Source: Trypanosoma brucei
Lineage: Eukaryota
Assembly: GCA_000002445.1 (NCBI GenBank)
Contig: CH464491.1
Location: forward strand, 1,952,001-2,016,000
Direction of reading: 5' to 3'
Length of the DNA stretch: 64,000 bases
Shown here: piece after piece, positions 1-64,000 of the stretch
Position numbering within the stretch: the stretch's first letter is position 1
How the letters are laid out: the number at the start of each line of letters is the position of its first letter
Translations under genes and position numbers: made by a program
Notes under the pieces: generated by a model
Told to the model about the DNA's origin: nothing
What the model saw: only the letters and a program-made list of their open reading frames with translations
Database searches by the model: none

Positions 1-496
1 CCAAATAAACTTCCCACTGCTTAAGCCTTCGTGTGTTCAAGTCAGTACACCGCCTTTACTCTTCCAGCCTCCGGTGTCGTGGTGGCCAAAACAATGAAAA
101 CACTAATGAAAGCTCGCTAAATCGGATTATTATGCCAACAGTAGCAGTATCAATAACAGAAAAATGTATATTGTAATTATTTCTGCTTCAGCTACCGACA
201 GGTTTGCAGTAGGCGGCGAATGAAAGAGGCAACCACTTGACAAAGCAGTTGCGCCTATGCGTGTGCGCTTATAAAAAGATATTGATGTCAAGAGGTAGAG
301 AGAAGGCAATGAAAGGAAAGGAAAGGGAAGAAAGAAAAAAAAAAAAAAAAAGAGGCATAAAGGAAAGTAGAGTGTTGAGCAGTTTTAGTTACTCGGTTAG
401 TTGTGAAAACAGTGGCAGTAATAATGGCAGAGTCCAGACACTTAACCGCATGAATATGAGGGGCGCCCCCGTAAGAGCATGTAAAAGGAGACATGT

Positions 497-522
497 ACAC
501 ACACACACACACACACACACAC
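497..522. repeat. (AC)13 microsatellite
   Basis: acacacacacacacacacacacacac. Confidence 0.9.
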
Positions 523-1085
523 CGATATATGTAAATATACGGGTATGTATGCATGATGAGAGGTCTCACTAACTCCATCACAACAGTCAGCGAACATTCA
601 AAATTTAACAAGCGTTATGGTTCTGCCTCAACAGGAAAATACGGTTCTCTCGCATCTTCGATGTTACAACACCGGCCTATTCTTAGAAACTAGGGACACC
701 CAAATGAATAGAAGAGAGGGAGAAAAAAAAATATAATGAAGCAGCAGAACAACCAGTCAAGGAGAGAAAAAGGTCAATGAAAGAGGTACACGAAAAGAAA
801 CAGGCAAATTCAGCAGAGCCACCGAACGTGTAAAATCAAATGTGGGAACAGGGAAGAAGGGTTGTGCAGGTGAGCTGAGCAGTTGAGAGCAAAACACTTT
901 GAGGCGAGCTGAACACATCGCATTTACGGGCTAACGGGCACAGTAGGTAAGATACTGTAAAAATGGCACGCGTCGCCCCCTTCTTCTCCTCCCACGCAGA
1001 AAATGAAAGAGGATTATAGAGGTGTATGACCAGCGTCACTTTCCTGTTGTGTCACACACATGGCCATTGGGTGATCAATCCACGC

Positions 1086-1300
1086 TGTTTTTTTTTTTTG
1101 CGATCTCCCTTCTCGCCTCCCTCTTCTACCAATGCTCCTCTACCTCATATCAGGCCTCTTCTTCGCTCTTTACTTCCCATTCCACCCTTCTCCTCCTTCT
1201 TCCGCGGTTCTTTGCCTTCCCCCACCTTTAAAATTTTTTTTTCTTCCTTTGTTTGTTTTCCTCCTCACCAAATTCTGTCCACATTCTTTTTCCCACAGGT
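1086..1300. repeat. About 215-bp nearly pure polypyrimidine (CT) tract on the plus strand, AG-rich on the minus strand
   Basis: Runs from tttttttttttgcgatctcccttctcgcctccctcttc to ttcctttgtttgttttcctcctcacc. It lies immediately 3' of the proteasome CDS on the minus strand. Confidence 0.8.
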
Positions 1301-1309
1301 GCACGCGCC

Positions 1310-2053
1310 TCAATCCTCTTCGGCAAGGCGCCTTCTCCTTGCGGCCTCCTCCTCGCGCTCTTTTTCTACCTCAACGACGAACCTGTGCAATTCGGTGTCG
1401 CTCATGTAAGCCGCCTTACCGCGCTCCAGCACCAGGAGTTCAATGTTTTTCGACCCACTTTCAACAGCCTCAAGAAGCGCCTTAATTGCAAAGTGCACGC
1501 AACGATCCCGCGTCATGCCATCCTGATAGTTTTTTTCCATAAATTCGAGCACAACCTTGTCATTTCGGCCGATTGCTGCTGCATTCCACGCTGAACTCGT
1601 TCCAGACGGCTCCGTCTTCCACAACTGCGGCTGCCCATTTTCATTAAAGCCACCAATGATGGTTGAAACACCGTACGGTCTGCTGCCGCTTGATTGCGTA
1701 GAACGTTGCTGTACCCTTGCCACGTACCGCACGAGCAGGTCAACGTCAATGGCGTCTTCGTAGCTCAAGCGGAAGCGTTGACATTCCAGTTGTGCGTGAT
1801 TCACAACCACACGGGCGTCGGCAGAGAGACCTGCGGAAGCGAGATAAATATGCTCGTCAAGTTTGTATATTTTGCGTGTCGTACGGCTGTCCTGCAGTTT
1901 TTGCACTGATTTTTTCTCCACAGCAAAGATAATGCTGTCCTTCCCTTTCACACCAACTGCACAGAGACCCTTGCGAACGGCCTCTTGCGCATACTCAACC
2001 TGGAACAAATGTCCATCGGGACTAAACACAGTAATTGCGCGATCGTAGCTCAT
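1310..2053 (-). CDS. 20S proteasome alpha subunit (alpha-7/alpha-4 type)
   Basis: Translation MSYDRAITVFSPDGHLFQVEYAQEAVRKG... matches the canonical proteasome alpha-subunit N-terminal signature. The C-terminus is acidic and K/E-rich. The track ORF starts at a TTG at 2095; the first ATG is at 2053. Confidence 0.85.
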   Translation of the reverse strand: MSYDRAITVFSPDGHLFQVEYAQEAVRKGLCAVGVKGKDSIIFAVEKKSVQKLQDSRTTRKIYKLDEHIYLASAGLSADARVVVNHAQLECQRFRLSYEDAIDVDLLVRYVARVQQRSTQSSGSRPYGVSTIIGGFNENGQPQLWKTEPSGTSSAWNAAAIGRNDKVVLEFMEKNYQDGMTRDRCVHFAIKALLEAVESGSKNIELLVLERGKAAYMSDTELHRFVVEVEKEREEEAARRRRLAEED

Positions 2054-2515
2054 ACTATTTCGGATAAGTGTGTATACGTATGTACGTACGTGCAAGTAAT
2101 TAACAAATAGGCCTGCAGCCGCCTTCCTTCCTTTCCTTTCCTTGAGAACTTCCTTTTGTTACAACCGGTAAACCTTAGTTAATGTTTCCTCCAACTTCCT
2201 TCAAACCGCATAGAGTGCAAATGGGAGAATGCAATTTTAATTTAAAGTGAGAGGAGAATCAAAAAACTGAAAGCGATATGCAGAGAGGTCATACGCACAT
2301 GTTCAGACGTCCAAAGAAATACCAATGAGTACGGACCAATCGAAAGATAAGGGGAGAATACCGCGAGTCAACACAAACATTCATAATAAGTCCTATCCTT
2401 ACTATCTTTTTCTCCCTTTCCCCTCTTGTAAGTGTGATAGGACTCTGCGCTGATAGTTATGATTGAGGCCGTTGCGGACAAGTGGAACGGACGCACGTTT
2501 GCGGCCAGCAGTAAA

Positions 2516-3787
2516 CTAGCAGTGAACAAATGTTGGCACCACAGCGTAACCGAATGGGTCCACACCGTAAAAATCAACATCCCTCAGTGCCACTGCCCCC
2601 TCTGTTAAGAGGTGTACAGAACCTAAATAAAACCCCTCAAATTTGCACTCAAATTTGCAGTCCGAAGCCATGCAACTCTTCACTAGTTCCAGCAGGTGAG
2701 CCAAGCGTACATTACCTGCCACATCTGCTGCTGCGTCATTTGGTTGCAGCAAGCATCTCGACAAACGCAAGCGAGTGTTTACTGCGTACAAGAAAGCGTG
2801 ACCAAGATCCACTTCCGATTGCGTAATTATCACAACAGCCACGCGAAGGTCCTGCGCAACGCTCTTCATTGCGTTCATAAGCGCTGCAACGGCGTTGTGC
2901 CGTTCAATTACCTCCCCATCCATACCAGTAAAGGTCCGACGTACCATGGCGCTAAAATCATCCACCACCACGAGGCGTACGCCGTCATTCAGCATAATAT
3001 TCTCACGGAGAACAGGCATATGCTCCAGAAGCTGCCCGAGCGTTGGGATTGTTACTATTGCCAACTGTTGTAGCGCAGTTTCTGCATCTCCGCCAAACCT
3101 GTCGGGTTCAGCAGCATTGCTTCCATTGTTGTCACCTCTATATGTACCAAGTGTAGACCGTAGGTAACCGGCGGTGGCTCTGGTTGAAAATGGATGCTGA
3201 TTGCTGCTGATCCAAAGTGTATGATACTTTCCATTACCCCTGCCTTCTCTTGCCAGAGTTGCCGCACGCCCAGCGAGATTGAGCGCCAGGGCTGTCTTAC
3301 CCGTGCCACTTGCCCCGGTAATCTCCGTGACTAAGCCACACTTCACGCCGCCAGCAAGCACATCATCTAGACACTTATGGCCAGTGGATATCACCCCAAA
3401 ACAACTGGAGGAGAGTTGGTCTTCAACGGAAATGGGAAGAAGCGTGGAATCGGGAGAGTTAACGATGGTGTGGCTTATGTGTCTGTAGAGAAGCTCCACA
3501 TCATCCAGCGAGGCGTCTAGCATCTGTGAAACATCGCAAGGGGGTTGCAGTAGCACGTTTTCAAGACGCGTGCCGTTCCCATAACCTGGAAGGCCCTCCA
3601 ACTTCTTCAGCATAACTTGAACACGCTCCATTTGGAGTGGATCTGCTTCTTGTGTGGTAAGTTCATCAGAATCACTAAGATCTACTACAGGCTTCTGTGC
3701 CAAGTTGACGAAGTCATCCCCCTCATCATCATCATCATCAGAGTTGCTGTTTGCATAGTCATGTGCCACTGGCCAGAGTGCATCCAT
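2516..3787 (-). CDS. RecA/RAD51-family protein (RAD51 paralogue)
   Basis: Walker A-like GLVTEITGASGTGKTALALNLA, a Walker B-like hydrophobic stretch LVVVDDFSAM, and a RecA-fold core. The N-terminal region is acidic. Confidence 0.6.
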   Translation of the reverse strand: MDALWPVAHDYANSNSDDDDDEGDDFVNLAQKPVVDLSDSDELTTQEADPLQMERVQVMLKKLEGLPGYGNGTRLENVLLQPPCDVSQMLDASLDDVELLYRHISHTIVNSPDSTLLPISVEDQLSSSCFGVISTGHKCLDDVLAGGVKCGLVTEITGASGTGKTALALNLAGRAATLAREGRGNGKYHTLWISSNQHPFSTRATAGYLRSTLGTYRGDNNGSNAAEPDRFGGDAETALQQLAIVTIPTLGQLLEHMPVLRENIMLNDGVRLVVVDDFSAMVRRTFTGMDGEVIERHNAVAALMNAMKSVAQDLRVAVVIITQSEVDLGHAFLYAVNTRLRLSRCLLQPNDAAADVAGNVRLAHLLELVKSCMASDCKFECKFEGFYLGSVHLLTEGAVALRDVDFYGVDPFGYAVVPTFVHC

Positions 3788-4133
3788 CCATTAACACTAC
3801 CCTCCCACTTCTACACAAATTAAAGTGAGGTAAAACAATAAGGTAAGTTACGCAAACATGCAAGCGCGAGCCGCCTTCGTTTCATTTTTCCGCGACTTAT
3901 AGGCGATTGCAGCTTCCACTCTATTATAGCTCACCCCCACCATGCATTCCCGTTTTTTTCGATATTATTAACGTAGAGAGGTACTGCAATAACCGAGTTA
4001 AAGGTTAAAAAACGAAACGTTTCAAATTGTGTGGTCTAACCTGTCGCCTCCTTGGTGAAGTGCATCGGTGCTGTACTGCAAGGACAAAAAAAAAAAAAGA
4101 AAAATACTCACGATCGCTATCATTGCCTTCTAT

Positions 4134-4508
4134 TCAGTTGTTCGTCAAAGTTCGCTCGAAGGCCTCGTTCATTTTCAGAGCCAGGTCTATATCCTTCTGC
4201 GTCACCCTATTCCCTGCATCGTGTGTTGTAAGCCGGACGGAAACCTTGTTGTACTTATTTTCCCAGGTAGGATGGTGCCCTGCGGCCTCACACTCAACAG
4301 CCACCGCGTTCATAAACTTAATGGCGTCCGAAAAATCCTTGAAAGTAAACTCCCGGTGGATAATACCGCTGTTGTTTCCGTCTACCCTCCACTCGGGCAG
4401 TTTTAACAGTGCACGTGATATGGCAGGAAAGGAAAGTGGTTGTGGACGCATGCAATAATAAACACACCGCCGCATTGTCTCAACAACCGGACTGATTGAA
4501 GAAAACAT
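4134..4508 (-). CDS. Pterin-4a-carbinolamine dehydratase (PCD/DCoH)
   Basis: The EAAGHHPTWENKYNKVSVRLTTHD motif fits the PCD signature [E]-x3-HHP, and the length is family-typical. There is an N-terminal extension. The track ORF starts at TTG 4517; the first ATG is at 4508, and ATGs at 4475 and 4451 are alternatives. Confidence 0.7.
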   Translation of the reverse strand: MFSSISPVVETMRRCVYYCMRPQPLSFPAISRALLKLPEWRVDGNNSGIIHREFTFKDFSDAIKFMNAVAVECEAAGHHPTWENKYNKVSVRLTTHDAGNRVTQKDIDLALKMNEAFERTLTNN

Positions 4509-4628
4509 CGTTAACAATAAAAAAAAGAATGGAGAAAACCGTAGTCAAGAGTCATGATTTGCCAGAGGGCAACCGGAGAGAAAGTAATGAAAGCAGAAGG
4601 AACGATCAAAAGTAAGAGGTAAGCAGAA

Positions 4629-4659
4629 GTGTGTGTTTGTGTGTGTGTGTGGGGGGGGG
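4629..4659. repeat. (GT)n plus G9 homopolymer
   Basis: gtgtgtgtttgtgtgtgtgtgtggggggggg in an intergenic region. Confidence 0.9.
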
Positions 4660-4805
4660 TTAGGGTGGAAAGGGAGCTCGGCTCATGTCAGTGTGGAATT
4701 ATACGCACATTTGTACACTAGTTCCCTTTAGACATTGTTGGAGTGAAACAGGAAGGAAGGTAGCTGTTGAGCGGCATTCCACCAGCACATTTGTCCCTCC
4801 CCCGC

Positions 4806-5030
4806 TCATCGCCGTCTGCCTTTACTCACACGAGTGTCTGAACTACAGAGAATGGGTGAATCTCCTTCTATGAGCTGCTTTAGCGCTAGAAGCTCCTTCT
4901 CGTCCTCCACCATCTGTCGCAAAGTATCCTGCAGTCGATTCATCTCAACCTCCAGGAGTTCCATTTCATTCTCCAAGTGGTCCGCGAGCGCCCGCACGGC
5001 CGCACCGGTTTCTCTGGGTTCCACATGCAT
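4806..5030 (-). CDS. Small hypothetical coiled-coil protein (74 aa)
   Basis: The ORF starts at ATG. It shows heptad-like repeats of E, L and M (LENEMELLEVEMNRLQDTL). It sits in a gap between two confident genes. I recognise no family. Confidence 0.25.
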   Translation of the reverse strand: MHVEPRETGAAVRALADHLENEMELLEVEMNRLQDTLRQMVEDEKELLALKQLIEGDSPILCSSDTRVSKGRRR

Positions 5031-5972
5031 CCCAAGTCAAACTGAAACAAGGAGATTCCAGGCAATGTCCAAACGCCGTTGATGTAATGATGTACGTGCT
5101 CCCTCTGTACGGTGTAGCAAGTGCAAATGAGCTTCCGCTACCTTTTTCGTTTTCTTTGTTTTTTCTTTTCGATTTTCCCGCACGCGCTGCAATGTTTACA
5201 GTTTTTTTCTTGTACTTTATTCAGTGGGGTAAAGAATCAACAGTGGAATAGAGTTATGAATAAAGGGGAGGTACGGCGAATCGTACACACAACGCAGAAA
5301 GCGACCCGTCCTTCTTACGGCAACAAGTGACGTGTAGCAGTGTGTGCACTTAGTTTGTGGTTTTTGGATCAGCAAGTTGGCACTCCAGAGATATTATCAT
5401 TAATATGGGTGATCATGTTACCCTTCCCCTCTCTTTCTTTCTTCTCTTTTCCAAGCAAAATTCTTGTCACTTACCAACTTGCTTCCTTCACACTAAAGCC
5501 TACGTTTACCGATAGGGGCTGCGTCCCACTTACAGACACCTTTCTACATAACCATGAGGCTGCATAGCACACACCTTTTCCGCTCCCTGCATCAGCGGTA
5601 CGCCCATTTCTCCAAATCCCAGCATCCACCGTCCTGTTTACTCCGAAACCCCTCGCCCATACGTGCGGCTCTCGCACTTTTCACCGCATGCAAAAGAACT
5701 GAAAGCTCGAAACGGCTCGGTCCACAACAGTGATGCAAGGTGCGATGCAACGCCTGAGAAATGTAAGCAATCAACGCGACGAGGACACCACTAAGAAAGA
5801 AATCTATCCAAATAAATAGCACGCGAAAAGAGGCCTAGTTGGCTCACGTGGGGTTCCTCCGTCGATTAATTACACATGTAGCGAATGAACCACCACCCAG
5901 TTCAAACATTTGCTGTCGATGAAGAAGGAACGCGCACGCAAGTACCCACACCACACGATGTTCCCCCCCCCG

Positions 5973-6458
5973 TCAAACGATATACCGAAGCACATCCAAC
6001 GGCGTACCAAGCGTAACCTCCACCAGGACATCGTTTTTCACAGCGTTTGTAATGGCATCGTAGTCCTTCGTTGTTATGCGCTCAACAGGAATATCCACCT
6101 CTGCTTCATCTGCAGAACCAACACCGTCGTTCGCCACAAGCAAACCAACGGCGCCCGCAGATTGGGCCCTCACGGCTTGTGTACCGTGTGAGCACTGACC
6201 ACCATGAGTCAGGAGTACCGCATCAACCCAGTGAGGATCCACTTTATCTCCGTTGCAAAGCGCACCCATTTCTACCAGAATAACTTTCCCATGATTATTC
6301 CTCCCCGTCAGAGGCGTGGTACCATAGTCAGGAACGGTGGACAACATGTTTCGCTTTGCGAGGTAGAGAGGTCGGTGGACTACGAGCGATGTGACTGGCA
6401 CCGCAGCACCGAGCAGAGCAACAACAATTGTGAAGACGACTCTCAACCACAGCGCCAT
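5973..6458 (-). CDS. Secreted or membrane PA (protease-associated) domain protein
   Basis: N-terminal signal-peptide-like MALWLRVVFTIVVALLGAAVP. A PA-domain-like block reads GKVILVEMGALCNGDKV...AVRAQSAGAVGLLVAN. The start is trimmed from the track's TTG at 6488 to the ATG at about 6458. Confidence 0.5.
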   Translation of the reverse strand: MALWLRVVFTIVVALLGAAVPVTSLVVHRPLYLAKRNMLSTVPDYGTTPLTGRNNHGKVILVEMGALCNGDKVDPHWVDAVLLTHGGQCSHGTQAVRAQSAGAVGLLVANDGVGSADEAEVDIPVERITTKDYDAITNAVKNDVLVEVTLGTPLDVLRYIV

Positions 6459-7286
6459 CTTGTCCAGCCCCTCAGTAAAAATTCCCAATTCTTCAAACTT
6501 TGTGTATCGTATCTGTTATCCAAATCTCAACTTCTGCCCACTTTCAACATGCTACACACCCCATTGTACACATATGAAAAAGAGGGGAGCGCACCAAAGA
6601 GGAGTGAAAAAGTGACTGAATAAGCAGAAAAGGGCAAAACACGGTACACTCAGTCAAGGACTATGACCAACGGACAAATAACACACACAACATCCTCTTC
6701 ACCATTTCTGTTGCAATTCCCTAAATTTTCCGTTACTTCTCCCTGGAAGAGAAGCTCATACCCACGTACTAAAAGCAAAAAAAAAAATAATAAGAATGGA
6801 CGACAACTCACACGAAATACCTGCCACAAGTCGAAACTGACCCATCTCGAAAAAAAAAGGCAGGTGATGTTGAAAGATAAGCCACAACGCCACCCCGAAT
6901 ACAACCTCGTGCCATTACAAACATTTACTACAAATATCAAACGATAAGAGCCCTCCGGCGAAACATAATAATGAAAAAGAGAATGAACAGCGACAAAATG
7001 GTCGAGTAACAACACCAACTAAAAAAAAGCTAATCACTATCCCCACAATGACCAGTAGGAAAATTAAATGTGGGAAAACGAATGAGCCAGAAGCGACACA
7101 TTTGATAGTTTAAAAACGAAACTGAAGAAAAAAAAATACAACAAACGGAACCAGTACAGCAAACAAAAGATAAAAAAAAAATAGCACCACTCAAAAATAA
7201 TAGTAATAATAATATTGTTTAACGGTCGAAAGCACTTTATTAGCAACCATAAAGAAAAACACTTTTCTTAATGGTGCCTCAACCCC

Positions 7287-8531
7287 TCACAGTTCTCCCC
7301 TCTTGTTCACCTTGAGCAAGTTATGCCACATGTTGTGAGACTCATCAATCACCTTCATTGCGTATTCCTTGTCCTTGAATTCACCATCGAAAGCAAAATG
7401 GCTCGCTTCACCACCCTGACAAATCTTGTACACACGGAACCACTCACGGATGGCATCAAGACATCCAGGAAGGAACTTCGGTACGTCATGGATGTCTTTC
7501 ATGAAACGACATATAGGATCGTTGTGGGATATGCAAACAACTTTCCAATCCATCTTGCCCTCGTCAATCATTCCAAGCACACCTAGCACTTTTACTGCAC
7601 TCACCTGACCGACTTTGAATTGCGTCATCCCGATCTCAACAGCATCTACGGGGTCATTGTCACCAGTCACCCCAGCCTCGAATAACACCTCTGTGCTCTC
7701 CCATGTCTGTGGAAACGCACCATAGTTCCACATCATATCACCATGCTTGTAGAACCGAGGTACGCCATTCTTGATATCCTGCTTTATGGGATTAAATGAC
7801 TCTCCAGTCGCGATCTCAAACTTTGCGCGCGTCCACTTAGGGATCTCACAGATGAAATTGTAGCGATTCATTGGTGTCGCCTCGGGCTTTGTTCGCACAA
7901 GATCACGTACATACAGCGGGATGTCATGCCACGGCGATACCTGCCGCTCCCTACCGGTTTCCAAATCCCTGAAGAAGTACAGTACGCGGTAGCTGGGTGT
8001 GTACATTTCACCTTTCTCGTGCACAACCAACTGCTGCTGGTGATACGGCATGGAGAAATCGGCAGACACCATCGAGAAACATTTCGTCCTGGAATGTACA
8101 GGATGGGAACACCACCACGCCCAAAACTTCTCAAATGTCACGTGACCATCGATAGCATTGATTTCAGCTTTCATGGCCTTCACATCCCCATCGCTCATGT
8201 TACGGCCCAAGTACCTGCATACCTCTTCCACTTTGTCAGGCGTGAGGTAGCCAAGATGCGTCACATCGAATGCTGAGAATAATCGACTCATGATCTTTTT
8301 GATCATTGGTTGAGTGAAATCATCCTTATCGTAGGCGGCAAGATCCAGTTCGCTCACCTTCCGGTCAACCGCCTCCTGAATAGGCTCTGCGACGTCGGCC
8401 TCAGAACCCCTGCCGGTACTTATGTTGGTACCAAGTGATGCCGAGAAAGGCAGCCCCGCCACTTCGGCAGAAGCCAAATCTTGGGGAGACGTTCGATCAC
8501 TGCGCGAATCCACACCGTGTGTGTTGTTCAT
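7287..8531 (-). CDS. VSP1: Soluble inorganic pyrophosphatase with N-terminal EF-hand domain (acidocalcisomal VSP type), copy A
   Basis: The family I PPase core reads DPVDAVEIG...KVLGVLGMIDEG..DWKV. An N-terminal EF-hand region reads DKDDFTQPMIKKIMSRLFSAFD. Length is 414 aa from the first ATG; the track ORF starts at GTG 8546. The copy at 12121..13365 is near-identical. Confidence 0.85.
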   Translation of the reverse strand: MNNTHGVDSRSDRTSPQDLASAEVAGLPFSASLGTNISTGRGSEADVAEPIQEAVDRKVSELDLAAYDKDDFTQPMIKKIMSRLFSAFDVTHLGYLTPDKVEEVCRYLGRNMSDGDVKAMKAEINAIDGHVTFEKFWAWWCSHPVHSRTKCFSMVSADFSMPYHQQQLVVHEKGEMYTPSYRVLYFFRDLETGRERQVSPWHDIPLYVRDLVRTKPEATPMNRYNFICEIPKWTRAKFEIATGESFNPIKQDIKNGVPRFYKHGDMMWNYGAFPQTWESTEVLFEAGVTGDNDPVDAVEIGMTQFKVGQVSAVKVLGVLGMIDEGKMDWKVVCISHNDPICRFMKDIHDVPKFLPGCLDAIREWFRVYKICQGGEASHFAFDGEFKDKEYAMKVIDESHNMWHNLLKVNKRGEL

Positions 8532-8674
8532 ATCTACAGTTGGCACTTTAAAAGGCGGAAGAGGGAAAGCAATCGATTAAAACACAAAGTACATAGAAAC
8601 AACGACATATTCCGGCGTGATAGTTGTATCGCATACCAACTTCTTCCACTCCAAAATACTCGCAGCTTAGACAC

Positions 8675-8765
8675 TCAAATGCTTTGCTTAGCGATGCTTA
8701 ACGCTGCCTGCATGCGCGCCAGAGTTCTTCTTCTGCTGTCGACCTCACTGGCTAGGCACACCCGA
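8675..8765 (-). pseudogene. Orphan 3'-terminal fragment (about 87 nt plus stop) of the gene at 13509..13943, carried by the duplication
   Basis: Sequence identical to the last codons (…SEVDSRRRTLARMQAALSIAKQSI*) of 13509..13943, but with no upstream ORF continuation in copy A. Confidence 0.6.
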
Positions 8766-9898
8766 GTGGTAATATCGGTTGTTGTAACAAATGGAGTGGA
8801 AATTTCTTTAACCGTTACCAGTTAGTTGTCCCCTTCCTCACCATTACGCACCAAAGTCAGCTAACTATACCGTGTGGAGCAAATGAACTGACAAATAAAT
8901 GGAAGGTAAGCACTGATATAGAACAGTGAACCGTACTATCATTATAGGATGGCGTTCACCCACCGCGGTTCCACGGCGGCACCAACCTCTCTTCAGCCAT
9001 AACAAAATTCAAACTCACGAAGGTAATAACGTAGCTAGCTAAACATCTATGTTGTGCCAAGCCATTCACTGGCAGCTGAGGTGCTTCCCAGTAACGCGTG
9101 AGCCTCGTTGGTTTTCTTGGCTCAGCACCCTTTCGCGTAAGAGGTCTTGCAACCCAAATTGTCACCTTCAACTCCGAATACAGGAACATACCAGCGTGTG
9201 GTGCAAACCCACCATCTCAAGAGAAGAAAGGTGACTTCCCGAGTAATCTGGAGAGCAGACACCCTGAGAGAGATTATGCCACTTGACAGCTGCATCAGAA
9301 TAGCCACATGGCGCCAGCACACTCATGGGAGATTTGTGGTTATAATTGATATGCAAGACTGCCATCCCGGAGGAAACCGTTCGACCAGTGTCTGCATCTG
9401 CCGCAACCCACCATGTCCCGCAAACCGTTCACTGCATGCCACACTCCTCCACACAGCGTGGCGTTCTAACGCATGATACAGGGTTGATTTCGGACGGACA
9501 AGCGTACAAAAAAGAGATACGTTGAACGATGAAGATGGACCGCAGCTCCAGTGATGTACTGTCAGTGTCAGTGTCAGTTCTGTTGGCTGACGGTAACGGG
9601 TCAGTACAGCACTGTAATGTTGGCTTCCCTCCATCTGATCTTGTGGGTCCTCATCAGGTATTTGAAAGAGTCGAGCTTGTCGTGCTCATTAAAGGTCGTC
9701 ATGGGTAGAAAGAAGTGATGGACGCAGCACACTAAGCAAAACGCCAACGAGCTGGAGAGGCCATCAACACGCTCTCTCGGTCTTCCTACGTACACACTAA
9801 ATAACACAGGACAGCCAGTAGAAAAGCAACGGGCACTTAACCGTGAGTCTTTGGAGTTAACGCCTGGTAGTCGGTTAACCTCCATTACTAAGCACCCG

Positions 9899-11551
9899 TC
9901 AATATGCACATTTAGCACCTGAAACCTCACGCAGCGCATCTACGGACGAAAAATCGCCCCCCAAAAGCAGCTCCTCCACCTGCTCCATTCTCCCAGGAAG
10001 AAAAGGTACTTCCACTGCCTCACACACTTGCTGCACTGTACGCCCTGACTGTGGTGGGTACAACAGAACGACATGGCCCTCCTTCCCCATCCGCCCGGTG
10101 CGTCCCGCACAGTGAACAAATACAGAAGCTGGTGGGCATTCACCAAAGAGGATAACGTGTGTAACTTCATTTATGTGTATCCCACGACTAAGACTGTGGC
10201 TACTCACACCAACCAGTAGTAACCCTGTGTTCAACTTTTCGATAGAGCTGTTGTCCTTCACATAAACGTCCCCTTTACTTCTGCAAATGCGTTTTGGTTT
10301 TCCCTTTTCCGGGTCGAGTAACGTCTCTAATGGTGCTGCGATCTCCCGTTTGCCATTCCACCGTAACCACTTTTGTACCTCTGGGCTAGTGCTCTTCAGA
10401 GTATTTAATTGGTTAGTGACACTCCCCACCTCTTCCTGGGTTGTAAAAAGAAGTACACGCGGATTCGCCTCCTGTTTACATATTAACCGTAATATGAGTT
10501 CAAGAGAACGAGGGAGCGGATATGAGCGAGACTCCGAATAAAAGTAAAAGCTGATTGTTTGAGGAATAGTGTGCTCTACGAAGCTGGTAGTAAGCCTAAC
10601 TGCTTTGTCATTTCGCATCCACATATTAAGAGCCTGCGCCGTACGACCATCTATAGTCGCACTGGCTGCAACAATCTGAGCGGGAACCTCTTCACGACGG
10701 CTACGAAACAAGCGATCAACCAAGTTAATCCCACTGATGTGTTGCCGACCAAATCGGATGTTTCCAAATAAAACAATGTCGGCTTCATCCAAAATAACGC
10801 AGTCCACCTTTCGCCGCAGTTTCTCCCCAAGCAAGGTTGGACTGAAACGTAGCACATCGGCAACTCGCTGCGGGGTTCCCACCAACACATGAGGTTGAAT
10901 GTTATGTAGCTTGGCCAACTGCACTTCAAGCGTTATACTCTCGATAGCAACTTGAACAACCTGTTGAGTGGAGCCACAAAAATGGCGCAACCACTTGTCA
11001 TATTGAAGAGCCAATTCCTGAGTTGGGACAATAATGACAGTGTGAAGACGATAATTGATATTTTCACGAATTATTCGATTGGCACAGGCAAGTGCGATAC
11101 CAAAACTCTTTCCCGTCCCGGTTTCCGCGTGAGCGATGACATGTTTACCCTTCAGTAAGAGAGGAATGAGAGCTCCTTGTAACTCTGTGAGACGCCCGAT
11201 CCCCAGCTTCTTCAGCGCCACAACGAGTGAAATACATAATCCGGCCCCACGCGGAGCCGTTTGCGAAAAGAACAAGGGATGCGCCTCGTTGTTATTAGCT
11301 ATGTTCGCCGTCGTTGGACTTAACATTTGCGCAGAACCAAGTCGAAGTTGCACTGTCCTATGCCTCTGGGAGGCACCTGAATCCCGCGTCGCATCACGCG
11401 CGTAGAAAAACTTCTGGGATGGTGGAAGGTTAGCCGCATGCGCCTCACCACCCTGTCTCATATAGTCATCGAGAAGTGAACCAGCCGAACCGCCATACGC
11501 CGCCCGGGAACCCTTCAAATACTTCAGATATCGCACCCCAAAGGTTTTCAT
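9899..11551 (-). CDS. ATP-dependent DEAD-box RNA helicase
   Basis: Motif I AETGTGKS, motif II VILDEAD, motif III SAT, motif VI HCAGRTGRMG. The first ATG is at 11551; the track starts at GTG 11581. Confidence 0.8.
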   Translation of the reverse strand: MKTFGVRYLKYLKGSRAAYGGSAGSLLDDYMRQGGEAHAANLPPSQKFFYARDATRDSGASQRHRTVQLRLGSAQMLSPTTANIANNNEAHPLFFSQTAPRGAGLCISLVVALKKLGIGRLTELQGALIPLLLKGKHVIAHAETGTGKSFGIALACANRIIRENINYRLHTVIIVPTQELALQYDKWLRHFCGSTQQVVQVAIESITLEVQLAKLHNIQPHVLVGTPQRVADVLRFSPTLLGEKLRRKVDCVILDEADIVLFGNIRFGRQHISGINLVDRLFRSRREEVPAQIVAASATIDGRTAQALNMWMRNDKAVRLTTSFVEHTIPQTISFYFYSESRSYPLPRSLELILRLICKQEANPRVLLFTTQEEVGSVTNQLNTLKSTSPEVQKWLRWNGKREIAAPLETLLDPEKGKPKRICRSKGDVYVKDNSSIEKLNTGLLLVGVSSHSLSRGIHINEVTHVILFGECPPASVFVHCAGRTGRMGKEGHVVLLYPPQSGRTVQQVCEAVEVPFLPGRMEQVEELLLGGDFSSVDALREVSGAKCAY

Positions 11552-12110
11552 TAACGTTAGGCGGGTAAGCGAGGACGACACCTAAATGCATATAGCAAAA
11601 AAAAATACTAAAATCAAAGCAGACACTGAATATAAGGTAAGCTGTGATGGGGGGGGGGAGTCCAAGACTCCTTAAAAGTTACCGCATCCAACAGCATACG
11701 GTATTCAACACAAGCTAATTAATTGAAATGCTAAGCTCGAATTCAGCATGGAAATAAGTTAATCAAACAATATAACCTCAATAAATTTATGTATGTACAT
11801 GTATACCAAACAGCAAACCTCATAAAGAAAGTTTCCCTGTCAGCTGAACGTGTACAACAACTCGCAAAAAGGGAAACTACACACTGTCAACGGTGTCATC
11901 ACCCATCGCCGGAAAAAAAAAATTACACCATTAGTAGGGAAAATAATCGAAAATGGGAGTGTGGGAGGGGAAGCCGGGGCAAAACGAAGACACTAGTAGA
12001 AAAAAAACACATACCCCAACTACAACACAAATTATAACCAACAACAGCATGAGTTGAAGTGATACCGACAGCCCAACCAAGCATCCGTAAATATATCTAT
12101 TAAACAACTG

Positions 12111-13599
12111 TGTCAACCCCTCACAGTTCTCCCCTCTTGTTCACCTTGAGCAAGTTATGCCACATGTTGTGAGACTCATCAATCACCTTCATTGCGTATT
12201 CCTTGTCCTTGAATTCACCATCGAAAGCAAAATGGCTCGCTTCACCACCCTGACAAATCTTGTACACACGGAACCACTCACGGATGGCATCAAGACATCC
12301 AGGAAGGAACTTCGGTACGTCATGGATGTCTCTCAAGAAGTGACATATAGGATCGCTGTGGGATATGCAAACAACTTTCCAATCCATTTCGCCCTCGTCA
12401 ATCATTCCAAGCACACCTAGCACTTTTACTGCACTCACCTGACCGACTTTGAATTGCGTCATCCCGATCTCAACAGCATCTACGGGGTCATTGTCACCAG
12501 TCACACCAGCCTCGAATAACACCTCTGTGCTCTCCCATGTCTGTGGAAACGCACCATAGTTCCACATCATATCACCATGCTTGTAGAACCGAGGTACGCC
12601 ATTCTTGATATCCTGCTTTATGGGATTAAATGACTCTCCAGTCGCGATCTCAAACTTTGCGCGCGTCCACTTAGGGATCTCACAGATGAAATTGTAGCGA
12701 TTCATTGGTGTCGCCTCGGGCTTTGTTCGCACAAGATCACGTACATACAGCGGGATGTCATGCCACGGCGATACCTGCCGCTCCCTACCGGTTTCCAAAT
12801 CCCTGAAGAAGTACAGTACGCGGTAGCTGGGTGTGTACATTTCACCTTTCTCGTGCACAACCAACTGCTGCTGGTGATACGGCATGGAGAAATCGGCAGA
12901 CACCATCGAGAAACATTTCGTCCTGGAATGTACAGGATGGGAACACCACCACGCCCAAAACTTCTCAAATGTCACGTGACCATCGATAGCATTGATTTCA
13001 GCTTTCATGGCCTTCACATCCCCATCGCTCATGTTACGGCCCAAGTACCTGCATACCTCTTCCACTTTGTCAGGCGTGAGGTAGCCAAGATGCGTCACAT
13101 CGAATGCTGAGAATAATCGACTCATGATCTTTTTGATCATTGGTTGAGTGAAATCATCCTTGTCGTAGGCGGCAAGATCCAGTTCGCTCACCTTCCGGTC
13201 AACCGCCTCCTGAATAGGCTCTGCGACGTCGGCCTCAGAACCCCTGCCGGTACTTATGTTGGTACCATGCAATGCCGAGACAGGCAGCCCCGCCACTTCG
13301 GCAGAAGCCAAATCTTGGGGAGACGTTCGATCACTGCGCGAATCCACACCGTGTGTGTTGTTCATATCTACAGTTGGCACTTTAAAAGGCGGAAGAGGGA
13401 AAGCAATTGATTAAAACACAAAGTACATAGAAACAACGACATATTCCGGCGTGATAATTGTATCGCATACCAACTTCTTCCACTCCAAAATACTCGCAGC
13501 TTAGACACTCAAATGCTTTGCTTAGCGATGCTTAACGCTGCCTGCATGCGCGCCAGAGTTCTTCTTCTGCTGTCGACCTCACTGGCTAGATACGCACGC
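12111..13599. repeat. Segmental duplication unit B (about 1.49 kb)
   Basis: Partner of 7277..8765, about 4.83 kb away in direct orientation. It includes the 3' end of CDS 13509..13943. Confidence 0.85.
12121..13365 (-). CDS. VSP1: Soluble inorganic pyrophosphatase with N-terminal EF-hand domain (VSP type), copy B
   Basis: Near-identical to 7287..8531. It differs at a handful of residues in two small patches (PFSASLG vs PVSALHG; GKMD..HND..CRFMK vs GEMD..HSD..CHFLR). Confidence 0.85.
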   Translation of the reverse strand: MNNTHGVDSRSDRTSPQDLASAEVAGLPVSALHGTNISTGRGSEADVAEPIQEAVDRKVSELDLAAYDKDDFTQPMIKKIMSRLFSAFDVTHLGYLTPDKVEEVCRYLGRNMSDGDVKAMKAEINAIDGHVTFEKFWAWWCSHPVHSRTKCFSMVSADFSMPYHQQQLVVHEKGEMYTPSYRVLYFFRDLETGRERQVSPWHDIPLYVRDLVRTKPEATPMNRYNFICEIPKWTRAKFEIATGESFNPIKQDIKNGVPRFYKHGDMMWNYGAFPQTWESTEVLFEAGVTGDNDPVDAVEIGMTQFKVGQVSAVKVLGVLGMIDEGEMDWKVVCISHSDPICHFLRDIHDVPKFLPGCLDAIREWFRVYKICQGGEASHFAFDGEFKDKEYAMKVIDESHNMWHNLLKVNKRGEL

Positions 13600-13943
13600 A
13601 ATGCAACTCGAGCACACTGTAAGTTTTTTGCGCGAATTTCACTCTGCAGCAGTGCCACATGGCGGCCAAGTGCAATAACTTTCTGTTGAGTCGCAAAGGA
13701 AGCGGTGACAGCGCTATCCTCATCCACCGGCGTAGTTGTTACCTCGACAACTTGCACAAAGAGTTCTCTGAGCTCCCTTGTTCTCTCCAGAAGTTGTGAT
13801 ACGGTGGCCAACGCTCCCTGTTCCACGTGGTTTGCATCTTCACATCCATTTTTGTCCTTACCACTGTAGTTGTGATTCCGTGACATGAGTGCAACGTTCC
13901 GGAGCACCTCCGGGATGTGTTGCCACCGCAACTCTTCGGACAT
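13509..13943 (-). CDS. Hypothetical protein (144 aa)
   Basis: ATG-initiated ORF with a charged, helical-looking composition. Its last ~29 codons and stop lie inside the duplicated VSP repeat unit. The overlapping 216-aa ORF (13739..14389) has implausible composition and is rejected. Confidence 0.4.
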   Translation of the reverse strand: MSEELRWQHIPEVLRNVALMSRNHNYSGKDKNGCEDANHVEQGALATVSQLLERTRELRELFVQVVEVTTTPVDEDSAVTASFATQQKVIALGRHVALLQSEIRAKNLQCARVALRAYLASEVDSRRRTLARMQAALSIAKQSI

Positions 13944-14854
13944 TGCTGTTGGTGCGTGCGCACAAGTTGCAGTACTGTTCTAAAACAAGGAGACATGAAC
14001 GAGAGGTAGAGGTTGAGGACACCATAGGGAAGGTGCGTGATCACAGTGCCGCTGAATTGCGCAATGCAAGAACCGATAATAATGAAAAAGATATGGTTTA
14101 ACGGCGTACACACCGCAACAGGCAGTTTCATCCTGGGTAAACAATCGATGGTGCTGCCATGTGCACACAGCAGAAATTTCCTCCCGGTATCAAGGCACAT
14201 GCACGAGCATCGTTTACACCAGAATCTATCGGATTTGACGTTCGACGACACATAAACGTGGAAAGAGTTTTTGTTACACTTTGAAGACAAATGAACAATT
14301 CTGCGCGCCCTGCCTCCGAAAAGGTGACAAGTTAAATACAGCGGCATCGGCACTTGCAAAGGCGCGAAGCTCAAAAAAAATTGAAACACTTATATCGGGA
14401 GGAAACCCCGAAACTAACGGGGCCCCATTTACTCCCCTTCCTCAGTTGTATAGCGGAAAACCAAACATAAAAAAGTTGGCTTGTGAGGATGAGCATCCCT
14501 ACCCCGTGTGTCTCCTCTTTACTAGAGGAACGCATTATGCTAGCTATGAAGTATATGTGTACCTTCCTTCTTTGCCTCAAGAATAGTGCACACCCCTGCA
14601 CGTCGTTAAGAAGAGAAAGATAATGTGCGGTGGTTTGAGTATAACAATTCAGGCCCCACGGGTATTTTACCACGAACAGTGAAAAGCGACTTACACACAC
14701 TAAGTATTATTCTTTTACCTTTACTCACGTGAAGGAGGCTCACTATCTTATCCCGCTAGAGTAGGTGGAATCCAGAGGGAGTCAAAGGGGCGCAGCGGAC
14801 ATCCCTTCGCCTCGCAACTACGACCAAATGACCACCAATACCTCACCCAGCTGA

Positions 14855-15466
14855 TCACCGAGCGCCGATGTGGGACGAACTTAAAACGCGGTTCATCCAC
14901 AGGCCGTCACCAAGGTGATGAATGTTTTCAATCCCCGGACCGTTATTAACTCTCTCTATTTCCTCTGATGACATCAGCATGCGACCAACGGCAATCGCAT
15001 GCTCCTTTTGTTCGACGTGGATGGCTACGATAGCTCCAGCAGCCAGTCCTGGTGTTATGTACCCGCCCTCCGATGTGAGACCAGGGCACATAACATTAGC
15101 CCCTGAAACAACATACTTGCAGCCACCAATATCTACCTGTTGTCGGGGCAAAATAAAAGGATACTTGTGCAACAACTTCAGATGGGGAATGTAGGGACTG
15201 TTATGATGCCTGAAGAATAGTACTTCTGGCTGCGAACTGACCAGTGTAACGCAGTGCACCTGGTCGTGGCAGCGTACCAACATGATATCCGCCTTCTTCG
15301 GCATGATATCCTCCCAGAAGTCTGCAAGCAGCGGGTACTGTTCAGTGAGTTCTCCGCGGATTTGAGACTGCTCTTTGTTGCTAATGTTGGCTATTTGTGC
15401 CACATTCTGCAATGTGAACTTCTTAAAGAGGTCGGCGGAAGACAAGTGGCGGTTCTCCTGTTGCAT
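14855..15466 (-). CDS. MCT-1/Tma20-family protein with PUA domain
   Basis: The C-terminal PUA-like block KYVVSGANVMCPGLTSEGG...AIVAIHVEQKEHAIAVGRMLMSSEEIERVNNGPGIENIHHLGDGLW matches the MCTS1/Tma20 family pattern. Confidence 0.7.
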   Translation of the reverse strand: MQQENRHLSSADLFKKFTLQNVAQIANISNKEQSQIRGELTEQYPLLADFWEDIMPKKADIMLVRCHDQVHCVTLVSSQPEVLFFRHHNSPYIPHLKLLHKYPFILPRQQVDIGGCKYVVSGANVMCPGLTSEGGYITPGLAAGAIVAIHVEQKEHAIAVGRMLMSSEEIERVNNGPGIENIHHLGDGLWMNRVLSSSHIGAR

Positions 15467-15744
15467 ACCTCGTTCTCTTCTTTTCGGTGGCTGCGCGCTA
15501 AAGGTACTTACTAGGTATTCGGTGACGGGATGAAGGTGCGCTCAGAGTACAGTATGCAGCGGCAAAGGCAGGTACACAAGAACAGAACCGGCAGAAACAG
15601 GGGGGAAGTAGCGATGGCGTAATAGTGTTGACAGCAAACGTGAGTCCTTAGAGAATTAAAGCTCCCCCTCCCCCCGAGGGAGGGAATGCCGGGACTTTTG
15701 CGCTTATTTATCACACGCTCCGCCAGGGTAGTGTTAACAACAAT

Positions 15745-17316
15745 TTACAAGACAGCACTTGATATTGTCGAACCCTCTTCCTGATCTTCCTCCAACAGTA
15801 GTCGCAGTTCCTTTTGTGTCTCGAGCAACATCATCGACGAAGGTTGTATCTGCGACGAAATCTCGTGGATATCCGATTCACTATTGTCCCTACTTGCACA
15901 CTTGTGCTTTGGCAGTAGGCGCACCATTACAGGGCGTCCACATTTTTCACAGTTGACGAAGCGGTGGTCGCACTCTGCCTCGTGGTCGCTCAGTGAGGAA
16001 GGGGGAAAGCGCTGATTGCAGTGTCGACATGAACACTCCTTGCCATTTGTCGCAGCGCTCGACCCCAGTGGCGCGACGGACGAGGACGAGGAGCACTGTT
16101 GTTGCCGCAGTTGCTGCTGCTTTATCATAAACTCTTTGTTTAACCGCTCGGTCACTGTTACCACCTGGGAGTCTAACATCTGCTGCGCTTCCTCCTTCCA
16201 CTTGGCGAGAAACGTCTTGACCTCCTGAAGTTCCTGCTCCTTCTCCTTCGAAACAGAGTCACACAGATTGTTCATCCACTGTCCTACGCCTTGGACAATC
16301 GCCTTGGTTTCGTCCACATTAGACTTCATTGCATTGCTAAGAGATGAATGCACAGCTTCACAAGACATGGTTATTTGCCTCTGGGCAGCTTCTACCTCCG
16401 CCCGAAGCTTCTCTATGGCACCAACTGCTAGAACAACCTCTGGTTGAGCAGGCTCCTCACTCTTTCGGGGAGTGTGATGAAGGGACGGGGTTTTGGACAA
16501 TCGTACCCTCCTTTCTTCACCTTGTAGACACAGCAATGACTCCCGCTCCGCACAACAGGAAGTGGTATTACTAACGCTCAATCCACTGCAACTTTGACTA
16601 TGTCGGCGCAGTTGATCGTTTGGTGCGTCCAAGAGGACTTCTGTTCGGGTTTGTTTCAACATTTTCCCAAAATTGTGGCCTCTCTGCAAGTCGTTTCTAT
16701 CGGCTCCTTCCCGTTGCCTTTGGTGTGCCGGCGGTGAGGAGATACCGTTATCGGCTCGTTTTCCTGCTTTCATCCCTCCCTGTTTATGCTGCGCTGCCGC
16801 AAGAAGAGAAACATTTTCCTGAAAGAGCGTGCGCTCGTCCCGGAGCTCCTTCTCCAGACATCGCACCTTCGACTCCGCTTGTAAGGCTCGGGACTCTAAA
16901 GTCCGACACGTTACTTTGAGAGCATCACGCTCCTCCCGCAGCCTCGACTGTTCCCTACGTGACGCCTCCAGCTTCTCTTCCAGCCTCCCCATACTATTTG
17001 AACTGATTCGCTTAGCGGCGTCGCAGGTTCGCTTTTCGAGTAGCTCACCTTTCATTACAGATTGTGACCACAGGACAAACTGCAAAGAAAGCTGTAGGAG
17101 ACTCAGCAGCTGATGCATATCTGTTTCGCTTGTATTCGCAACCACCGCGGTGCTAACATCACACTCGGCAACAAGTGAAATCAGGTTCTTCATCAACTGC
17201 AAATCTGGTGCAACAGTATGATGGGCAGCAACGTTGACGCTGCGTAGATGTGCCCATGGTATGTCGCGCGTCCCAGCTATGTAGCGAAAAGCTCGAAGCT
17301 GCTCTTTCACACTCAT
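15745..17316 (-). CDS. Hypothetical coiled-coil protein with C-terminal C2HC-type zinc-finger-like motif
   Basis: Long E/R/L/Q-rich heptad stretches. The C-terminus reads CSCRHCNQRF...HEAECDHRFVNCEKCGRPV...HKC. The first ATG is at 17316; the track starts at GTG 17373. Confidence 0.5.
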   Translation of the reverse strand: MSVKEQLRAFRYIAGTRDIPWAHLRSVNVAAHHTVAPDLQLMKNLISLVAECDVSTAVVANTSETDMHQLLSLLQLSLQFVLWSQSVMKGELLEKRTCDAAKRISSNSMGRLEEKLEASRREQSRLREERDALKVTCRTLESRALQAESKVRCLEKELRDERTLFQENVSLLAAAQHKQGGMKAGKRADNGISSPPAHQRQREGADRNDLQRGHNFGKMLKQTRTEVLLDAPNDQLRRHSQSCSGLSVSNTTSCCAERESLLCLQGEERRVRLSKTPSLHHTPRKSEEPAQPEVVLAVGAIEKLRAEVEAAQRQITMSCEAVHSSLSNAMKSNVDETKAIVQGVGQWMNNLCDSVSKEKEQELQEVKTFLAKWKEEAQQMLDSQVVTVTERLNKEFMIKQQQLRQQQCSSSSSVAPLGSSAATNGKECSCRHCNQRFPPSSLSDHEAECDHRFVNCEKCGRPVMVRLLPKHKCASRDNSESDIHEISSQIQPSSMMLLETQKELRLLLEEDQEEGSTISSAVL

Positions 17317-18181
17317 GAATGCAGTAATATCGCTAATAGGCAAGTATCTGTAGCCCCGCAAATCAGTGGACACACTCTCAAGGCGGCTATGTCAGTCTCC
17401 CGAATACCACTAAACGACTGCCACAATACTATGTCTTGATAGAGAAATAGAAGAACTACACATTTAAAGAATGCACTGCGATTTGCGCACGGAGCAGTAG
17501 CCCAATAGAACCAGATACACGGAATAATGGGGAGGCTACAAGGGGTTCACGGTGGACTGAGCAAACCCCTTTAGCAAACATAAGTTGCTACCAGAGTGAT
17601 CTATTCCACCCACTCACACACGCGGTGCAAAAAACAAAAAACGTCATCGTAATCCCGGCACCACCAAGCAAAGGGACAAAACACTCTGATCTTCGTGTAG
17701 AGCTTTTTCTTTTTACCTCACACAACGAGTAAGCAAAGCGTACAACCATGGAAAGAGCGGTTCTCACCCTAAACCAGGCCGTCACATAGCTGGTCCCCGC
17801 ACACACAGATATATGTGTTTTAATATAGTGTCAAAAACACTTGAGAGGGAGAAAGGGTTGAGGACAAAAAAATTGTTGGAAGGACATCCAATAAAAGGGA
17901 ACATAACCGAGTAAACGAAGCCAGCGAGAAAAACAACATGGGACGCAACTGAACGTCTAATAGAAAGAACCACCAACTCGGGTTGCAATGGGGGGGGGGC
18001 TTTCGAGACGTTGGCGGCCCCTCAGCACCCATCGGGAGTCACGGTACAAAAAGCAACGCTCAAGAAGGGAAGAACAACTCTGCACCTCGTTCTCGGATTT
18101 TCCAACGTTGCAAGAGTGCACGCCGCCACCTTGAGAGCAACCATCCGCGATGTTCAGCCCATCAACCGTCAGACATGGATG

Positions 18182-21100
18182 CTATAAAGTTCGCTTTAGC
18201 GCGGCCTCCTTATTTGCGATCCACGCTAACAGATCATCCGCAATTTGCGTCGGGTTCAGGGGGAACCGGTGAGCAACGGTCATCTCACTGATTGATGCTG
18301 CAATGCGCTGCTTCCACTGGGGTATATGGGTTGCGCAAATTTGTTCAAACTCCTTTACACAAGCGCGTAACTCAGTTAGGTCACTGGAGCCCCCATCCCC
18401 AATTCCAGCGTGAATGGCTTGTTCTATGTTCATTTGAGCAGTAATAGCAGCCTGAGTTATTACAGTACTTAACACACTGCGAGTAACAGACACTTGTAGC
18501 ACCGCCAATAGTTTTGGAATAGTTCCGATGATGAAATCCATTGCGGCAATCAGCCCTCCATTTTCTACATTTACTTCGTCACCACTAAAAACCGTCCCCA
18601 CTCCTGATTCTACACTATGGGAAACCGTACCCTGGCGGACTGCGACGAGCCGCTTCCAGTGATTTACGTCGGCTGTTGGTTTTAGCCGTTCTTCCACCTC
18701 CCTCATGAACGACGGGAGCAGCCTCCCGATACCATTCTGTACCTCCTTCGCGAAAAGGGACGACGATGAGTCGAGGAGTTGTGGCTCCCCTAGCTTCTTT
18801 CGTCTGTGTAGTCCGCCGTAGTCACCTGGCCAAGCAAGCACAAATTGCTGTTCCACACATGAGAGAATAATGGGCATGACAGCACACGATGTTACATACA
18901 CTGCAAGTTTCATCATTGCGTTACCTTCTACTGACGCCAAATGGCCTTGCATCACGCCCGCTACGGTGCGGAACAGTACGGAGAGGTACTTCAGCAACAT
19001 CTCATCCACGTTATTGAACTCGGACTGCCGCGCCACGGCTCCGTTGTTCACCTCAATTATAGAGTGGCAGCGCGCCAAGAACCGAAGCGCCGTTTCACCA
19101 ATTTTTGGGACGAGCAGAGCATATGGGAGTACGACTTCCCCAGCACTGAGGTCGCCAGAAGGGATGAAAAGTTCGATATCTTTGTAGCGGTCAAACGAGA
19201 ACCGCTTGACGTATGCGTTATATTCCTCGTCCGTTCCCACAGATATTGGCTGCAACGTGTCATTAGACACAATCTGTGATGCTTCCACACAGGCTTCCTG
19301 CAGCCATGTACTAATAATACTGTCGCTCATAACTTCCAACATACGTGAAACGATGACGGGACTTAGACGGACACTGACAACGGAGTCGACAGCGATATTG
19401 ACGAAACGTCGTAGCAAACGAAACACATCTACCACGTGCTCTGTGTAGTCGGGATCATTTGCCAGCGCTGATGTAACGCAACGTGCTCGCTCAGCTATGG
19501 CATGCGAAATTTGATCCCACATGCAAAGTACCTCCGCCGTTGACTGCATGTGTGGATCCGTAACGTGATATACAATGTCCTCAATAAGAATAAAGCCAAG
19601 GGCAGTGGCGCAATATGTGTTTAAATCCTCAACAAGTGCTTTTCCGCTAACCCCCTCCGTATGCAGAGGTGTGTCGTAAAGGTCGAGCTTCGCTTGTTGC
19701 GCGCGGCAATCTATGTAATAGTTTCGATAATACGCTCCACACCGAAGTTCCTCAAATACTTCCTGCATGGCGGCCCCTCGTAGCACCTTCGAAATACCCT
19801 CGGCTTCAGCGAATGGAGCCCGTCTAATGAACGCTGATGTACAGCTTAGCTCCACCCACCACTCACCCTCATCTGTCATGTGTAATTCCTTTTCTACAGA
19901 TCCGGGGTCCACGGTACCCCTCCATGTCATTGCAGCCGTGCCAATGGGCAGCGACATTTCACGCAGAAGTTTCAGCCACGCGTTGAGGTGCTGAATCGCA
20001 CATGTAAAGATCTCATGCGCTATCTGAGGTACACGCTGATTTATAACATAGTCACCTAAAGTATACTCAATTAGTGGTGTTGCCATCTGAAGGAGCTGCT
20101 TAAGTGAAACAACGGCACCGAGAAGCTGCTGCTGGCGGAGGCGCGCTTCAGTTGTTTCCAGATGCTCAGCAACCTCAAGAGCCCCATGCAGGAGCAGACG
20201 TACGCGCGCCACGTTATCCTTCACACGACGGGAGAGAGTGAGTTCTGCAGCCGCGACCTTCATGTCCATCGCGGAAGAACGGACAAGCTCAATGGCACCG
20301 CTGAGTTCCTGCCCAACTAGCTTAGCATCATCCTCAGAAATCGAAGTGCACTGACGTGCCGCCTGCAGAAACACCGGATAGTGACGTTCACAGAGCTTCT
20401 CTACCTGACCTTTATTCTCGTTAATGAAGGTCGCTATGTCTTCCAACAGAACATCTTCCTCATTCCTAATATACGCATTCTTCAAGGTGCTATAATCGGT
20501 AAACTCTCCATCGACAATTGATGTCACCGCCAGGTACCGTGACGGGGCTTTTTGAAACAAGCTACTCTGTTCCCCGTCGCGCTGCCGAGAGAGAGCGGCC
20601 CGCTGTTGTTGCCCCTGTCCCCACACAGGGCCCCCGTCCTCTTCTTCCTCTTCTTCCTCCTCTTCACTCTCCCCACTGTCGGGATCTTTTGAGGTAACAG
20701 CTTTTTCATCAGCATATAACTCCCGCATACTCACTGATTGTATTTCATCTTTAGCAAGTTGCTCCGCGCGTAACCGCGCGTCGCATGTGAGTTCCATTAG
20801 ACGTTGCTCGACTTCCCGCAAATCCACAAAGGCCGTTCCGAATAACATCACAGAACGGAAATCATCGCCAGATGCATTCTTCCCGTTGACTACGGCGCCT
20901 CCAGCACCATTTTCCGTTTCCTCAAAGTTGGTATCCGATTCAATAAGCAAGACGTTGTCCCGAAGGGATGCAGTTAAGCGGATATTGGGCCACCGTGCAT
21001 AGAAACGCATTCCCTTGACCTTTAGTAGGTAGAGATAAAACGGTGTTGCAGCAAGCAGCACCTTCTTCTTCCTTCCATGTCTGTGGATACGTAATGGCCC

Positions 21101-21193
21101 TTCCGTATGGTACACGAGGTGGGGACTGTCGTCCATGCTACGCAGAATAACCTGTAGCCGCTCATTGCGCTCAAGGTCCTCTATCCGCCCCAT
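18182..21193 (-). CDS. Exocyst complex subunit Sec15-like protein with N-terminal extension
   Basis: KLCERHYPVFLQAARQC resembles the Sec15 motif CNFHYQGFVDSI. HLETTEARL...IGTAAM resembles Sec15 HLEHTYL...IGETAM. Residues 1-230 form an N-terminal extension containing an acidic SGESEEEEEEEEEDGG run. The first ATG is at 21193. Confidence 0.45.
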   Translation of the reverse strand: MGRIEDLERNERLQVILRSMDDSPHLVYHTEGPLRIHRHGRKKKVLLAATPFYLYLLKVKGMRFYARWPNIRLTASLRDNVLLIESDTNFEETENGAGGAVVNGKNASGDDFRSVMLFGTAFVDLREVEQRLMELTCDARLRAEQLAKDEIQSVSMRELYADEKAVTSKDPDSGESEEEEEEEEEDGGPVWGQGQQQRAALSRQRDGEQSSLFQKAPSRYLAVTSIVDGEFTDYSTLKNAYIRNEEDVLLEDIATFINENKGQVEKLCERHYPVFLQAARQCTSISEDDAKLVGQELSGAIELVRSSAMDMKVAAAELTLSRRVKDNVARVRLLLHGALEVAEHLETTEARLRQQQLLGAVVSLKQLLQMATPLIEYTLGDYVINQRVPQIAHEIFTCAIQHLNAWLKLLREMSLPIGTAAMTWRGTVDPGSVEKELHMTDEGEWWVELSCTSAFIRRAPFAEAEGISKVLRGAAMQEVFEELRCGAYYRNYYIDCRAQQAKLDLYDTPLHTEGVSGKALVEDLNTYCATALGFILIEDIVYHVTDPHMQSTAEVLCMWDQISHAIAERARCVTSALANDPDYTEHVVDVFRLLRRFVNIAVDSVVSVRLSPVIVSRMLEVMSDSIISTWLQEACVEASQIVSNDTLQPISVGTDEEYNAYVKRFSFDRYKDIELFIPSGDLSAGEVVLPYALLVPKIGETALRFLARCHSIIEVNNGAVARQSEFNNVDEMLLKYLSVLFRTVAGVMQGHLASVEGNAMMKLAVYVTSCAVMPIILSCVEQQFVLAWPGDYGGLHRRKKLGEPQLLDSSSSLFAKEVQNGIGRLLPSFMREVEERLKPTADVNHWKRLVAVRQGTVSHSVESGVGTVFSGDEVNVENGGLIAAMDFIIGTIPKLLAVLQVSVTRSVLSTVITQAAITAQMNIEQAIHAGIGDGGSSDLTELRACVKEFEQICATHIPQWKQRIAASISEMTVAHRFPLNPTQIADDLLAWIANKEAALKRTL

Positions 21194-21526
21194 TTCTTCC
21201 AACTAAGGGTTTTCAACACAAACACGAGCGACCCTGTTCAAAGGAGGGCAAGGTGTGAGAAGAAAATTTACGAAGGTAGGGTCACATAGCCCCTGAACCA
21301 AAACAAAGTAGAAGCAAAAATAATGAAGTATCTTTTTTTTCTATGTTGTACCACAATCATCACCGTGGTGCTGGATCACATAGCGGTCCTCTATGTATAA
21401 GGTTGATCTCCCCCAGGAATTTGCCCAGTGATGCCATTATTAATCTACACTGGTGCCCAGCCGTTGCTCGCTACCTGCACCACGTCCTTTTGATTTCCAT
21501 ACCACCAGGGAAATAGGGGTCATCCA

Positions 21527-23620
21527 CTAGCCTGTACAGCAGCACCGAGTCTTCTGTTTGCGCCGCACCTCCGCCGCGGGATGTTGTTCCGTTTCTGCAT
21601 TTCTCTGATTTGCAGGAGAAACACTAGGCTCCACACCTACTGAAGGTGAAGATGGCGGTGGTGCACGAGTGATGGAAGGATTCAAATCGCCCCTGATATC
21701 AATAACGGCATCGGGGCCCTTTGAACGCTGAGTACAGCTGTCAGAAACGCTCATGGCAAGTGGACCGTCCTCAGTCAGCCCATCAGGAGCACTGACTCGG
21801 CGTGTTCGTAGAGCCGCAGAGTCCTTTGAACGTGTTGTGCGAGTGGACGAATGACTTCCTCTGCGCCTGCTACCCCGATGCTTGCCGTCAGAAGCTTTTG
21901 ACCGCTGCGCCTTTGGTCGCGGCGCTCCTGACGCATGAGAGGGGCTGCGTGAGGGTCCCTCAACTAAGCTGTCAGGGGCAGTTGGCCGAGGTCCCTTAAC
22001 TTCTGAATTATATACGTTTTGAGCGATATCAGCGGTGTGACCATACGGTTCCGTCGAAGATGAGACATGGGCACCTACATTATCTGGTCCGCCATGTTCC
22101 CCAGAGGACCAACGCCAACTGTTTCGCAGAAGACTTTTAAACTCATTGGGTTCAACAACTAGTGAAGTTCGCAGATACCAAGGCGCAGTGCTCAGTGCAG
22201 TGGGTTGGGGGTTCGCAGTTTCATGCCCTAACATCTGAGATGCTAATTTGCGGCACCGCTCACTTTGTTGATTTAACATCAACCCCGACTTCATTGGATA
22301 GTCCACATTATCCATATTTGTGTCGTGCCCCGTACCACTAGTGTTGGTTCCTGGTATAGGGTTTGTTACATGCACCCGTATAGGGGGGCCAGCTGCCGCT
22401 TTTCCGTTCTTTGCGGAACAAATGCCATGCAGGTCTATAAAGACGCAGGCGGAGGCACCGCGTGGTTGTTCCGCGGTTGTAGCGGCGTTAAGGGGCTCTG
22501 TGGGACTACTCTCCGCTGCACTTGACACACTCATTACGGAAGGTGCAGCACTCCCAACATTCCTCTGCTCCTTTGTTCCCTCCCTCTCCCTTTCTTCGTT
22601 CCGCGCTTGATCTTTTTGTTCTTGTTGCTCGCCGGGCGCCGGTTTCGTATCAACCTTCGAATCACCTTCGTCTCTCTCTGTTTCACCCACCTTCATCAAG
22701 GGACGTGGCTCCCTGGGGGATCGAGGGGAGGACATACTTGACAAAGTCCCACTGAGACAAACGGGGCTTGAGACACCACATGACAAAGGGGCTTGTTCGT
22801 TCTCCTGTGCTCGATTGGAGTGTGTGTCATCGGATTCAACGGTTTGACCTGGGGCAATGCTTTCTACCTCCGTCCCTGGTTCCGTCTGTACACCGGTGTT
22901 ACAAACAAAGGATTGCCGTCTACTGGTCCCGATTCCCAACTGCTGCCGCTGTGCGGCCTCCTCCAGTAGCGACCTTAATGCCTCTTGAACGGGTGATGGG
23001 ACCGTGTAAGGCAGGGAGGGAGAGTATAAAGGCTGGAAACGCATAACGGGAGGCGATGGGTAACTCGCGGTCCCCATAGAGCGCTCGGGTGCCGGAAAAG
23101 TAATTTTAAGGGCACCCGAGCGCGGGGTCTCTGCTCCCTTTGAGGAAGGAACATACACGCAAACACGATTCATGCCATTCACCACTTCCACTGGCTCGCA
23201 AGTGACAAATTCGTCAAGGTTATTTTTCTCCGAGTTCCCTGAGTTACTGCTTCCAGCCGCCGATAATGGAGTACTTTCATTTTCGTTGCCCCTTTCATTT
23301 GGTGGAAATGGCGAACGCAGCATACGGCTGCGTGGCGTGGCATTCATATGGTTTTGCGTTGTCCTAATTTCTCTCTCAAACATTGGAAACTCAACAGGAG
23401 GCGATCGTATTCCCGTGCTCAGCTGGCGCCTTCTTCCAACACCGCTTTGCATGAGAGAAGACGTACAGCAGGAAACCGACGACCCACGTCTCACCAAGTC
23501 CTCATCATTGCCGTAGGGTGCTCTAATATCTTGACTCTTAGGCCCTTGCATACTCATAATGGACGACATTCGGTCATGAGTGCCCACTCCCTCGAACTGC
23601 TTCCCACGATACCGTTGCAT
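21527..23620 (-). CDS. Hypothetical Ser/Pro-rich low-complexity protein
   Basis: A 697-aa uninterrupted ORF rich in S, P, T and R, with no recognisable domain. The C-terminus ends ...KTRCCCTG. The first ATG is at 23620. Confidence 0.5.
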   Translation of the reverse strand: MQRYRGKQFEGVGTHDRMSSIMSMQGPKSQDIRAPYGNDEDLVRRGSSVSCCTSSLMQSGVGRRRQLSTGIRSPPVEFPMFEREIRTTQNHMNATPRSRMLRSPFPPNERGNENESTPLSAAGSSNSGNSEKNNLDEFVTCEPVEVVNGMNRVCVYVPSSKGAETPRSGALKITFPAPERSMGTASYPSPPVMRFQPLYSPSLPYTVPSPVQEALRSLLEEAAQRQQLGIGTSRRQSFVCNTGVQTEPGTEVESIAPGQTVESDDTHSNRAQENEQAPLSCGVSSPVCLSGTLSSMSSPRSPREPRPLMKVGETERDEGDSKVDTKPAPGEQQEQKDQARNEEREREGTKEQRNVGSAAPSVMSVSSAAESSPTEPLNAATTAEQPRGASACVFIDLHGICSAKNGKAAAGPPIRVHVTNPIPGTNTSGTGHDTNMDNVDYPMKSGLMLNQQSERCRKLASQMLGHETANPQPTALSTAPWYLRTSLVVEPNEFKSLLRNSWRWSSGEHGGPDNVGAHVSSSTEPYGHTADIAQNVYNSEVKGPRPTAPDSLVEGPSRSPSHASGAPRPKAQRSKASDGKHRGSRRRGSHSSTRTTRSKDSAALRTRRVSAPDGLTEDGPLAMSVSDSCTQRSKGPDAVIDIRGDLNPSITRAPPPSSPSVGVEPSVSPANQRNAETEQHPAAEVRRKQKTRCCCTG

Positions 23621-24411
23621 CACTCATGCGGTGGCCTTTACCCTACGATTTGTTAGCTTTCAAGCATTTTTATGTGTTTCACGGAGGAAGCGGAGTGGAT
23701 TATGTTCCGGAGTTCACACAGCCAAGAAAATTGCGGTTTCACCACGAGCGCAAAGCTCATGAGTACAAAGATGCTGAAGGGAAAACACCAATATATAACT
23801 AACGAAAAGCAGTAAAGGGGACCGAGGGGGGGGTGTGCGGCGAGCTGAAAACATCAAAAAGAAAACACATGGCTGGTCGGAGGAAGGCGGCGGAGAGCAC
23901 CGCAACCTTTTGCCGCTCGCGAGAGTCTGACAAACAAAGGGAGCAATAAAGAAAAAAACAGAAAAGGAGGAAAGGTGGAGAACATGGGAGAAGACGAATG
24001 TGCGCATCCCGACAACTGAATGTCACTTCCCAATCCCTATACACACGCGTGCACACGCACTCACCTACGGTAATCTCCTTCCCTCTCCCCTTGCCCGACC
24101 TCTCCTCATGCGCTAGATTGCCTTCTTTATCCGTCTTCATTTTGCCCTGCTTTGTTTGTGTGGGCATGAGTCTTCCCTTCTTTAGATATAGCTCTACCAC
24201 CGCTCCACTACGATTCTTTGTAATTTTCCAACTGTTGACACCATACTTCCATAATAAAAGGGTTGAAGCTAGGGCGCACCAGAAAGCAAACAATAACATT
24301 TCCAATGAACAGTCGAACAGTGGGAAGAAAACGGTGAATAGGGAAGGAATGACCAGATTAAATTTTCCGGACGACTCTCTACCCCACACTTGGTAGAACC
24401 ACCTCCAGAAT

Positions 24412-25353
24412 CTACGAAGGTGTTTCTGGTTCCATCCAAATACGGGCACGGAATGTCTTGTACAGATCCCGTACGAGCACCCTGAAGTCGAGCCGCTGAT
24501 GTGCGCGATAATAAAAGGTAAGCTTTTTTCGGTCAAATTGATATTCCGCATCAACAATTAACATGGATAATCCGTGCTCTTCCACTTTCTTCTGCGCCAC
24601 TTCGACCGCACGGTCCTCCAATTCAGTCTGCACACCTTGAAGCTGCGACACCTCCAGTGCACTAGCCACACGTAATACACGGCCAACGCCTTCCGCCCAC
24701 TTCTTTTCGCCGCCGCAGTCCCGTTCGTCATGTGCCCATGTTCGCGTGACGAGTCCAATATCCTCACCACGGTCACCGCCCACTACTACATACTCCCCGG
24801 GGGAAACATACGTGGGGGATTCGAACTGGAGGACGCGCATCCGCTTAAACATGACAATGACCTGGCACGGGGCACTGTGATTCTTGGGTGGGGACCGGTT
24901 ACGTCTGTCCTCTGGGATTAGCTCGGGCGTGGGCCGTTTGCAGTCCTCGTCCCCAAGCACAATATCCCCGACATGGCCCTGCCATAGGGAGGGTGTTCCT
25001 TGATTTGTGTTGCCGTTGGTGCCCCGTGCAGCGCCAGCCACCTCGTCTATAATGCGGTCGTAATTCACTGTCGCGCGACTCACCGGGGGTGAGGCCATAG
25101 ACGGTGTGGCGCGCGACTTATCCTCAATGGCCACAGTTGGCCGGCTTGGAGTCACCATAAGTGAATCAAGGAGCTTCGCGTTGCTGTCCTCGTGGTGAGG
25201 ACTCACAGCAGTTTCATTGAGTAGGTCCTCAAGGCAATTAAAGCGACGGTCAACAACACCACGCGCGGTTTGTAGGCGCATGAGGCATTGGACGTACCAT
25301 TCCTCGACCAACCGCCTGGTTTCTTCGATGTCCTTGAGAATTGTTGCGGCCAT
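24412..25353 (-). CDS. PSP1 C-terminal domain protein
   Basis: C-terminal block VIVMFKRMRVLQFESP...GEYVVVGGDRGEDIGLV...LIVDAEYQFDRKKLTFYYRAHQRLDFRVLVRDLYKTFRARIWM matches the PSP1 C-terminal conserved region. The first ATG is at 25353 (MAATILKD); the track starts at TTG 25425. Confidence 0.6.
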   Translation of the reverse strand: MAATILKDIEETRRLVEEWYVQCLMRLQTARGVVDRRFNCLEDLLNETAVSPHHEDSNAKLLDSLMVTPSRPTVAIEDKSRATPSMASPPVSRATVNYDRIIDEVAGAARGTNGNTNQGTPSLWQGHVGDIVLGDEDCKRPTPELIPEDRRNRSPPKNHSAPCQVIVMFKRMRVLQFESPTYVSPGEYVVVGGDRGEDIGLVTRTWAHDERDCGGEKKWAEGVGRVLRVASALEVSQLQGVQTELEDRAVEVAQKKVEEHGLSMLIVDAEYQFDRKKLTFYYRAHQRLDFRVLVRDLYKTFRARIWMEPETPS

Positions 25354-25789
25354 AAAAACCGTTTTGTTTGAGTCCCTCCTCGCTAATTTGACGCAATACA
25401 CCGCCAAACTGGGAAACGACAACAATGTCCAAATAACGCAATCGCAGTAACCTTCTGCTCCTTAGTTTCGTGCCGTCTTAGAGACGGGGAAGTTTCTTCT
25501 GCCACCAGGTGAAACGGTAAGAAAAGCGTAAAACGCATCGATACACCAAACAAATGGAGATAGAATGAGAACAGTTACAAGAAAAGCACAGTCAGTTGTA
25601 GACAAGAGGGAGGAAAAGAAAGAAGAAAGATTTGGAGAACGTAAGGTAGCTATCGCTACATATGCGCTCACTGCTTCAAACCTCGCATTCTTTACTACCA
25701 CATTCGAAGTGCAGGAGTTCATGCCGCGGAGAGGGGAGAGGATCAAGTGTAGGCTACAGTAAATCTACCACACACGCGGAAGCGGAACG

Positions 25790-26635
25790 TCACCAAACAA
25801 CAAGTGGATCCTTGTCAACGGTAGAGGTGATGACGCTCACCTCTTCACCCATAGCTTTCTTTAATTTTGGTAACAGCTCACTACTCAGGTACCCACGTTC
25901 CGTGTTACTGTGTTCACATAATATCACCGCCTGTCCCTTGGCGTTGGCCGCGAGGACTTCGTGATGGCCCATTTCCCCGGCGAGAAGCACGTCTACGTGT
26001 TCCTTCAACCCACTGAAGACGCTACCACCACTTCCTGCACAAATGGCCACCCGCTCCACAGGTGTGTTTCCGGTCCAACAACTTGGCAGCGAAACCCGCA
26101 CAGTTGGAAGGCCTAACCCCTGTTTAATGTCCTGCACCAACGTATGTATCTCTTTGGGTCCGCTTAATGATACGATACGACCGATTCCGACCGTCGCATC
26201 AACTTTACCGCAATTTTTGTCTTGCATATAAATTTCGCAAGGCCGAATGGGGTAACATCTTCCCCTAGCATCGACAATGGAGGCGAGCCAATCATTTATA
26301 CCTCCTGAAACCGCATCCAATGAAGTGTGGGGAGAGTAAATGGAGGCTCCATGGCGTATGGTCTGCAGTATTATTTTCTGCTTGGGATCTGTCAGTGTCA
26401 GCCGTTTAAACGGTGTGAAGATGGGCGGGTGGTAGGCGATGATAACCTCAGCATTGTGGCGCAAACACTCTTCCATCACCTCAGGGGTGAGATCGATCGT
26501 CAGCACAACAACGCCTGAGTTGTTGCTCATGGGAGACTCCACCAGAACACCAACGTTATCCCAAGATCTATCAGCAAGGTGAAGTGGGGCGATCTCCTCC
26601 ATTACCCTTGCTACTCGACTGATAAGAGAAGTCAT
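25790..26635 (-). CDS. NIF3-family (NGG1-interacting factor 3 / DUF34) metal-binding protein
   Basis: Family hallmarks SWDNVGVLVE, AYHPPIF, SPHTSLD, AGEMGHHE, CEHSNTERG. Start trimmed to ATG 26635. Confidence 0.8.
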   Translation of the reverse strand: MTSLISRVARVMEEIAPLHLADRSWDNVGVLVESPMSNNSGVVVLTIDLTPEVMEECLRHNAEVIIAYHPPIFTPFKRLTLTDPKQKIILQTIRHGASIYSPHTSLDAVSGGINDWLASIVDARGRCYPIRPCEIYMQDKNCGKVDATVGIGRIVSLSGPKEIHTLVQDIKQGLGLPTVRVSLPSCWTGNTPVERVAICAGSGGSVFSGLKEHVDVLLAGEMGHHEVLAANAKGQAVILCEHSNTERGYLSSELLPKLKKAMGEEVSVITSTVDKDPLVVW

Positions 26636-27175
26636 CTTTTTTCTTAGTACTTTCTTCTTTTTCTCTTTCAACCCCCGTAAGGGACCCAAACACGTGTGCG
26701 CAAATGGTGTGGACGCAGGAACCAGCAGGGAATTTTTCTTTTTCTAAAAGTCTCACACGAATGCAGCACCACGCTGGAGTCATGCAAAGCAAATAACGAA
26801 GGGTCAAAGATGGGCAAGAACACATCCAACAGGCACAACCACAATCCGTACATGTATCCCTACACCCCCACACATGTAAGTATACCGCCGACCGTGTTTA
26901 AAAAAAAAATCACAGCAAGCACGTGTAACACGGATACGAAGTGAGTGTAGGTTGACAAAGATCATGACACGGTACCACCTCAATCAGCAATCATCTTCCC
27001 CACCGATAACGGAAATAATGGGACTCCAATTATACAAAAATGCACACGCTCGCGCGCGCAGAAACAGAAGTTGTGAGGAAGAAACGCCGGGTTTGCTATC
27101 ACTCCTCATGATAATCTGAACAAAAAAAAAAAAGAACAAGTGGATGACCCCATCCGCAGTCGTGAATTAGTAACT

Positions 27176-27188
27176 GGGGGGGGGGGGG
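27176..27188. repeat. G13 homopolymer
   Basis: ggggggggggggg in the intergenic region between the NIF3 and kinase genes. Similar G8-10 runs occur at about 11650 and 17990. Confidence 0.85.
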
Positions 27189-28267
27189 AACAACTAGTTT
27201 TTTTTTCGTAATGGCCCTCAGAAGCCCTTACGGCGGCCCATAGGGCGCTGGAACAAACCAAGAAAAGCAACATGGAAGTATAAATACACCCTCAAAAACA
27301 TGGAAGACCTACTTCACTATTGAGGGTCCCCGACCGTCAGTTACACAACTTTAGTAGAGCAAAAGTGACGACCTCGGTCGGCCCGTGCGCGACCGGGCCT
27401 AGCACATCAGAGCCACTGTCAAGACGAGAGACGCTTATACAAATACAAATGGTGTTATCTCCTCCCTCTCCCTCTCCCTCACAAAAACAACAACAACAAC
27501 AGCAGCACACTAACTTTAAAAAAAAAACATATCCACACGGAAAAAGTGAGCCCCTCTACCGTACAGCCATGTGACCGGCGCTCGAAAACTCGAGGAGGCT
27601 GAAAGGTTTAGCGCAACCCTCCTACCGCTTTCCGATCCCACATATGCTTCTGAAAACACTACAAACTGTTCGGCATTTATATGGGAAACGACAGGGTTAG
27701 GGTTAGGGGCGGTGCTGCGCTCAAGTTGTAAGGTGGTGCACGTTTTTGCGATTCAGTAGCACCACTAAAGTGAAAATAAAATAAACTAAAAGATCAACTC
27801 GAAGAAGAACAGCCGATAACAAAGGCAGATTCCGCTGCGGCAGGGCATTACCTTCACTCTGCCTCTCACGATGCTTATTGCGGAGAAGTCACAGAAAGGA
27901 ACCGTTTTTGCGAGCAAAGGAGCTGAATGAACGGGGGAATGAAGCGGAACAAACGGATTCATTAGCATGCTGCATCGATGGCAACTATCACCTGCTTTTA
28001 GTGCCAAGTACCCGCACAGTGTTGTAACACACGACTTCCTCACCAACGCCACTGCAATCACAATAACAGGTCCCGCAGAAGGAAGGCGCCCTTTAGGTCA
28101 TCACTCCCCGCACAGCAGTGCGTTATTCACAACGATCCAAACATATGAGCTCTCCACTGCGAGTCCGTTCTTCATACTCCTACTAGTCCACCCTTCCCTA
28201 ATTTCCTTCACGTATAATATATCCATCCTCTTCCATTTTGTTTCTGCCTATGTATATGCGTATGTTC

Positions 28268-29464
28268 CTAACGAGTGCGTTTCCGTTCCAAAAGGCGATA
28301 CGTATTGCTTCCAGGGAGTGACACTTCCTCCGGCTCACACGGTAGCGGCGATGTGGAAAACCATGAGTGTCCCAAAAGCTGGGAAGCGCTTTTCCTCGAG
28401 TTGGGCTCAAGCTGCAGCATCTCTCCCAAGAAGTCTATACTCTCATTACTCATGTTCACCATCCTACACCGTTCCTCAAAGTTCCTGGGTTGCCTCTTCG
28501 ACGGCCGTAACCGTGAACCACCAGCTGCACCATAGTACACTTCGCTTCTACTTGACGGTGAGCCAAGCATGTCAGTGATGGCCGCCAGCGCTTGCTGTTC
28601 ATTTCTAGCGTTGCTAAAAGCCTTGCCTCCGGTCAACATCTCATACAAAATACAGCCCGCTGACCATATATCAATCGATGAGTCATATTTAAACGAGCAC
28701 TGACCCCCTAGAAGAATTTCCGGAGGTCGATACGTGACCACGCACGGTGGACCCGTCAAACGTCCTTGCCACCTACGCGGCACGAACCGCGCCCAGCCAA
28801 AATCAACAATCTTCACTACCCCGTTGTCATCTAGCATAACGTTACTAGGTTTCAAATCGCGGTGAATAATGTTCCGCCTATGCAGGTACTCCAAACCACG
28901 GAGCAGCTGGCGAAAGACGCATTTAACCGTTGGTAAGGGCATGCGACCCAGGCTGGACTCGCCCCGAGGCCCCCTCATCTTCCATATGCGGATAAGGGAT
29001 ACTAGATCATGGGAAACGATGGGCATGCACATGTGAAGCATCCCATCTGACGTCAGATAGTAGTCGATAAGACGGACAACGTTTGGGTGGTCGATTTGAC
29101 TGAGTAGAATTACTTCGCGAAGGGTGGGCTGTGACAAGCTTCTCAATGCCGGCCCCGGTTTACCTAGCAACTCCATGCATTTTACCGTTAGATACGCTTT
29201 CCTCTCCGTGTCGTACACAATGAACACGCTGCCAAATGATCCCCGTCCGACCCTAATCACCCGCTCGTAACGTTTCCACAGTTCTTCCGCCTTCCAGATA
29301 CGCAAACCGCATGCTCCTTGGTCTAGTTGCGTCATCCAATGCGCGTAGCGATCTAGTATAGTGCGGTTAAATGCTCCGACACTGTTATCGTACGCATTGT
29401 CTGTGATACCGTTCCTTGTAAGCTCGCCATGTTCCTTTGCTTCACTATCTCCCTGCTGCTCCAT
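28268..29464 (-). CDS. CMGC-group cdc2-related protein kinase (CRK-like)
   Basis: Glycine loop VGRGSFGSVF, PSTAIRE-like PTLREVILL, catalytic loop HRDLKPSNVM, DFG in DFGWAR, and DIWSAGCIL. Confidence 0.7.
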   Translation of the reverse strand: MEQQGDSEAKEHGELTRNGITDNAYDNSVGAFNRTILDRYAHWMTQLDQGACGLRIWKAEELWKRYERVIRVGRGSFGSVFIVYDTERKAYLTVKCMELLGKPGPALRSLSQPTLREVILLSQIDHPNVVRLIDYYLTSDGMLHMCMPIVSHDLVSLIRIWKMRGPRGESSLGRMPLPTVKCVFRQLLRGLEYLHRRNIIHRDLKPSNVMLDDNGVVKIVDFGWARFVPRRWQGRLTGPPCVVTYRPPEILLGGQCSFKYDSSIDIWSAGCILYEMLTGGKAFSNARNEQQALAAITDMLGSPSSRSEVYYGAAGGSRLRPSKRQPRNFEERCRMVNMSNESIDFLGEMLQLEPNSRKSASQLLGHSWFSTSPLPCEPEEVSLPGSNTYRLLERKRTR

Positions 29465-30034
29465 CTATACTCGGCAACTTCTGAACAAAATATATGAGCC
29501 GAACACACACGGAAGTACATGAAAACAAGGGGGATGGATGTGCAAATCAAGGAAGGGAGGGGCAGAGAGGCGAAAGTAACTGAAAGGACGTTCGCGGGTT
29601 GCCGAATGTGGGGGCAGTAATGTGATACAAGAATGTGCATGTGCCTGCGGAAGGAATTGATAAACAACAACAACATGAGCAAATATATTTCAAAGTTAGT
29701 AGAGCTGTAAAACAAATACAGGTGAGGTAAGGATGGCCTAACAGTCGTAAGCTCCCTCAGTAGCCAAAATGGTCACGGCTCCTGACACGGCAACCAACCG
29801 TGCCCTTACACGAATGTGCATAACTACCATTCGACGCAGGCTGGCCCTCAGCATACAATGGTCCCAATGCTACTAGTCACGGAACTAAAGGAAACAAAAT
29901 GTGGCACCCCCCCCCGTTTCCCTACCGCTGCCCCCGAAGACCCCTATTATTTAATTTTCACTTACTGACCCACGCTCACACCCGCAGAAATAGATTATTC
30001 GTATAAACACGTAAACCGCTTGTAATTGCTACGG

Positions 30035-31474
30035 TCACTCCCCCTTGTCGGGTGTCGTTCCCTCCGCCTGAGCGTTGTTCTCAAACCTTATCATCTCAAT
30101 TCCCATCATGTACGGGCGGAGTACATCGGGTATAACAACACCTTCCTCCGTCTGATAGTTCTCGCAAATACAGCACATAGTGCGTGTAATAGCACACAGA
30201 GTGCCATTCAGCATGTGACAGTACTCCTTCACATTCTGAGCGGCTGTACCACGCAGGTTTGGTCCATAACGGCAATTCACGCTTTGTGACTGGTAGTCGG
30301 TGCAATTGGAACATGACACTAGCTCACGGAACGCCCCAGACGCAGGGAACCAAGCCTCCAAATCGTACTTCTTTGCTGCGGCGTTGTTCAAAGCACCGGA
30401 GCAAATGTTAACGACGCGGTATGGCAGGCCGAGGCTCTTGTTAAATTCCTCAGAGGTTGTAATCATATCCTCTAAGTGGCGCCACGACTCCTCCTGCCGA
30501 GGTGAGCACACGACAAACTGCTCTATTTTATCAAATTGGTGCACTCGGAAAATACCGAGAGTGTCACGTCCATGAGCGCCAGCTTCCTTTCGGAAACACG
30601 TGGACATTCCGGCGTATTTCAAGGGTTCCTTAAGCTCCGTGAACCACCTTCCCCGGTGGTACGCGGCGATTGGCATCTCGCTGGTGGCGATCAAATACTT
30701 TTTGTCTCCGTCCCCAGATACCTGGTATAGCTCCTCGTCAAATTGGGAAAGCTGCGCCACCTCGCCCATGACGTCCCTGTTCAAGAAAAAGGGAGGATAG
30801 AATGGTGTGTAGCCCCGCTTGACGAGAAAATCAAGACTGTACGATACGAGAGCCACCTGCAGCTGAACGAGTCCGCCCTTCAACACGTAAGAACGGCCAC
30901 CTGCCATTGAGGTAACTGCCTTTGAGGTGTCCATCATACCAAGTCGCTCCATAATTGACACATGATTAAGCTTTGCCCGCTTCGTCGTATTCCCGAAGGT
31001 GCGCACCACAGTGTTACCAGTTTCTTCATCCTGTGCTATTGGCACTGACTCATGCAAAATGTTACCCACGTTAAGCATGAGTTTGTCCCGCTCCTCTTCC
31101 AGCTGTTGTGCTTCTTTTGCGAGGCCAGCCACTTGATCCGACAGGTCCTTCGACAACTGTTTCAGCTGCAGGACGCAAAGCTGCTCGACCTGTTCCCCCT
31201 TCAGCGTCCCATTTTCATACGCCTCCTTCACTTGCGGTGGGATCTCAGACGTATCACCATCGGCTTCCTTTGCTTTCTTTTTTGCTCCCACAGCTTTGCT
31301 GCAGATGTTGATCAGCTTCTTACTGGCCTCAGTGAGGAACTGGGTGCGGCGCCATTTTTTGTCCGCCTCTATAATAGCGTCAACAATGTCAGGATCGGCA
31401 AAACGGCGGCGCTGCGACTCGCGTATGATATTTGCACCCGTCTCGTCTCGAAACAGCTGTATATCAAGCACCAT
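30035..31474 (-). CDS. SerRS: Seryl-tRNA synthetase
   Basis: N-terminal MVLDIQLFRDE...RRRF, a coiled-coil arm, and class II motifs (FRVHQFDKIEQF; YDLEAWFPASGAFRELVSCSNCTDYQSQ). There is a C-terminal extension. The first ATG is at 31474. Confidence 0.9.
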   Translation of the reverse strand: MVLDIQLFRDETGANIIRESQRRRFADPDIVDAIIEADKKWRRTQFLTEASKKLINICSKAVGAKKKAKEADGDTSEIPPQVKEAYENGTLKGEQVEQLCVLQLKQLSKDLSDQVAGLAKEAQQLEEERDKLMLNVGNILHESVPIAQDEETGNTVVRTFGNTTKRAKLNHVSIMERLGMMDTSKAVTSMAGGRSYVLKGGLVQLQVALVSYSLDFLVKRGYTPFYPPFFLNRDVMGEVAQLSQFDEELYQVSGDGDKKYLIATSEMPIAAYHRGRWFTELKEPLKYAGMSTCFRKEAGAHGRDTLGIFRVHQFDKIEQFVVCSPRQEESWRHLEDMITTSEEFNKSLGLPYRVVNICSGALNNAAAKKYDLEAWFPASGAFRELVSCSNCTDYQSQSVNCRYGPNLRGTAAQNVKEYCHMLNGTLCAITRTMCCICENYQTEEGVVIPDVLRPYMMGIEMIRFENNAQAEGTTPDKGE

Positions 31475-31847
31475 CAAGACGTTAAATTAAAAACGCACCG
31501 TCAATGTAGTTTAAAAAAAAATGAAGGATAGAAAGGATGCCCTCTAATAATTCGAATGCTTTTCAGAAAATGACCCCTATTTTTTTTGTGTGGCGAACCA
31601 TAAAAAAAGAAAATGGACAACATAAAGAACACGGTAATCTGATATTACTAGGTGCAAGAGATACGCAACGTACATCGGGGTATTACAAGTGCCTTCACAA
31701 AAAAAATAATAATGATAATTGAGGTGGTGCTCTGCACGGAGTGAATGCATTCCAGAAACGGTGACCTCGCTTTCTCACTGTAGCACCCGCATAGGCAAAC
31801 TTCCGCCCGACCTATGTACATGGATTTTTTCTCCCTCTCCCCCTGGG

Positions 31848-33809
31848 TCACACCCCGTCATGAGAGGATTCCTCAGTTCCGACCAACTCTAGTAATTTCC
31901 CGCACATCTCGTCCGGTTTCAATGCGCCAGCAAGGCGCATAGTCACCAACACCGCCTCAACGAACTCAACAAACGTCAGGCGTCGCTCAGATGCGACAAG
32001 TGTTGCCAAGAACTCACCTCCGGGTCCTGAACTTTTTTCGTACAGGGAGTGCCCCATCGCGTTTCGTGGTTGGCACATGCCGGATGGCACAGTCCCTGGA
32101 ATCTTAAAGCGGTCAAAGGGCAGCACGACATTCACCGCCTCTACAAGTCCAATGTTGCAAGAGTCTAGTTTGTCATGGAAGAATAAAATAAAGTTGTGGG
32201 CAGTCAGCACAGCGGCTGTACCGCGAAGGTCAGGAACAGCATCTTCTGCAAGTTGAAAGTACAGATGCTCTAGACGGTGCACAATATCTTTGGTAAGTAT
32301 GGCTTCATATTCCCTTGTCACGGGACATAGCGGCTCCTCAGCGATGTGCTTTTTATCCAACAATCGTTCAACAATGGTTGTAAACTGTCGTGACAACTCG
32401 GCGAAGTTAGGACCAATGCACGTTTTTGCTGATAAACGAACGAGTGACTCAACAAACTGACGGTAGTTGATACAGCCGTCCAGGCGCAGCACCTCACTAC
32501 GCAGCTTCCGCAGCCGCCCACTCCGCTGATCAACAGGCTCCGAATGATCTTTCTTTTCCTCTTCCTCCAACGTTGTTACAACACAATCAACTGCAACCCC
32601 AATAGTTATATAGCCGTTGATGATACGCGCATCGTTTAGTAGTCGAAGAAACTGAGGTATACATAAGTGTCCTGGAAGACGATGCCGCCACCACTCAGTG
32701 TGCGTCGTAACAAACTTAATGCCCCTTTGTTTCCCACAGTAGTCAGTGAAAATATCTTTAAGGGGGTTGTTGAATCGCAGTACAAGGAGTCTAATGGACG
32801 ATGCGGCGTGTTCAGTTGATCCATCCGAAACGTTGACGAGGTCCGTTAAGGTAACCGAGGGGAGTGGGTCAGACGACATATCTCCGGGAGGAAGATCCAT
32901 CTCATTGCAATCAAAGGTTCCGTAATACGAACTGCCAGCGTTTGTTATACATTTTCCCCTTCCAAACTTATTGCCGTCCCTCCATGTACCTTCATATGTA
33001 CTTCCGTCCGCGTAGTAGAAAGTACCAAAGCCATTGCGCTTCCCATTAGCAAACTCACCCTCATACACGTTGATAACAGCGCAGCTAGGATGAGCGAATG
33101 TTGCTGGACCCTCTGTATCTGGTGTTGCCCTAGAGGGGTCAATGTAATGTACGTAGGTGGAGCGCCCAAAACCTTGCGGGACACCCTCATACCACTCACC
33201 CTCATACACTTCTACATAATAAGCGGTACCTGATTTCCATCCCATAGAGCCATGGCCGTGACGCTTACCGTTCACCCACATACCATCATACAAATCACCA
33301 TTCGGATACAACAACTTACCACTGCCGTGGCGCATGTTTTCAGCCCACTCACCCTCATAGTAGGACCCGCCATTTGCGTATGTTTGTCGGCCTTTGCCGT
33401 GGCGTTTACCGTAGCGCCACTGTCCATTGTAGACACCGGTTGCTGTTGTACTCTCCCCATAACCATGGTACACGCCTTTGTACACTTCACCAGCGTATCT
33501 GTCACCGTTTGCCTTAGTTAGAACACCAATGCCGTGTGGAGCATTGTTGTGGAAGCTACCTTCGTATGAGACACCGTTAGCCCAGGATATCCGTCCGTGT
33601 CCCTCCATGCACCCATGTACGAATGTCCCTTCGTAAATAAATCCCATGGCAGAGACAAGTGCCCCGTGGCCGTGAAAAAGATTATCGTCATCCACTTCCC
33701 CAACATACTTTCTCACAGCCGTGGTTGGCACCGTGTTACTCGACACACGATCGGTACACACAGCCTTCAAATATCTGTAAATCTGCACCACTGCTTCCTT
33801 CGTTGTCAT
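31848..33809 (-). CDS. MORN-repeat protein with uncharacterised C-terminal domain
   Basis: At least 8 tandem YEGxWxxGxxHGxG MORN units in the N-terminal half. The C-terminal ~330 aa have no recognised motif. Confidence 0.7.
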   Translation of the reverse strand: MTTKEAVVQIYRYLKAVCTDRVSSNTVPTTAVRKYVGEVDDDNLFHGHGALVSAMGFIYEGTFVHGCMEGHGRISWANGVSYEGSFHNNAPHGIGVLTKANGDRYAGEVYKGVYHGYGESTTATGVYNGQWRYGKRHGKGRQTYANGGSYYEGEWAENMRHGSGKLLYPNGDLYDGMWVNGKRHGHGSMGWKSGTAYYVEVYEGEWYEGVPQGFGRSTYVHYIDPSRATPDTEGPATFAHPSCAVINVYEGEFANGKRNGFGTFYYADGSTYEGTWRDGNKFGRGKCITNAGSSYYGTFDCNEMDLPPGDMSSDPLPSVTLTDLVNVSDGSTEHAASSIRLLVLRFNNPLKDIFTDYCGKQRGIKFVTTHTEWWRHRLPGHLCIPQFLRLLNDARIINGYITIGVAVDCVVTTLEEEEKKDHSEPVDQRSGRLRKLRSEVLRLDGCINYRQFVESLVRLSAKTCIGPNFAELSRQFTTIVERLLDKKHIAEEPLCPVTREYEAILTKDIVHRLEHLYFQLAEDAVPDLRGTAAVLTAHNFILFFHDKLDSCNIGLVEAVNVVLPFDRFKIPGTVPSGMCQPRNAMGHSLYEKSSGPGGEFLATLVASERRLTFVEFVEAVLVTMRLAGALKPDEMCGKLLELVGTEESSHDGV

Positions 33810-33940
33810 CGCGATACCGCCAACAACTTCCGGCTAAAGTAGTAAAGAAAAGAAAAAGAAGTGAAAAAAAACATTGCACTCAAAACACCACAAGTGAACG
33901 TGCGGTTTCCACCTTCAACGAAGCAACGTGCGCACGGATG

Positions 33941-33959
33941 TATATATATATATATATAT
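33941..33959. repeat. (TA)9 microsatellite
   Basis: tatatatatatatatata in an intergenic region. Confidence 0.9.
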
Positions 33960-34018
33960 TCGTCTTACTGTCGCAACTAATTATACTTAGAGTCGTCGTA
34001 CAGCCTACGCCAAAACTC

Positions 34019-34678
34019 TTATCCCGCCGACGGAACGTATGACTCGATGAATTTCTTGACGAACTCTGCTTCTTCACTAACCTCTTCCGCCAGGCGACGC
34101 TCGTGGTCTTCACGCATGCGCTTCCGAAGTTTTTGACGGATCTTTGAATGCTCCTTCCTCGACAGCATTAAGCCAAGTTTAAGCTTGCGCACCCCTAAAC
34201 GATCGTACTGGTTGGTGCCGTCCAGCACCTTCACGGCGTGCAGCGCCATCGCCTTGTTACGAAAAGTCAGCACCGCAAAATGTGTCTTGTTCAGTAAACT
34301 ACCCTGCTGAGATGTCCTCAATTCCACTTTCGGCTCATAAGCCTCAAAAACGGTGCGAACATCGTTTCGTTCAGTTCCAGGTCCAACAAAGCAGTGCAAC
34401 CGATACGTACTGTTTGTCTTTCGGTCCTTTCCAGCTTTTTTCTTCTTTATATCGCTCTTGGCGTTGTTGCACTCCTCACTGCGGGTTTCGCTCCCTAAGT
34501 CAGAGGGAACCTCATCGACATCCTCGACGGAAACACCAACCGGCAGACACGATGCACCAGTAGACCTTTTTCCTGATAATCCACGCCGTCGCGGGAACCG
34601 GTTCTCTCCGTCGACCTCAGCACCCCAAATGGCCGCAAGCTCAATTTGTCGCTCCTTCTCCAAATCACGCTTCCCCAT
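34019..34678 (-). CDS. Hypothetical protein, possibly RRM-like RNA-binding
   Basis: ATG-initiated 219-aa ORF. The central beta-alpha-beta-like block reads YRLHCFVGPG...FAVLTFRNKAMALHAVKVLDG. The tail is basic K/R-rich. Confidence 0.35.
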   Translation of the reverse strand: MGKRDLEKERQIELAAIWGAEVDGENRFPRRRGLSGKRSTGASCLPVGVSVEDVDEVPSDLGSETRSEECNNAKSDIKKKKAGKDRKTNSTYRLHCFVGPGTERNDVRTVFEAYEPKVELRTSQQGSLLNKTHFAVLTFRNKAMALHAVKVLDGTNQYDRLGVRKLKLGLMLSRKEHSKIRQKLRKRMREDHERRLAEEVSEEAEFVKKFIESYVPSAG

Positions 34679-34970
34679 CGGCTCACAATCTAACCTGAAG
34701 TTGAAAACAGCGAGTACACGCCCTCACAACCCCAAAAGGAATTCACAGTTGATTAAACTCCGATGTACTACACAAAAGTAATGGTAAAATTCAGTGATTT
34801 GAGATCACGTGCACTAATCAGCTATACAGTAACATTTCAGGAAAAAACGACATTCCACCACTGAACAAATTTCCTTTTGAAGGTAACGGAACTCCACGCT
34901 TACAATAAATCAAAGGCTCATAACATTAAACAAACCAAACACAATAACATACACACGCTACGCACATTTC

Positions 34971-36812
34971 TTACTTCAATGGGGGACACTGTGGATTGGC
35001 GTTCTGCACGTCCCTTTTCTCCTTCGCCGTAAATTCCAGCACCGTTGCAATAGCTGGAACCATTTTCATTCTCATTTCCTCACAGGAACAGCAAAGGTAC
35101 TGCAGCACCACGTTGCGAACATATTCTACGCTCAGTTGCACGCGTTCCTTGGTTTTGAGCACCTCCATTTCCTTCGTGAATTGAGCTACAACACTATTAT
35201 TGTGATCACACTCGCGTCTCAACACAGCGTTTTCTCTCTCTAACGCCTGAACATTTGCCTGAAGTTGACGAATCTCGTTGTCCCGTTGGCTCTGCTGTGC
35301 AGCAAGAGATAACATGCCCCTCTCGAAGACGCCATCGGATGGGACACGAGCCGCTGCAACTCCTTGCAAAGATGCAGTAGCCACCATCGATTCCTGCTGA
35401 TCTCTCTCTCGCTGGAAAGCCTCCCTCTGACGTTTAATTTCCCTTCGCAAAAGTTCGCATTTCTCTTCAAGTTGGATATTCCTAGCCTCCAGCCCTGCGA
35501 CGACATCGGGCGAAACTAAAGAGCTGCATTTTGCTTCCAAAAGGACAAGCTGGGATCTAGCATCACTGATCATTTGCCTGCTCTTATCTAACTCTGCCGC
35601 AGCCACATCGCGTTCACTTCGCACGCCTTCGATGCTCGAACAGATCAGTTCAAACACCTGCAAAATGGAGTCAGCGTCGCAAACGACACAACACGACTTT
35701 GCTCGCTCTACTAGCAACTTACGAAAAGAGTCCAACCTCTGGGAAAACAAAGAAACGTTCACCAAACGCTCAGCAAACTCGTCGCCAATAACCTCTAAAG
35801 GGTTATCACACTCACAACCAAGGAACGCCAATACCGTGTGACAAAGTTGTTTCAGGTAACAACGCGACGTGCACAACGACGTCCTCAATTCATCGATAGT
35901 GGATTCGTCCTTCGCTTTTGCCACCTGAAATATTTCCCTCCACTCAACCAACTTCTCTTCGTACATACGTTTATCAATTTCTTTTTCATGCAGCAGATGC
36001 CCACACCGTTCCTCAGCATCATTGCACCTGCGAAATAGTTTGCGATTGGCGTCAACCTCGGCCTCCAACTTCGATGTTGTGTTCTCCAACTGGCACCGTA
36101 GAGCGTCAAGCTCCTCACGAAGATCTGCAATACGGGGCTCATCCTCCTCCTTTGTGCTACATAAACCCTTTTTGAGCTGTTCAGCCTCGCTACGGGCTGC
36201 CTCCACGAACCGTGACGCCTCCCCAAGGTCGGCCCGCAACGTCTCATTAGCCTTCCTCAGCTCCTTCACCATGCTGCCAACGAGGGCGGCCTGTTGGAAG
36301 GGATGGCCCTCTGGCACTTGTGCCCCTTGATGCTTCGGCTCTATTTTCCGCTCGATCAACGCCTCCTCCTCTTCCCCCTCCCTAAGGCATTCCTGGGATG
36401 GGGCGCGTCCTTCCTTGAGAAGCTCAGATGCTTCCTCATCCTTCTCTATTTGCATCAGTTGTTCGTGCACAGCTTCCTGTGGTTCGACAGATTCTAGGTT
36501 GTGATGGTTTCCTCCTCCACTTTTCTGCACGTCGAGCTGGGCTGCACTTGTTGCCAGTTGATGTTTTTTCCTCACTGCGCTTAGTTCCTCTTCTAGTTGG
36601 CTAATGCGCAGGCGGTCTTCGAGGGTTTTTTGCTTAATTTTTTCTTTCCATGCAACTACCTTGTCGTGCAAAGTCGCATACTTTAGTTTTTCTCCTGCGA
36701 GGTCATTTCCTAGGGATTCGATAGTTTCTCTCATTGCAGTTACCCTATCTCGGAGTGCGTCGACTTCCCCTCGGTGGGAAGACGGCGAGGCACCTTGATC
36801 CTCAGCGGCCAT
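34971..36812 (-). CDS. GRIP70: Coiled-coil golgin with C-terminal GRIP domain (TbGRIP70-like)
   Basis: About 560 aa of coiled coil are followed by the GRIP signature SVEYVRNVVLQYL...EMRMKMVPAIATVLEFTAKE with the conserved Tyr. Size is 613 aa, about 70 kDa. Confidence 0.75.
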   Translation of the reverse strand: MAAEDQGASPSSHRGEVDALRDRVTAMRETIESLGNDLAGEKLKYATLHDKVVAWKEKIKQKTLEDRLRISQLEEELSAVRKKHQLATSAAQLDVQKSGGGNHHNLESVEPQEAVHEQLMQIEKDEEASELLKEGRAPSQECLREGEEEEALIERKIEPKHQGAQVPEGHPFQQAALVGSMVKELRKANETLRADLGEASRFVEAARSEAEQLKKGLCSTKEEDEPRIADLREELDALRCQLENTTSKLEAEVDANRKLFRRCNDAEERCGHLLHEKEIDKRMYEEKLVEWREIFQVAKAKDESTIDELRTSLCTSRCYLKQLCHTVLAFLGCECDNPLEVIGDEFAERLVNVSLFSQRLDSFRKLLVERAKSCCVVCDADSILQVFELICSSIEGVRSERDVAAAELDKSRQMISDARSQLVLLEAKCSSLVSPDVVAGLEARNIQLEEKCELLRREIKRQREAFQRERDQQESMVATASLQGVAAARVPSDGVFERGMLSLAAQQSQRDNEIRQLQANVQALERENAVLRRECDHNNSVVAQFTKEMEVLKTKERVQLSVEYVRNVVLQYLCCSCEEMRMKMVPAIATVLEFTAKEKRDVQNANPQCPPLK

Positions 36813-37151
36813 TGAGTCTGCCGACTAGGCTTTGCTTGAGAAGTGGCGATTGAAGTGTGGCAGATCATGTATGTAACCAGTAGACGTTTAAAAAGTTACC
36901 AGTGATCGGCCGAAAGGTCAAGGCATCTGACATTGTCACTTGCAGGATAACAAGTTCACTGTAGTCTTGTAGATGTGATAACAATATCTGTGTATACGTG
37001 TGTGCGCGTGTGGGTGCACGAATGTAGGTAACAACGAGATTGACAGAGTAGTGTGATCTGCGCTCACAGAAAAAGAAAAACAGTACGATTATCAAAAGGA
37101 AAATTCCTATCGACGGGAGAACGCACTACATCAGGGAAAAGTACAAAACGC

Positions 37152-40100
37152 TTACTTCTTTCTCCGTACGTTGTCCCCCCGGTTGGCCGCCTTGTATTGT
37201 TTCTGCTCCACATTCGAAGCAGTCCTCAATAGCTTTTGGTCAACAGCAAATGTTACCGTCTTGTCAGGAACCGAAAATATGGGGAGTACGCCGTACGTTG
37301 ACATACTGTTCTTGAGCCACTCGACCAACTCGGGGGTAGTGGAGCGCTCCCCGTCAGCTGCAGGGAAAGGCACCTCCCCTGAATACAGCCGAACGCACTC
37401 TGCTACCTTCTTCGCTTCAGCATCCACTACCAATATGTGAAAGAGTGACCGTTTGATCACCGCGAAAAGTTTTTTTACTTCCTCGGCACGAACACGTTTT
37501 TCACTGTCCTTCAAGTAGAGGACGGGGTCGTCAGCGCGTTCAAAGCTACAATGCCTACGCACAACCCTGCAGACTTCCCGGGAGGTAATATCCACGGACT
37601 GAATGTTCATTTTTGTCTCGTGGAACAACGATATAGACGCTGACTGACTTCCAACTTGAAAAAGGGTTTGTATTCCCCTTGCCTTCATAGCCTTCCGGAA
37701 CCCGCGTACATCTTGGTCGATGCGAAAACATGCACGTATATTATCCAGCCACAGATTTGCAGAGACAGTAAGAGCGGAATACTTCTGACCTGGCGAGTAA
37801 ACGTCCTGAGGCCGAACCGCAACGCCGCTGAGAAGCAGTCCATCTGTTTGTGGGAACCGAACATGTTCACACACCTCACCAAGTGCGAAAAGATCAACAC
37901 TCAAGCAGACGGCTTGCACGTCGGCATTTCGGGCCCCACATTTACTTGTAAAATTTTCAACACCGCAGCAAAAGGCGATGGCGTGGCCCCTCTCATGCGT
38001 ACGGCACTCGAAGAAAACCCCGTAGTCAATGAACGACCTATCAACGGACGTTTCGGCGGGCTTCAGCCTTGGGTCGATGCAAACACGAACGTTCGATGCC
38101 ACCTGTTTCCCAAATAACTGCAGGGCCTCCGTTATCCTCAAGGTAAAAGTCTTCAATGCTTCTAACCGGTCATGCGAAGAGACGATGTGGTTGCCATCAG
38201 AGAGAGTGCTGTCAACTTTATCAAGAATGGGCCCAATGCTTTTTCCCGGTTCAATGGACTCACATAGGTCACCCAAGTGATCTAACGACTCAACGGAACC
38301 GACTGTTCTTGAATGAGTCGCAGCTAGCCAATCAGCGTGGGATACAATAATCTCCAGTTTGGACTTCAATTCAGCCACCGACAGGAGGTGGAAGAACGAA
38401 AGCAGGGGATCAAGGAACATTTCATCAACTATTCCAGGGGCACTCGACGGAGTGGTGAATACGGCATACGGCCGGGACCTGTAATGAAAATGATAGAAAG
38501 ATCCAATATGGTGATTTGTGAGTAGAGTGAGGTGGTATGCGGTAGCAAGCTGCGGCTGGTTAGGGAACGCCCACACATTGGAGTTCATGTCGATCAGACA
38601 CGATACGTCCTGTTCGCTCAGGAGGGTGTTCAGGGGGACCAAAGGGTCAACGGATGCCAAGGGCATAGCGCCATGAAGCATTCCTATAATATTCACTGCT
38701 TGGATAAGATCAAGTGTAACTGTATGGGTAAGTGCCTTAACGGCATCCTTTACCTGCGGTGGGGGTTTGCAGTGCTGTTTCACTGATGCCTGCTTCACGC
38801 AGTGAAGTACGCGACCAGAAAAGCGTTCACCGTGTCTTTTTATTGTTTCTAGAGCTTCAACCACGTCTGCGGGATCGCCGGGAAGGTCAGCCTTATTTAA
38901 TATTTCCTCCGACGTTCTCCGTTTTCCCGGATCCCGCTCCAGGAGACTTGCAATCACCTCAGCCATTCTCGGATTCCAGGCGTAAAACCATTGAGGAATC
39001 GGTTTTCCACGACTAATATCCGTCATTATGTTGAACCTTTCCCTGAATCCCTGTCCGGCAACAGCCAACCACATCTCAAGCGCTATCATACCCAAGCTGT
39101 ATTCATCCACACTGAAGTCATAACTCTCACCCCGCTCTTGTTCCGGTGCGCAGTAAACAACGGATCCCAGGTTGCCTGTCGGAGAAGGACCCACTTCAAG
39201 TTCATCCAGTGGTCGCACATCATTCAATTCCACATTACTTGGGCTATGCTTCATCGATCGGTGTAGTGTCCGCGCTAACCCAAAATCTGCCACGCGAATG
39301 GTACCAACGTCATCGCTGCTCACGGAGCTCTGCATCTCGAACAGGATGTTGTCCGGCTTAAGATCACGGTGGACTATGCCTTGCCTGTGAAAGTGAGACA
39401 CGACCGTCAGCAACTGACGAAATATTTTCGTTGCCACCTTGTCCCCGTTCCCTGCAGTAAGCAAACTACCTTCCTCTTTGTCGCACTGATCGATCAGATG
39501 CCGCAGGCTATGTTTGGAACACAATTCCATTTGAATGTAAAGTGTAGAAAATTCCTCCTCCTTGTGGGAGTGCATTGGGCTCTGTAAGTCATACAACAGG
39601 TTGCTCTCCTCACCATCATCATCTTCCGCAGAGGAAGAGCAGGAGTAGCATGTTGTGTTTGTTGTCTCCCCGCCACCCTCACCATAGTCGGAGGCGCCGC
39701 CGACCCTAATGCTACCACCGATAGTAGACCGGCGGTTTGAGTCGTAGCTGTGAGTGGTAGATCCATCACCATCGACACAATCGTCCTCAACCTCTTCATC
39801 GCCGTCGAGAACGTAGTCCAACAACTCATCGTCGCACCCCGGCTCGATCCATGCATCGTAGTACCGGACGATGTGTTTGTGGCTGAGAGCGGCCAAACTC
39901 TGAACCTCGCGCAGGGCCTTCTCTGCCTCATTTTTCCTTATCGCTATTTTCTTCACAGCATACAGACGACCATCAACCTTCTTCCGACAGACGTATACAG
40001 GAGCGAACCCACCAGATCCCAGAAGGCACTGCTCAATAAACTCGCTTCGGTACCGACCCGCTGACACTCTCCGGAACGTGCACGTGCCCTCTTCATGTGA

Positions 40101-40862
40101 CCACATCCACTTCATCAGAGGATCCGATCCATCGATGCACACCTGAATGGCATCGCTAAAGATTCGCTTGACGTACTCATACTTCCATGTCACGCATTTC
40201 TGCAAACCTTTTGGAATGAGTCTAGCATCGTTCAGCAAGTAGTTTACGAGTAACTGAAAATTACTGTTAGCTTCCTCCTTCGATTCAGGGTCTTTCAAAT
40301 GGCAACACTTGTTAAGTAAATGCAATGCCAGTACACTGAGCTTAACAACGTCACGTTTCAGCACGCTTTCCTCCGCTCCCGCGGGTGCCTTAGCATTTTC
40401 AATTTCCACCGTCGCTTGGGTTTGTGGGTGGCTATCCTCAGTAGATATCACTCGCTGCACAACTGATATGATCTGCATAATGCAGGGAGCCCCGGCAAGA
40501 AGACAAGGACTTATGGCATCTCTGATGTCCGTTTGGAGTTGTCCAATCTCCGCCTCACTTAGTACGCCATCAAGACCTACTGCTGCTTGGTGGGGAAAGA
40601 GAATACGGACCCTCGGTGCCACGAAGGGGTATCCACCAACGATGCTAACTTCCAACACCACACGCCGTGTGGGTTGCGTTGACGAATCAATGGTAAGCAG
40701 GACGACTGGGTGGAATCCTTCGCGCTCCACAATGTGAATGTCATCATAGTTCGCCCTTAGAAACTCGATTTCATCGGGTACCACATTGGTTACTTCGGTT
40801 TGGCCCTCTGAAATCAAGTCGAACGAAAGACATCCTTCAAACTTTCCCTCGTCTACGTGCAT
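37152..40862 (-). CDS. eIF2K1: GCN2-like eIF2alpha kinase (RWD + kinase with insert + HisRS-like region)
   Basis: N-terminal RWD-like EIEFLRANYDDIHIV. The kinase region has LGSGGFAPVYVCRK...AVKKI, a large acidic insert, then HRDLKPDNILF and DFGLAR. About 550 aa of C-terminal class-II-aaRS-like region follow. Confidence 0.7.
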   Translation of the reverse strand: MHVDEGKFEGCLSFDLISEGQTEVTNVVPDEIEFLRANYDDIHIVEREGFHPVVLLTIDSSTQPTRRVVLEVSIVGGYPFVAPRVRILFPHQAAVGLDGVLSEAEIGQLQTDIRDAISPCLLAGAPCIMQIISVVQRVISTEDSHPQTQATVEIENAKAPAGAEESVLKRDVVKLSVLALHLLNKCCHLKDPESKEEANSNFQLLVNYLLNDARLIPKGLQKCVTWKYEYVKRIFSDAIQVCIDGSDPLMKWMWSHEEGTCTFRRVSAGRYRSEFIEQCLLGSGGFAPVYVCRKKVDGRLYAVKKIAIRKNEAEKALREVQSLAALSHKHIVRYYDAWIEPGCDDELLDYVLDGDEEVEDDCVDGDGSTTHSYDSNRRSTIGGSIRVGGASDYGEGGGETTNTTCYSCSSSAEDDDGEESNLLYDLQSPMHSHKEEEFSTLYIQMELCSKHSLRHLIDQCDKEEGSLLTAGNGDKVATKIFRQLLTVVSHFHRQGIVHRDLKPDNILFEMQSSVSSDDVGTIRVADFGLARTLHRSMKHSPSNVELNDVRPLDELEVGPSPTGNLGSVVYCAPEQERGESYDFSVDEYSLGMIALEMWLAVAGQGFRERFNIMTDISRGKPIPQWFYAWNPRMAEVIASLLERDPGKRRTSEEILNKADLPGDPADVVEALETIKRHGERFSGRVLHCVKQASVKQHCKPPPQVKDAVKALTHTVTLDLIQAVNIIGMLHGAMPLASVDPLVPLNTLLSEQDVSCLIDMNSNVWAFPNQPQLATAYHLTLLTNHHIGSFYHFHYRSRPYAVFTTPSSAPGIVDEMFLDPLLSFFHLLSVAELKSKLEIIVSHADWLAATHSRTVGSVESLDHLGDLCESIEPGKSIGPILDKVDSTLSDGNHIVSSHDRLEALKTFTLRITEALQLFGKQVASNVRVCIDPRLKPAETSVDRSFIDYGVFFECRTHERGHAIAFCCGVENFTSKCGARNADVQAVCLSVDLFALGEVCEHVRFPQTDGLLLSGVAVRPQDVYSPGQKYSALTVSANLWLDNIRACFRIDQDVRGFRKAMKARGIQTLFQVGSQSASISLFHETKMNIQSVDITSREVCRVVRRHCSFERADDPVLYLKDSEKRVRAEEVKKLFAVIKRSLFHILVVDAEAKKVAECVRLYSGEVPFPAADGERSTTPELVEWLKNSMSTYGVLPIFSVPDKTVTFAVDQKLLRTASNVEQKQYKAANRGDNVRRKK

Positions 40863-41119
40863 TCAAAAATTGAACTATTACCTCCGATACCCTCTGCGTG
40901 AATAAGGGGCGTTTCGTCTTGACCTACATACAAAGAATGTATACAGATATAGTAAGGGAAAGAAGCGTGTGCCCAGAGATATCACCTTTGTGTGGGCTTG
41001 GGGGTTCCACCAAAATACCTCAGTTGCTGTGCTCCAGCTGCGACAGGGAACAAGTATATATAAAACCTCGAGGAAGAGAGCGGGTAAACAATGGGGACGA
41101 TCGCAGGTGCTGCTTCTTT

Positions 41120-43978
41120 CTAGACGGTGGGGCACGCAGATGTCACGCGGCGCACGCCTCGGGAAAGGAAGTGTAGGCTGGCCAAGTTTACCGTGGTGCG
41201 CGGAACCTTTTCTGCGACAGCCTTGTAACCAACCCTGGCCTCACTTACCGTTTTGTCCGCGTGGCAAGCAACGCAAAGTGTCTGTAGGTTGTCTAAATCA
41301 GAAGATCCCCCTCCTTGGGATACGGCTAGTATGTGATCTGCATTCCAGATGCTCCCCGGAGTAGGGTGCTCAACAATTCGGTTAAAAAGCACAGGGTGCT
41401 GTCGAAGTTGGGGGTGCAACCTGTCAAGTATATCTTCCCGTTCACTTCGACTAGTCGCAGCGACTGCTAAAGAATAAAGCAGTTCACAATCCACCTGACA
41501 AACCGAACAGATACCTTTGTCTACCTCCTGAACGCCCCTGCGGGCTGCAGAGCTGGACCGTTTGATAAAGAATACCCCGCGGCAGGCACCGCTACAAAAC
41601 ATCCGGGTATCATCGTCTATACGCACGACGCTGCCTGGTGAAATGAACTCCGAAGCTACCAGCGTACTGTCGCACTCCAAACACACCGGCAGAAAATGAG
41701 TTTCTAAAGGGACTAGCAATGCCCCGTAAGTGCGCTCGGGGAAATTGCGTTTCACTACCTTCCAGAAAAACACCCTGCCCAAGAGAATGTCGCTCTTGGC
41801 GTAACGGACAACTGTTTTCCGAGGTGCTCTCACCGGACGCCACGTAAAGTTAGATGGAAGCCAGGCGGCAGCCGTCCGCAGTCTCCGCCGTTCAACAGGA
41901 GATAACATATCGACATGGCTCAAGTAATCCCTCAGCTGCCTTGGAAACTCACCATCATGCCGCCAGTACTGCTGTGCCTCCTGAGTCGACAAACTCGTTA
42001 GATGCTTGCCTTCATGAACCACATGAATTCGACCTGTGTTGTGGCTGATACGGAAGAGAAGGGGTGCCGATAACCCTGATATGTCCAAAAAGGAGGGGGC
42101 TGGATGTCCCGCAGACGGAGTGGCTTCTTCCTCTAGTAACGCATTATGTACAGGCGCAGTGCCACTTAGGTAGCTTGCATCTAACGACAGCTTCACACCA
42201 TCGGTAATGCGCCTCACTGCTTGAAAAGATCGAGAAAGACGCGAAAACTGGGCCCCATCAAAGAAGGATCCCGTACTTATAATGTAATACAGAATGACAT
42301 GATTTTTCTGCCCAGGGCGGTGAAGCCGATCTTCCGCTTGCTGCATCCAACCGATGTCGGGCGGAAGTTCCGCAAACAACGCGCAGGAAGCACCTGTCAA
42401 CCGAACTCCAACCGCACAAGCAGTGATCCCGACAAGCGCTACAGAGACGTCCCCATCATTAAAACGTGAGAGCAGTTCCACTCTCGAGTTCATGGGAGTC
42501 CCTCCATCGATACGTATCCATGTAACCTTCTTATCGTTTACGTAAGTCGTCAGGCAATCCAAAAGATTAAGATGATGTGCAAAAAGCACAATTTTTCCAT
42601 GCTTGCAAAGCAAAAGGTCAACAATGTCTAGTATTTTTTCACGACTTTCAATCCAATTATCCGAATAAACCTTTTGGAAGAGGGACTTGTTCTTCTGACC
42701 CCTGATTGCATCAGTTGGAATACGCAAAATAACTCGTTGTTTCGTTGGCAAATCAACTAATGTTTCCGATTTAAGCCGACGAATCATGCAGGTTGCGTTT
42801 AGCAATGAATGCAATTCGGTACTTCGCGTACACTCAAATGTCCTAAAATATGGTGAGAACTCAATACGACAGTATCGCAAAGCAAATTCGAACCTTGAAG
42901 AGCCAAGCAAACCGGGACAGACCGTATCAACCTGGTTGAAAAGGTCAAAAGGGGTCGACAGCGAGGGAGTCCCGGTGAGAAGCAAACAATACTTTGTTCG
43001 CCTTCCGAGTTCACACAACAGGGTGGTGTAGTGTGCATCACAGGAAGCGTCAACTGAAGTATGGAGAATATGGCTTTCATCGACGACTAGGGAGCTCCAT
43101 TGACGACTCTTCATGTGGTTGGCCAACAAGGAAACCATATGAAAACTTGTGACAACAACCTTAGGTTCATCACTGCGGGAAAGGAAGTCACTCGAGGAAG
43201 TAATAACGCGAATATCGTCCATGTTCAGAACATCCATGAGCCATTTCTCCAACTCGTCCGCCCACATGTGCCGCAACGCGGCAGGGCAGACAATAAGTGC
43301 TGGAAAGGCGTTCAAGGCGGCCAAGGTTCCAATGGCTTGAAGGGTTTTACCAACACCCATTTCGTCAGCAAACATGGCCCGGCCACCGAATGACAACGCT
43401 TTACAAATCCCATCCACCTGATGCCGGTGTAACGCAGCCATAAGTTTTGGTGGCAGAAGATCCGGTAAATGGACAGCTTTGTTTTCTTTAACGGTTGATA
43501 TCGCTTCCCTGCAAACTCTTGAAGGCTCATTGACGTGGAGACGGTTTCCGCTCTCACCCGATAACATCCTAAGCTCATGCAGAAGGAGATCCAGTGAGTC
43601 AATGGAGTATCGAAAGCAGCCCTCTTGTATCATTGTCGACTCGCTCAAACTAAGTGGCAGCTCTTTCATAATTTGAAGGGAAGCTGAGGTAGTCATATTC
43701 ATGAAACCTAAGCGAACACATCTGTTGGTAAAATCGATTTCCACTTGCGCTATTTTGCAGTTATGTGTGGAAATCCGACCCGATATAACGGGGACAAATT
43801 CGATGAACCTTTCCCCCTCATTCAACTCTGCAACGTAATCACGAAGAACAGATTGCACGTTAAGAATTCCGTCAGGGCAACGGCACTCGAACACGCAACC
43901 AAAACGGGAAATCCTGAATAATCTCTGTGAACAGCAATCAAAGCAGTATTCCTGACCCCTTCGAAGTAGCTGCTCCAT
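41120..43978 (-). CDS. SNF2-family DNA-dependent ATPase with C-terminal HNH nuclease domain (ZRANB3/SMARCAL1-like annealing helicase)
   Basis: SNF2 motifs LADEMGVGKTLQAIG, DESHILH, LLLTGTPSLS. Helicase-C motif QAEDRLHRPGQ. C-terminal HNH motif CSVCQ...WNADHILAVSQGG...NLQTLCVACHADKT. Confidence 0.7.
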   Translation of the reverse strand: MEQLLRRGQEYCFDCCSQRLFRISRFGCVFECRCPDGILNVQSVLRDYVAELNEGERFIEFVPVISGRISTHNCKIAQVEIDFTNRCVRLGFMNMTTSASLQIMKELPLSLSESTMIQEGCFRYSIDSLDLLLHELRMLSGESGNRLHVNEPSRVCREAISTVKENKAVHLPDLLPPKLMAALHRHQVDGICKALSFGGRAMFADEMGVGKTLQAIGTLAALNAFPALIVCPAALRHMWADELEKWLMDVLNMDDIRVITSSSDFLSRSDEPKVVVTSFHMVSLLANHMKSRQWSSLVVDESHILHTSVDASCDAHYTTLLCELGRRTKYCLLLTGTPSLSTPFDLFNQVDTVCPGLLGSSRFEFALRYCRIEFSPYFRTFECTRSTELHSLLNATCMIRRLKSETLVDLPTKQRVILRIPTDAIRGQKNKSLFQKVYSDNWIESREKILDIVDLLLCKHGKIVLFAHHLNLLDCLTTYVNDKKVTWIRIDGGTPMNSRVELLSRFNDGDVSVALVGITACAVGVRLTGASCALFAELPPDIGWMQQAEDRLHRPGQKNHVILYYIISTGSFFDGAQFSRLSRSFQAVRRITDGVKLSLDASYLSGTAPVHNALLEEEATPSAGHPAPSFLDISGLSAPLLFRISHNTGRIHVVHEGKHLTSLSTQEAQQYWRHDGEFPRQLRDYLSHVDMLSPVERRRLRTAAAWLPSNFTWRPVRAPRKTVVRYAKSDILLGRVFFWKVVKRNFPERTYGALLVPLETHFLPVCLECDSTLVASEFISPGSVVRIDDDTRMFCSGACRGVFFIKRSSSAARRGVQEVDKGICSVCQVDCELLYSLAVAATSRSEREDILDRLHPQLRQHPVLFNRIVEHPTPGSIWNADHILAVSQGGGSSDLDNLQTLCVACHADKTVSEARVGYKAVAEKVPRTTVNLASLHFLSRGVRRVTSACPTV

Positions 43979-45253
43979 GGCCCCAAGGTCGTCAGTGCCA
44001 CCTGAAATATATAAAGAAGATTCACATAAAATCCACTACCCCTATGTGTATGCAACAGTCAAAACCGCCATAGAGGATGAGAATCAAAGAAAGGACCAAT
44101 GCATGCATATATTGTGGTGCGCGTCTAGTAACACACCACAGTGACAGCACCACTTCAAACTAAAAAAAAAAAGCTCGGCCTCTCAGTCTTTTCGTGCAGA
44201 GTCATGCAACTTTGCATGCGAAAGAACTGTGGGCAGCATATTTTCACCCTGCGGCAAACACTGCTCGTGGTCTCAGTGATATAAACGCCCTTAAATGTTT
44301 GGAAACATATTCATACGTAAAACATCGACGCGGCATATTTAAATTAATATGCCAGTTTCTTCAATAAACACATAGCAAAAGCGATTTGCTACCAACCAAC
44401 GAAAGATCAAGTACGGCTTCTGATACCTTTACAGCGCCGATGCTGGAAGGCACTTGGTGGTCTCCGATGGCGGCGAGGACCAGATCTATCCCCTGTCGCT
44501 GGAGAACACCAAAACCTTTTCGGTTCCACGATAACAACTAGAAACTTACTGTTCAACTCACTCAATGTTGTGAGCAGCGTGCCGTTTGGGGATCAAAGAT
44601 TATACAGGAAATCCGAAAGCACAAGTACGTTTCGGTTTCTCCAAACCCTTGTGCGCTTCGAGCTACCGGACAGCAGTGGGAGCCCCGTACACACACAGAC
44701 ACACACACGCACGCACAAATACAAATAATTTTCTTCGACACATTTGAGAATCAAACACAATCTGGATCCTTTGCCTCCTCTACCATGGGTCCGTATATAA
44801 TAAACCGCACCGGGACCTTATGCAGTGAAGTTAGGATGCGTCACTGGTTGTCTAGCTCTGAGCGGTTCTTGTTACTGATTTCCCCCTAAAATAAATTATG
44901 TTTCAGTGAAATAAAAAGATTAAGACACATATTTACATCAAATCACTATGTCACACTTAATCAAACCCCTTAATGCAGCAACTTTACTCCCAAAAGAGAA
45001 ATATCAGAGGGGGAATAGCACTACAACAGGACCAATAAGTGGGCAAAAGAGCATCGTTCCATTTGGTTGAAGAAAAAAAAACATTTTGAGCACAGAAAAA
45101 AATTACCAAAAAAGCCGTCGCTTTCTTGGTACGTTACGTTCTTATATAACAATGTAAACGCTATTACAGGGTGTTGTCTTCCCTATTCTCTCCCCTACAA
45201 CTAACCATTTTCGCTATGTTCCCCTATGGAAAAAAAGAAGGATACTCCGCCCT

Positions 45254-46165
45254 TTAATAACCCTGCTGAATACTTTCCGCTAGTGGGGGTTTGTGCTCCC
45301 CTCCATCCACCATCTCCTGTGGTGTCTTCCTACTCATAGCCTTCCTACTTGGTCTTGGTGGTTCTTTTATGTACATTGGCTTCGTTCGTACCTCACGATT
45401 GTTCTCTGCGTATCGGGCAAACTGCTCCCGTGCCTCCCGTTGATCTTCCAATTCCTCCCAAGTCAATTCCCACGAGTCTCTGTGCTCTATTGCAAGCAGT
45501 ACCATGTGTTTGGCAGCCTTTATCATGTCGTCCTGTTCCTTTTCAGTTAAGTCCCTCACCTTTTCAGCCGGATTTCCCGCCCACATTTCACCTGAGGGGA
45601 TGACCGCGCCTGACTGGAGAACCGAGGCTGCGCACAGCATGGAGCCAGACTCTATCTTTGCATCCCTCATCACAATGGCGTTAGCCCCGACGAAGGAGCA
45701 AGACGCTATATCAGCTGCATCAACAATCGCCATGGGTTCGATGGTCGTCCACTTGCCAATAGTTGTGCCTCCCGTCACGATCGCTTTCTCCTGTACGTTA
45801 CAGCTTTCCCCGAAATATATTGTTTCTCCCCTTTCTGCACGAACAATGGCATTATACCCAATATAATTCTTCCGCCCTACACGAACATCACCCGACAAAA
45901 ATGCACTAGGGGCAATGAAAACGTTATCCATCACGGTTGGACGCACTCCGTTTACTGCAAGGAGTCTTGGAACACAATTTAACGCTTCCCTTGGCTGCAC
46001 TCCCATTAACGCATCACTCAAGGAAATAATCTTCCTCGACACCACGGAAAGTTTTGTTGCCAGTCTGTCCAGCGCGAGAGCAAGTTTCGTTGGTTTTTTC
46101 ACCGCCCAGTCAGGAAGAACTGCCGGCATTTGCGCTTCAGCAAGCGCAAGCCTACACCGTTTCAT
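45254..46165 (-). CDS. Gamma-carbonic-anhydrase-like left-handed beta-helix protein (probably non-catalytic)
   Basis: Hexapeptide-repeat core (GDVRVGRKNYIGYNAIV...IGKWTTIEPMAIV...SFVGANAIV) and a family-typical GEMWAGNPAEKVRDL tail. The metal-ligand histidines are absent from the core. Confidence 0.6.
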   Translation of the reverse strand: MKRCRLALAEAQMPAVLPDWAVKKPTKLALALDRLATKLSVVSRKIISLSDALMGVQPREALNCVPRLLAVNGVRPTVMDNVFIAPSAFLSGDVRVGRKNYIGYNAIVRAERGETIYFGESCNVQEKAIVTGGTTIGKWTTIEPMAIVDAADIASCSFVGANAIVMRDAKIESGSMLCAASVLQSGAVIPSGEMWAGNPAEKVRDLTEKEQDDMIKAAKHMVLLAIEHRDSWELTWEELEDQREAREQFARYAENNREVRTKPMYIKEPPRPSRKAMSRKTPQEMVDGGEHKPPLAESIQQGY

Positions 46166-46436
46166 TCCTTATGATTTCTTTACATGAGCACACACACGCA
46201 CAAAAAAAAAAATGGTATGGACAAGAGGAAATAGAGGGAAGTGTCTGCACGCTCCAAAACCAAGATGCACATCCGAGAATAACTGTCGCCAAAAGAGAAA
46301 CCCTTCAACCTTATGGCATCCATCCTGTGTCATTTAAAAAAACCCTGTTGAAGTTTGCGCGCTGAGAATGATCACTCCAAATCCAGAAGTTCACCACATA
46401 GTATTTCTCATACTCTACTCTTCCTTCATATGTGCT

Positions 46437-47612
46437 TTACACAAGTCGTGTCAGACGCGCAACCACGCTATCAACAAGTCCCAGGACTACGAACAAGCCA
46501 CCAATTATTCCACAGAGTTGCACCAAAAAGTGGTATATCGGTTCTCGTTTGAAATTATTGTTCACCTGCATTGGAAAAAAATCGAAGGAAAACTCGACAG
46601 AAGGAAAACCACCATAGCCAATAGCCACTTCACGGGAATTCCAGTTTGCGCTGTATTCATATGTCGGGGGGTGGAGGCCAGATGAAGCGCCACTTCCGTA
46701 GGTGGTAGGCACTATGTTCAAATAATACCTGACCTTCATGAATCTTCCACTGCCGTTAAATCGTTGTTTCTCCAGTGGATTTAAAACACCTCGGCGAGAA
46801 TGACGTCTTACGCTTTCGTCCCCAATAGAAAATTTATTTATCACATGACTTGCATCAAATTTCAAAAGGTCCTCCATCTTGATTGTGTTTTTGATGACCT
46901 TTGGAGTGAAAAATATAACGCCACTCACTTTTCTTACATTCAAGGCACCCCTGTAATTACAGCCGGGGTTTTCCAGAGATAGTTCACCGATGCATTGCTC
47001 GACCACATTTTTATTCGGCCTCGGCAGTCCTTTTCTATCGTGTTCGGCCATAACTTCTTCGCAAGTGTTGCAGCAATTCTTACCTCCAGCGATGGCTTTA
47101 TTACCAGTAAAACACCTTCCGCAAAAGTCGGGGGAGTTGGGGTCATTTCTCCTAGTATATAAAGGGCTCCTGGGGTCTGTGAAAAAGCGTCGGGTGCCCA
47201 AATAGGCAAGATTTCCCCCTACATCCACGGGAGTTTTTAACAGGTTTTCCGTAACATTAATACTAAAAGTTCCGCTAACATCACTCACATCGAGGAAAAG
47301 ATCGTGACACGGCTCTTGCATGAATGTAATGTCAATATTAAAAGTGATATTCTTCTCAGGGCTGGTATCCACTGATAGTTCCGTCTTGTAGGCATTCCAA
47401 CCTAAAGTGTAGGACATAACTTCCCACGATGCAAGAAGCCCAACCGCAAAAACTGTTATAATGCTAATAATAGCACCAGCTCGGGTCTGGGATCGGCAAT
47501 AATCCTCCTTTGGTTTCGTGAAAAGGTCTACAGCTGCAACTTTCCGAAGCAAAAAGGACGACGGAACTGGCTCGTCGTCGCTTTCGCTGCTGCGTTTCCG
47601 GAGGCCTATCAT
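46437..47612 (-). CDS. ERGIC3/Erv46-family ER-Golgi vesicle transporter protein
   Basis: N-terminal DLFTKPKEDY...TRAGAIISIITVF transmembrane segment, a Cys-rich lumenal CGRC...CCNTCEEV block, and a C-terminal transmembrane segment IIGGLFVVLGLV. Confidence 0.7.
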   Translation of the reverse strand: MIGLRKRSSESDDEPVPSSFLLRKVAAVDLFTKPKEDYCRSQTRAGAIISIITVFAVGLLASWEVMSYTLGWNAYKTELSVDTSPEKNITFNIDITFMQEPCHDLFLDVSDVSGTFSINVTENLLKTPVDVGGNLAYLGTRRFFTDPRSPLYTRRNDPNSPDFCGRCFTGNKAIAGGKNCCNTCEEVMAEHDRKGLPRPNKNVVEQCIGELSLENPGCNYRGALNVRKVSGVIFFTPKVIKNTIKMEDLLKFDASHVINKFSIGDESVRRHSRRGVLNPLEKQRFNGSGRFMKVRYYLNIVPTTYGSGASSGLHPPTYEYSANWNSREVAIGYGGFPSVEFSFDFFPMQVNNNFKREPIYHFLVQLCGIIGGLFVVLGLVDSVVARLTRLV

Positions 47613-50600
47613 TGAAATAAGTTATACGGCTGTTTCTTCATACATTGAAAAGGAAGAAAGCACTCGGTGCTGCTGTCAGTAGAAGCAGAAAATGAACGCA
47701 GAGCCACAAGGGGCTACTTGCAGACACCTCATGGCATTGATGCTAAAGTGTCTCAACAGCGTGACCGCATCTGAATAAGACATTACTCCTGGTAGTTACA
47801 CATTCCATCCCAAATCAAAATACAAACACGTGGAGTGGAAGGGAAGGGGAGGAGCACAAGAACAAACTGCGATCATGCCCGTAGAGAGGTCTTGGAGGGC
47901 AGGATAACTCGCTGACGATCGAATCTGCGCCATCCGCCAGAATAAGGCAATTCAACAAACACATGTAAGATTCCGCAAAAAAGATTACAGCGCTAAATGT
48001 TTACGTGCAGCGGCCCCTACAATTCTCTTGGGTCATTGACAGCACCTAGACTTCTCTTGTCAGCCACTCAGGCACATTTGTCCCCACCTTGTTTCCTTCA
48101 GGTGAGATATTTTTTTCACTTGTCCCCCCTACTCTGGAGCAACATTTGTTGCGCGGGTGTAACTCCCAAACTTTAGAACTCCCCACTGAAATTCATTACA
48201 CTGCAGTAGACATTCACCAGGATCACGACCGACCACCACGACGAAGCACACAACAAGGTGCTAGCTGGTGCTTATGATGTCATCCCGCCTTTGAGCACTC
48301 GATGCACACTCTTACTTTGGCGACTACGGGCTGCTTTTGAATAGTATTCGCTGTCTTTTAAAATACTAGGTGCTTGGCGGACCAAAGAGCTTTTTTTCTT
48401 TGGTGAAAGGGGGGTCAGACTGAAGAGGGGCCCACCGTTCATCCTCCCCCTAACACCATGGAAAAAGTTAATCACCATACAAGGTTTAACACCCTCTTTC
48501 AACAAGCCTTCTCCGTGGTTCATGGCGCTTTATCCGCAGTAGAGCTGACCGCACCCACGCGCACGCCGTTGGGAGTTATTTCCCCCTCTTGCTGGTCCTC
48601 GAATAAAAAGCATACCACGAAATCGGATAAACCCTGCTTTCGCTGGAGAATCAGCGGGCATTCCAGCGTACTCGATGCTAACTCAGGTGGTTGGCGACCC
48701 GTTAAGGAGGAAAGGCAACAACATCAGCTTTGGGGTTTGATAAGAGCGCCCACGCGACCTTCAGCACGTGCAGATGCGCTTTCTGGGATACCTGCAGTGT
48801 GTTTCCGTTTTTGAGCTCACTGTCCGAACTAGACACGTGCCCAACTTCATATGGATCGCGCAGGAGACCTGGTGTTCTCTCAAAGCCAAAGAGGGTGGCA
48901 TCGGCAAAACACCCGTACAATTAAAAATCTAGCCTTGCCATCGTGTCCACAGCTCCCTTGTGTGCGGAGGAGAGCAAACTCACGAGGATATCTTAATATC
49001 CGAGCAAGCGGCTGCTCCAAAGTGTAAAGAATACCGATACTTCTGGGTAATCGTATAGCGTCCGGCAACGTCGACAGGCGCTGTTTCCATCTCAGATAAT
49101 GCCTGTTGAGCTCATGATCGGAGACTGGTTGCGTTTGAACCTTGGTCCCGTGCGTTTCCTGTGGCCGTTAACCGTCATCCGACCACCGCTGGCGTGCCGT
49201 CTTCATAGGGGAACTCTTCATAACAGGGAATGCGCACAAAAAAGGAAAAAAAGCACAAAGAAACACCGAGGACGGCGGGAAGGTGTAGGCAGAGCGATTG
49301 CCATATCCTGGCGGATTTGTCAGGACGTCAGGTATTTCATCTAGAGCCGCGGTGTTAACGTTCCAGGGAAATGGAAAAAGGACGGAGTAATTCGAGGGAA
49401 CGGGGGGAGCCCCACGTCGGTACAGAAGAAGGAGCGTGGCAATAGAAGGTGCATCCATGTCGCTTGCAGGTGTTGCCACAAAAGAGTCAGGAAAGGGGGA
49501 AGAGAATGACGGTGTTTAGCGATTCATCATCCCCTCTAATTGGCGTAAAAGCTGCCCCCTGAGGTAAATGGGAGTACCTTGCAACACGCACGGAGAAGCA
49601 CAGCATAATTAACCGGAGGATGAATGCCTTTAGACCTGCAAAGGACCAAAAGCGGAAAGAGGAAGAAAAGTAACTTGGAGAGGGCGCCGTTTTCGAAATA
49701 CGCCAAATCAACCTCGTGTTTTGTATTCGCAGTGCCACGCGGTACAACCCCTTAAGCCGTCTGAACCGAGATTCTGAATCAATCTCAAGTGAAAGGTAGG
49801 AGCATTTCTGCCCCCTCGTAGCGGTTGTGGGGAAGGGGAGTGCCATCCCGAAATGCAGGTGGCGTGCCGTCAAACCCTACGAAACACGGTGTAGTAGTTC
49901 CCAAGGTACCTGTTCATTCTCCCTTAGTGACTCTCGACACTAGTGCTTTTAAGGCGTCACCACCCGGCGATCCTCTTCTTTTGTGCTACGCTGTGCGGTC
50001 AGACCTAGTAAGAATCGCGAACCCCGCGATGAATAAGCGTCTACAGGAAAAGGAAAGGAAAAGAAAAACGGCAGGGACTGTGATAATCGCACCGTTAGAG
50101 TGCCAACAGCGCGTGAATCAACTATAGTTGCCATGCCTCTGAGAAGAAGTTTGAGTAACGGAAGCTGCTGTTGAGATTCATGGACTTGTCGCGGGTGATC
50201 GCACCCCTCATGTACAGTTCTGGGTTGAAAAGAGAGTGAGAGGAGGGCAAGGCGAAGCAGATAGGCTTGATTTTCCCCGCGGCTCGTTTATTATTCCTTT
50301 TTCCTTCGCATTGCACCGGTAAGAACCCCGAAGGTAGCATTACATTTTCCCTGCTGCAGGGGCATGTGCTGCCGGTTGAGTCGAGCGTTGCATCGGGCTG
50401 TCTCACCGAGCCAAATGGTGTGGGTGTGCCACCACCTCTTCTCCGAGGAGTGGAGTTCCTAAGCATCGCCCATCCGGCTGGCCCCAGAAATATTATTTCA
50501 GTCTTTTAGGTTACAGTGGTGAAGTGCCACCCGAGCTCATATTGGCCGAACCGTAGGCGGAAGGGGAATTGTGAACTTTCATGGCCCTCTCTTTTTTTTT

Positions 50601-51566
50601 TCCTTGGTGACCGCCGCCTTCCCTGAGCCCTCTCTGATTGGGGGGAGCGGAAGGGGATCCCGCCGGTTTCATCTCCGTCGTTGGAGAGTTACTTCCCCGG
50701 CCCCTTCGATCGATGTTTCCTCGTCCGTTTCTTTGGTTTATCGCACCTGTGTGGACGGGTTGTTGGTTTCTGGTACTTCGTCTTTTGATGTTCGAGCACG
50801 CCCTTTAACCTCTAGGTTGGACTCCTTCGACGCACGCATGTTCTTCCACAGTGCGGGCGCCGAGGTTTTTTTGTTTTGGCACCCCTTCTACCTGCGTGTA
50901 CAGCCAACGTGGATCAGCTGGTGGACACAGTTGGCCTCCGGGCGCGTCCTCTTTTAGCGGTATTCTCTGAAGGCGGGTGGTTAAGACTCATTTTTTATTT
51001 GTGCCGCTGTTACTTCAATGTGATCCTGACGCATCGTGCATCTGCTTTGTTTGTGCTAGCTGATCGTTGCCACTGTTGGTTTGTTGCTGTCCCTATGTTG
51101 TTGTCTCTTACAGGGTGTGGTGGTAGTGTTTGCTTTACGTTCGTATGGTGAATGCCTTCTACGATGTTTTGATTTCCGGACGTTTTGGGTCTTTGGTTTT
51201 GTTAGTGTTTAGTGTTGACAAAGTTGTTAACGTTGGTGCTGCAGCCGACGTGGGACTGTGTGGGCCGTCGGTACTATTGGTGTGTGTAGCTCTCCCTCTT
51301 GGCTTCGTTTCAACAGCCCTTTCACGTAGCAGGTAACGTGGTTGCTGTACCTTTGAGATGTATATATATATATATTGGAAAGAATTGTCCTACAAAAGGG
51401 ACAAGGGCAGCTGATTTACTTGAAGTAGAGAGGGTCGTTGGGAAGAGGGTTGTTTGGCTTCATTCTCCCAGATTAGCTAATTGGCGACAAAACGCAGTTT
51501 GCTACCATCTTTTTTGCTCTGCCTTTTCATGTTCTCCTACACTCTATAAAGCTGTTGCTAAACGCG
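47613..51566. promoter_or_regulatory. Divergent strand-switch region (probable RNA pol II bidirectional transcription start region)
   Basis: All genes below 47612 are on the minus strand and all genes above 51567 are on the plus strand. The intervening 3.9 kb has no ORF longer than 130 aa. Confidence 0.7.
50570..51360 (+). promoter_or_regulatory. GT-rich tract upstream of the first plus-strand gene
   Basis: The plus strand is strongly G+T-biased, for example gtgtggtggtagtgtttgctttacgttcgtatggtg...ggtctttggttttgttagtgtttagtgttg, and ends in a (TA)8 repeat. Confidence 0.4.
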
Positions 51567-52322
51567 ATGGCCAAACTTGGGACCTTGTACTCCGATGATA
51601 AAAGCGTAGAAAAATATTACGGTCAACGCCATCGGTTGTGGTCTCGTTTTGACGACGGCGTTTGGATGACGAAGAAAGGATGGTTCGAGGTGACGCCTGA
51701 AGGCATTGCCCGATCTTCTGCTTCCCTGCATGACGTTCTCAAAGATAAGGGATGTTGTTTGGATTTGTTTTGCGGCTGTGGCGGTGACACAGTCCAATTG
51801 GCTCAGGTTTTTGAAAAGGTAATAGCTGTAGATATAGATCCCGATGCTATAGAAGCAGCCAAAAAGAATGCCGAGGTATATGGTGTTTCGACTCGAGTTA
51901 CATTTCTGTGCGCCGACTACAGGACTCTAAAACCTGAAAACTTTTCCGTTAACGCTGTTCACTGCTCTCCCCCATGGGGCGGTGAACTGTATGCTGGTGC
52001 GCCGTTTTTCGATTTGCAAAATTCGCTTTGTGCCTCAAATGGCATAAAAATTTCGGACTTTTATGAACTGCTGTCAAAATTTTCGAATAATATTACCATG
52101 TTTCTACCGAGAAACACTCTTCTGTATTCAGTAGTTCCACCAAAATTTGCTTGGACCTTTGCGGTGTGTAGACACTATGCCAACGAAAAGTGCAAAGGGA
52201 TTACTATTTTGTGTGGCGATTTGGTAGCGTCTTCCCAGCTGAAAGCACCCTCAGCGCCAGTGTATTCAATACGAAATAAGATTCCACTTTGTGTAGAGAA
52301 GCGAGGGCGTGGGTCTTTGTGA
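51567..52322 (+). CDS. TGS1: Trimethylguanosine synthase (RNA cap guanine-N2 methyltransferase, minimal form)
   Basis: WFEVTPEGIA, SAM-binding DLFCGCGGDTVQLA, VIAVDIDPDAIEAAKKNAEVYGV, and the catalytic SPPWGG motif. The track ORF starts at a TTG at 51555; the first ATG is at 51567. It is the first gene of the plus-strand unit. Confidence 0.8.
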   Translation: MAKLGTLYSDDKSVEKYYGQRHRLWSRFDDGVWMTKKGWFEVTPEGIARSSASLHDVLKDKGCCLDLFCGCGGDTVQLAQVFEKVIAVDIDPDAIEAAKKNAEVYGVSTRVTFLCADYRTLKPENFSVNAVHCSPPWGGELYAGAPFFDLQNSLCASNGIKISDFYELLSKFSNNITMFLPRNTLLYSVVPPKFAWTFAVCRHYANEKCKGITILCGDLVASSQLKAPSAPVYSIRNKIPLCVEKRGRGSL

Positions 52323-52484
52323 ATAAAATCTAAGTTGTTTATGGTTTTGTTGTCATCCAAGTGTCACCAAAATCAACAGCTCAAGGTGTACAGACTCGCT
52401 CTGTTTCTGTTTTTGCAATTGAATAAGTATTAATTGTTCACTTTACAAAACACATTTTTTCCCTGCCACCTTCTACGAAGTAGG

Positions 52485-54146
52485 ATGAAGAGATACCGTT
52501 CCTCTGTTGTTACGAGATTAGTGAGGGCGATCACACTCCGTCCCGATGCTACCGTGGACCCAGAGAGGTATCCACTGGGCTACGTGCCTCTTGATGGATC
52601 CGAGTCGGTTGACAGTGTATGGTCTCTCGTAAAAAGTGGCGCCTTCGTTGCCCCACTTAGTAAAATCGAAACCATTCACAGGGCTCACGTGGGGATAAGG
52701 TATCTCACGCAGTCGGAGTATCCTGCTCTTAGTAGTATTGACGTTGTGGGTTTGCAAACCAGACTAAAGGAGCTATGTAGTCGCTTGCTTATACGACGTG
52801 ATTTCTGGGTTCTTGATGATTACAATGACCCCGAGCTTAATTCCAGCTTTGGTATCCAGAATATGTACTTTGATAACTTCAAGTGGTCTCAAGTTTTATG
52901 GAGAAGGTTTCAGCAGTATGTGGAGGAGTACTTTCCCGTAGCTGAGCACACCCATTTGACGTACGATGAGTACCTCCAGTTGTTGAGAAGTTTTTCTCAC
53001 TTTGAACAAGGTGCGAAATTGTTGCCATTACTACCCAAGCGCTACAGAATACATCCACCGTTCGGAGTGCCCGCACTGTCGAGAATTGACATGGAGCCCC
53101 TCCTGCTGTACAGTCAGTGGTTGAAAAATTTTAGAGGACCCTTGAAGCTTGACGCGGCTCTCGTAATCAGGAGTGGTTGTGGGGCTGCGGTATTTGCAAC
53201 AAAGTTAAACGGTGTTCCCATTGTCAGAGGTGTGGATCCAAACCCCAGGGCGGTGATGTCATGTCGTAAAGACGCTCAACGCATGGGGAGACGGTTTGAC
53301 TCTATTAGTTTTCGAGTCGGTGAGATGTTCCCAGACAAAGATGATGGCAACGGAGTGCCCAATAGCCGCAAATACGATATCATCGTTTTTTATCCTGATC
53401 AAGGATGCTACAACTTATTCTTTACAAATGCCATTGGCGAATATGCTCCTGTACTAACCGGATTTGCGGGGACGTTGGAGCACTTTTTTGAGGAAGCGGG
53501 GGACTATCTTTCAGACTCGGGCGTTATTGTATTATGTTGCACCAACGTCTATTCTATTCTGAAACCAACTGAGCCGCACCCTATTGAATACGAGATAAAA
53601 GTGAATCGGAGGTGGGTGTTGTTGGATTATTATGATATGCCGGTTAGAGGGAAAGGGACCTTATCCCACACTCCGACGGACCATCACTATCGTATTCCTA
53701 TGGAAATGAGGAAGTGTATGCGAAGCGAACTGTGGGTGCTGCACAAAATGACTTCCATAGCGCACTTTGCACATATTCACAATATACCCGGAGCGCAGCC
53801 ACCGTCTTGTGTCGTATCGCACTGGAGAAATAAGGCAATAGGCAAGCTGAGACGTGCTGTGCTCAAAGGTCAAGTGGAATCCAGTGGGGGTGACTGGGAC
53901 GACTACAAAAAACGGCTCGTACACCTACTTCAAGAGCAAAGCGAAAACGACGAAGACGATAAAGCTCAAGCCATCCGGATGGCGATGGACCCAAATTACC
54001 CAAAGGAACTCGCGGACCGTGCTAGAGCTGCCATCGAAAAAAATATGGATACTGACAAGGCTTTTCACAACAACGTTGCGAAGGCGTTCGGCGACATTTC
54101 GCCGCGGGAACGCTTTGATGCTTGCCTTTCGTGTTATCGTTTTTGA
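52485..54146 (+). CDS. Putative class I SAM-dependent methyltransferase with N-terminal targeting-like presequence
   Basis: The Rossmann-fold glycine-rich motif I (LVIRSGCGAAVFA) is followed by an acidic motif-II-like region (VRGVDPNP). A downstream hydrophobic-D block reads YDIIVFYPD. The N-terminus reads MKRYRSSVVTRLVRAITLRP. The track ORF starts at TTG 52434. Confidence 0.5.
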   Translation: MKRYRSSVVTRLVRAITLRPDATVDPERYPLGYVPLDGSESVDSVWSLVKSGAFVAPLSKIETIHRAHVGIRYLTQSEYPALSSIDVVGLQTRLKELCSRLLIRRDFWVLDDYNDPELNSSFGIQNMYFDNFKWSQVLWRRFQQYVEEYFPVAEHTHLTYDEYLQLLRSFSHFEQGAKLLPLLPKRYRIHPPFGVPALSRIDMEPLLLYSQWLKNFRGPLKLDAALVIRSGCGAAVFATKLNGVPIVRGVDPNPRAVMSCRKDAQRMGRRFDSISFRVGEMFPDKDDGNGVPNSRKYDIIVFYPDQGCYNLFFTNAIGEYAPVLTGFAGTLEHFFEEAGDYLSDSGVIVLCCTNVYSILKPTEPHPIEYEIKVNRRWVLLDYYDMPVRGKGTLSHTPTDHHYRIPMEMRKCMRSELWVLHKMTSIAHFAHIHNIPGAQPPSCVVSHWRNKAIGKLRRAVLKGQVESSGGDWDDYKKRLVHLLQEQSENDEDDKAQAIRMAMDPNYPKELADRARAAIEKNMDTDKAFHNNVAKAFGDISPRERFDACLSCYRF

Positions 54147-54333
54147 GTAGTAGTTTTATTGTTTTTACTGTCTCGCTGCGGACCGTTGTCGCCAATATCT
54201 CACATAGATTCCTTGCGAACTTGTGTAATTAAAGAACTTGTTGCTCATTTATGTTTTTTCTCTCTTATTTTTCCAAACAAAGAGTAACCGAGCCTCTTGT
54301 GTTATTTTAAACCTATTCGTCGTCGTTTGTAGT

Positions 54334-54726
54334 ATGGACGTGGTTGAAAAATTTCTTTCTCTTCGCCGTGAAGGTCGTGGCGAAGAAGCGTATAAGATGC
54401 TTGCGCCTGGCGCAGCGATGGGCTGCCCATGGGGAGGAATGCACCACGGGGAGACTGTGCAGGAATTACTAAGAGACGAAACCCGGTTTGTTAAGAGAGG
54501 GTATCTTGACCACGTGCCCATTGAGAAAATTGACGAGAACACTTTTCAAAGGAAGTTCAAGTGGGATCGTGGAATGTCTGAGTATGGTAATAGTGGTTTT
54601 AAGGGCGTAGGCATTCTACCCGTTTGGCGTGAGATATACTTTGTTGATAATGGAAGCATCCGCCTGGTTACAGCCAACAAACAACTTAAGAATCGGTCAT
54701 TGTGGCACGTGCTTGGGGTTTCATGA
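54334..54726 (+). CDS. Hypothetical protein (130 aa)
   Basis: ATG at 54334 (MDVVEKFLSLRREGRG...). It fills the gap between two confident genes on the same strand. I recognise no family. Confidence 0.4.
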   Translation: MDVVEKFLSLRREGRGEEAYKMLAPGAAMGCPWGGMHHGETVQELLRDETRFVKRGYLDHVPIEKIDENTFQRKFKWDRGMSEYGNSGFKGVGILPVWREIYFVDNGSIRLVTANKQLKNRSLWHVLGVS

Positions 54727-55166
54727 GTTCGTTGAGCAGTTGGGACACTTGGAATACACCTGAGCATCTGGAGAGACAGGCATGTGTGTCCCGAACACAA
54801 CGGATACTTGTCTACGTATCCTAGCGGCAAAGTAGGCGCACTTATGCTCAACGCATGAACTGTGTAAAATAGCGTTTTGTCCGCGTTCGAGCGTCTTTTT
54901 TCAGAGATGCGGTAGGCCCTTTCAACGATCAACCATCCCCCCTCTATTTAGCAATGGGTGTGAGAGAGTTGCTACCCACTTTTGTTTACCGTGTTCGTGC
55001 TCCATTGTTTTAATTTTTCGAGGCCGGACAGTTTTCGAAGTACTGCGGGGCAAAAACAAAAAAACGGTGACCTTATCACTCTTCCTGTCCCACGACAATT
55101 TGTCTGTTTGCCTTTCCGTTTGTTACAACTTTTTAAAGAAAAAAAGCTGGGGTTTTAGCAGGTGCC

Positions 55167-56477
55167 ATGAAACGAAGGAGGGACAGTAACGGTAAGTCCA
55201 TTGCGGCACTTAGGGCTGGGGTGGCAGCGCTGAGCGTATCTAGCAATATAGCTTCTAGGGAGCTCACCTGTCGTGATTCCCATGTTAAAGCTATATTAGA
55301 CTTCTTGAATGATAAAGTTCACCCTGTCATGCAGGTTTTCGGTATGCCGGGTACGGGAAAGACAGCGTCAGTGAACCACGCCCTCGCTCTTCTTGCGAGC
55401 TCGTCACCAGCAGGGTCGAAGCCCACAGCTGTCTTTCTTAATGGGTACATTATACAAAAAACATCTGATATATACTGGACCTTGAACTCACACCTAAGCA
55501 AAACTCGGTTAAAACATGCTGAAAATTGCTTACCGGAGCAATGTCCTGCTCTGATCGAAAAGAGATTTAAGCAAGGTTGGGGGAGTAGCACTACGCCCTT
55601 ATGTGTGATAGTTGTCGATGAAGTTGACAAAGTCCTTAAAAAGCACAACAAGGCGTTTTTCAGGATAGTAGATTGGTTAAGTCTACCGTATGCGTTTTGT
55701 AAACTGATAACAATTTCAAATAGCATGGAACTGGCAGCTGATGCGAAAACGAGAAGTCGACTGGACATAACGAAACGTCTCGTCTTCGAACCATATAGTC
55801 TGCCTGAGCTCAAGGAAATTATTCTTCGAAGAGTCAGTCACATCAAACCTACGTTATTTGCAGAGAAAGCAATCAACTATCTATGTAACCAAACTGCATC
55901 GCACTACGGGGATGTGAGACGTCTTTTACAATCTGCTTCCTCCGCCATTTGCGGTCTCATGATGAGAATAGAGGAGGGTTACAAGTTGCCGGAGAAGCAT
56001 GATGGCTTGCTAACTGTAAAGGATGTTCACTCAGTTGTTCGCCAAATATTTCACGATCGCTTTGTTGAGTTTATCCAAACTATTCGTCTTCCCGTAGTGT
56101 TTATCAGCGTTGCTGTCATTGCAGTAGAGACAGCAAGGCTTTTTCGAGCGAACTGCGAGGACAGCCGACTACCCATAGATAGCTTGTTTACGGCAACGAA
56201 GAGAGCCCAAGAGCGTTTTGGCTCAGTTTTTGCAGACCTACATGCCGTCACTTTGAACTATGGGGCGTACCTAGAAATAGTAGAGATGCTGCGGGAGGTA
56301 GCACTGATTGACGTTTCGGTAGGTGAAGAGCGCATTCCCGTCAAAACGGTTCAGTCACTACTCGAGGCCACTGAGAGGGCACACGCGTCAATGCTACAAC
56401 CATTCCAAACAGTCGTCGATGCATGCAAGCTCCACGATGACTTTGGTACGGGGATATGCCCACTGTTTTCGATATAG
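55167..56477 (+). CDS. ORC1/CDC6: ORC1/CDC6 AAA+ replication initiator
   Basis: Walker A GMPGTGKTA, Walker B VIVVDEVD, a sensor-2-like GDVRRLLQ, and a C-terminal winged-helix-like region. At 436 aa it is consistent with the trypanosomatid single-domain Orc1/Cdc6. Confidence 0.8.
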   Translation: MKRRRDSNGKSIAALRAGVAALSVSSNIASRELTCRDSHVKAILDFLNDKVHPVMQVFGMPGTGKTASVNHALALLASSSPAGSKPTAVFLNGYIIQKTSDIYWTLNSHLSKTRLKHAENCLPEQCPALIEKRFKQGWGSSTTPLCVIVVDEVDKVLKKHNKAFFRIVDWLSLPYAFCKLITISNSMELAADAKTRSRLDITKRLVFEPYSLPELKEIILRRVSHIKPTLFAEKAINYLCNQTASHYGDVRRLLQSASSAICGLMMRIEEGYKLPEKHDGLLTVKDVHSVVRQIFHDRFVEFIQTIRLPVVFISVAVIAVETARLFRANCEDSRLPIDSLFTATKRAQERFGSVFADLHAVTLNYGAYLEIVEMLREVALIDVSVGEERIPVKTVQSLLEATERAHASMLQPFQTVVDACKLHDDFGTGICPLFSI

Positions 56478-56706
56478 TTGTAAAATACCGTCTTAGGACG
56501 TGTGTGCTTTAAACGGATTAAAAAAAAAAAAAGCAAAACAAACCAACAGATCACGCAAAAAAGATGACTCTGTATGTCACTTGAATTAAATACTGTTGTG
56601 CGTAAGCGATTTGTTAGAAACGGAGCGTTGTGGCTAGTATGTAACCATTACAATTATTCTTCTTGTACTTTTTCTCGACACTGGAGAATGAGGGGGACTG
56701 GAGACT

Positions 56707-59547
56707 ATGACATCTAGCGTAACCGGACCCCCTTCTAGCTTTGCGGCAGCAGCGAAGGTCCTTTTTGACTCTGCGAAGAAGGTGGGGGCTGTGAAACCAC
56801 TAGGTACGACAAGCAAGTTATACGCTCATCAACTGAAAAAAATTCAAAGCCAAAGCCGAAAGAAGGGTGGTTCCCTGGGAAACGTGTCGTACAATGTAGC
56901 TGAATTTCTCGAAGCTCATCGGGCATCCCAAGTAAAATCCTCTCAGGGTCCCATTTTCCATACCCGGTGTGTTCCCCTCATAGATATTCCGCTGAAGAAA
57001 ACGAAACAAACGGGATCAGGCATGCAGAAGACTTCGTCGAACGAGGCACCACTGTTGAACCTCCATAAGAGGCAGCCCCACCTCGCGGCAACCCCTGATA
57101 TGTCGAAGGAAGCGGTACCGGTTGGTGGAGTTGCAGGGGTCGGACCACAGGTACCGAAGTTGGCCCCTCCAAAATTGGATTCCGTTCTTCTGCCGAAGGA
57201 TGGGGAGGCAAAACGACAGCCGTGGGTACATCATACGGATACACACGCAGCGGATCGCACATCGGCGACGGGAGGTGTGTTTTTAGCACCTGAGAGGATT
57301 TTGCACGGTGTTGCTCCTAGGGCCACAGTTGTTGAAGAGAAACCACTGTTTGAGAGCCCGTGTGTCACGGAGGCGAAGCCTCTTTCGTTCTTGGACCTGA
57401 AGGCGCGGCAACCAATGAAGGAAGTAGTGGAAGTAGTGGACAGACCCATCAAACCATCCGTAACAGTACCGATATCTTCCGGAGGCTCCTCTGCCGCCAG
57501 CACCCGGGGCGGGGAGAACGCCCGAACCGAGACTATCTCTGTTGATGTCTGGGAACTGCAACGCGAGCGAGAGCTAGAACAACTGCGGAAGGATCAAGAG
57601 AAAGCGGAAAAGGAACGGTTGGAAGCACGACGAGAAGAAGAGCATAAAACTTTGGGCGATGAGTGGGTGCTGAGTAGAACCTTGGCTACTTCTCGACCGC
57701 TTTGCGTGGGTGCGGTGAATGGTGCCCTAGAAAAGCTATACTTTTCGAGCGATTGGGAGACCTGCTTTCAGTTGTTCAAGGAACTGGTTTGTGCCCCAAC
57801 GCCACCAGTTCCGTCAGTTTCTAAGCAAGCGGTTTGTTTGATGGAAAGGCACCTTCGGCGCGTTCCAGGTGCGCGTAGGAACGAACTTAAAGTTGCACTC
57901 TCAAAGGAGTTGAAGGAGAGGAAACTTCTTGACGAAGCAACTAGGTTTGATTTGAAACACACGTATTCTGAGGCTTTTCTCCAGGTTTATCGCTCTGCGT
58001 CAAGCAGCGTAAAGGATTCATTAGACCTTTGCACTACGGCGAAGGCGATATCGACACTTGTCAGGTCAGGATCTTGGTTGGAGGCCGTCGAAGTGTTTCA
58101 CAGATCACAGCAACGTTTCTCCGACAAGGGTGGACGACTTGGTTTAGGGTTACTGGCGGAGTCTCGCTCACTGGACGGTGAAGCGAGGACTGCACTTTCA
58201 GAGTATACATCAAAAACTCTAACCGCACAGGGGCGTTTTGGGAAGTTACATAGCATTGAGCTTGTAAAGTTGAGTAAGGGCGGTCAGAAGCGACATTTAC
58301 TGTCACAGCTTATTGAATCTGGCCACGTGGACGAAGTTATTTATGCCGAGCTTCTGCGTACAACGAAGGAAAATGTAGAGGATGTTCTTGAGGAGATCGG
58401 CAAAAGGGGACTAAATGTTGAAGATCCAGCTATTCTAGCGGCTTTATGCTGGAGGTCATTTGATGTTGAAAGCCCCCAAGTCCTGTTCCGCGAGATTGAA
58501 CGGCAAGAGGCAAAAATAGGAATCCGACCGGCACACGTGCTGGCGGCTGTTGCAATGGCTAGGGCTTCGAAATCGGAACACACCCTCCGTTCTACGATTC
58601 AGATACTGAAGAAGAAGCCCAACTTTAGGTGTAAGTTCGTACTAAGAAAGTTGTTGCCTCTGTTATACGAAAGGCGGATGAACAGCGAAATCGTGGAGCT
58701 TGCAGAAATTTACGCTAGTAACCTACCCATAGCAGTGGCACTGCCCCAGGCTGTTGGATTCATCAATAGCGCCTTAATCGCGCAAGGGAAGAATCCGTTG
58801 TCAACCCACCTAGCTAGTGATTTAAACCTTTCTGGCAAAGCAGTGGTGGGAGACACGGGTGATGCGACACAGCTAACAATCCCAAGGGCGCCGGAATCTG
58901 TTGCCTCCACAGAGGCAATGTTTCAATGCGTGAAGGAAAGGGATTGGCTGAGGGCATTGGAGCTACTAGGTGCATTCTCATTGCATAGTGCGGGAGACCC
59001 TGACGTTGGAATGCGCTCTGTTATGTACAATTGCGCACTCAACGCATCTATGGAGAAACGCGAAATTGTGATGGCGCTTTATAAACAAATGATAGAGAGG
59101 GGCGTACAGGTTAATGCGACCACGAGCAACGCACTTCTTAGCTGCTTCATAGGATCTTCTGAATGGGAGGAAAGCATTGAATTCTACAAAAGGACAGACT
59201 CGTCGCTGCGTGACGGCGGCACGTATTCTATAATGCTTTCCCTTTTCGGTAAAAATGGAATGTGGAGAGAAGCATGCGAAGTTTTCCAGGACGCACGGGT
59301 AGGATTGGCTAAGGCACCTCCGGCAATCTTTAGGCTTGGTATCAACGCTGCGCATAGTCACAATTGGGAAGCCACTTTGAGTATTTTTGGAAACTTCTTG
59401 AAGGCGCATGGCATTCAAAACATTAGTGACTCTGTTGTCGATAAGGTAGTCCGATGTCTCTCACAAAACAACAGGACGACTGAGTTAAAAAAAGTGGAGA
59501 TGGAAGTATCGAAAATGAAAGGAAAGAACAAGGGGAAGAAAAAATAG
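56707..59547 (+). CDS. Large hypothetical protein with C-terminal pentatricopeptide-like (PPR) helical repeats
   Basis: A 946-aa ATG-initiated ORF. The C-terminal third shows repeated about 35-aa helical units of PPR flavour (MALYKQMIERGVQVNATTSNALLSCF; YSIMLSLFGKNGMWREACEVF). The N-terminal half is low-complexity. Confidence 0.45.
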   Translation: MTSSVTGPPSSFAAAAKVLFDSAKKVGAVKPLGTTSKLYAHQLKKIQSQSRKKGGSLGNVSYNVAEFLEAHRASQVKSSQGPIFHTRCVPLIDIPLKKTKQTGSGMQKTSSNEAPLLNLHKRQPHLAATPDMSKEAVPVGGVAGVGPQVPKLAPPKLDSVLLPKDGEAKRQPWVHHTDTHAADRTSATGGVFLAPERILHGVAPRATVVEEKPLFESPCVTEAKPLSFLDLKARQPMKEVVEVVDRPIKPSVTVPISSGGSSAASTRGGENARTETISVDVWELQRERELEQLRKDQEKAEKERLEARREEEHKTLGDEWVLSRTLATSRPLCVGAVNGALEKLYFSSDWETCFQLFKELVCAPTPPVPSVSKQAVCLMERHLRRVPGARRNELKVALSKELKERKLLDEATRFDLKHTYSEAFLQVYRSASSSVKDSLDLCTTAKAISTLVRSGSWLEAVEVFHRSQQRFSDKGGRLGLGLLAESRSLDGEARTALSEYTSKTLTAQGRFGKLHSIELVKLSKGGQKRHLLSQLIESGHVDEVIYAELLRTTKENVEDVLEEIGKRGLNVEDPAILAALCWRSFDVESPQVLFREIERQEAKIGIRPAHVLAAVAMARASKSEHTLRSTIQILKKKPNFRCKFVLRKLLPLLYERRMNSEIVELAEIYASNLPIAVALPQAVGFINSALIAQGKNPLSTHLASDLNLSGKAVVGDTGDATQLTIPRAPESVASTEAMFQCVKERDWLRALELLGAFSLHSAGDPDVGMRSVMYNCALNASMEKREIVMALYKQMIERGVQVNATTSNALLSCFIGSSEWEESIEFYKRTDSSLRDGGTYSIMLSLFGKNGMWREACEVFQDARVGLAKAPPAIFRLGINAAHSHNWEATLSIFGNFLKAHGIQNISDSVVDKVVRCLSQNNRTTELKKVEMEVSKMKGKNKGKKK

Positions 59548-59805
59548 GTATAAGGCACGGGGCTCATTTGATGTAACACCTGTTAGCGTAAACGGAGGAA
59601 TGCATAACCACCCCCTTGCCCGTAATCAGTTGGTTTTACACATCCATGCCCCCCCCCTTTTACGTAGGTGCACTGGTTAGTGGTGGTGCAACATGTCACC
59701 TATACGTACTCTCTGTGGAGGACTCTGCTGGTGCATCGTTGCATTACTTTTGTTCATTTCCTTTTTTTTTTTTGCTACTGACGACTAGGTTTAGTAGAAC
59801 GCAGA

Positions 59806-62800
59806 ATGGCTTTGGTTGGTGGGGAGCACCGCGTAACCGAAGACATCGTTGCGGTGAAGTATCTAGAATCGGTCAGGAGGCTGTACTTCAATCCTCATGC
59901 TAAAGACTTAGAGCGGAGAACTGTGCAGCTCCTGGCGCAGCTTCTTGCATGCCCTCCCCACTCCTTGCTGGTGTGGGACTCTCTGAGAAGGACTAGATTG
60001 CTTACCACTGTCGCCCGGGTATTAGGGTCGGAGAAAAAGCTTCAAGGTCTTTTATCGGTAGGTGGGAGACCCGAAGATTACTTGAGGGTTGTGGAGCTTG
60101 CTTCCAACTCGAGCCCATGCGAATGCATGAATCATCTCACGAAAGGTGAAGACAGCCATACCGAGTTGGAGCCATTCTTCGCGGTCCTTGGTCGGTTAGG
60201 GAAGTTGGATTGTGATGCTGCTACCTACCGTGCTTGCTATGATTCGTTTGCGAGGGCAGTCTCTAATCTTCTCTCTGATGCCCGGAACTGTGCTCGTCTC
60301 GTTCGAGCAGACATATCACCCATAAAAATACTTTTCAATACATTGAAGGGTTCCCCGTCGAGCAGAATTGACGTTTCCCTTTGTGTGCTACGGGTTATTT
60401 TGCAGATACTTTTGCATACGGCCGCCTTTACATGCATTTGGATAAAGGAATTTAGCGATTTGGACGGACCTTCGACGTGCCTGTCCGTGGTTCTTACGTG
60501 GTGCGGAACATGCGAAGATCCGAGTCTTCCTCTGAGTACCGAATCTACCGTAGTGTTTGATCTTCTTTGCTTGTTGCTTTCTTTTCCCGGTAATGGACGG
60601 GGGCCCAGCAGTGCACTTTACATGTATCTGAGGGGCTGCCACTGGGAGGCTGAGAATCTGGAGGTCGGTCCGCTGGATGATACGGCGACAATAGGTATGT
60701 TTGGGCTCAACGTGCTTGTGGAAGCTTGTTCCATCGCCATGAATTTTCGTCCTGCTATCTTTACTCACCTTGCCCGACTCCTCGTCCGGGCGCTGAAGCT
60801 GGGGGGCGACGACGTTGTGTCGGCTGGACTCGTGAGTGCAGCACTGGTTGCTGTTTTGAGGCAGTATGCCAAATTTTGTGATGACTGTGATAAAACGATA
60901 TTAGCTATCGTCCGTTTGTGTGTAACAGTTTGCAGCTGCCACGGGGCTTACGATGCGCAAACTGAAGGGGCTACCCAACTTTGTACGCTAGTGGTAGAGC
61001 TCGTATGTGATATGAGGGGACATATATCGAAAGGCACTGTCCGGGCTGTCATGTGCTTAACCAGCCGCGTAAATGCAGAGTCTACGTTCACAAGGCTCTT
61101 CTCCGTTCACTTACTCGAGAGGTTGGAAGGGAGGTTAGCCATTTCACAGGATCCCGCTGAGGTGTATTTGTTTCTTCAAATGATGAATGAAATATGTGGG
61201 AATGTTCCCGTCCTACGAAGGGAATTCATGCTTACTCTCAACACTCTTTTCCAGCTGTTGGGTACTGAGGCAAAGAACGGCCGCGAGACGCTTATGTTGT
61301 GTGTGGATTTGCTCTCGACCATGTGTAGAGATGATGAAGAAACAACTTTTAATATCTATGCCGGGCTGCGGGAATTCATCACACGGAGCGATTTTTGCTC
61401 AGTTGATTCCATCCGGCTCGGGTGCTGGGGTCTGCAGGCGCTGATAGATCTGCTGGCGCATGCTTCGTCCTCTTTAACGCATTTTGCTGACTCTGTTGAC
61501 TTCCTCGTAACGTGCGTTGAGAAACTGTGTGTTGCCATGTGCCGGGCGTTTGACTCACAGATGACGGTTACAGAATGTTTTGGGGTACCTTCCCAAATTT
61601 TAGGTCCCCAACCATTGGAGGTAGGCGGCTTCGATGTGAATCCAGGCAGTGTCGTACCGAACGTGTATTATTTTTATTGCCAATTCTTAGTTCTTGGACT
61701 CCATGCACTATGTTACGTTCAGGCTACATCAACAGGTACGTTCTTCAGGGATCTACCCGCGAAACTTGAACGGGTATTGGCTAGGGGGCCTTTTCTCCGG
61801 TGTAGGGTGTACACTTCTGCGGTTGTTCGTGCCCTTATTGCGATGGCATCGTCCACCTCATCTGTTGTTTTTGACGAAGTATTCTTCGCCAACAGAGGTG
61901 ACTGTGCCCAATGGTTTGCAGGATGGGGTGCTGTGCATCGTCGTTCATGGAGGTTTAACACGTCGTTCGGTGACGTTTCTTTTTTTCACGAGAGGCAGCG
62001 GATTGTCCACATTGGGTACTTTTGGTGTCTGCAGCGGCTTCTTCTACAGCTCTCGGATACTTCTCAGAAGTCGATGCTTGGCGCGTCGGTACTGGAGCTT
62101 TGGTTCAATGTTTTTTCCAACTCGTCCGAAAACATCTACATCTTGATGGATAGTAAGATGACCCTCACCTTGGCGAGCCTTTGTGCCGTTTCGGCTGCCG
62201 ATGATTGCGAGTATTCGTTTGAAAGATATGAGATACTTCTTAAAACAATGCATGAAATGGGGGTATACGGGATGGACTGCGCATCCGTACTATACCTTCT
62301 CCGGTTATGCTTGTGTGACCGCGATAGCTCCTCTGTCCTGTACAACGACGAGGCAACTGTGAAAGTGCTATCTACTTTAAAGACCCTGTTGCGTCAGTCT
62401 CTCCCAAGCAATGGACCGGTGCTGTTTTACGGTGTTTCCTCAGGGTGTACGCCGCGGTCGCACTTTTGCAACAACACTGCGGCTTTACAGGTGAGGGGAC
62501 CACGCATTGGTGGAGGAGTTGATATCCCTGTTCTCCTTGGCAGGGTGAAGTCTGACAGGTGTTTTTCGTTTGTTCTTTGGTTTCTCCTCGAACCGAAGTC
62601 GCCACATACAGTTGAGGAGGTAGACATTATTTTGATGTCAATAGCTTTTAATCGAAACAGCGCATTTATCCAGCTTGTTTACACTGTCCAAGGAACGTTG
62701 CACCTACGGGTGATACTGAGGTCGCCTGAAGATCGAAACCAGCAGCAGCAGCGGCTTCATTCTGAATACGTTTTGTTCTCCAATGATGAAATACCAACCA

Positions 62801-64000
62801 AAAGGTGGTGCATGGTATCGATGCTAGTGTCTCAAAAGCGCACCAAATCATTTGGTAGAAACCCTAAATATTTGCTGAACGTTCAACTTTCATTGTACAC
62901 AGGGAGTCAAGCCGATGCCCAGCCATCAGTAGTGATGAAGCTGAGTGATATAAGGTGTCATGGAACGTGTAAGGGCGGTCAGTTGCTCCGAGAGGTAAAC
63001 ATGGTTTCGCTTGTCATGACGGATGGACCGCCAACTAACTATCCGCGGCGGTTTCTTTTGGGTTCGCTTGGCGCGTTCGGTGGAGTGCTCTCGCGGGTTG
63101 AGGTGGAGATGCTCTTTGCCATGGGAAGTGACTCCTTGTTTTCACTCCATTTCATGGACAAGAAATTTGTGAATAATCTCTTTCCGGCGCTGGCCTACAT
63201 GTCTGAGAGAAACCGAGGAAAACACGGGGCGCAGCTTATGCGATTGGCAGTGCCGTGGTTGGCGCAGGGTTACGCCAACGCGGAGAATGCCATTTTGGCT
63301 TCTACATTCCCCTTTGCAGTGTATCAGAAAAGGGAGCGACAGGTGGTTGTCGCTGGCGTGCGCAACGGCGACCTCTGCGTCGAGTCGAACGCAGAATACC
63401 TTCAACCCACCAATGACAGACCAAAAGTGCAGGGCAGCGGCGCTGAGGAGACGCTTCCACCGGCTTCTGCGCGGTCAGTAAAGAGTGGAACCCGGATCCC
63501 TGTACCGATTTTCCTGGGCGTGCGCTCCGTGTCCGATTTGCAGAACTCTGGGGTTGCGGGGGAAGACATGTTAGCGCTGTTGAATGCGCCACAGTTTATA
63601 TGCAGCACGCCCCTGTATTCCATTTTGGATGCGCTAGGTGGTCCACCTTTCTTCTTGTGTTTTTCCTCCTTGCAACTTCCCCACTCGGGGGCATTCGAGG
63701 AGGCGTGGGAATGTGCATGCGCTGCAGTTAAATGGCACACAACTAACAATCTACTTTGCCCTAAGGCCCAACGTGGGGACGCCCATCTCCTTGCGTTAGT
63801 CAAAGCCTTGCTTTATCATCGGATACATGTATCAGAGACAACGGCATCCTCCTTGTGCGATGTTGTTGGTGACCGACTCATCACCCGTATGGATATTCTA
63901 CCACTTCTTCTTGAGTTTACTGTTTGGGCGAGGGATACCGGTGCTTTTCGCTTTGTTGTGGGTAAATTGCGTCAGTATATCCTTGACGATGTGTATGGCC
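59806..64000 (+). CDS. Very large hypothetical protein, 5' portion (ORF runs off the window end)
   Basis: The frame stays open from ATG 59806 to position 64000, at least 1398 codons. A T15 polypyrimidine tract and an in-frame TGA at 59779 precede it. A central region (VILRSPEDRN...RWCMVSML...) loosely resembles the ConA-like domain of BEACH-family proteins, which is very speculative. Confidence 0.6.
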   Translation, partial: MALVGGEHRVTEDIVAVKYLESVRRLYFNPHAKDLERRTVQLLAQLLACPPHSLLVWDSLRRTRLLTTVARVLGSEKKLQGLLSVGGRPEDYLRVVELASNSSPCECMNHLTKGEDSHTELEPFFAVLGRLGKLDCDAATYRACYDSFARAVSNLLSDARNCARLVRADISPIKILFNTLKGSPSSRIDVSLCVLRVILQILLHTAAFTCIWIKEFSDLDGPSTCLSVVLTWCGTCEDPSLPLSTESTVVFDLLCLLLSFPGNGRGPSSALYMYLRGCHWEAENLEVGPLDDTATIGMFGLNVLVEACSIAMNFRPAIFTHLARLLVRALKLGGDDVVSAGLVSAALVAVLRQYAKFCDDCDKTILAIVRLCVTVCSCHGAYDAQTEGATQLCTLVVELVCDMRGHISKGTVRAVMCLTSRVNAESTFTRLFSVHLLERLEGRLAISQDPAEVYLFLQMMNEICGNVPVLRREFMLTLNTLFQLLGTEAKNGRETLMLCVDLLSTMCRDDEETTFNIYAGLREFITRSDFCSVDSIRLGCWGLQALIDLLAHASSSLTHFADSVDFLVTCVEKLCVAMCRAFDSQMTVTECFGVPSQILGPQPLEVGGFDVNPGSVVPNVYYFYCQFLVLGLHALCYVQATSTGTFFRDLPAKLERVLARGPFLRCRVYTSAVVRALIAMASSTSSVVFDEVFFANRGDCAQWFAGWGAVHRRSWRFNTSFGDVSFFHERQRIVHIGYFWCLQRLLLQLSDTSQKSMLGASVLELWFNVFSNSSENIYILMDSKMTLTLASLCAVSAADDCEYSFERYEILLKTMHEMGVYGMDCASVLYLLRLCLCDRDSSSVLYNDEATVKVLSTLKTLLRQSLPSNGPVLFYGVSSGCTPRSHFCNNTAALQVRGPRIGGGVDIPVLLGRVKSDRCFSFVLWFLLEPKSPHTVEEVDIILMSIAFNRNSAFIQLVYTVQGTLHLRVILRSPEDRNQQQQRLHSEYVLFSNDEIPTKRWCMVSMLVSQKRTKSFGRNPKYLLNVQLSLYTGSQADAQPSVVMKLSDIRCHGTCKGGQLLREVNMVSLVMTDGPPTNYPRRFLLGSLGAFGGVLSRVEVEMLFAMGSDSLFSLHFMDKKFVNNLFPALAYMSERNRGKHGAQLMRLAVPWLAQGYANAENAILASTFPFAVYQKRERQVVVAGVRNGDLCVESNAEYLQPTNDRPKVQGSGAEETLPPASARSVKSGTRIPVPIFLGVRSVSDLQNSGVAGEDMLALLNAPQFICSTPLYSILDALGGPPFFLCFSSLQLPHSGAFEEAWECACAAVKWHTTNNLLCPKAQRGDAHLLALVKALLYHRIHVSETTASSLCDVVGDRLITRMDILPLLLEFTVWARDTGAFRFVVGKLRQYILDDVYG

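What the first reader, a model, noticed from the sequence alone, without database searches (positions are those of the whole stretch)
7277..13599. Near-identical 1.49 kb segmental duplication of the EF-hand pyrophosphatase (VSP) gene, bracketing a DEAD-box helicase gene
Two directly oriented copies (7277-8765 and 12111-13599) are almost base-for-base identical across the whole CDS and about 230 bp of upstream flank, yet the 3.3 kb between them (helicase gene) is single-copy. The few amino-acid differences fall in two tight patches rather than being scattered. That pattern suggests gene conversion with patchy tracts, or a recent duplication followed by local selection. Such repeats are assembly-collapse hotspots, and true copy number could exceed two.
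Basis: seen in the sequence. Interest (0 to 1): 0.55.

Follow-up and report, generated by a model that had tools for sequence, protein, structure and literature searches.

The report
Known duplicated trypanosome pyrophosphatase gene pair
The two near-identical copies are the already annotated and published pair of Trypanosoma brucei acidocalcisomal pyrophosphatase (VSP1) genes flanking a helicase gene: an old duplication kept almost identical by gene conversion, so real but ordinary.

Summary
A direct repeat of 1477 bp (7279-8755 and 12113-13589) has 15 mismatches, no gaps and 98.98% identity. It is the only long repeat in the window. It brackets a single-copy 3357-bp spacer that holds a DEAD-box helicase gene. 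All genes lie on the minus strand. The window is T. brucei brucei TREU927 chromosome 11. The copies are Tb11.02.4910 and Tb11.02.4930 (VSP1), described in the literature as tandemly linked, almost identical in coding sequence, with divergent 3' UTRs and reciprocal life-cycle regulation.

T. vivax shares the derived order VSP-helicase-VSP, and T. congolense does so in part. T. cruzi, T. grayi and Leptomonas have one VSP. Copies are 99-99.7% identical within a species but 71-75% identical between species.

Across three T. brucei-group assemblies, all 11 patch differences are fixed between the two copies. Every other variable site is either private to one copy or shared across both. The upstream (bloodstream-enriched) copy carries derived residues at otherwise invariant positions.

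I found no sign of more than two copies. Novelty is low, because the pair is known and the mechanism is typical of trypanosome gene arrays.

The parts
7279..8755 (-). Repeat copy 1, the downstream copy in the direction of transcription. It sits at the ancestral position next to the PA-domain gene.
   Evidence: 1477 bp, 98.98% identical to 12113-13589, ungapped.
12113..13589 (-). Repeat copy 2, the upstream copy, lying between the 144-aa gene and the helicase.
7287..8531 (-). VSP1 CDS copy 1 (414 aa plus stop). It corresponds to Tb11.02.4910 / XP_828778.1 / Q384W5 and is identical to T. b. gambiense CBH17681.1. This is the procyclic-enriched isoform.
   Evidence: The identifier mapping comes from the table in PMC3022644. 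Regulation comes from PMC3344917.
12121..13365 (-). VSP1 CDS copy 2 (414 aa plus stop). It corresponds to XP_828780.1 / EAN79668.1 / Q384W3. Assignment to Tb11.02.4930 is by elimination and accession order. This is the bloodstream-enriched isoform.
   Evidence: PMC2771046; PMC3344917.
9899..11551 (-). DEAD-box helicase CDS (550 aa counted from the ATG), single copy, lying between the two VSP genes.
   Evidence: PF00270 1e-25, PF00271. (550-aa gene called in T. b. gambiense). (71% identical to the T. cruzi orthologue).
8434..8447 (-). N-terminal patch in copy 1 (13268-13281 in copy 2). It has 4 nucleotide differences giving F29V, S32L and L33H, in the unconserved N-terminal extension.
7498..7556 (-). 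C-terminal patch in copy 1 (12332-12390 in copy 2). It has 7 nucleotide differences giving K326E, N337S, R342H, M344L and K345R, inside the pyrophosphatase domain.
13509..13943 (-). Conserved 144-aa hypothetical gene immediately upstream of VSP copy 2. Its last 26 codons and stop codon (13509-13589) lie inside the repeat.
   Evidence: tblastn to the T. cruzi, T. theileri and T. grayi 143-147-aa genes that precede VSP, E 1e-19 to 1e-23. (called as a gene in T. b. gambiense).
8675..8755 (-). Non-functional relic of the last 26 codons plus stop of the 144-aa gene, upstream of VSP copy 1. It is 100% identical to 13509-13589.
   Evidence: No significant similarity beyond 8755.
8546..8569 (-). Polypyrimidine tract followed by the first AG. 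This is the predicted trans-splice acceptor, about 14 nt before the ATG, and is shared by both copies (13380-13403 in copy 2). It is an inference from the sequence only.
6489..7278 (-). Unique 3' flank (3' UTR and intergenic region) of copy 1. It is unrelated to that of copy 2.
   Evidence: no similarity.
11552..12112 (-). Unique 3' flank (3' UTR and intergenic region) of copy 2.

Best explanation
The repeat is the known pair of paralogous VSP1 (acidocalcisomal or vacuolar soluble pyrophosphatase) genes of T. brucei chromosome 11.

The duplication is old. In an ancestor of the salivarian trypanosomes, the block [147-aa gene + VSP] came to lie on both sides of the DEAD-box helicase gene. The leucine-rich-repeat (LRR) gene and most of the 147-aa gene at the original site were lost.

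Since then, recurrent non-reciprocal recombination (interlocus gene conversion) between the two copies, 4.8 kb apart, has kept the coding sequence and 224 bp of 5' flank almost identical within each species, while the gene diverged between species.

In T. brucei, homology and therefore conversion stop 8 bp after the stop codon. Each copy thus has its own 3' UTR. In trypanosomes the 3' UTR is where stage-specific expression is set, and the downstream copy is procyclic-enriched while the upstream copy is bloodstream-enriched.

Two short patches escape homogenisation and are stable paralogue-specific differences. The C-terminal patch of the bloodstream copy carries derived residues at otherwise conserved positions of the enzyme.

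Shown here: the repeat, its limits, synteny, clustering by species, and the site patterns. Taken from the literature: the reciprocal regulation. Inferred: the order of the rearrangement steps, that conversion is the homogenising mechanism, and that selection protects the patches.
For: Identity of the locus:
- Copy 1 is XP_828778.1 / Q384W5 and copy 2 is XP_828780.1, both from T. b. brucei TREU927.
- Both match the PDB entries 5C5V and 5CUY.

Published description:
- Protein log2 procyclic/bloodstream ratios are +2.0 and -4.1 (PMC3344917).

Age of the duplication:
- T. cruzi (four assemblies), T. grayi and Leptomonas have the order PUA-DEAD-LRR-147aa-VSP-PA with a single VSP.
- T. brucei, T. 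b. gambiense and T. vivax share the order PUA-144aa-VSP-DEAD-VSP-PA.
- The T. congolense contig begins upstream of DEAD with a copy of the VSP 3' flank (alignment score 94 against shuffles of 20 +/- 2.6).
- The LRR gene has no relic in the window, and no salivarian protein appeared among its homologues.

Concerted evolution:
- Within-species repeats are 98.7% (T. b. gambiense), 99.0% (T. b. brucei) and 99.4% (T. vivax) identical.
- CDS identity between species is 71-75%, and paralogues cluster by species with 100% bootstrap.
- Tract limits differ between species: -224 to +8 in T. brucei and -209 to +118 in T. vivax.

Ongoing exchange within T. brucei (six sequences from three assemblies):
- Sites -136, -37 and -6 differ between lineages but are the same in both copies of a lineage.
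- Sites -218, the 3-bp indel at -203, and +1192 separate the copies in T. b. gambiense and in the third assembly, but are homogenised in TREU927.
- The +1217 polymorphism occurs in both paralogues.

Patches:
- All 11 patch sites are paralogue-specific in all three assemblies.
- None of the 4 non-patch differences in TREU927 is shared with the other assemblies (11/11 versus 0/4; hand-calculated 1/C(15,4) = 7e-4, not a tool result).
- Divergence inside the patches is pS 0.21 and pN 0.13. Elsewhere it is pS 0.008 and pN 0.
- Copy 2 is derived at N337S, R342H and K345R, where the other species aligned keep N (T. vivax G), R and K.
Against: - Gene conversion is inferred from patterns. No conversion event was observed directly.
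- Orthology of the two positions across species rests on gene order alone. Intergenic flanks are too diverged to align between species.
- The upstream T. congolense copy is not on the contig.
- The haploid consensus assemblies of diploid genomes may mix alleles, so some 'private' differences could be allelic.
- The T. b. gambiense assembly was ordered against TREU927 (PMC2854126).
- That selection protects the patches is not shown. pN/pS inside the patches is 0.61, not above 1. A high local mismatch density could by itself block conversion there.
Confidence: 0.85

Rival explanations
1. The duplication is recent and specific to the T. brucei lineage. The copies are similar simply because little time has passed, and the patches are newly selected mutations.
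For: Identity is 99% with sharply bounded ends. VSP does duplicate independently elsewhere, as shown by the three tandem copies in T. theileri.
Against: T. vivax has the same derived gene order, including loss of the LRR gene, and T. congolense has it in part. T. vivax has its own pair at 99.4% identity. Patch divergence (11 of 75 nt, pS 0.21) is about 25 times the synonymous divergence in the rest of the CDS. Polymorphisms are shared across the paralogues in three T. brucei-group assemblies.
Confidence: 0.06
2. The duplication is an assembly artefact: a single gene, or two alleles, was mis-assembled as two loci. Conversely, an array of more than two units was collapsed.
For: Near-identical repeats do break or confuse assemblies of relatives. 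The T. congolense contig ends at the repeat. The T. equiperdum OVI gene models are chimeric fragments. One copy in GCA_003543875.1 has a 1-bp gap at a polymorphic site.
Against: Three T. brucei-group assemblies (TREU927, DAL972, GCA_003543875.1) and a T. vivax assembly all show exactly two copies, with a unique helicase between them and unrelated 3' flanks. Both protein variants were cloned and crystallised. Published proteomics detects unique peptides of each copy with opposite regulation (PMC3344917).
Confidence: 0.03
3. The patches are not selected. They are neutral islands that conversion fails to cross, because mismatch repair rejects heteroduplex with dense mismatches, or they were imported once from a diverged donor.
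For: Synonymous and non-synonymous changes cluster together, and three codons carry two hits each. pN/pS inside the patches is 0.61. The N-terminal patch lies in an unconserved region. T. vivax copies also differ mainly in that region.
Against: The C-terminal patch changes are asymmetric. Copy 2 alone has replaced residues that the other species aligned keep: R342 and K345 in all of them, N337 in all but T. vivax (G). No third VSP-like donor is present in the window or in the T. brucei members of the protein cluster.
Confidence: 0.4

Closest known systems
TbVSP1 gene pair, Tb11.02.4910 / Tb11.02.4930 (current IDs Tb927.11.7060 / Tb927.11.7080), as described by Jensen et al. 2009 (PMC2771046), Urbaniak et al. 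2012 (PMC3344917) and Huang et al. 2014 (PMC4263762)
   Same: It is the same locus. The proteins are identical to the TREU927 records. The coding regions are almost identical, the 3' UTRs diverge, and regulation between bloodstream and procyclic stages is reciprocal.
   Different: Nothing differs at the level of the object. The papers found here do not discuss the exact tract limits, the salivarian age of the rearrangement, the concerted evolution, or the fixed patches.
Concerted evolution of tandem gene arrays in T. brucei (Jackson 2007, PMC1855330; T. b. gambiense genome paper, PMC2854126)
   Same: Paralogues cluster by species, there are mosaic site patterns between T. b. brucei and T. b. 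gambiense, and the UTRs have histories different from the CDS.
   Different: Jackson's text does not mention the pyrophosphatase pair. According to the T. b. gambiense genome paper, his arrays were those with more than 3 copies. In his examples, copies separated by unrelated genes and carrying unique UTRs tended to keep cross-species orthology. Here two copies separated by a helicase gene and carrying unrelated 3' UTRs are still homogenised.
Phosphoglycerate kinase PGKB/PGKC of T. brucei (stage-regulated linked paralogues, cited alongside VSP1 in PMC3344917)
   Same: Linked paralogues are expressed in opposite life-cycle stages. From my own knowledge of the field, not tested here, this is generally attributed to their different 3' UTRs.
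   Different: The PGK isoforms differ in targeting sequences and cellular location. The two VSP1 isoforms differ by only 8 residues, and no functional difference is known.
Family I soluble inorganic pyrophosphatases (PF00719; yeast PPase structures such as 1E6A)
   Same: The catalytic domain at residues 227-402 matches. Yeast PPase aligns over residues 196-406 at E 1e-58.
   Different: VSP1 has an N-terminal extension and an EF-hand-like domain. According to PMC5507929 it forms a tetramer.

Membership tests
Kinetoplastid acidocalcisomal/vacuolar soluble pyrophosphatase (VSP1) | Family I inorganic pyrophosphatase catalytic domain | tested here: met
   PF00719 at 2.5e-42 and 4.6e-42, 144-145 bits against a cut-off of 23.5, for both copies.
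Kinetoplastid acidocalcisomal/vacuolar soluble pyrophosphatase (VSP1) | N-terminal EF-hand pair domain | tested here: inconclusive
   PF13499 scores 21 bits, below the 30-bit cut-off. There are weak calmodulin matches over residues 69-138. The domain is present in the full-length crystal structure 5CUY, to which the protein is about 98% identical.
Kinetoplastid acidocalcisomal/vacuolar soluble pyrophosphatase (VSP1) | Sequence identity with the experimentally characterised TbVSP1 | tested here: met
   Copy 1 equals 5C5V over residues 73-414. Copy 2 differs from 5CUY at one residue (L404R). Both are in one 90% cluster with AAP74702.
Kinetoplastid acidocalcisomal/vacuolar soluble pyrophosphatase (VSP1) | Localisation to acidocalcisomes, with pyrophosphatase and short-chain polyphosphatase activity | not testable with these tools
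   Literature only: PMC4263762 and PMC3022644.
Concerted evolution by interlocus gene conversion | The duplication predates speciation, yet paralogues group by species | tested here: met
   The derived gene order is shared by T. brucei, T. vivax and, in part, T. congolense. The NJ tree gives 100% bootstrap for species clusters, with 99-99.7% identity within species against 71-75% between.
Concerted evolution by interlocus gene conversion | Polymorphisms shared between paralogues, or lineage-specific states present in both copies | tested here: met
   Sites -136, -37, -6 and +1217, plus homogenisation of -218, the -203 indel and +1192 in TREU927.
Concerted evolution by interlocus gene conversion | Abrupt limits of high identity, with unrelated flanks | tested here: met
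   Identity falls from about 100% to background at 7279 and 8755. No similarity between flanks in sensitive BLASTN.
Concerted evolution by interlocus gene conversion | Direct observation of a conversion event (donor, recipient, tract) in a pedigree or clone | not testable with these tools
   This needs phased population or experimental data. The mosaic AAP74702 could be such a product or a PCR chimera.
DEAD-box RNA helicase (spacer gene) | DEAD/DEAH helicase core and the C-terminal helicase domain | tested here: met
   PF00270 at 1e-25 and PF00271 at 3e-7. The orthologue occupies the same syntenic block in all trypanosomatids examined.
Assembly artefact | The repeat is absent from independent assemblies or data types | tested here: not met
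   Two copies are present in TREU927, DAL972, GCA_003543875.1 and T. vivax. Both isoforms are seen as cloned proteins and by proteomics.

The most novel reading that the evidence does not exclude
The two patches, above all codons 326-345, are islands actively protected from an otherwise efficient gene-conversion process, because they encode a functional difference between a bloodstream-form and a procyclic-form VSP1 isoenzyme. The bloodstream copy has E326 and carries S337, H342 and R345 where other trypanosomatids keep N, R and K. From memory of yeast PPase numbering, residue 326 lies between two catalytic aspartates. On this reading the pair would be a compact natural example of sub-functionalisation at both the regulatory level (3' UTR) and the protein level, maintained against concerted evolution since before the split of the T. 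brucei subspecies.
Probability: 0.35. Interest if true: 0.4.

Novelty: already known. Interest (0 to 1): 0.2.

Why it matters
VSP1 is reported to be essential for virulence and is a drug target; that statement comes from my own knowledge of the literature and was not checked here. It therefore matters that there are two stage-specific isoforms, differing at 8 residues, when interpreting knock-downs, structures and inhibitor work. The two deposited structures correspond to different isoforms, 5C5V to copy 1 and 5CUY to copy 2.

The locus is also a tidy textbook case. Conversion keeps coding sequences uniform while unrelated 3' UTRs allow opposite developmental regulation, in an organism without gene-specific promoters.

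None of this changes current understanding. The pair, its near-identity, its divergent 3' UTRs and its reciprocal regulation are published, and concerted evolution of linked duplicates is well documented in T. brucei.

Tried and rejected
1. I looked for residual homology beyond the repeat ends. A global alignment of the upstream flanks and a sensitive BLASTN of all four flanks against each other and against the T. congolense and T. vivax flanks gave only short low-complexity hits. The apparent tblastn extension of the 144-aa-gene relic to 8806 adds about 3 identities in 17 residues and contains a stop codon, so I rejected it.

2. I looked for a relic of the LRR gene between the helicase and copy 1. 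There was no tblastn hit.

3. I ran an AlphaFold model from the 17-sequence alignment to place the patch residues. Mean pLDDT was 40.5, so the model is unusable and I discarded it.

4. I tried to read the structural paper on TbVSP1 (Jamwal 2015) to map the patches onto the interfaces. It is not held in the library.

5. Rfam and tRNA scans of the window found nothing, so no non-coding RNA gene explains the conserved 5' flank.

6. I considered positive selection as the sole cause of the patches. pN/pS is 0.61 inside the patches and 0.42 overall, so the classical signal is absent.

7. I considered pseudogenisation of the procyclic-type copy in T. equiperdum. The lesions are a 1-bp gap at a polymorphic site and chimeric gene fragments, which look at least as much like assembly errors. 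I did not pursue this.


Full report
**Observation.** A self-comparison of the region gives one ungapped direct repeat, 7279-8755 versus 12113-13589. It is 1477 bp long, with 15 mismatches and 98.98% identity, at an offset of 4834 bp. Identity collapses to background within a few bases at both ends. This is the only repeat of at least 100 bp in the 64-kb window.

All genes here are on the minus strand. Read in the direction of transcription, each unit consists of:
- 224 bp of 5' flank;
- a 414-codon ORF starting at the ATG (8531 and 13365);
- only 8 bp beyond the stop codon.

The 3357-bp spacer carries a DEAD-box helicase gene with PF00270 and PF00271.

Thirteen mismatches lie in the CDS. They give eight amino-acid changes in two patches: F29V, S32L and L33H in one, and K326E, N337S, R342H, M344L and K345R in the other. 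There are also two isolated synonymous changes. The clustering is far beyond chance: 7 of 15 mismatches within 60 bp (p = 1.5e-4) and 11 of 15 within two 60-bp windows (p < 5e-5).

**What it is.** The proteins are exact matches to T. brucei brucei TREU927 records. Copy 1 is XP_828778.1 / Q384W5 and is also identical to a T. b. gambiense protein. Copy 2 is XP_828780.1 / Q384W3. Both carry the family I pyrophosphatase domain and match the crystal structures of 'acidocalcisomal pyrophosphatase'. 5C5V equals copy 1 over residues 73-414, and 5CUY is copy 2 with one change.

The table in PMC3022644 equates Q384W5 with Tb11.02.4910. Copy 2 is therefore Tb11.02.4930, by elimination and accession order. 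The current identifiers are Tb927.11.7060 and Tb927.11.7080 (PMC4263762).

The pair is explicitly described in the literature:
- SILAC proteomics distinguished the two proteins by unique peptides and found log2 procyclic/bloodstream ratios of +2.0 for Tb11.02.4910 and -4.1 for Tb11.02.4930 (PMC3344917).

The object is therefore already known, as is the key functional point that the homology stops right after the stop codon.

**Testing gene conversion against recent duplication.** I fetched the orthologous loci. In the direction of transcription the gene orders are:
- T. cruzi (four assemblies), T. grayi and Leptomonas pyrrhocoris: PUA - DEAD helicase - LRR protein - 143-189-aa ORF - VSP - PA-domain protein (not called in Leptomonas) - pterin-4a - Rad51, with a single VSP.
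- T. theileri: the same order, but with three tandem VSP genes.
- T. b. brucei, T. b. gambiense, a third T. brucei-group assembly (GCA_003543875.1) and T. vivax: PUA - 144-aa ORF - VSP - DEAD - VSP - PA, with no LRR gene.
- T. congolense: the contig starts just upstream of DEAD with an 85-bp diverged copy of the VSP 3' flank (score 94 against shuffles of 20 +/- 2.6), then DEAD - VSP - PA. The contig evidently broke at the upstream copy.

The LRR gene has no relic in the window. In a protein search that recovered stercorarian homologues down to 35-46% identity, no T. brucei, T. congolense or T. vivax protein appeared.

The T. brucei 144-aa ORF is the orthologue of the small gene that precedes VSP elsewhere (tblastn E 1e-19 to 1e-23). 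Its last 26 codons and stop codon lie inside the repeat. An exact 81-bp relic of it therefore sits upstream of copy 1 at 8675-8755.

The simplest reading is inferred, not shown. In a salivarian ancestor the block [small gene + VSP] was copied to the other side of the helicase. A deletion then removed the LRR gene and most of the small gene at the original site.

Against this old, shared rearrangement the copies are nearly identical within each species:
- T. b. gambiense: 98.7% over the same 1477 bp.
- T. vivax: 99.4% over 1572 bp, spanning -209 to +118 relative to the CDS.

CDS identity between species is only 71-75%. A neighbour-joining tree groups the paralogues by species with 100% bootstrap. 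This is the signature of concerted evolution. Independent duplications into the same unusual arrangement, each accompanied by loss of the LRR gene, are much less parsimonious.

**Exchange within T. brucei.** I aligned six repeat units: two copies from each of TREU927, DAL972 and GCA_003543875.1. The site patterns fall into two classes.

- Patch sites. All 11 patch positions (+85, +95, +96, +98; +976, +978, +1010, +1025, +1026, +1030, +1034) are paralogue-specific in all three lineages.
- Non-patch sites. None of the other 13 variable positions is consistently paralogue-specific.
  - Three (-136, -37, -6) differ between lineages but are the same in both copies of a lineage.
  - Three (-218, a 3-bp indel at -203, and +1192) separate the copies in DAL972 and the third assembly but are homogenised in TREU927.
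  - The +1217 (L404/R404) polymorphism occurs in both paralogues.
  - The four non-patch differences within TREU927 are all private to its copy 1.

So the 15 TREU927 differences split 11/11 (old, shared with the other assemblies) against 0/4. I calculated this by hand as 1/C(15,4) = 7e-4; it is not a tool result.

Conversion has therefore acted on both outer parts of the unit since the T. brucei subspecies diverged, but has not erased the patches. Inside the patches divergence is pS 0.21 and pN 0.13. Outside them it is pS 0.008 and pN 0.

Compared with other species, copy 1 keeps the ancestral N337, R342 and K345. Copy 2, the bloodstream-enriched isoform, has S, H and R at positions where the other species aligned keep N (T. 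vivax G), R and K, and has E326 where the others have Q.

This asymmetry suggests functional divergence or relaxed constraint in copy 2. Whether selection or a simple mismatch barrier keeps the patches is open, since pN/pS is 0.61 and not above 1. The N-terminal patch lies in an unconserved extension, and T. vivax copies also differ mainly there.

**How it most likely works.** The steps and their basis are:
- Repeated non-reciprocal recombination between two direct repeats 4.8 kb apart homogenises the CDS and the 5' flank. The 5' flank contains a polypyrimidine tract and the first AG, about 14 nt before the ATG. I take this to be the trans-splice acceptor, inferred from the sequence only.
- Homology ends 8 bp after the stop codon, so the 3' UTRs cannot be converted and have no detectable similarity.
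- In trypanosomes, which lack gene-specific promoters, 3' UTRs set mRNA stability. This is established knowledge and fits the published reciprocal regulation.
- The 3' flank of copy 1 has three UAUUUUUU motifs against one in copy 2. From memory, this motif has been linked to procyclic expression. I treat it as a weak lead only.

**Copy number and artefact.** Three T. brucei-group assemblies and T. vivax show exactly two copies with a unique gene between them. Both variants exist as cloned proteins, and both are detected by proteomics. I could not examine read depth.

- The T. congolense contig breaks at the repeat.
- The T. equiperdum OVI gene models are chimeric fragments.
- GCA_003543875.1 has a 1-bp gap at a polymorphic site of its downstream copy.

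The originally cloned TbVSP1 (AAP74702) combines the N-terminal patch of copy 2 with the C-terminal patch of copy 1. It is either a natural conversion product or a PCR chimera.

**Comparison with what is known, and verdict.** The locus is the known VSP1 pair. The mechanism is the concerted evolution documented for T. brucei gene arrays (PMC1855330, PMC2854126). Those papers do not mention this pair. In their examples, copies separated by unrelated genes and carrying unique UTRs tended to escape homogenisation, whereas here they do not.

What this analysis adds is modest:
- exact tract limits;
- the salivarian age of the rearrangement, with loss of the LRR gene;
- species-level concerted evolution;
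- the finding that the two patches are fixed paralogue-specific islands, with derived residues in the bloodstream isoform.

A specialist would not be surprised. Interest is 0.2 and the novelty class is 'already known'.

Noticed in passing
L008 5293-11248 (T. theileri): There are three tandem VSP genes (410, 418 and 415 aa; 94-97.5% nucleotide identity) at the ancestral position after the 147-aa gene. This is an amplification independent of the salivarian one.
   Followed up: partly
window 8756-9898; L004 8062-9099 (T. cruzi LRR gene): T. cruzi, T. grayi, T. theileri and Leptomonas have a 345-aa LRR-protein gene between the helicase and the small ORF. It has no relic in the window. No T. brucei, T. 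congolense or T. vivax homologue appeared in the protein search, so it was apparently lost in Salivaria along with the rearrangement.
   Followed up: partly
L002 1-85 versus 3822-3907 (T. congolense): The contig begins with a diverged copy (about 87%) of the VSP 3' flank just upstream of the helicase. The assembly evidently broke at the upstream VSP copy. In T. congolense and T. vivax the copies still share about 110-130 bp of 3' flank, unlike in T. brucei.
   Followed up: partly
L012 12611-14083 (GCA_003543875.1, T. brucei group): The downstream (procyclic-type) VSP copy has a 1-bp deletion exactly at polymorphic site +1192, and no gene was called there. This is either a consensus error or a real frameshift. 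From memory, this assembly is T. equiperdum, which has no insect stage.
   Followed up: partly
P0123 and P0124 (T. equiperdum OVI, SCU70806/SCU70807): There are two fragmentary gene models. One has the copy-1 N-terminal patch with the copy-2 C-terminal patch and is then truncated. The other starts at the copy-1 C-terminal patch. Together they look like a collapsed or chimeric assembly of the two copies.
   Followed up: no
P0126 (AAP74702.1, originally cloned TbVSP1): This is a mosaic of the copy-2 N-terminal patch and the copy-1 C-terminal patch, plus R411M. It is either a natural inter-copy conversion product in another strain or a PCR chimera. The two PDB entries also represent different isoforms: 5C5V is copy 1 and 5CUY is copy-2-like.
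   Followed up: partly
L003 5779 (T. vivax upstream VSP copy): A single-base indel at +244 splits the upstream copy into 89-aa and 311-aa gene models. It is probably an assembly error but could be a pseudogene.
   Followed up: no
window 13509-13943 (-): A conserved 144-aa hypothetical gene with no Pfam domain always sits immediately upstream of VSP in trypanosomatids. Its C-terminal 26 codons are co-homogenised with a non-coding relic at 8675-8755.
   Followed up: partly
window about 47600-51500: ORFs switch from the minus to the plus strand and the GC skew changes sign. This is probably a divergent strand-switch region between two polycistronic units.
   Followed up: no
L009 1-132 versus 4842-4977 (T. 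grayi): A 132-bp segment at the contig edge is repeated, at 96% identity, at the 3' end of the LRR gene and the start of the region before the 143-aa ORF. Its significance is unknown.
   Followed up: no
window 6489-7278 versus 11552-12112 (-): The 3' flank of the procyclic-enriched copy has three UAUUUUUU motifs, at +104, +149 and +498. The flank of the bloodstream-enriched copy has one, near the next gene.
   Followed up: no

What the first reader, a model, noticed from the sequence alone, without database searches (positions are those of the whole stretch)
41120..43978. SNF2 ATPase fused to an HNH nuclease: a ZRANB3/AH2-like fork-remodelling enzyme
The protein combines a complete SNF2 motor (DESH box, helicase-C QxxDRxHRxGQ) with a C-terminal HNH motif (HxxxxxxGG...N...CxxCH). 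This architecture is characteristic of ZRANB3-type annealing helicases with structure-specific endonuclease activity. The ~180-aa N-terminal region could be HARP-like substrate recognition. Neither a PCNA-interacting PIP box nor an NZF ubiquitin-binding finger is obvious by eye, so a kinetoplastid version may be recruited differently.
Basis: partly seen in the sequence, partly recalled or inferred. Interest (0 to 1): 0.5.

Follow-up and report, generated by a model that had tools for sequence, protein, structure and literature searches.

The report
Trypanosome ZRANB3-type helicase–nuclease gene
This is a real, conserved trypanosome gene for a DNA-fork-remodelling motor fused to an HNH DNA-cutting domain; it is a clear relative of human ZRANB3 that keeps the whole catalytic core, lacks the human protein's PCNA/ubiquitin docking motifs, and carries its own zinc-binding N-terminal domain.

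Summary
The ORF is real: 41120-43978, minus strand, 952 aa. It is 100% identical to an annotated Trypanosoma brucei-group 'SNF2 DNA repair protein, putative'.

Pfam finds SNF2, Helicase_C and HNH above their cut-offs, and all ATPase motifs are intact.

The motor belongs to the SMARCAL1/ZRANB3 subfamily. In a motor-only tree the kinetoplastid clade branches outside a 100%-supported (metazoan ZRANB3 + SMARCAL1) group.

No PIP box, NZF finger or canonical APIM is present.

Residues 1-170 form a confidently modelled zinc ribbon plus alpha/beta domain. By sequence it occurs only in this protein's orthologues (9 clusters in 1.84 billion) and shows no significant HARP similarity.

This is an uncharacterised member of a known family with lineage-specific ends. 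Interest is moderate to low.

The parts
41120..43978 (-). Whole gene: 952-aa SNF2-HNH protein (stop codon at 41120-41122)
   Evidence: ORF listing. 100% identical to the annotated T. equiperdum/brucei-group 'SNF2 DNA repair protein, putative', with orthologues throughout the trypanosomatids.
43871..43951 (-). N-terminal zinc-ribbon-like unit, residues ~10-36: C12-x2-C15 ... F21-[RK]-x-S-[RK]-[FY]-G-C28-V-[FY]-x-C32-x-C34
   Evidence: All five Cys are 16/16 conserved and the hairpin residues are invariant. AlphaFold models a beta-hairpin at 20-24/27-31 with pLDDT ~90. The only hits are sub-threshold ones to zinc-ribbon families and structures. Metal binding is inferred.
43484..43870 (-). Lineage-specific N-terminal helix plus alpha/beta domain, residues ~37-165 (H41-53, then beta-beta-alpha-beta-beta-alpha, then a strand/helix linker with invariant P152)
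42689..43456 (-). SNF2 ATPase lobe 1, residues ~175-430 (Q-motif LHRHQ 183, motif I 205, Ia 228, II VDESH 299, III 334)
   Evidence: Pfam SNF2-rel_dom E 5.9e-27. Motifs located. 35% identity to lizard ZRANB3 motor, E 5e-66.
42254..42628 (-). SNF2 ATPase lobe 2 (Helicase_C), residues ~451-575 (motif IV 465, V 517, VI QAEDRLHRPGQ 547)
   Evidence: Pfam Helicase_C E 1.2e-11. Motifs located.
42071..42193 (-). Short linker, residues ~596-636, in the place where vertebrate ZRANB3 has ~280 residues carrying the PIP box and NZF finger
   Evidence: hhalign leaves the vertebrate linker positions unmatched. No PIP or NZF by regex or by Pfam.
41699..42070 (-). ZRANB3-type substrate-recognition domain (SRD), residues ~637-760, starting LLFRISHNTGRIHV
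   Evidence: hhalign against ZRANB3 gives probability 100%, E 2.2e-46 over 637-923. F642, S645, T648, R650 and R725 are invariant across kinetoplastids, plants, protists and metazoa. The model is confident except for the loop 717-730.
41579..41689 (-). Conserved zinc ribbon between SRD and HNH, residues ~764-800 (C766-x2-C769 ... F794-C795-x3-C799)
   Evidence: The four Cys and F794 are invariant in all 22 aligned ZRANB3-type proteins. Aligns with vertebrate ZRANB3 in BLASTP. Weak TRASH-like Pfam hit, E 0.008, below cut-off.
41234..41554 (-). HNH nuclease domain with the ZRANB3-specific helical insert, residues ~809-915 (zinc site C824, C827, C902, C905; catalytic D881, H882, N897, H906)
41141..41197 (-). 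Conserved C-terminal tail motif, residues 928-946: TTVNLASLHFLSRGVRRVT (TTV-x2-[AS]-S-x-H-F-x2-[KR] ... RRVT)
   Evidence: Conserved across kinetoplastid orthologues. Modelled as a short low-confidence helix (929-938) in a disordered tail. HFLSR lies 30 residues after C-x2-C-H, while vertebrate RFFVK (the APIM) lies 29 after. It does not meet the APIM consensus R/K-F/W/Y-L/I/V/A-L/I/V/A-K/R (PMC6337749).

Best explanation
The gene encodes the trypanosomatid member of the ZRANB3 (annealing helicase 2) family.

Shown here:
- An intact SNF2 double-stranded-DNA translocase of the SMARCAL1/ZRANB3 subfamily.
- It is followed, in the same order as in human ZRANB3, by the substrate-recognition domain, a four-Cys zinc ribbon, and an HNH nuclease with all catalytic and zinc-binding residues conserved.

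Inferred from the human enzyme:
- The SRD positions the motor at a branched DNA junction such as a stalled replication fork or splayed arm.
- ATP-driven translocation re-anneals or reverses the fork.
- The HNH domain makes an ATP-dependent, structure-specific nick next to the junction.

What differs (shown):
- The PIP box, the NZF ubiquitin-binding finger and a canonical APIM are absent.
- The protein has a kinetoplastid-restricted N-terminal zinc ribbon plus alpha/beta domain, and a conserved C-terminal tail motif.

Inferred from those differences: recruitment to forks does not use the metazoan route through K63-polyubiquitinated PCNA. It probably depends on these lineage-specific ends. The Arg/aromatic-rich zinc ribbon is a candidate single-stranded-DNA or junction binder. 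The HF-x2-[KR]...RRVT tail is a candidate partner-docking motif, possibly for PCNA.
For: - ORF and motifs.
- Domains: Pfam SNF2, Helicase_C and HNH above cut-off.
- Family: outside kinetoplastids, the named best hits are almost all called ZRANB3 or SNF2/HNH proteins; most of the top 120 carry PF00176 + PF01844 + PF00271, E 1e-103 to 1e-62.
- Pairwise comparison with lizard ZRANB3: motor 35% identity, E 5e-66; zinc ribbon + HNH 34% identity over 153 aa, E 2e-21.
- Profile-profile: residues 637-923 against ZRANB3 from SRD to HNH, probability 100%, E 2.2e-46.
- Invariant residues across four eukaryotic lineages in the SRD, zinc ribbon and HNH.
- Experimentally essential human residues D1020, H1021, N1036 and H1045 (PMC12841045) correspond to D881, H882, N897 and H906.
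- Subfamily: motor-only BLAST gives ~200 bits to ZRANB3 and SMARCAL1 alike, against ~40 + 47 bits per lobe for the best PDB remodeler.
- Missing recruitment motifs.
- Lineage-specific N-terminus.
Against: - No biochemical or genetic data exist for this protein; I found no paper on it. Fork remodelling and nicking are extrapolated from the human enzyme.
- The human SRD residues whose mutation kills activity (L760/D761/I762 and W790/S791/S792) are only partly conserved in the hhalign register (Q-E-A and V-D-M).
- On the motor alone the protein is not closer to ZRANB3 than to SMARCAL1. The NJ tree places it outside a (metazoan ZRANB3 + SMARCAL1) clade, so it is a co-orthologue of both and not a 1:1 ZRANB3 orthologue.
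- Absence of PIP and APIM by regex does not exclude PCNA binding through a degenerate motif. A rice SMARCAL1-subfamily protein binds PCNA through a non-canonical C-terminal PIP (PMC8974069).
Confidence: 0.85

Rival explanations
1. It is functionally a SMARCAL1 equivalent: an annealing helicase guided by an N-terminal HARP-type domain, as the first reader suggested for residues 1-180. On this view the HNH domain is an accessory, and the N-terminal domain is a highly diverged HARP.
For: - The motor is as similar to SMARCAL1 (192 bits) as to metazoan ZRANB3 (204 bits), and the protein predates their split.
- Plant and protist ZRANB3-like proteins do carry a HARP-like domain at exactly this position (hhalign probability 82-93%, E 1e-5 to 3e-7; shuffled controls <= 13.8 against 42).
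- The kinetoplastid domain has a compatible beta-beta-alpha-beta-alpha order.
- When anchored by the motor start, hhalign extends through the HARP C-terminal half in a consistent register.
Against: - Pfam HARP gives no hit at E <= 1-10 in any of 19 orthologues.
- Unanchored hhalign against HARP gives probability 0.2-0.6%, with scores 12.6-13.8 no better than column-shuffled controls (max 9.6-15.8).
- There is no RPA32C-type N-terminal motif.
- A complete ZRANB3-type SRD and a catalytically intact HNH are present.
Confidence: 0.1
2. It is a nucleosome or chromatin remodeler of one of the classical SNF2 subfamilies (ISWI, INO80, CHD1L, SMARCAD1, Rad54/ERCC6), with an unrelated C-terminal zinc cluster.
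For: The best solved-structure hits of the full-length protein are SMARCAD1, INO80, CHD1L, ERCC6 and ISWI, at E 1e-24 to 1e-21.
Against: - Those hits cover only the generic ATPase lobes, at ~40-58 bits each. That is three- to four-fold lower than the hits to ZRANB3 proteins.
- No full ZRANB3 or SMARCAL1 motor appears among the PDB matches listed, so the ranking may simply reflect what has been solved.
- No chromo, SANT, HSA, bromo or other remodeler accessory domain is found.
- The C-terminal cluster is a bona fide ZRANB3-type HNH.
Confidence: 0.02
3. It is a horizontally acquired bacterial or phage-type SNF2-nuclease, related to defence-system helicases such as DISARM DrmD, Zorya ZorD or DpdE, and not a eukaryotic replication-stress enzyme.
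For: NCBIfam lists partial matches to SCO1167-family helicase, DrmD, DpdE, RapA, ZorD and IscB (HNH).
Against: - All those matches are far below the curated cut-offs (for example 56 bits against 950 for DrmD) and cover only generic motor or HNH segments.
- All named top homologues are eukaryotic.
- The HNH carries the ZRANB3-specific ~50-residue helical insert and matches 5MKW more than twice as well as any bacterial or phage HNH.
- The gene sits in a normal trypanosomatid polycistron among housekeeping genes.
Confidence: 0.01
4. The HNH is a degenerate, non-catalytic module, so the protein acts only as a translocase or annealing helicase.
For: There is no direct evidence. It is possible in principle because nuclease activity has not been measured. 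Human ZRANB3 constructs with only the ATPase and SRD retain fork remodelling (PMC12841045).
Against: D881, H882, N897, H906 and the four zinc-binding Cys are invariant across kinetoplastids, plants, protists and metazoa. The HNH core is the most confidently modelled part of the protein, at pLDDT 96-98.
Confidence: 0.03

Closest known systems
Human/vertebrate ZRANB3 (annealing helicase 2, AH2)
   Different: - No PIP box, no NZF finger and no canonical APIM.
- The motor-to-SRD linker is about 40 residues instead of about 280.
- There are ~170 extra N-terminal residues forming a zinc ribbon plus alpha/beta domain, whereas the vertebrate motor starts at the N-terminus.
- A distinct conserved tail, HF-x2-[KR]...RRVT.
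- Phylogenetically it is a co-orthologue of ZRANB3 + SMARCAL1, not a 1:1 orthologue.
Plant and protist 'ZRANB3-like' SNF2-HNH proteins (for example the Selaginella, moss and Arabidopsis-type proteins P0032, P0024, P0026)
   Same: - Same core of motor, SRD, zinc ribbon and HNH, with the same invariant residues.
- They also lack the NZF.
- They also have about 200 residues before motif I.
- They are the best non-kinetoplastid hits.
   Different: - The plant N-terminal extension is an RPA32C-motif-like TEEQRxRAEANRLAALAKRK (likeness from memory) plus a HARP-like domain.
- The kinetoplastid extension shows no profile similarity to it (probability 0.4%) and begins with a zinc ribbon.
SMARCAL1 (HARP, annealing helicase 1)
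   Same: Same SNF2 subfamily: motor-only similarity of 192 bits, 32.6% identity. Both have a structured domain immediately N-terminal to the motor.
   Different: SMARCAL1 has HARP domains (PF07443 in the retrieved sequences) and no SRD or HNH. Here HARP is not detectable, while the SRD and HNH are present.

Membership tests
ZRANB3 (AH2) family | SNF2 ATPase core of the SMARCAL1/ZRANB3 subfamily with intact motifs I-VI | tested here: met
   - Pfam SNF2 and Helicase_C.
- Motifs intact.
- 35% identity, E 5e-66 to lizard ZRANB3 motor.
- ~200 bits to ZRANB3 and SMARCAL1 motors, against ~40-58 bits per lobe to other SNF2 subfamilies in the PDB.
Caveat: no tree with outgroup subfamilies could be built.
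ZRANB3 (AH2) family | Substrate-recognition domain (SRD) C-terminal to the motor (human N720-T869, per PMC12841045) | tested here: met
   hhalign probability 100%, E 2.2e-46, with the alignment starting at LLFRISHNTGRIHV = LMFCASRNTDRIHIY. F642, S645, T648, R650 and R725 are invariant across lineages. The experimentally tested human residues LDI and WSS are only partly conserved.
ZRANB3 (AH2) family | C-terminal HNH nuclease with a ZRANB3-type helical insert and catalytic D-H...N...H plus a CxxC/CxxC zinc site | tested here: met
ZRANB3 (AH2) family | PIP box Q-x-x-[VILM]-x-x-[FY]-[FY] (human 519-526) | tested here: not met
   There is no strict or relaxed PIP match in the window protein, and none conserved (three or more sequences at one alignment position) among the 22 kinetoplastid-type orthologues. 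The same regex finds QHDIRTFL and QHDIRSFF in the vertebrate controls.
ZRANB3 (AH2) family | NZF (RanBP2-type) ubiquitin-binding zinc finger (human 621-650), which gives the protein its name | tested here: not met
   No PF00641 hit and no W-x-C-x2-C...C-x2-C pattern. PF00641 is found only in the metazoan proteins tested, not in plant, protist or kinetoplastid ones.
ZRANB3 (AH2) family | C-terminal APIM, R/K-F/W/Y-L/I/V/A-L/I/V/A-K/R (consensus from PMC6337749) | tested here: not met
   No canonical APIM in any orthologue. A conserved HF[LTVA]x[KR] sits at the same offset from C-x2-C-H as vertebrate RFFVK, but it fails positions 1 and often 4 of the consensus. Whether it binds PCNA cannot be tested here.
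ZRANB3 (AH2) family | ATP-dependent fork regression/annealing and structure-specific endonuclease activity | not testable with these tools
   Needs recombinant protein. Inferred only from conserved catalytic residues.
SMARCAL1 (HARP) family | One or two HARP domains (PF07443) immediately N-terminal to the motor | tested here: inconclusive
- For: same position, a compatible secondary-structure order, a consistent register when anchored by the motor start, and a HARP-like domain at this position in plant and protist homologues.
SMARCAL1 (HARP) family | N-terminal RPA32C-binding motif; no nuclease domain | tested here: not met
   No TEEQR...NR..AL..R-type motif in any kinetoplastid orthologue, although 42 plant ZRANB3-like proteins have one. 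An HNH nuclease domain is present. The identity of the motif as RPA32C-binding rests on memory.
HLTF/Rad5 family | HIRAN domain and a RING finger inserted in the SNF2 motor | tested here: not met
   No HIRAN or RING family among Pfam hits at E <= 1. No HLTF/Rad5 among the top homologues.

The most novel reading that the evidence does not exclude
The kinetoplastid enzyme, like the plant one, may be a surviving composite ancestor of SMARCAL1 and ZRANB3. On this reading:
- A junction-recognition domain in front of the motor (here a cryptic, strongly diverged HARP preceded by a new Arg/aromatic zinc ribbon that binds single-stranded DNA at the fork) works together with the SRD and HNH behind it.
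- Recruitment to stalled forks is independent of ubiquitinated PCNA and is mediated by the N-terminal module and/or the HF-x2-[KR]...RRVT tail.

That would mean the PCNA-ubiquitin route is a metazoan add-on. It would also mean animals split one ancestral enzyme (RPA/HARP front end plus SRD/HNH back end) into SMARCAL1 and ZRANB3 by partitioning its domains.
Probability: 0.3. Interest if true: 0.55.

Novelty: new member of a known kind. Interest (0 to 1): 0.33.

Why it matters
Fork reversal enzymes have not been characterised in trypanosomatids. In these parasites, replication stress and break repair are thought to drive antigenic variation and genome plasticity (general knowledge, not tested here).

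Naming this generically annotated gene as the trypanosomatid ZRANB3-type helicase-nuclease gives a concrete candidate to test by knockout, tagging and biochemistry.

It also extends the family to Discoba. A 2026 review lists ZRANB3-like genes in five non-metazoan groups and not in this one (PMC12841045). That strengthens the inference that the motor-SRD-HNH core was already present in the last eukaryotic common ancestor.

The comparison shows that the catalytic core is constant while the recruitment ends are lineage-specific:
- metazoa: PIP, NZF and APIM;
- plants: an RPA-motif-like N-terminus plus a HARP-like domain;
- kinetoplastids: a zinc ribbon plus alpha/beta domain and an RRVT tail.

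The kinetoplastid-only N-terminal domain is parasite-specific at the sequence level.

Tried and rejected
- **HARP in the N-terminus.** Pfam at E <= 10 on 19 orthologues found only sub-threshold zinc-ribbon families. hhalign against a real SMARCAL1 HARP alignment gave probability 0.2%. An apparently good hit (probability 88-96%) turned out to be driven by the ~28 residues of the motor Q-motif included in the segments. With that anchor removed the score fell to 12.6-13.8, no better than column-shuffled controls.
- **N-terminus compared with other regions.** Against the plant and protist N-terminal extension: no similarity. Against the protein's own SRD: none.
- **SRD fold.** No PDB match beyond the HNH part of the model.
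- **PDB sequence search with the N-terminal profile.** Nothing.
- **Motor-only BLAST to separate ZRANB3 from SMARCAL1.** It cannot: 204 against 192 bits.
- **Literature.** Nothing for ZRANB3 + Trypanosoma, SMARCAL1 + T. brucei, or a guessed old gene ID, Tb11.02.5060. The 'SNF2 DNA repair protein' discussed in PMC10639054 is a different gene, Tb927.3.5440, which is ATRX-like. The primary HARP-structure and SRD papers could not be retrieved.
- **A supposed tandem duplication of a DEAD-box gene elsewhere in the window.** Checked and rejected; only the pyrophosphatase gene is duplicated.
- **P0108.** I first grouped it with metazoan ZRANB3. It clusters with protist sequences, so it was excluded from the support calculation.
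Full report
**1.

A single ORF occupies 41120..43978 on the minus strand (952 aa; ATG at 43978; the end coordinate includes the stop codon). It lies in a long minus-strand gene array typical of trypanosomatids. Its neighbours are unrelated housekeeping genes.

The protein is 100% identical to a database entry named 'SNF2 DNA repair protein, putative' from Trypanosoma equiperdum (T. brucei group). Full-length orthologues exist at 58-66% identity in other Trypanosoma species and at about 40% in Phytomonas, Leptomonas and Lotmaria.

- Motif I DEMGVGKT (205), motif II VDESH (299), motif III LTGTP (334), motif VI QAEDRLHRPGQ (547).
- D881-H882-x6-GGG...N897...C902-x2-C905-H906 (numbering checked).

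Pfam scores SNF2-rel_dom (E 5.9e-27), Helicase_C (1.2e-11) and HNH (3.9e-08; 33.7 bits against a cut-off of 21.4) above their curated thresholds.

**2. The resemblance to ZRANB3 goes far beyond an HNH motif**

Outside kinetoplastids, the best database hits are plant, protist and animal proteins, E 1e-103 to 1e-62. Most carry SNF2 + HNH, and nearly all that a source names are called ZRANB3 or SNF2/HNH proteins.

Against lizard ZRANB3, BLASTP gives two blocks: the motor (35% identity, E 5e-66) and a 153-residue C-terminal block (34% identity, E 2e-21). The second block covers an upstream C-x2-C...F-C-x3-C zinc ribbon as well as the HNH.

A profile-profile comparison of the kinetoplastid post-motor region with the same region of other ZRANB3 proteins gives probability 100%, E 2.2e-46. 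The alignment starts at LLFRISHNTGRIHV (residue 640), opposite vertebrate LMFCASRNTDRIHIY, which lies near the beginning of the ZRANB3 substrate-recognition domain. The human SRD is N720-T869 according to PMC12841045.

In a 22-sequence alignment spanning kinetoplastids, plants, protists and vertebrates, the following are invariant:
- SRD: F642, S645, T648, R650, R725.
- Zinc ribbon: C766, C769, F794, C795, C799.
- HNH: C824, C827, D881, H882, G889-891, N897, C902, C905, H906.

**3. The nuclease domain is a ZRANB3-type HNH**

- The only significant solved-structure sequence match of residues 590-952 is the human ZRANB3 HNH domain (5MKW, E 8.7e-16). It includes the ~50-residue helical insert between the first C-x2-C and the D-H dyad.
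- An AlphaFold model of residues 628-952 is confident (mean pLDDT 82; 96-98 in the HNH core).
- In the human enzyme, D1020A, H1021A and H1045A abolish nuclease activity and N1036A reduces it (PMC12841045). With identical spacing (+15 and +24 from the His) these are D881, H882, N897 and H906 here.

The domain is an HNH, and there is also a separate conserved zinc ribbon in front of it.

**4. The ATPase subfamily**

Solved SNF2 remodelers (SMARCAD1, INO80, CHD1L, ERCC6, ISWI) match only the generic lobes, at about 40-58 bits each.

To compare with SMARCAL1, I used a SMARCAL1 motor segment written from memory purely as bait. This retrieved 120 real database sequences, the named ones called SMARCAL1 and most carrying the HARP Pfam domain.

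Motor-only BLAST of the T. brucei protein gives:
- about 204 bits to metazoan ZRANB3;
- 196 bits to plants;
- 219 bits to protists;
- 192 bits to SMARCAL1.

The motor therefore belongs to the SMARCAL1/ZRANB3 subfamily but cannot by itself choose between the two.

A bootstrapped neighbour-joining tree of 35 motors (394 columns, 200 replicates) gave these supports:
- SMARCAL1 monophyletic: 100%.
- Metazoan ZRANB3 monophyletic: 100%.
- The two together: 100%.
- Kinetoplastid-type clade: 99%, branching among the non-metazoan SNF2-HNH proteins.

This agrees with the review's statement that SMARCAL1 is a choanozoan innovation that split from ZRANB3. The trypanosome protein is thus a co-orthologue of both that retains the ZRANB3 architecture.

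Caveats: the method uses simple distances, there are no outgroup subfamilies, and the rooting is at midpoint.

**5. What is missing**

The window protein has no strict or relaxed PIP box, no canonical APIM and no NZF pattern, and none is conserved among the 22 kinetoplastid-type orthologues. The same scans find the PIP and NZF in the two vertebrate controls.

Pfam finds the RanBP-type finger only in metazoan ZRANB3, not in plant, protist or kinetoplastid proteins.

The motor-to-SRD linker is about 40 residues. Vertebrates have about 280 there.

The C-terminal tail is nevertheless conserved: TTV-x2-[AS]-S-x-H-F-x2-[KR]...RRVT (residues 928-946).
- It is modelled as a short, low-confidence helix in a disordered tail.
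- Its H-F core lies 30 residues after C-x2-C-H. The vertebrate APIM (RFFVK) lies 29 residues after.
- It fails the published APIM consensus R/K-F/W/Y-L/I/V/A-L/I/V/A-K/R (PMC6337749).
- I treat it as a candidate docking motif of unknown partner.

**6. The N-terminal 170 residues**

*Distribution of the extension.* Plants, many protists and kinetoplastids all have about 200 residues before motif I. Metazoan ZRANB3 has about 50.

*Structure.* The kinetoplastid extension models confidently (pLDDT 85, pTM 0.70). It consists of:
- a beta-hairpin flanked by Cys knuckles;
- a helix (41-53);
- a beta-beta-alpha-beta-beta-alpha domain (75-139);
- a strand/helix linker into the motor.

*Conservation.* C12, C15, C28, C32 and C34 are 16/16 conserved, within an invariant F-[RK]-x-S-[RK]-[FY]-G-C-V-[FY]-x-C-x-C hairpin. 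This is a zinc-ribbon signature. The only database echoes are sub-threshold zinc-ribbon families and structures.

*Restriction.* An exhaustive HMM search of 1.84 billion representative proteins with this domain's profile finds 9 clusters. Five are kinetoplastid or kinetoplastid-like orthologues already seen. Four are unnamed; one of these places the domain internally, and one is a 174-aa fragment.

*HARP?*
- Pfam gives no hit.
- Profile-profile comparison against real SMARCAL1 HARP gives probability 0.2-0.6%, no better than shuffled controls once the motor Q-motif anchor is removed.

I conclude that the HARP-like idea is unproven. Position and secondary-structure order are compatible with a very diverged HARP, and I put that at roughly even odds.

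**7. A by-product**

The plant and protist ZRANB3-like proteins do have a HARP-like domain at this position: probability 82-93%, E 1e-5 to 3e-7 without the anchor, score 42 against <= 13.8 in 20 shuffles.

Forty-two plant sequences also begin with TEEQRxRAEANRLAALAKRK. From memory, this resembles the RPA32C-binding motif of SMARCAL1.

Plants thus combine SMARCAL1-type and ZRANB3-type modules in one protein. This suggests that animals partitioned an ancestral composite enzyme.

**8. Mechanism**

Shown:
- An intact SNF2 translocase.
- A ZRANB3-type SRD.
- A zinc ribbon.
- A catalytically complete HNH.

Inferred from human ZRANB3 (PMC12841045):
- The SRD places the motor at a fork junction.
- ATP-driven translocation reverses or re-anneals the fork.
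- The HNH nicks next to the junction in an ATP-dependent way.

Inferred from the missing PIP, NZF and APIM:
- Recruitment does not follow the metazoan K63-polyubiquitin-PCNA route.
- It likely uses the N-terminal zinc ribbon/alpha-beta module (a candidate ssDNA or junction binder) and/or the conserved tail.

**9. Novelty and verdict**

I found no publication that characterises this gene or calls it a ZRANB3 homologue. The one paper that discusses a T. brucei 'SNF2 DNA repair protein' concerns a different, ATRX-like gene.

[quoted passage not shown] It does not report them in Discoba.

However, the gene is annotated, its SNF2 + HNH architecture is visible in precomputed Pfam tables, and the family is well known.

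The finding is a new, uncharacterised member of a known family, with lineage-specific ends that are of moderate interest.

Noticed in passing
Loci outside the window: proteins P0032, P0024, P0026 and ~40 other plant ZRANB3-like sequences: Plant and protist ZRANB3-like proteins combine two module sets in one polypeptide. At the N-terminus they have a TEEQRxRAEANRLAALAKRK motif (from memory, similar to the SMARCAL1 RPA32C-binding motif) and a HARP-like domain (hhalign against SMARCAL1 HARP2: probability 82-93%, E 1e-5 to 3e-7; shuffled controls far lower). They also carry the ZRANB3 SRD + HNH. This hints that SMARCAL1 and ZRANB3 arose by partitioning a composite ancestor.
   Followed up: partly
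window 7287-8546 (-) and 12121-13380 (-): Two copies of a 419-aa inorganic pyrophosphatase gene, 98% identical at protein level, lie within a 1477-bp DNA repeat of 99% identity. They are separated by a DEAD-box helicase gene (9899-11581). The 542-aa ORF at 15745-17373 is not a paralogue of that helicase.
   Followed up: yes
window ~47600-51500, and 55167-56477 (+): A divergent strand-switch region separates the long minus-strand gene array (1-47.6 kb) from a plus-strand array (from ~51.5 kb). The GC skew changes sign at about 49-50 kb. Just downstream is a 436-aa AAA+ protein (Pfam AAA, AAA_16, AAA_22). Its size and position suggest ORC1/CDC6; that identification is from memory and unverified.
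   Followed up: no
window 37152-40862 (-): The adjacent gene on the 3' (downstream) side of the ZRANB3-like gene encodes a 1236-aa protein with an N-terminal RWD domain and a protein kinase domain (GCN2-like eIF2-alpha kinase architecture). No functional link to the ZRANB3-like gene is evident.
   Followed up: no
protein P0122: One of the nine database clusters containing the kinetoplastid N-terminal domain places it at residues 620-802 of a 992-aa protein instead of at the N-terminus. This is probably a fused or mis-predicted gene model, but it could be a different architecture.
   Followed up: no
annotation of the window gene 41120-43978 (-): The product name 'SNF2 DNA repair protein, putative' is shared with at least one unrelated T. 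brucei gene, Tb927.3.5440, which PMC10639054 shows to be ATRX/ARIP4-like. The label therefore hides two different SNF2 subfamilies.
   Followed up: partly
window 44160-44175 (minus strand, ~190 nt upstream of the ATG): A run of 11 T's on the coding strand upstream of the start codon. It is compatible with a polypyrimidine tract guiding trans-splicing of this gene's mRNA. This was not analysed.
   Followed up: no

What the first reader, a model, noticed from the sequence alone, without database searches (positions are those of the whole stretch)
47613..51566. 3.9 kb ORF-free divergent strand-switch region
Coding strand flips from minus to plus across this gap. In trypanosomatids such divergent regions are where RNA pol II initiates both polycistronic units. 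In T. brucei they are marked by H2A.Z/H2B.V nucleosomes and H4K10ac, and are often bound by ORC1/CDC6. The region is unusually long relative to the 0.2-1.3 kb intergenic gaps elsewhere in the window. It could also hide small RNA genes. I looked for tRNA A/B boxes and found none convincing, but a covariance-model search was not possible.
Basis: partly seen in the sequence, partly recalled or inferred. Interest (0 to 1): 0.5.

Follow-up and report, generated by a model that had tools for sequence, protein, structure and literature searches.

The report
Known trypanosome divergent transcription start gap
This 3.9 kb gene-free stretch of Trypanosoma brucei chromosome 11 is an already catalogued site where two gene arrays are transcribed outward in opposite directions; it is not empty, because a published 1.7 kb non-coding transcript fills the place where related parasites keep a conserved gene.

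Summary
The window is T. brucei chromosome 11 (Tb927_11_01_v4 1,952,001-2,016,000). The gap 47613-51566 lies between the start codons of Tb11.02.5080 (ERGIC/ERV, minus strand) and Tb11.02.5090 (TGS cap methyltransferase, plus strand). No open frame in it exceeds chance. It holds no Pfam domain, tRNA or Rfam RNA, and its ORFs are frameshifted or change freely between subspecies.

Kolev et al. 2010 (Table S14) list exactly these two genes as the first ORFs of a divergent pair of Pol II transcription units.

- The gap is not silent. Kolev's trans-spliced, polyadenylated transcript Tb11.NT.92 (1735 nt, minus strand) maps to 47727-49462. The sequence shows the expected AG acceptor and polypyrimidine tract.
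- The length has an evolutionary explanation. In T. cruzi, T. theileri, T. grayi, T. conorhini, Leishmaniinae and two unnamed, probably kinetoplastid, organisms a coiled-coil protein gene sits directly upstream of ERGIC. The orthologous TGS-side gap is only 420-665 bp in T. cruzi and T. theileri. T. brucei and T. vivax lack that gene, and no relic is detectable.

The compositional switch point is at about 50.1 kb. A GT-rich block at 50.4-51.4 kb faces TGS. Already known; low interest.

The parts
46437..47612 (-). Tb11.02.5080, ERGIC/ERV-family protein (391 aa). It is the first annotated CDS of the minus-strand polycistronic unit.
   Evidence: Pfam PF07970 and PF13850. Exact match to EAN79683. 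Kolev Table S14.
47613..51566 (.). The CDS-free divergent strand-switch region (3954 bp, 50% GC).
47647..47660 (-). Polypyrimidine tract (CTTTCTTCCTTTTC) upstream of the ERGIC start codon. It is the presumed trans-splice signal for ERGIC, coupled to polyadenylation of the upstream transcript.
   Evidence: Sequence scan. The coupling is inferred from the known link between trans-splicing and polyadenylation cited in Kolev 2010.
47727..49462 (-). Tb11.NT.92: a published trans-spliced, polyadenylated 'novel transcript' of 1735 nt. The last column of its Table S7 row reads 0.81; I did not check that column's heading. No conserved ORF.
   Evidence: Kolev 2010 Table S7, chr 2001462..1999727, minus strand, converted with the offset. 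Absent from Kolev's tables of coding or peptide-supported transcripts. Its first-AUG 96-aa ORF has no Pfam match, and the enclosing 103-aa ORF (49168-49479) is frameshifted in T. b. gambiense.
49463..49506 (-). Splice-acceptor anatomy of Tb11.NT.92. An AG lies at 49463-49464 directly upstream of the mapped 5' end, and an 18-nt polypyrimidine tract (TTCTCTTCCCCCTTTCCT) lies at 49489-49506.
50045..50068 (-). The last (most upstream) long minus-strand polypyrimidine tract, 24 nt. The next long tracts at higher coordinates are on the plus strand (50294-50307 and 50585-50605); three shorter plus-strand runs lie at lower coordinates.
50100..50300 (.). Compositional strand-switch point. The global minimum of cumulative GT-AC skew for the 64 kb window is at 50122, and the TA-skew minimum is at 50261.
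50400..51400 (+). GT-rich block on the plus (TGS-sense) strand, peaking at 0.66 G+T. It is the candidate dispersed GT-rich promoter region for the plus-strand unit.
   Evidence: The TSR-enriched 10-mers of Wedel 2017 give 24 and 21 hits on plus against 6 and 2 on minus. This is not specific: ordinary intergenic bins reach 37.
51361..51375 (.). (TA)7.5 microsatellite, length-polymorphic between T. b. brucei, T. b. gambiense and T. equiperdum.
51567..52322 (+). Tb11.02.5090, trimethylguanosine synthase-like cap guanine-N2 methyltransferase (251 aa). It is the first CDS of the plus-strand unit.
   Evidence: Pfam PF09445 at 1.5e-33. Kolev Table S14. Named TbTgs in PMC2588526.

Best explanation
The gap is the divergent strand-switch region (divergent Pol II transcription start region) between two polycistronic units of T. 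brucei chromosome 11. One unit runs leftward from Tb11.02.5080 and the other rightward from Tb11.02.5090.

Shown:
- The two units are head to head.
- The published 5'-triphosphate RNA-seq catalogue calls both units 'Divergent' starts.
- There is no coding sequence and no small RNA gene in the gap.
- The minus-strand unit does not begin with ERGIC. It begins with a 1.7 kb trans-spliced, polyadenylated, apparently non-coding RNA (Tb11.NT.92, 47727-49462).

Inferred:
- Minus-strand initiation lies upstream of the NT.92 acceptor, roughly 49.5-50.5 kb.
- Plus-strand initiation lies in or just before the GT-rich block at 50.4-51.4 kb.
- The real non-transcribed or bidirectional core is therefore about 1-2 kb around the skew minimum at 50.1 kb.
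- Initiation is dispersed and chromatin-defined (H2A.Z/H2B.V, H4K10ac, SPARC), as described for T. brucei start regions in general.

Origin of the extra length. About 2 kb sits in the syntenic slot of an ancestral coiled-coil protein gene. That gene lies directly upstream of ERGIC in the non-salivarian trypanosomes sampled, in Leishmaniinae, and in two unnamed, probably kinetoplastid, organisms. It is absent here in the T. brucei group and in T. vivax. The slot still yields a processed transcript because a polypyrimidine tract followed by AG is enough for trans-splicing.
For: Identity and offset.

Divergent start pair: Kolev 2010 Table S14.

No CDS. No gene is annotated in the gap in T. b. gambiense or T. 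equiperdum.

No small RNA genes.

Tb11.NT.92: coordinates. The AG acceptor and 18-nt polyY tract sit exactly at the predicted position.

Skew minimum at 50122. GT-rich, strand-biased block at 50.4-51.4 kb. This matches the GT-rich coding-strand bias at the 5' end of start regions in Wedel 2017.

Synteny:
- A coiled-coil gene lies directly upstream of ERGIC in T. cruzi, T. theileri, T. grayi, T. conorhini, L. tarentolae, Leptomonas, the GCA_041447055.1 organism and a Logan assembly.
- Homology among these genes is confirmed by profile searches.
- The TGS-to-coiled-coil distance is only 420 bp in T. cruzi and 665 bp in T. theileri.
- The gene is absent upstream of ERGIC in T. vivax.
Against: - No locus-specific chromatin, Pol II or TSS coordinates could be read, so the positions of the two initiation zones are inferred from composition and processing signals only.
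- The minus-strand side has only a weak GT-rich signal.
- The long G-runs typical of many T. brucei start regions are absent; the longest G or C run is 6.
- GT-rich 10-mer density as high as in the gap also occurs in ordinary intergenic regions of the window.
- The gene-slot idea rests on synteny alone. No sequence relic exists. T. congolense was not available. Loss of the gene from the whole T. brucei genome, as opposed to relocation, is not proven: the searches have limited sensitivity or truncated listings.
Confidence: 0.88

Rival explanations
1. The gap hides an unannotated protein-coding gene, for example the 96-aa ORF opened by the first AUG of Tb11.NT.92 or one of the 114-128 aa ORFs.
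For: Tb11.NT.92 is trans-spliced and polyadenylated like an mRNA. Its first AUG, 5 nt from the 5' end, opens a 96-aa frame.
Against: - ORF lengths match the shuffle expectation.
- The enclosing 103-aa ORF and four other ORFs are frameshifted in T. b. gambiense or T. equiperdum. Intact ORFs show 17 non-synonymous to 3 synonymous changes.
- No Pfam domain in any frame.
- The four ATG-initiated gap ORFs tested are absent from the 15-billion-protein collection.
- NT.92 is not in Kolev's lists of conserved or peptide-supported novel transcripts.
Confidence: 0.04
2. The extra sequence is a decayed pseudogene of the ancestral coiled-coil gene, and Tb11.NT.92 is its fossil transcript.
For: NT.92 has the same position, strand and approximate length (1735 nt against a 1425-nt CDS) as the gene directly upstream of ERGIC in eight other lineages.
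Against: - tblastn, a family profile HMM on six-frame pieces, and sensitive blastn/nhmmer find no similarity.
- The positive control works: the ERGIC CDS aligns to T. vivax at E=4e-103.
- The absence is shared with T. vivax. The loss is therefore probably old, and a recognisable relic is not expected.
Confidence: 0.1
3. The main function of the region is as an ORC1/CDC6-bound replication origin. This does not exclude transcription initiation.
For: Generic figures only. 62 of 88 divergent SSRs carry at least one ORC1/CDC6 site, and 19 of 42 early origins sit at divergent SSRs (Tiengwe 2012).
Against: No locus-specific data were retrievable. About 80% of grouped ORC1/CDC6 sites are not active early origins. 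No sequence determinant is known that could be tested.
Confidence: 0.25
4. The gap harbours Pol III or small RNA genes (tRNA, snRNA, snoRNA) that set the boundary of the transcription units.
For: Some T. brucei transcription-unit boundaries lie next to tRNA, snRNA or rRNA genes (the 'next to tRNA' type in Kolev Table S14).
Against: ARAGORN finds 0 tRNAs. Rfam finds 0 at gathering score and 0 at E<=10. Kolev classifies both units as 'Divergent', not 'next to tRNA'.
Confidence: 0.02

Closest known systems
T. brucei divergent strand-switch regions / divergent Pol II transcription start regions (Siegel 2009; Kolev 2010; Wedel 2017; Staneva 2022)
   Same: Two polycistronic units lie head to head. 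The spacer has no CDS. The GT-rich bias is on the sense strand on the TGS side. The locus is listed as a divergent pair in the published start-site catalogue.
   Different: There are no long G tracts, and the GT-rich signal on the minus side is weak. The first processed RNA of the minus-strand unit is a non-coding transcript, not the first annotated gene.
Kolev 2010 'novel transcripts': trans-spliced, polyadenylated RNAs without an annotated ORF
   Same: Tb11.NT.92 is one of the 1,114 listed. It has the canonical polyY plus AG acceptor.
   Different: It lies at the very head of a transcription unit, inside a strand-switch region. It occupies the syntenic slot of a gene that other kinetoplastids retain. 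The neighbouring Tb11.NT.91 likewise occupies the slot of a missing ABC-ATPase gene.
The orthologous divergent SSR in T. cruzi and T. theileri (TGS facing the coiled-coil gene)
   Same: The flanking gene order is the same on both sides: PPR-ORC1-133aa-553aa-TGS on one side and ERGIC-hexapeptide-(ABC)-SNF2-kinase on the other.
   Different: The spacer is 420 bp in T. cruzi and 665 bp in T. theileri, against 3954 bp in T. brucei. A 474-475 aa coiled-coil gene is present between the switch point and ERGIC.

Membership tests
Trypanosomatid divergent strand-switch region (divergent Pol II start region) | Two arrays of same-strand genes pointing away from each other across a CDS-free spacer | tested here: met
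Trypanosomatid divergent strand-switch region (divergent Pol II start region) | Experimental evidence of Pol II initiation in both directions (5'-triphosphate RNA) | tested here: met
   Kolev 2010 Table S14 lists Tb11.02.5080->4570 (minus) and Tb11.02.5090->5410 (plus) as 'Divergent'. Gene identities are fixed. This is literature evidence, not reanalysed raw data.
Trypanosomatid divergent strand-switch region (divergent Pol II start region) | Enrichment of H2A.Z/H2B.V, H4K10ac, H3K4me3 and SPARC | not testable with these tools
   No locus-level ChIP tracks are accessible. Only general statements were found.
Trypanosomatid divergent strand-switch region (divergent Pol II start region) | GT-rich, strand-biased sequence on the sense strand at the 5' end of each start region (Wedel 2017) | tested here: inconclusive
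   The plus side is clear: G+T up to 0.66, and 10-mer hits of 24/21 against 6/2. The minus side is weak: G+T about 0.55, hits of 14 and 12. Similar densities occur in ordinary intergenic DNA.
Trypanosomatid divergent strand-switch region (divergent Pol II start region) | Long G runs on the sense strand (a frequent but not universal feature; the G10 10-mer tops Wedel's list) | tested here: not met
   The longest G or C run is 6 nt, and there is no canonical G4 motif.
ORC1/CDC6-bound site or early replication origin | ORC1/CDC6 ChIP peak or MFA-seq peak at the locus | not testable with these tools
   Only genome-wide proportions are available. There is no locus entry in the supplements.
tRNA, snRNA, snoRNA or other Rfam RNA gene | Match to a covariance model or tRNA model | tested here: not met
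Trans-spliced polyadenylated non-coding transcript (Kolev 'NT' class) | Mapped SL-addition and poly(A) sites, a polyY plus AG acceptor, and no conserved ORF | tested here: met
   Table S7 entry Tb11.NT.92. AG at 49463-4 and polyY at 49489-49506. ORF tests.
Pseudogene of the kinetoplastid coiled-coil gene that neighbours ERGIC | Residual protein or DNA similarity to the gene family | tested here: not met
   tblastn, profile HMM on six-frame pieces, blastn and nhmmer

The most novel reading that the evidence does not exclude
African (salivarian) trypanosomes did not simply delete the ancestral gene next to this start region. They kept its transcript slot as a promoter-proximal, spliced-leader-capped long non-coding RNA (Tb11.NT.92). 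That RNA, or the act of transcribing it, would have a function. It could space the minus-strand initiation zone from the first essential gene, or tune start-region chromatin or ORC1/CDC6 loading next to the ORC1/CDC6 gene's own transcription unit. The neighbouring Tb11.NT.91, in the slot of the missing ABC-ATPase gene, would be a second instance of the same process.
Probability: 0.08. Interest if true: 0.45.

Novelty: already known. Interest (0 to 1): 0.18.

Why it matters
As a strand-switch region it adds nothing new. The locus is one of about 70-90 divergent start regions catalogued in T. brucei since 2009-2010.

Two modest points have some value:
- 'ORF-free' spacers at the heads of polycistronic units can contain processed non-coding transcripts. 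The annotated first gene is therefore not necessarily the first RNA of the unit.
- Differences in strand-switch-region length between trypanosomatid species can come from the loss of flanking genes rather than from promoter architecture. This matters when start-region width or length is correlated with activity, as is now being done in T. cruzi.

Tried and rejected
- tRNA and Rfam searches, including E<=10 over the gap: nothing.
- Pfam on all six frames of the gap: only a 13-bit chance hit.
- Exact look-up of four ATG-initiated gap ORFs in the 15-billion-protein collection: absent.
- tblastn, profile HMM, and blastn/nhmmer for relics of the coiled-coil gene in the T. brucei gap and the T. vivax upstream region: nothing.
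- The same for the ABC-ATPase gene in 43979-45253: nothing.
- Repeats and tandem repeats in the gap: only a (TA)n and short purine-rich repeats. No canonical G4 motifs.
- A full-library profile search with the coiled-coil family was swamped by its promiscuous ~50-aa N-terminal repeat (1338 hits). A search with only the C-terminal profile returned T. conorhini and Leishmania but not even the T. cruzi query family. It is therefore weak evidence that the gene is absent from the whole T. brucei genome.
- The extra protein accession between ERGIC and ORC1 in T. b. gambiense and T. equiperdum is a 130-133 aa gene downstream of the 553-aa gene, not a gene in the gap.
- The Cordon-Obras 2022 promoter paper is not held, so its motifs could not be scanned.
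- Siegel 2009 is not held. The Tiengwe 2012 supplements contain no locus-level origin data.
- My guess that a T. vivax ORF upstream of ERGIC is a retroposon fragment is not supported by Pfam.
Full report
**What the window is.** The proteins that flank the finding match T. brucei entries exactly: EAN79682, EAN79683, and EAN79686 (ORC1/CDC6). Kolev et al. 2010 (PMC2936537, supplementary file 19) give Tb11.02.5060 (SNF2) at 1,993,120-1,995,978 and Tb11.02.5070 at 1,997,254-1,998,165 on Tb927_11_01_v4. These are the window ORFs 41120-43978 and 45254-46165. The window is therefore chr11 1,952,001-2,016,000, an offset of 1,952,000. The left flank (46437-47612, minus strand) is Tb11.02.5080, an ERGIC/ERV-family protein. 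The right flank (ATG at 51567, plus strand) is Tb11.02.5090, the Tgs cap guanine-N2 methyltransferase. ORC1/CDC6 itself (Tb11.02.5110) lies at 55167-56477.

**Checking the observation.** The coordinates are exact.
- ORFs of at least 200 aa from 1310 to 47612 are on the minus strand, apart from one 203-aa plus-strand ORF that overlaps a minus-strand ORF. The four ORFs from 51555 to 59547 are on the plus strand.
- The longest open frame in the 3954-bp gap is 144 codons. That is what shuffled sequence gives (136 +/- 26; 35% of shuffles reach it).
- None of the six frames has a Pfam domain.
- The gap aligns to T. b. gambiense and T. equiperdum with about 1.6% variable sites. The locus-wide figure against T. 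b. gambiense is 0.8%.
- Five of the eleven ORFs of at least 80 aa are frameshifted in one of those genomes. The intact ones carry 17 non-synonymous to 3 synonymous differences.
- Neither genome has a gene annotated in the gap.
- ARAGORN and Rfam, even at E<=10, find nothing.
- It is the longest CDS-free interval in the window. The other long interval, 3788-7286, holds a 127-aa and a 171-aa ORF that look like small genes on inspection; I did not test this.

**Checking the interpretation.** Kolev's Table S14 lists putative Pol II transcription units derived from 5'-triphosphate-enriched RNA-seq. It contains 'Tb11.02.5080 -> Tb11.02.4570, minus, Divergent' and 'Tb11.02.5090 -> Tb11.02.5410, plus, Divergent'.

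The sequence agrees with this.
- The cumulative GT-minus-AC skew of the whole 64 kb window reaches its global minimum at 50122, inside the gap.
- The segment 50.4-51.4 kb is strongly GT-rich on the plus strand: up to 0.66 G+T, against a 95th percentile of 0.60 elsewhere.
- The 157 10-mers that Wedel et al. 2017 found enriched on the coding strand of start regions hit bins 50501 and 51001 24 and 21 times on the plus strand, against 6 and 2 on the minus strand.
- This signal is not specific, because ordinary intergenic bins reach 37 hits. On the minus-strand side it is weak.
- Long G tracts, a frequent start-region feature, are absent.

I could not read locus-specific H2A.Z, H4K10ac or ORC1/CDC6 occupancy. 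Only generic rates are available: 62 of 88 divergent SSRs carry at least one ORC1/CDC6 site, and 19 of 42 early origins lie at divergent SSRs.

**What else is there.** Kolev's Table S7 lists a novel trans-spliced and polyadenylated transcript, Tb11.NT.92, at 2,001,462-1,999,727 on the minus strand. It is 1735 nt long, and the last column of its row reads 0.81; I did not check that column's heading. In window coordinates this is 49462-47727, inside the 'ORF-free' gap.

The sequence confirms the mapping at single-base level. The dinucleotide immediately upstream of 49462 on the minus strand is AG. An 18-nt polypyrimidine tract (TTCTCTTCCCCCTTTCCT) lies 25-45 nt further upstream. The 3' end at 47727 lies 115 nt upstream of the ERGIC ATG, just before a polypyrimidine tract at 47647-47660. 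That arrangement is what coupled polyadenylation and trans-splicing would produce.

NT.92 is not in Kolev's tables of conserved, peptide-supported or ORF-less transcripts. Its first AUG opens a 96-aa frame with no Pfam match, and the enclosing 103-aa ORF is frameshifted in T. b. gambiense. The first processed RNA of the minus-strand unit is therefore an apparently non-coding RNA.

Further minus-strand polypyrimidine tracts extend to 50045-50068. The next long tracts at higher coordinates are on the plus strand, at 50294-50307 and 50585-50605. Together with the skew minimum, this places the real switch at about 50.1-50.3 kb. That is 2.5 kb from ERGIC and 1.4 kb from TGS.

**Why the gap is long.** I fetched the ERGIC loci of other kinetoplastids.
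- In T. cruzi, T. theileri and T. grayi a 474-475 aa protein gene (414 aa in T. grayi) sits 185-330 bp upstream of ERGIC on the same strand. The protein has two short N-terminal repeats and a region I took to be coiled-coil from its sequence, without running a predictor.
- In T. cruzi and T. theileri, TGS faces this gene across only 420 and 665 bp.
- T. conorhini has the gene's C-terminal part at the contig end, directly upstream of ERGIC.
- L. tarentolae and Leptomonas pyrrhocoris have a 285-aa and a 278-aa gene in the same place. A profile of the Trypanosoma family matches them at 5.5e-22 and 4.9e-30. A profile of the C-terminal part alone matches at 2.5e-8 and 9.2e-17.
- Two unnamed organisms, which I assume are kinetoplastids (their ERGIC proteins are 42-44% identical to the T. 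brucei one), show the same adjacency with 784-aa and 683-aa homologues.
- T. brucei, T. b. gambiense, T. equiperdum and T. vivax have no such gene upstream of ERGIC.

No relic was found by tblastn, by profile HMM on six-frame pieces, or by sensitive DNA comparison. The ERGIC CDS control aligns to T. vivax at E=4e-103.

The simplest reading is that the gene pair is ancestral and the upstream gene disappeared from this locus in the salivarian lineage. The orthologue of a 0.4-0.7 kb strand-switch region thereby became a 3.9 kb one, and Tb11.NT.92 now occupies the vacated slot. I could not prove that the gene is lost from the whole genome rather than moved. Three searches found no salivarian homologue, but each has a limitation. 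T. congolense was not available.

**Mechanism, with status.**
- Shown: head-to-head units; a published divergent start call; no CDS and no small RNA gene; a processed minus-strand transcript with a canonical acceptor; a compositional switch at about 50.1 kb; a plus-strand GT-rich block.
- Inferred from general T. brucei knowledge (Wedel 2017, Staneva 2022): initiation is dispersed and occurs at the 5' edges of H2A.Z-rich chromatin. It runs rightward from about 50.3-51.4 kb and leftward from about 49.5-50.5 kb. Sense bias comes from GT-rich elements, and positioning comes from SPARC.
- Open: whether ORC1/CDC6 binds here or an origin fires here.

**Verdict.** This is a correct but ordinary call. 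The locus is already in the published catalogue of T. brucei divergent transcription start regions, and the transcript inside it is already listed. The only additions are the exact anatomy (transcript, acceptor, switch point) and the synteny explanation for the length. Interest is low.

Noticed in passing
window 43979-45253: The 1275-bp spacer between the SNF2/HNH gene and the hexapeptide-repeat gene corresponds to the place where other species carry an ABC-ATPase (PF00005) gene. These are T. vivax, T. cruzi, T. theileri, T. grayi and T. conorhini (303-304 aa), and L. tarentolae and Leptomonas (378 and 298 aa). T. brucei, T. b. gambiense and T. equiperdum have none, and no relic is detectable. 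Kolev's novel transcript Tb11.NT.91 (window 44163-45020, minus strand) fills the slot. This is a second case of a processed transcript in the place of a missing gene.
   Followed up: partly
L006 8334-9758; L008 8241-9668; L010 449-1306; L011 1926-2762: The coiled-coil protein next to ERGIC begins with a ~50-aa domain (RFYxxYNPxxxxxVDxIxxxYxGxExxLFxxLxxKYG) that is present twice in the Trypanosoma proteins. A profile of the whole family matches 1338 cluster representatives at E<=0.001. The listed best stretches mostly fall on this domain, and some proteins show up to 23 matched stretches. No Pfam family matches it.
   Followed up: partly
window 54238-54726 (+): A 162-aa ORF lies in the 1-kb spacer before ORC1/CDC6. 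It corresponds to a 130-133 aa gene annotated in T. b. gambiense, T. equiperdum, T. cruzi and T. theileri. It appears to be missing from the TREU927 GenBank protein numbering, where only two accessions lie between EAN79683 and EAN79686.
   Followed up: no
window 7287-8546 and 12121-13380 (-): Two ORFs of identical length (419 aa, GTG-listed) lie 4.8 kb apart on the same strand. This is probably a tandem gene duplication.
   Followed up: no
window 51361-51375: The (TA)n microsatellite just upstream of TGS differs in length between T. b. brucei, T. b. gambiense (2 nt shorter) and T. equiperdum (6 nt longer).
   Followed up: yes
window 51567-52319 (+): The exact 251-aa TGS sequence of the window is not in the protein collection, although the neighbouring proteins are. 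T. b. gambiense and T. equiperdum have 251-aa genes at the same place. The window strain's allele or its annotated start may therefore differ.
   Followed up: no
L010 and L011 (locus starts at contig position 1): In L. tarentolae and Leptomonas pyrrhocoris the coiled-coil/ERGIC array begins within 0.5-2 kb of a contig end, and TGS is not upstream. Synteny with Trypanosoma therefore breaks exactly at this strand-switch region.
   Followed up: no
window 59548-64000: There is no ORF of at least 200 aa after the PPR gene; only ORFs of 95-150 aa on both strands. This could be a long UTR, an ORF running off the window, or another unit boundary.
   Followed up: no
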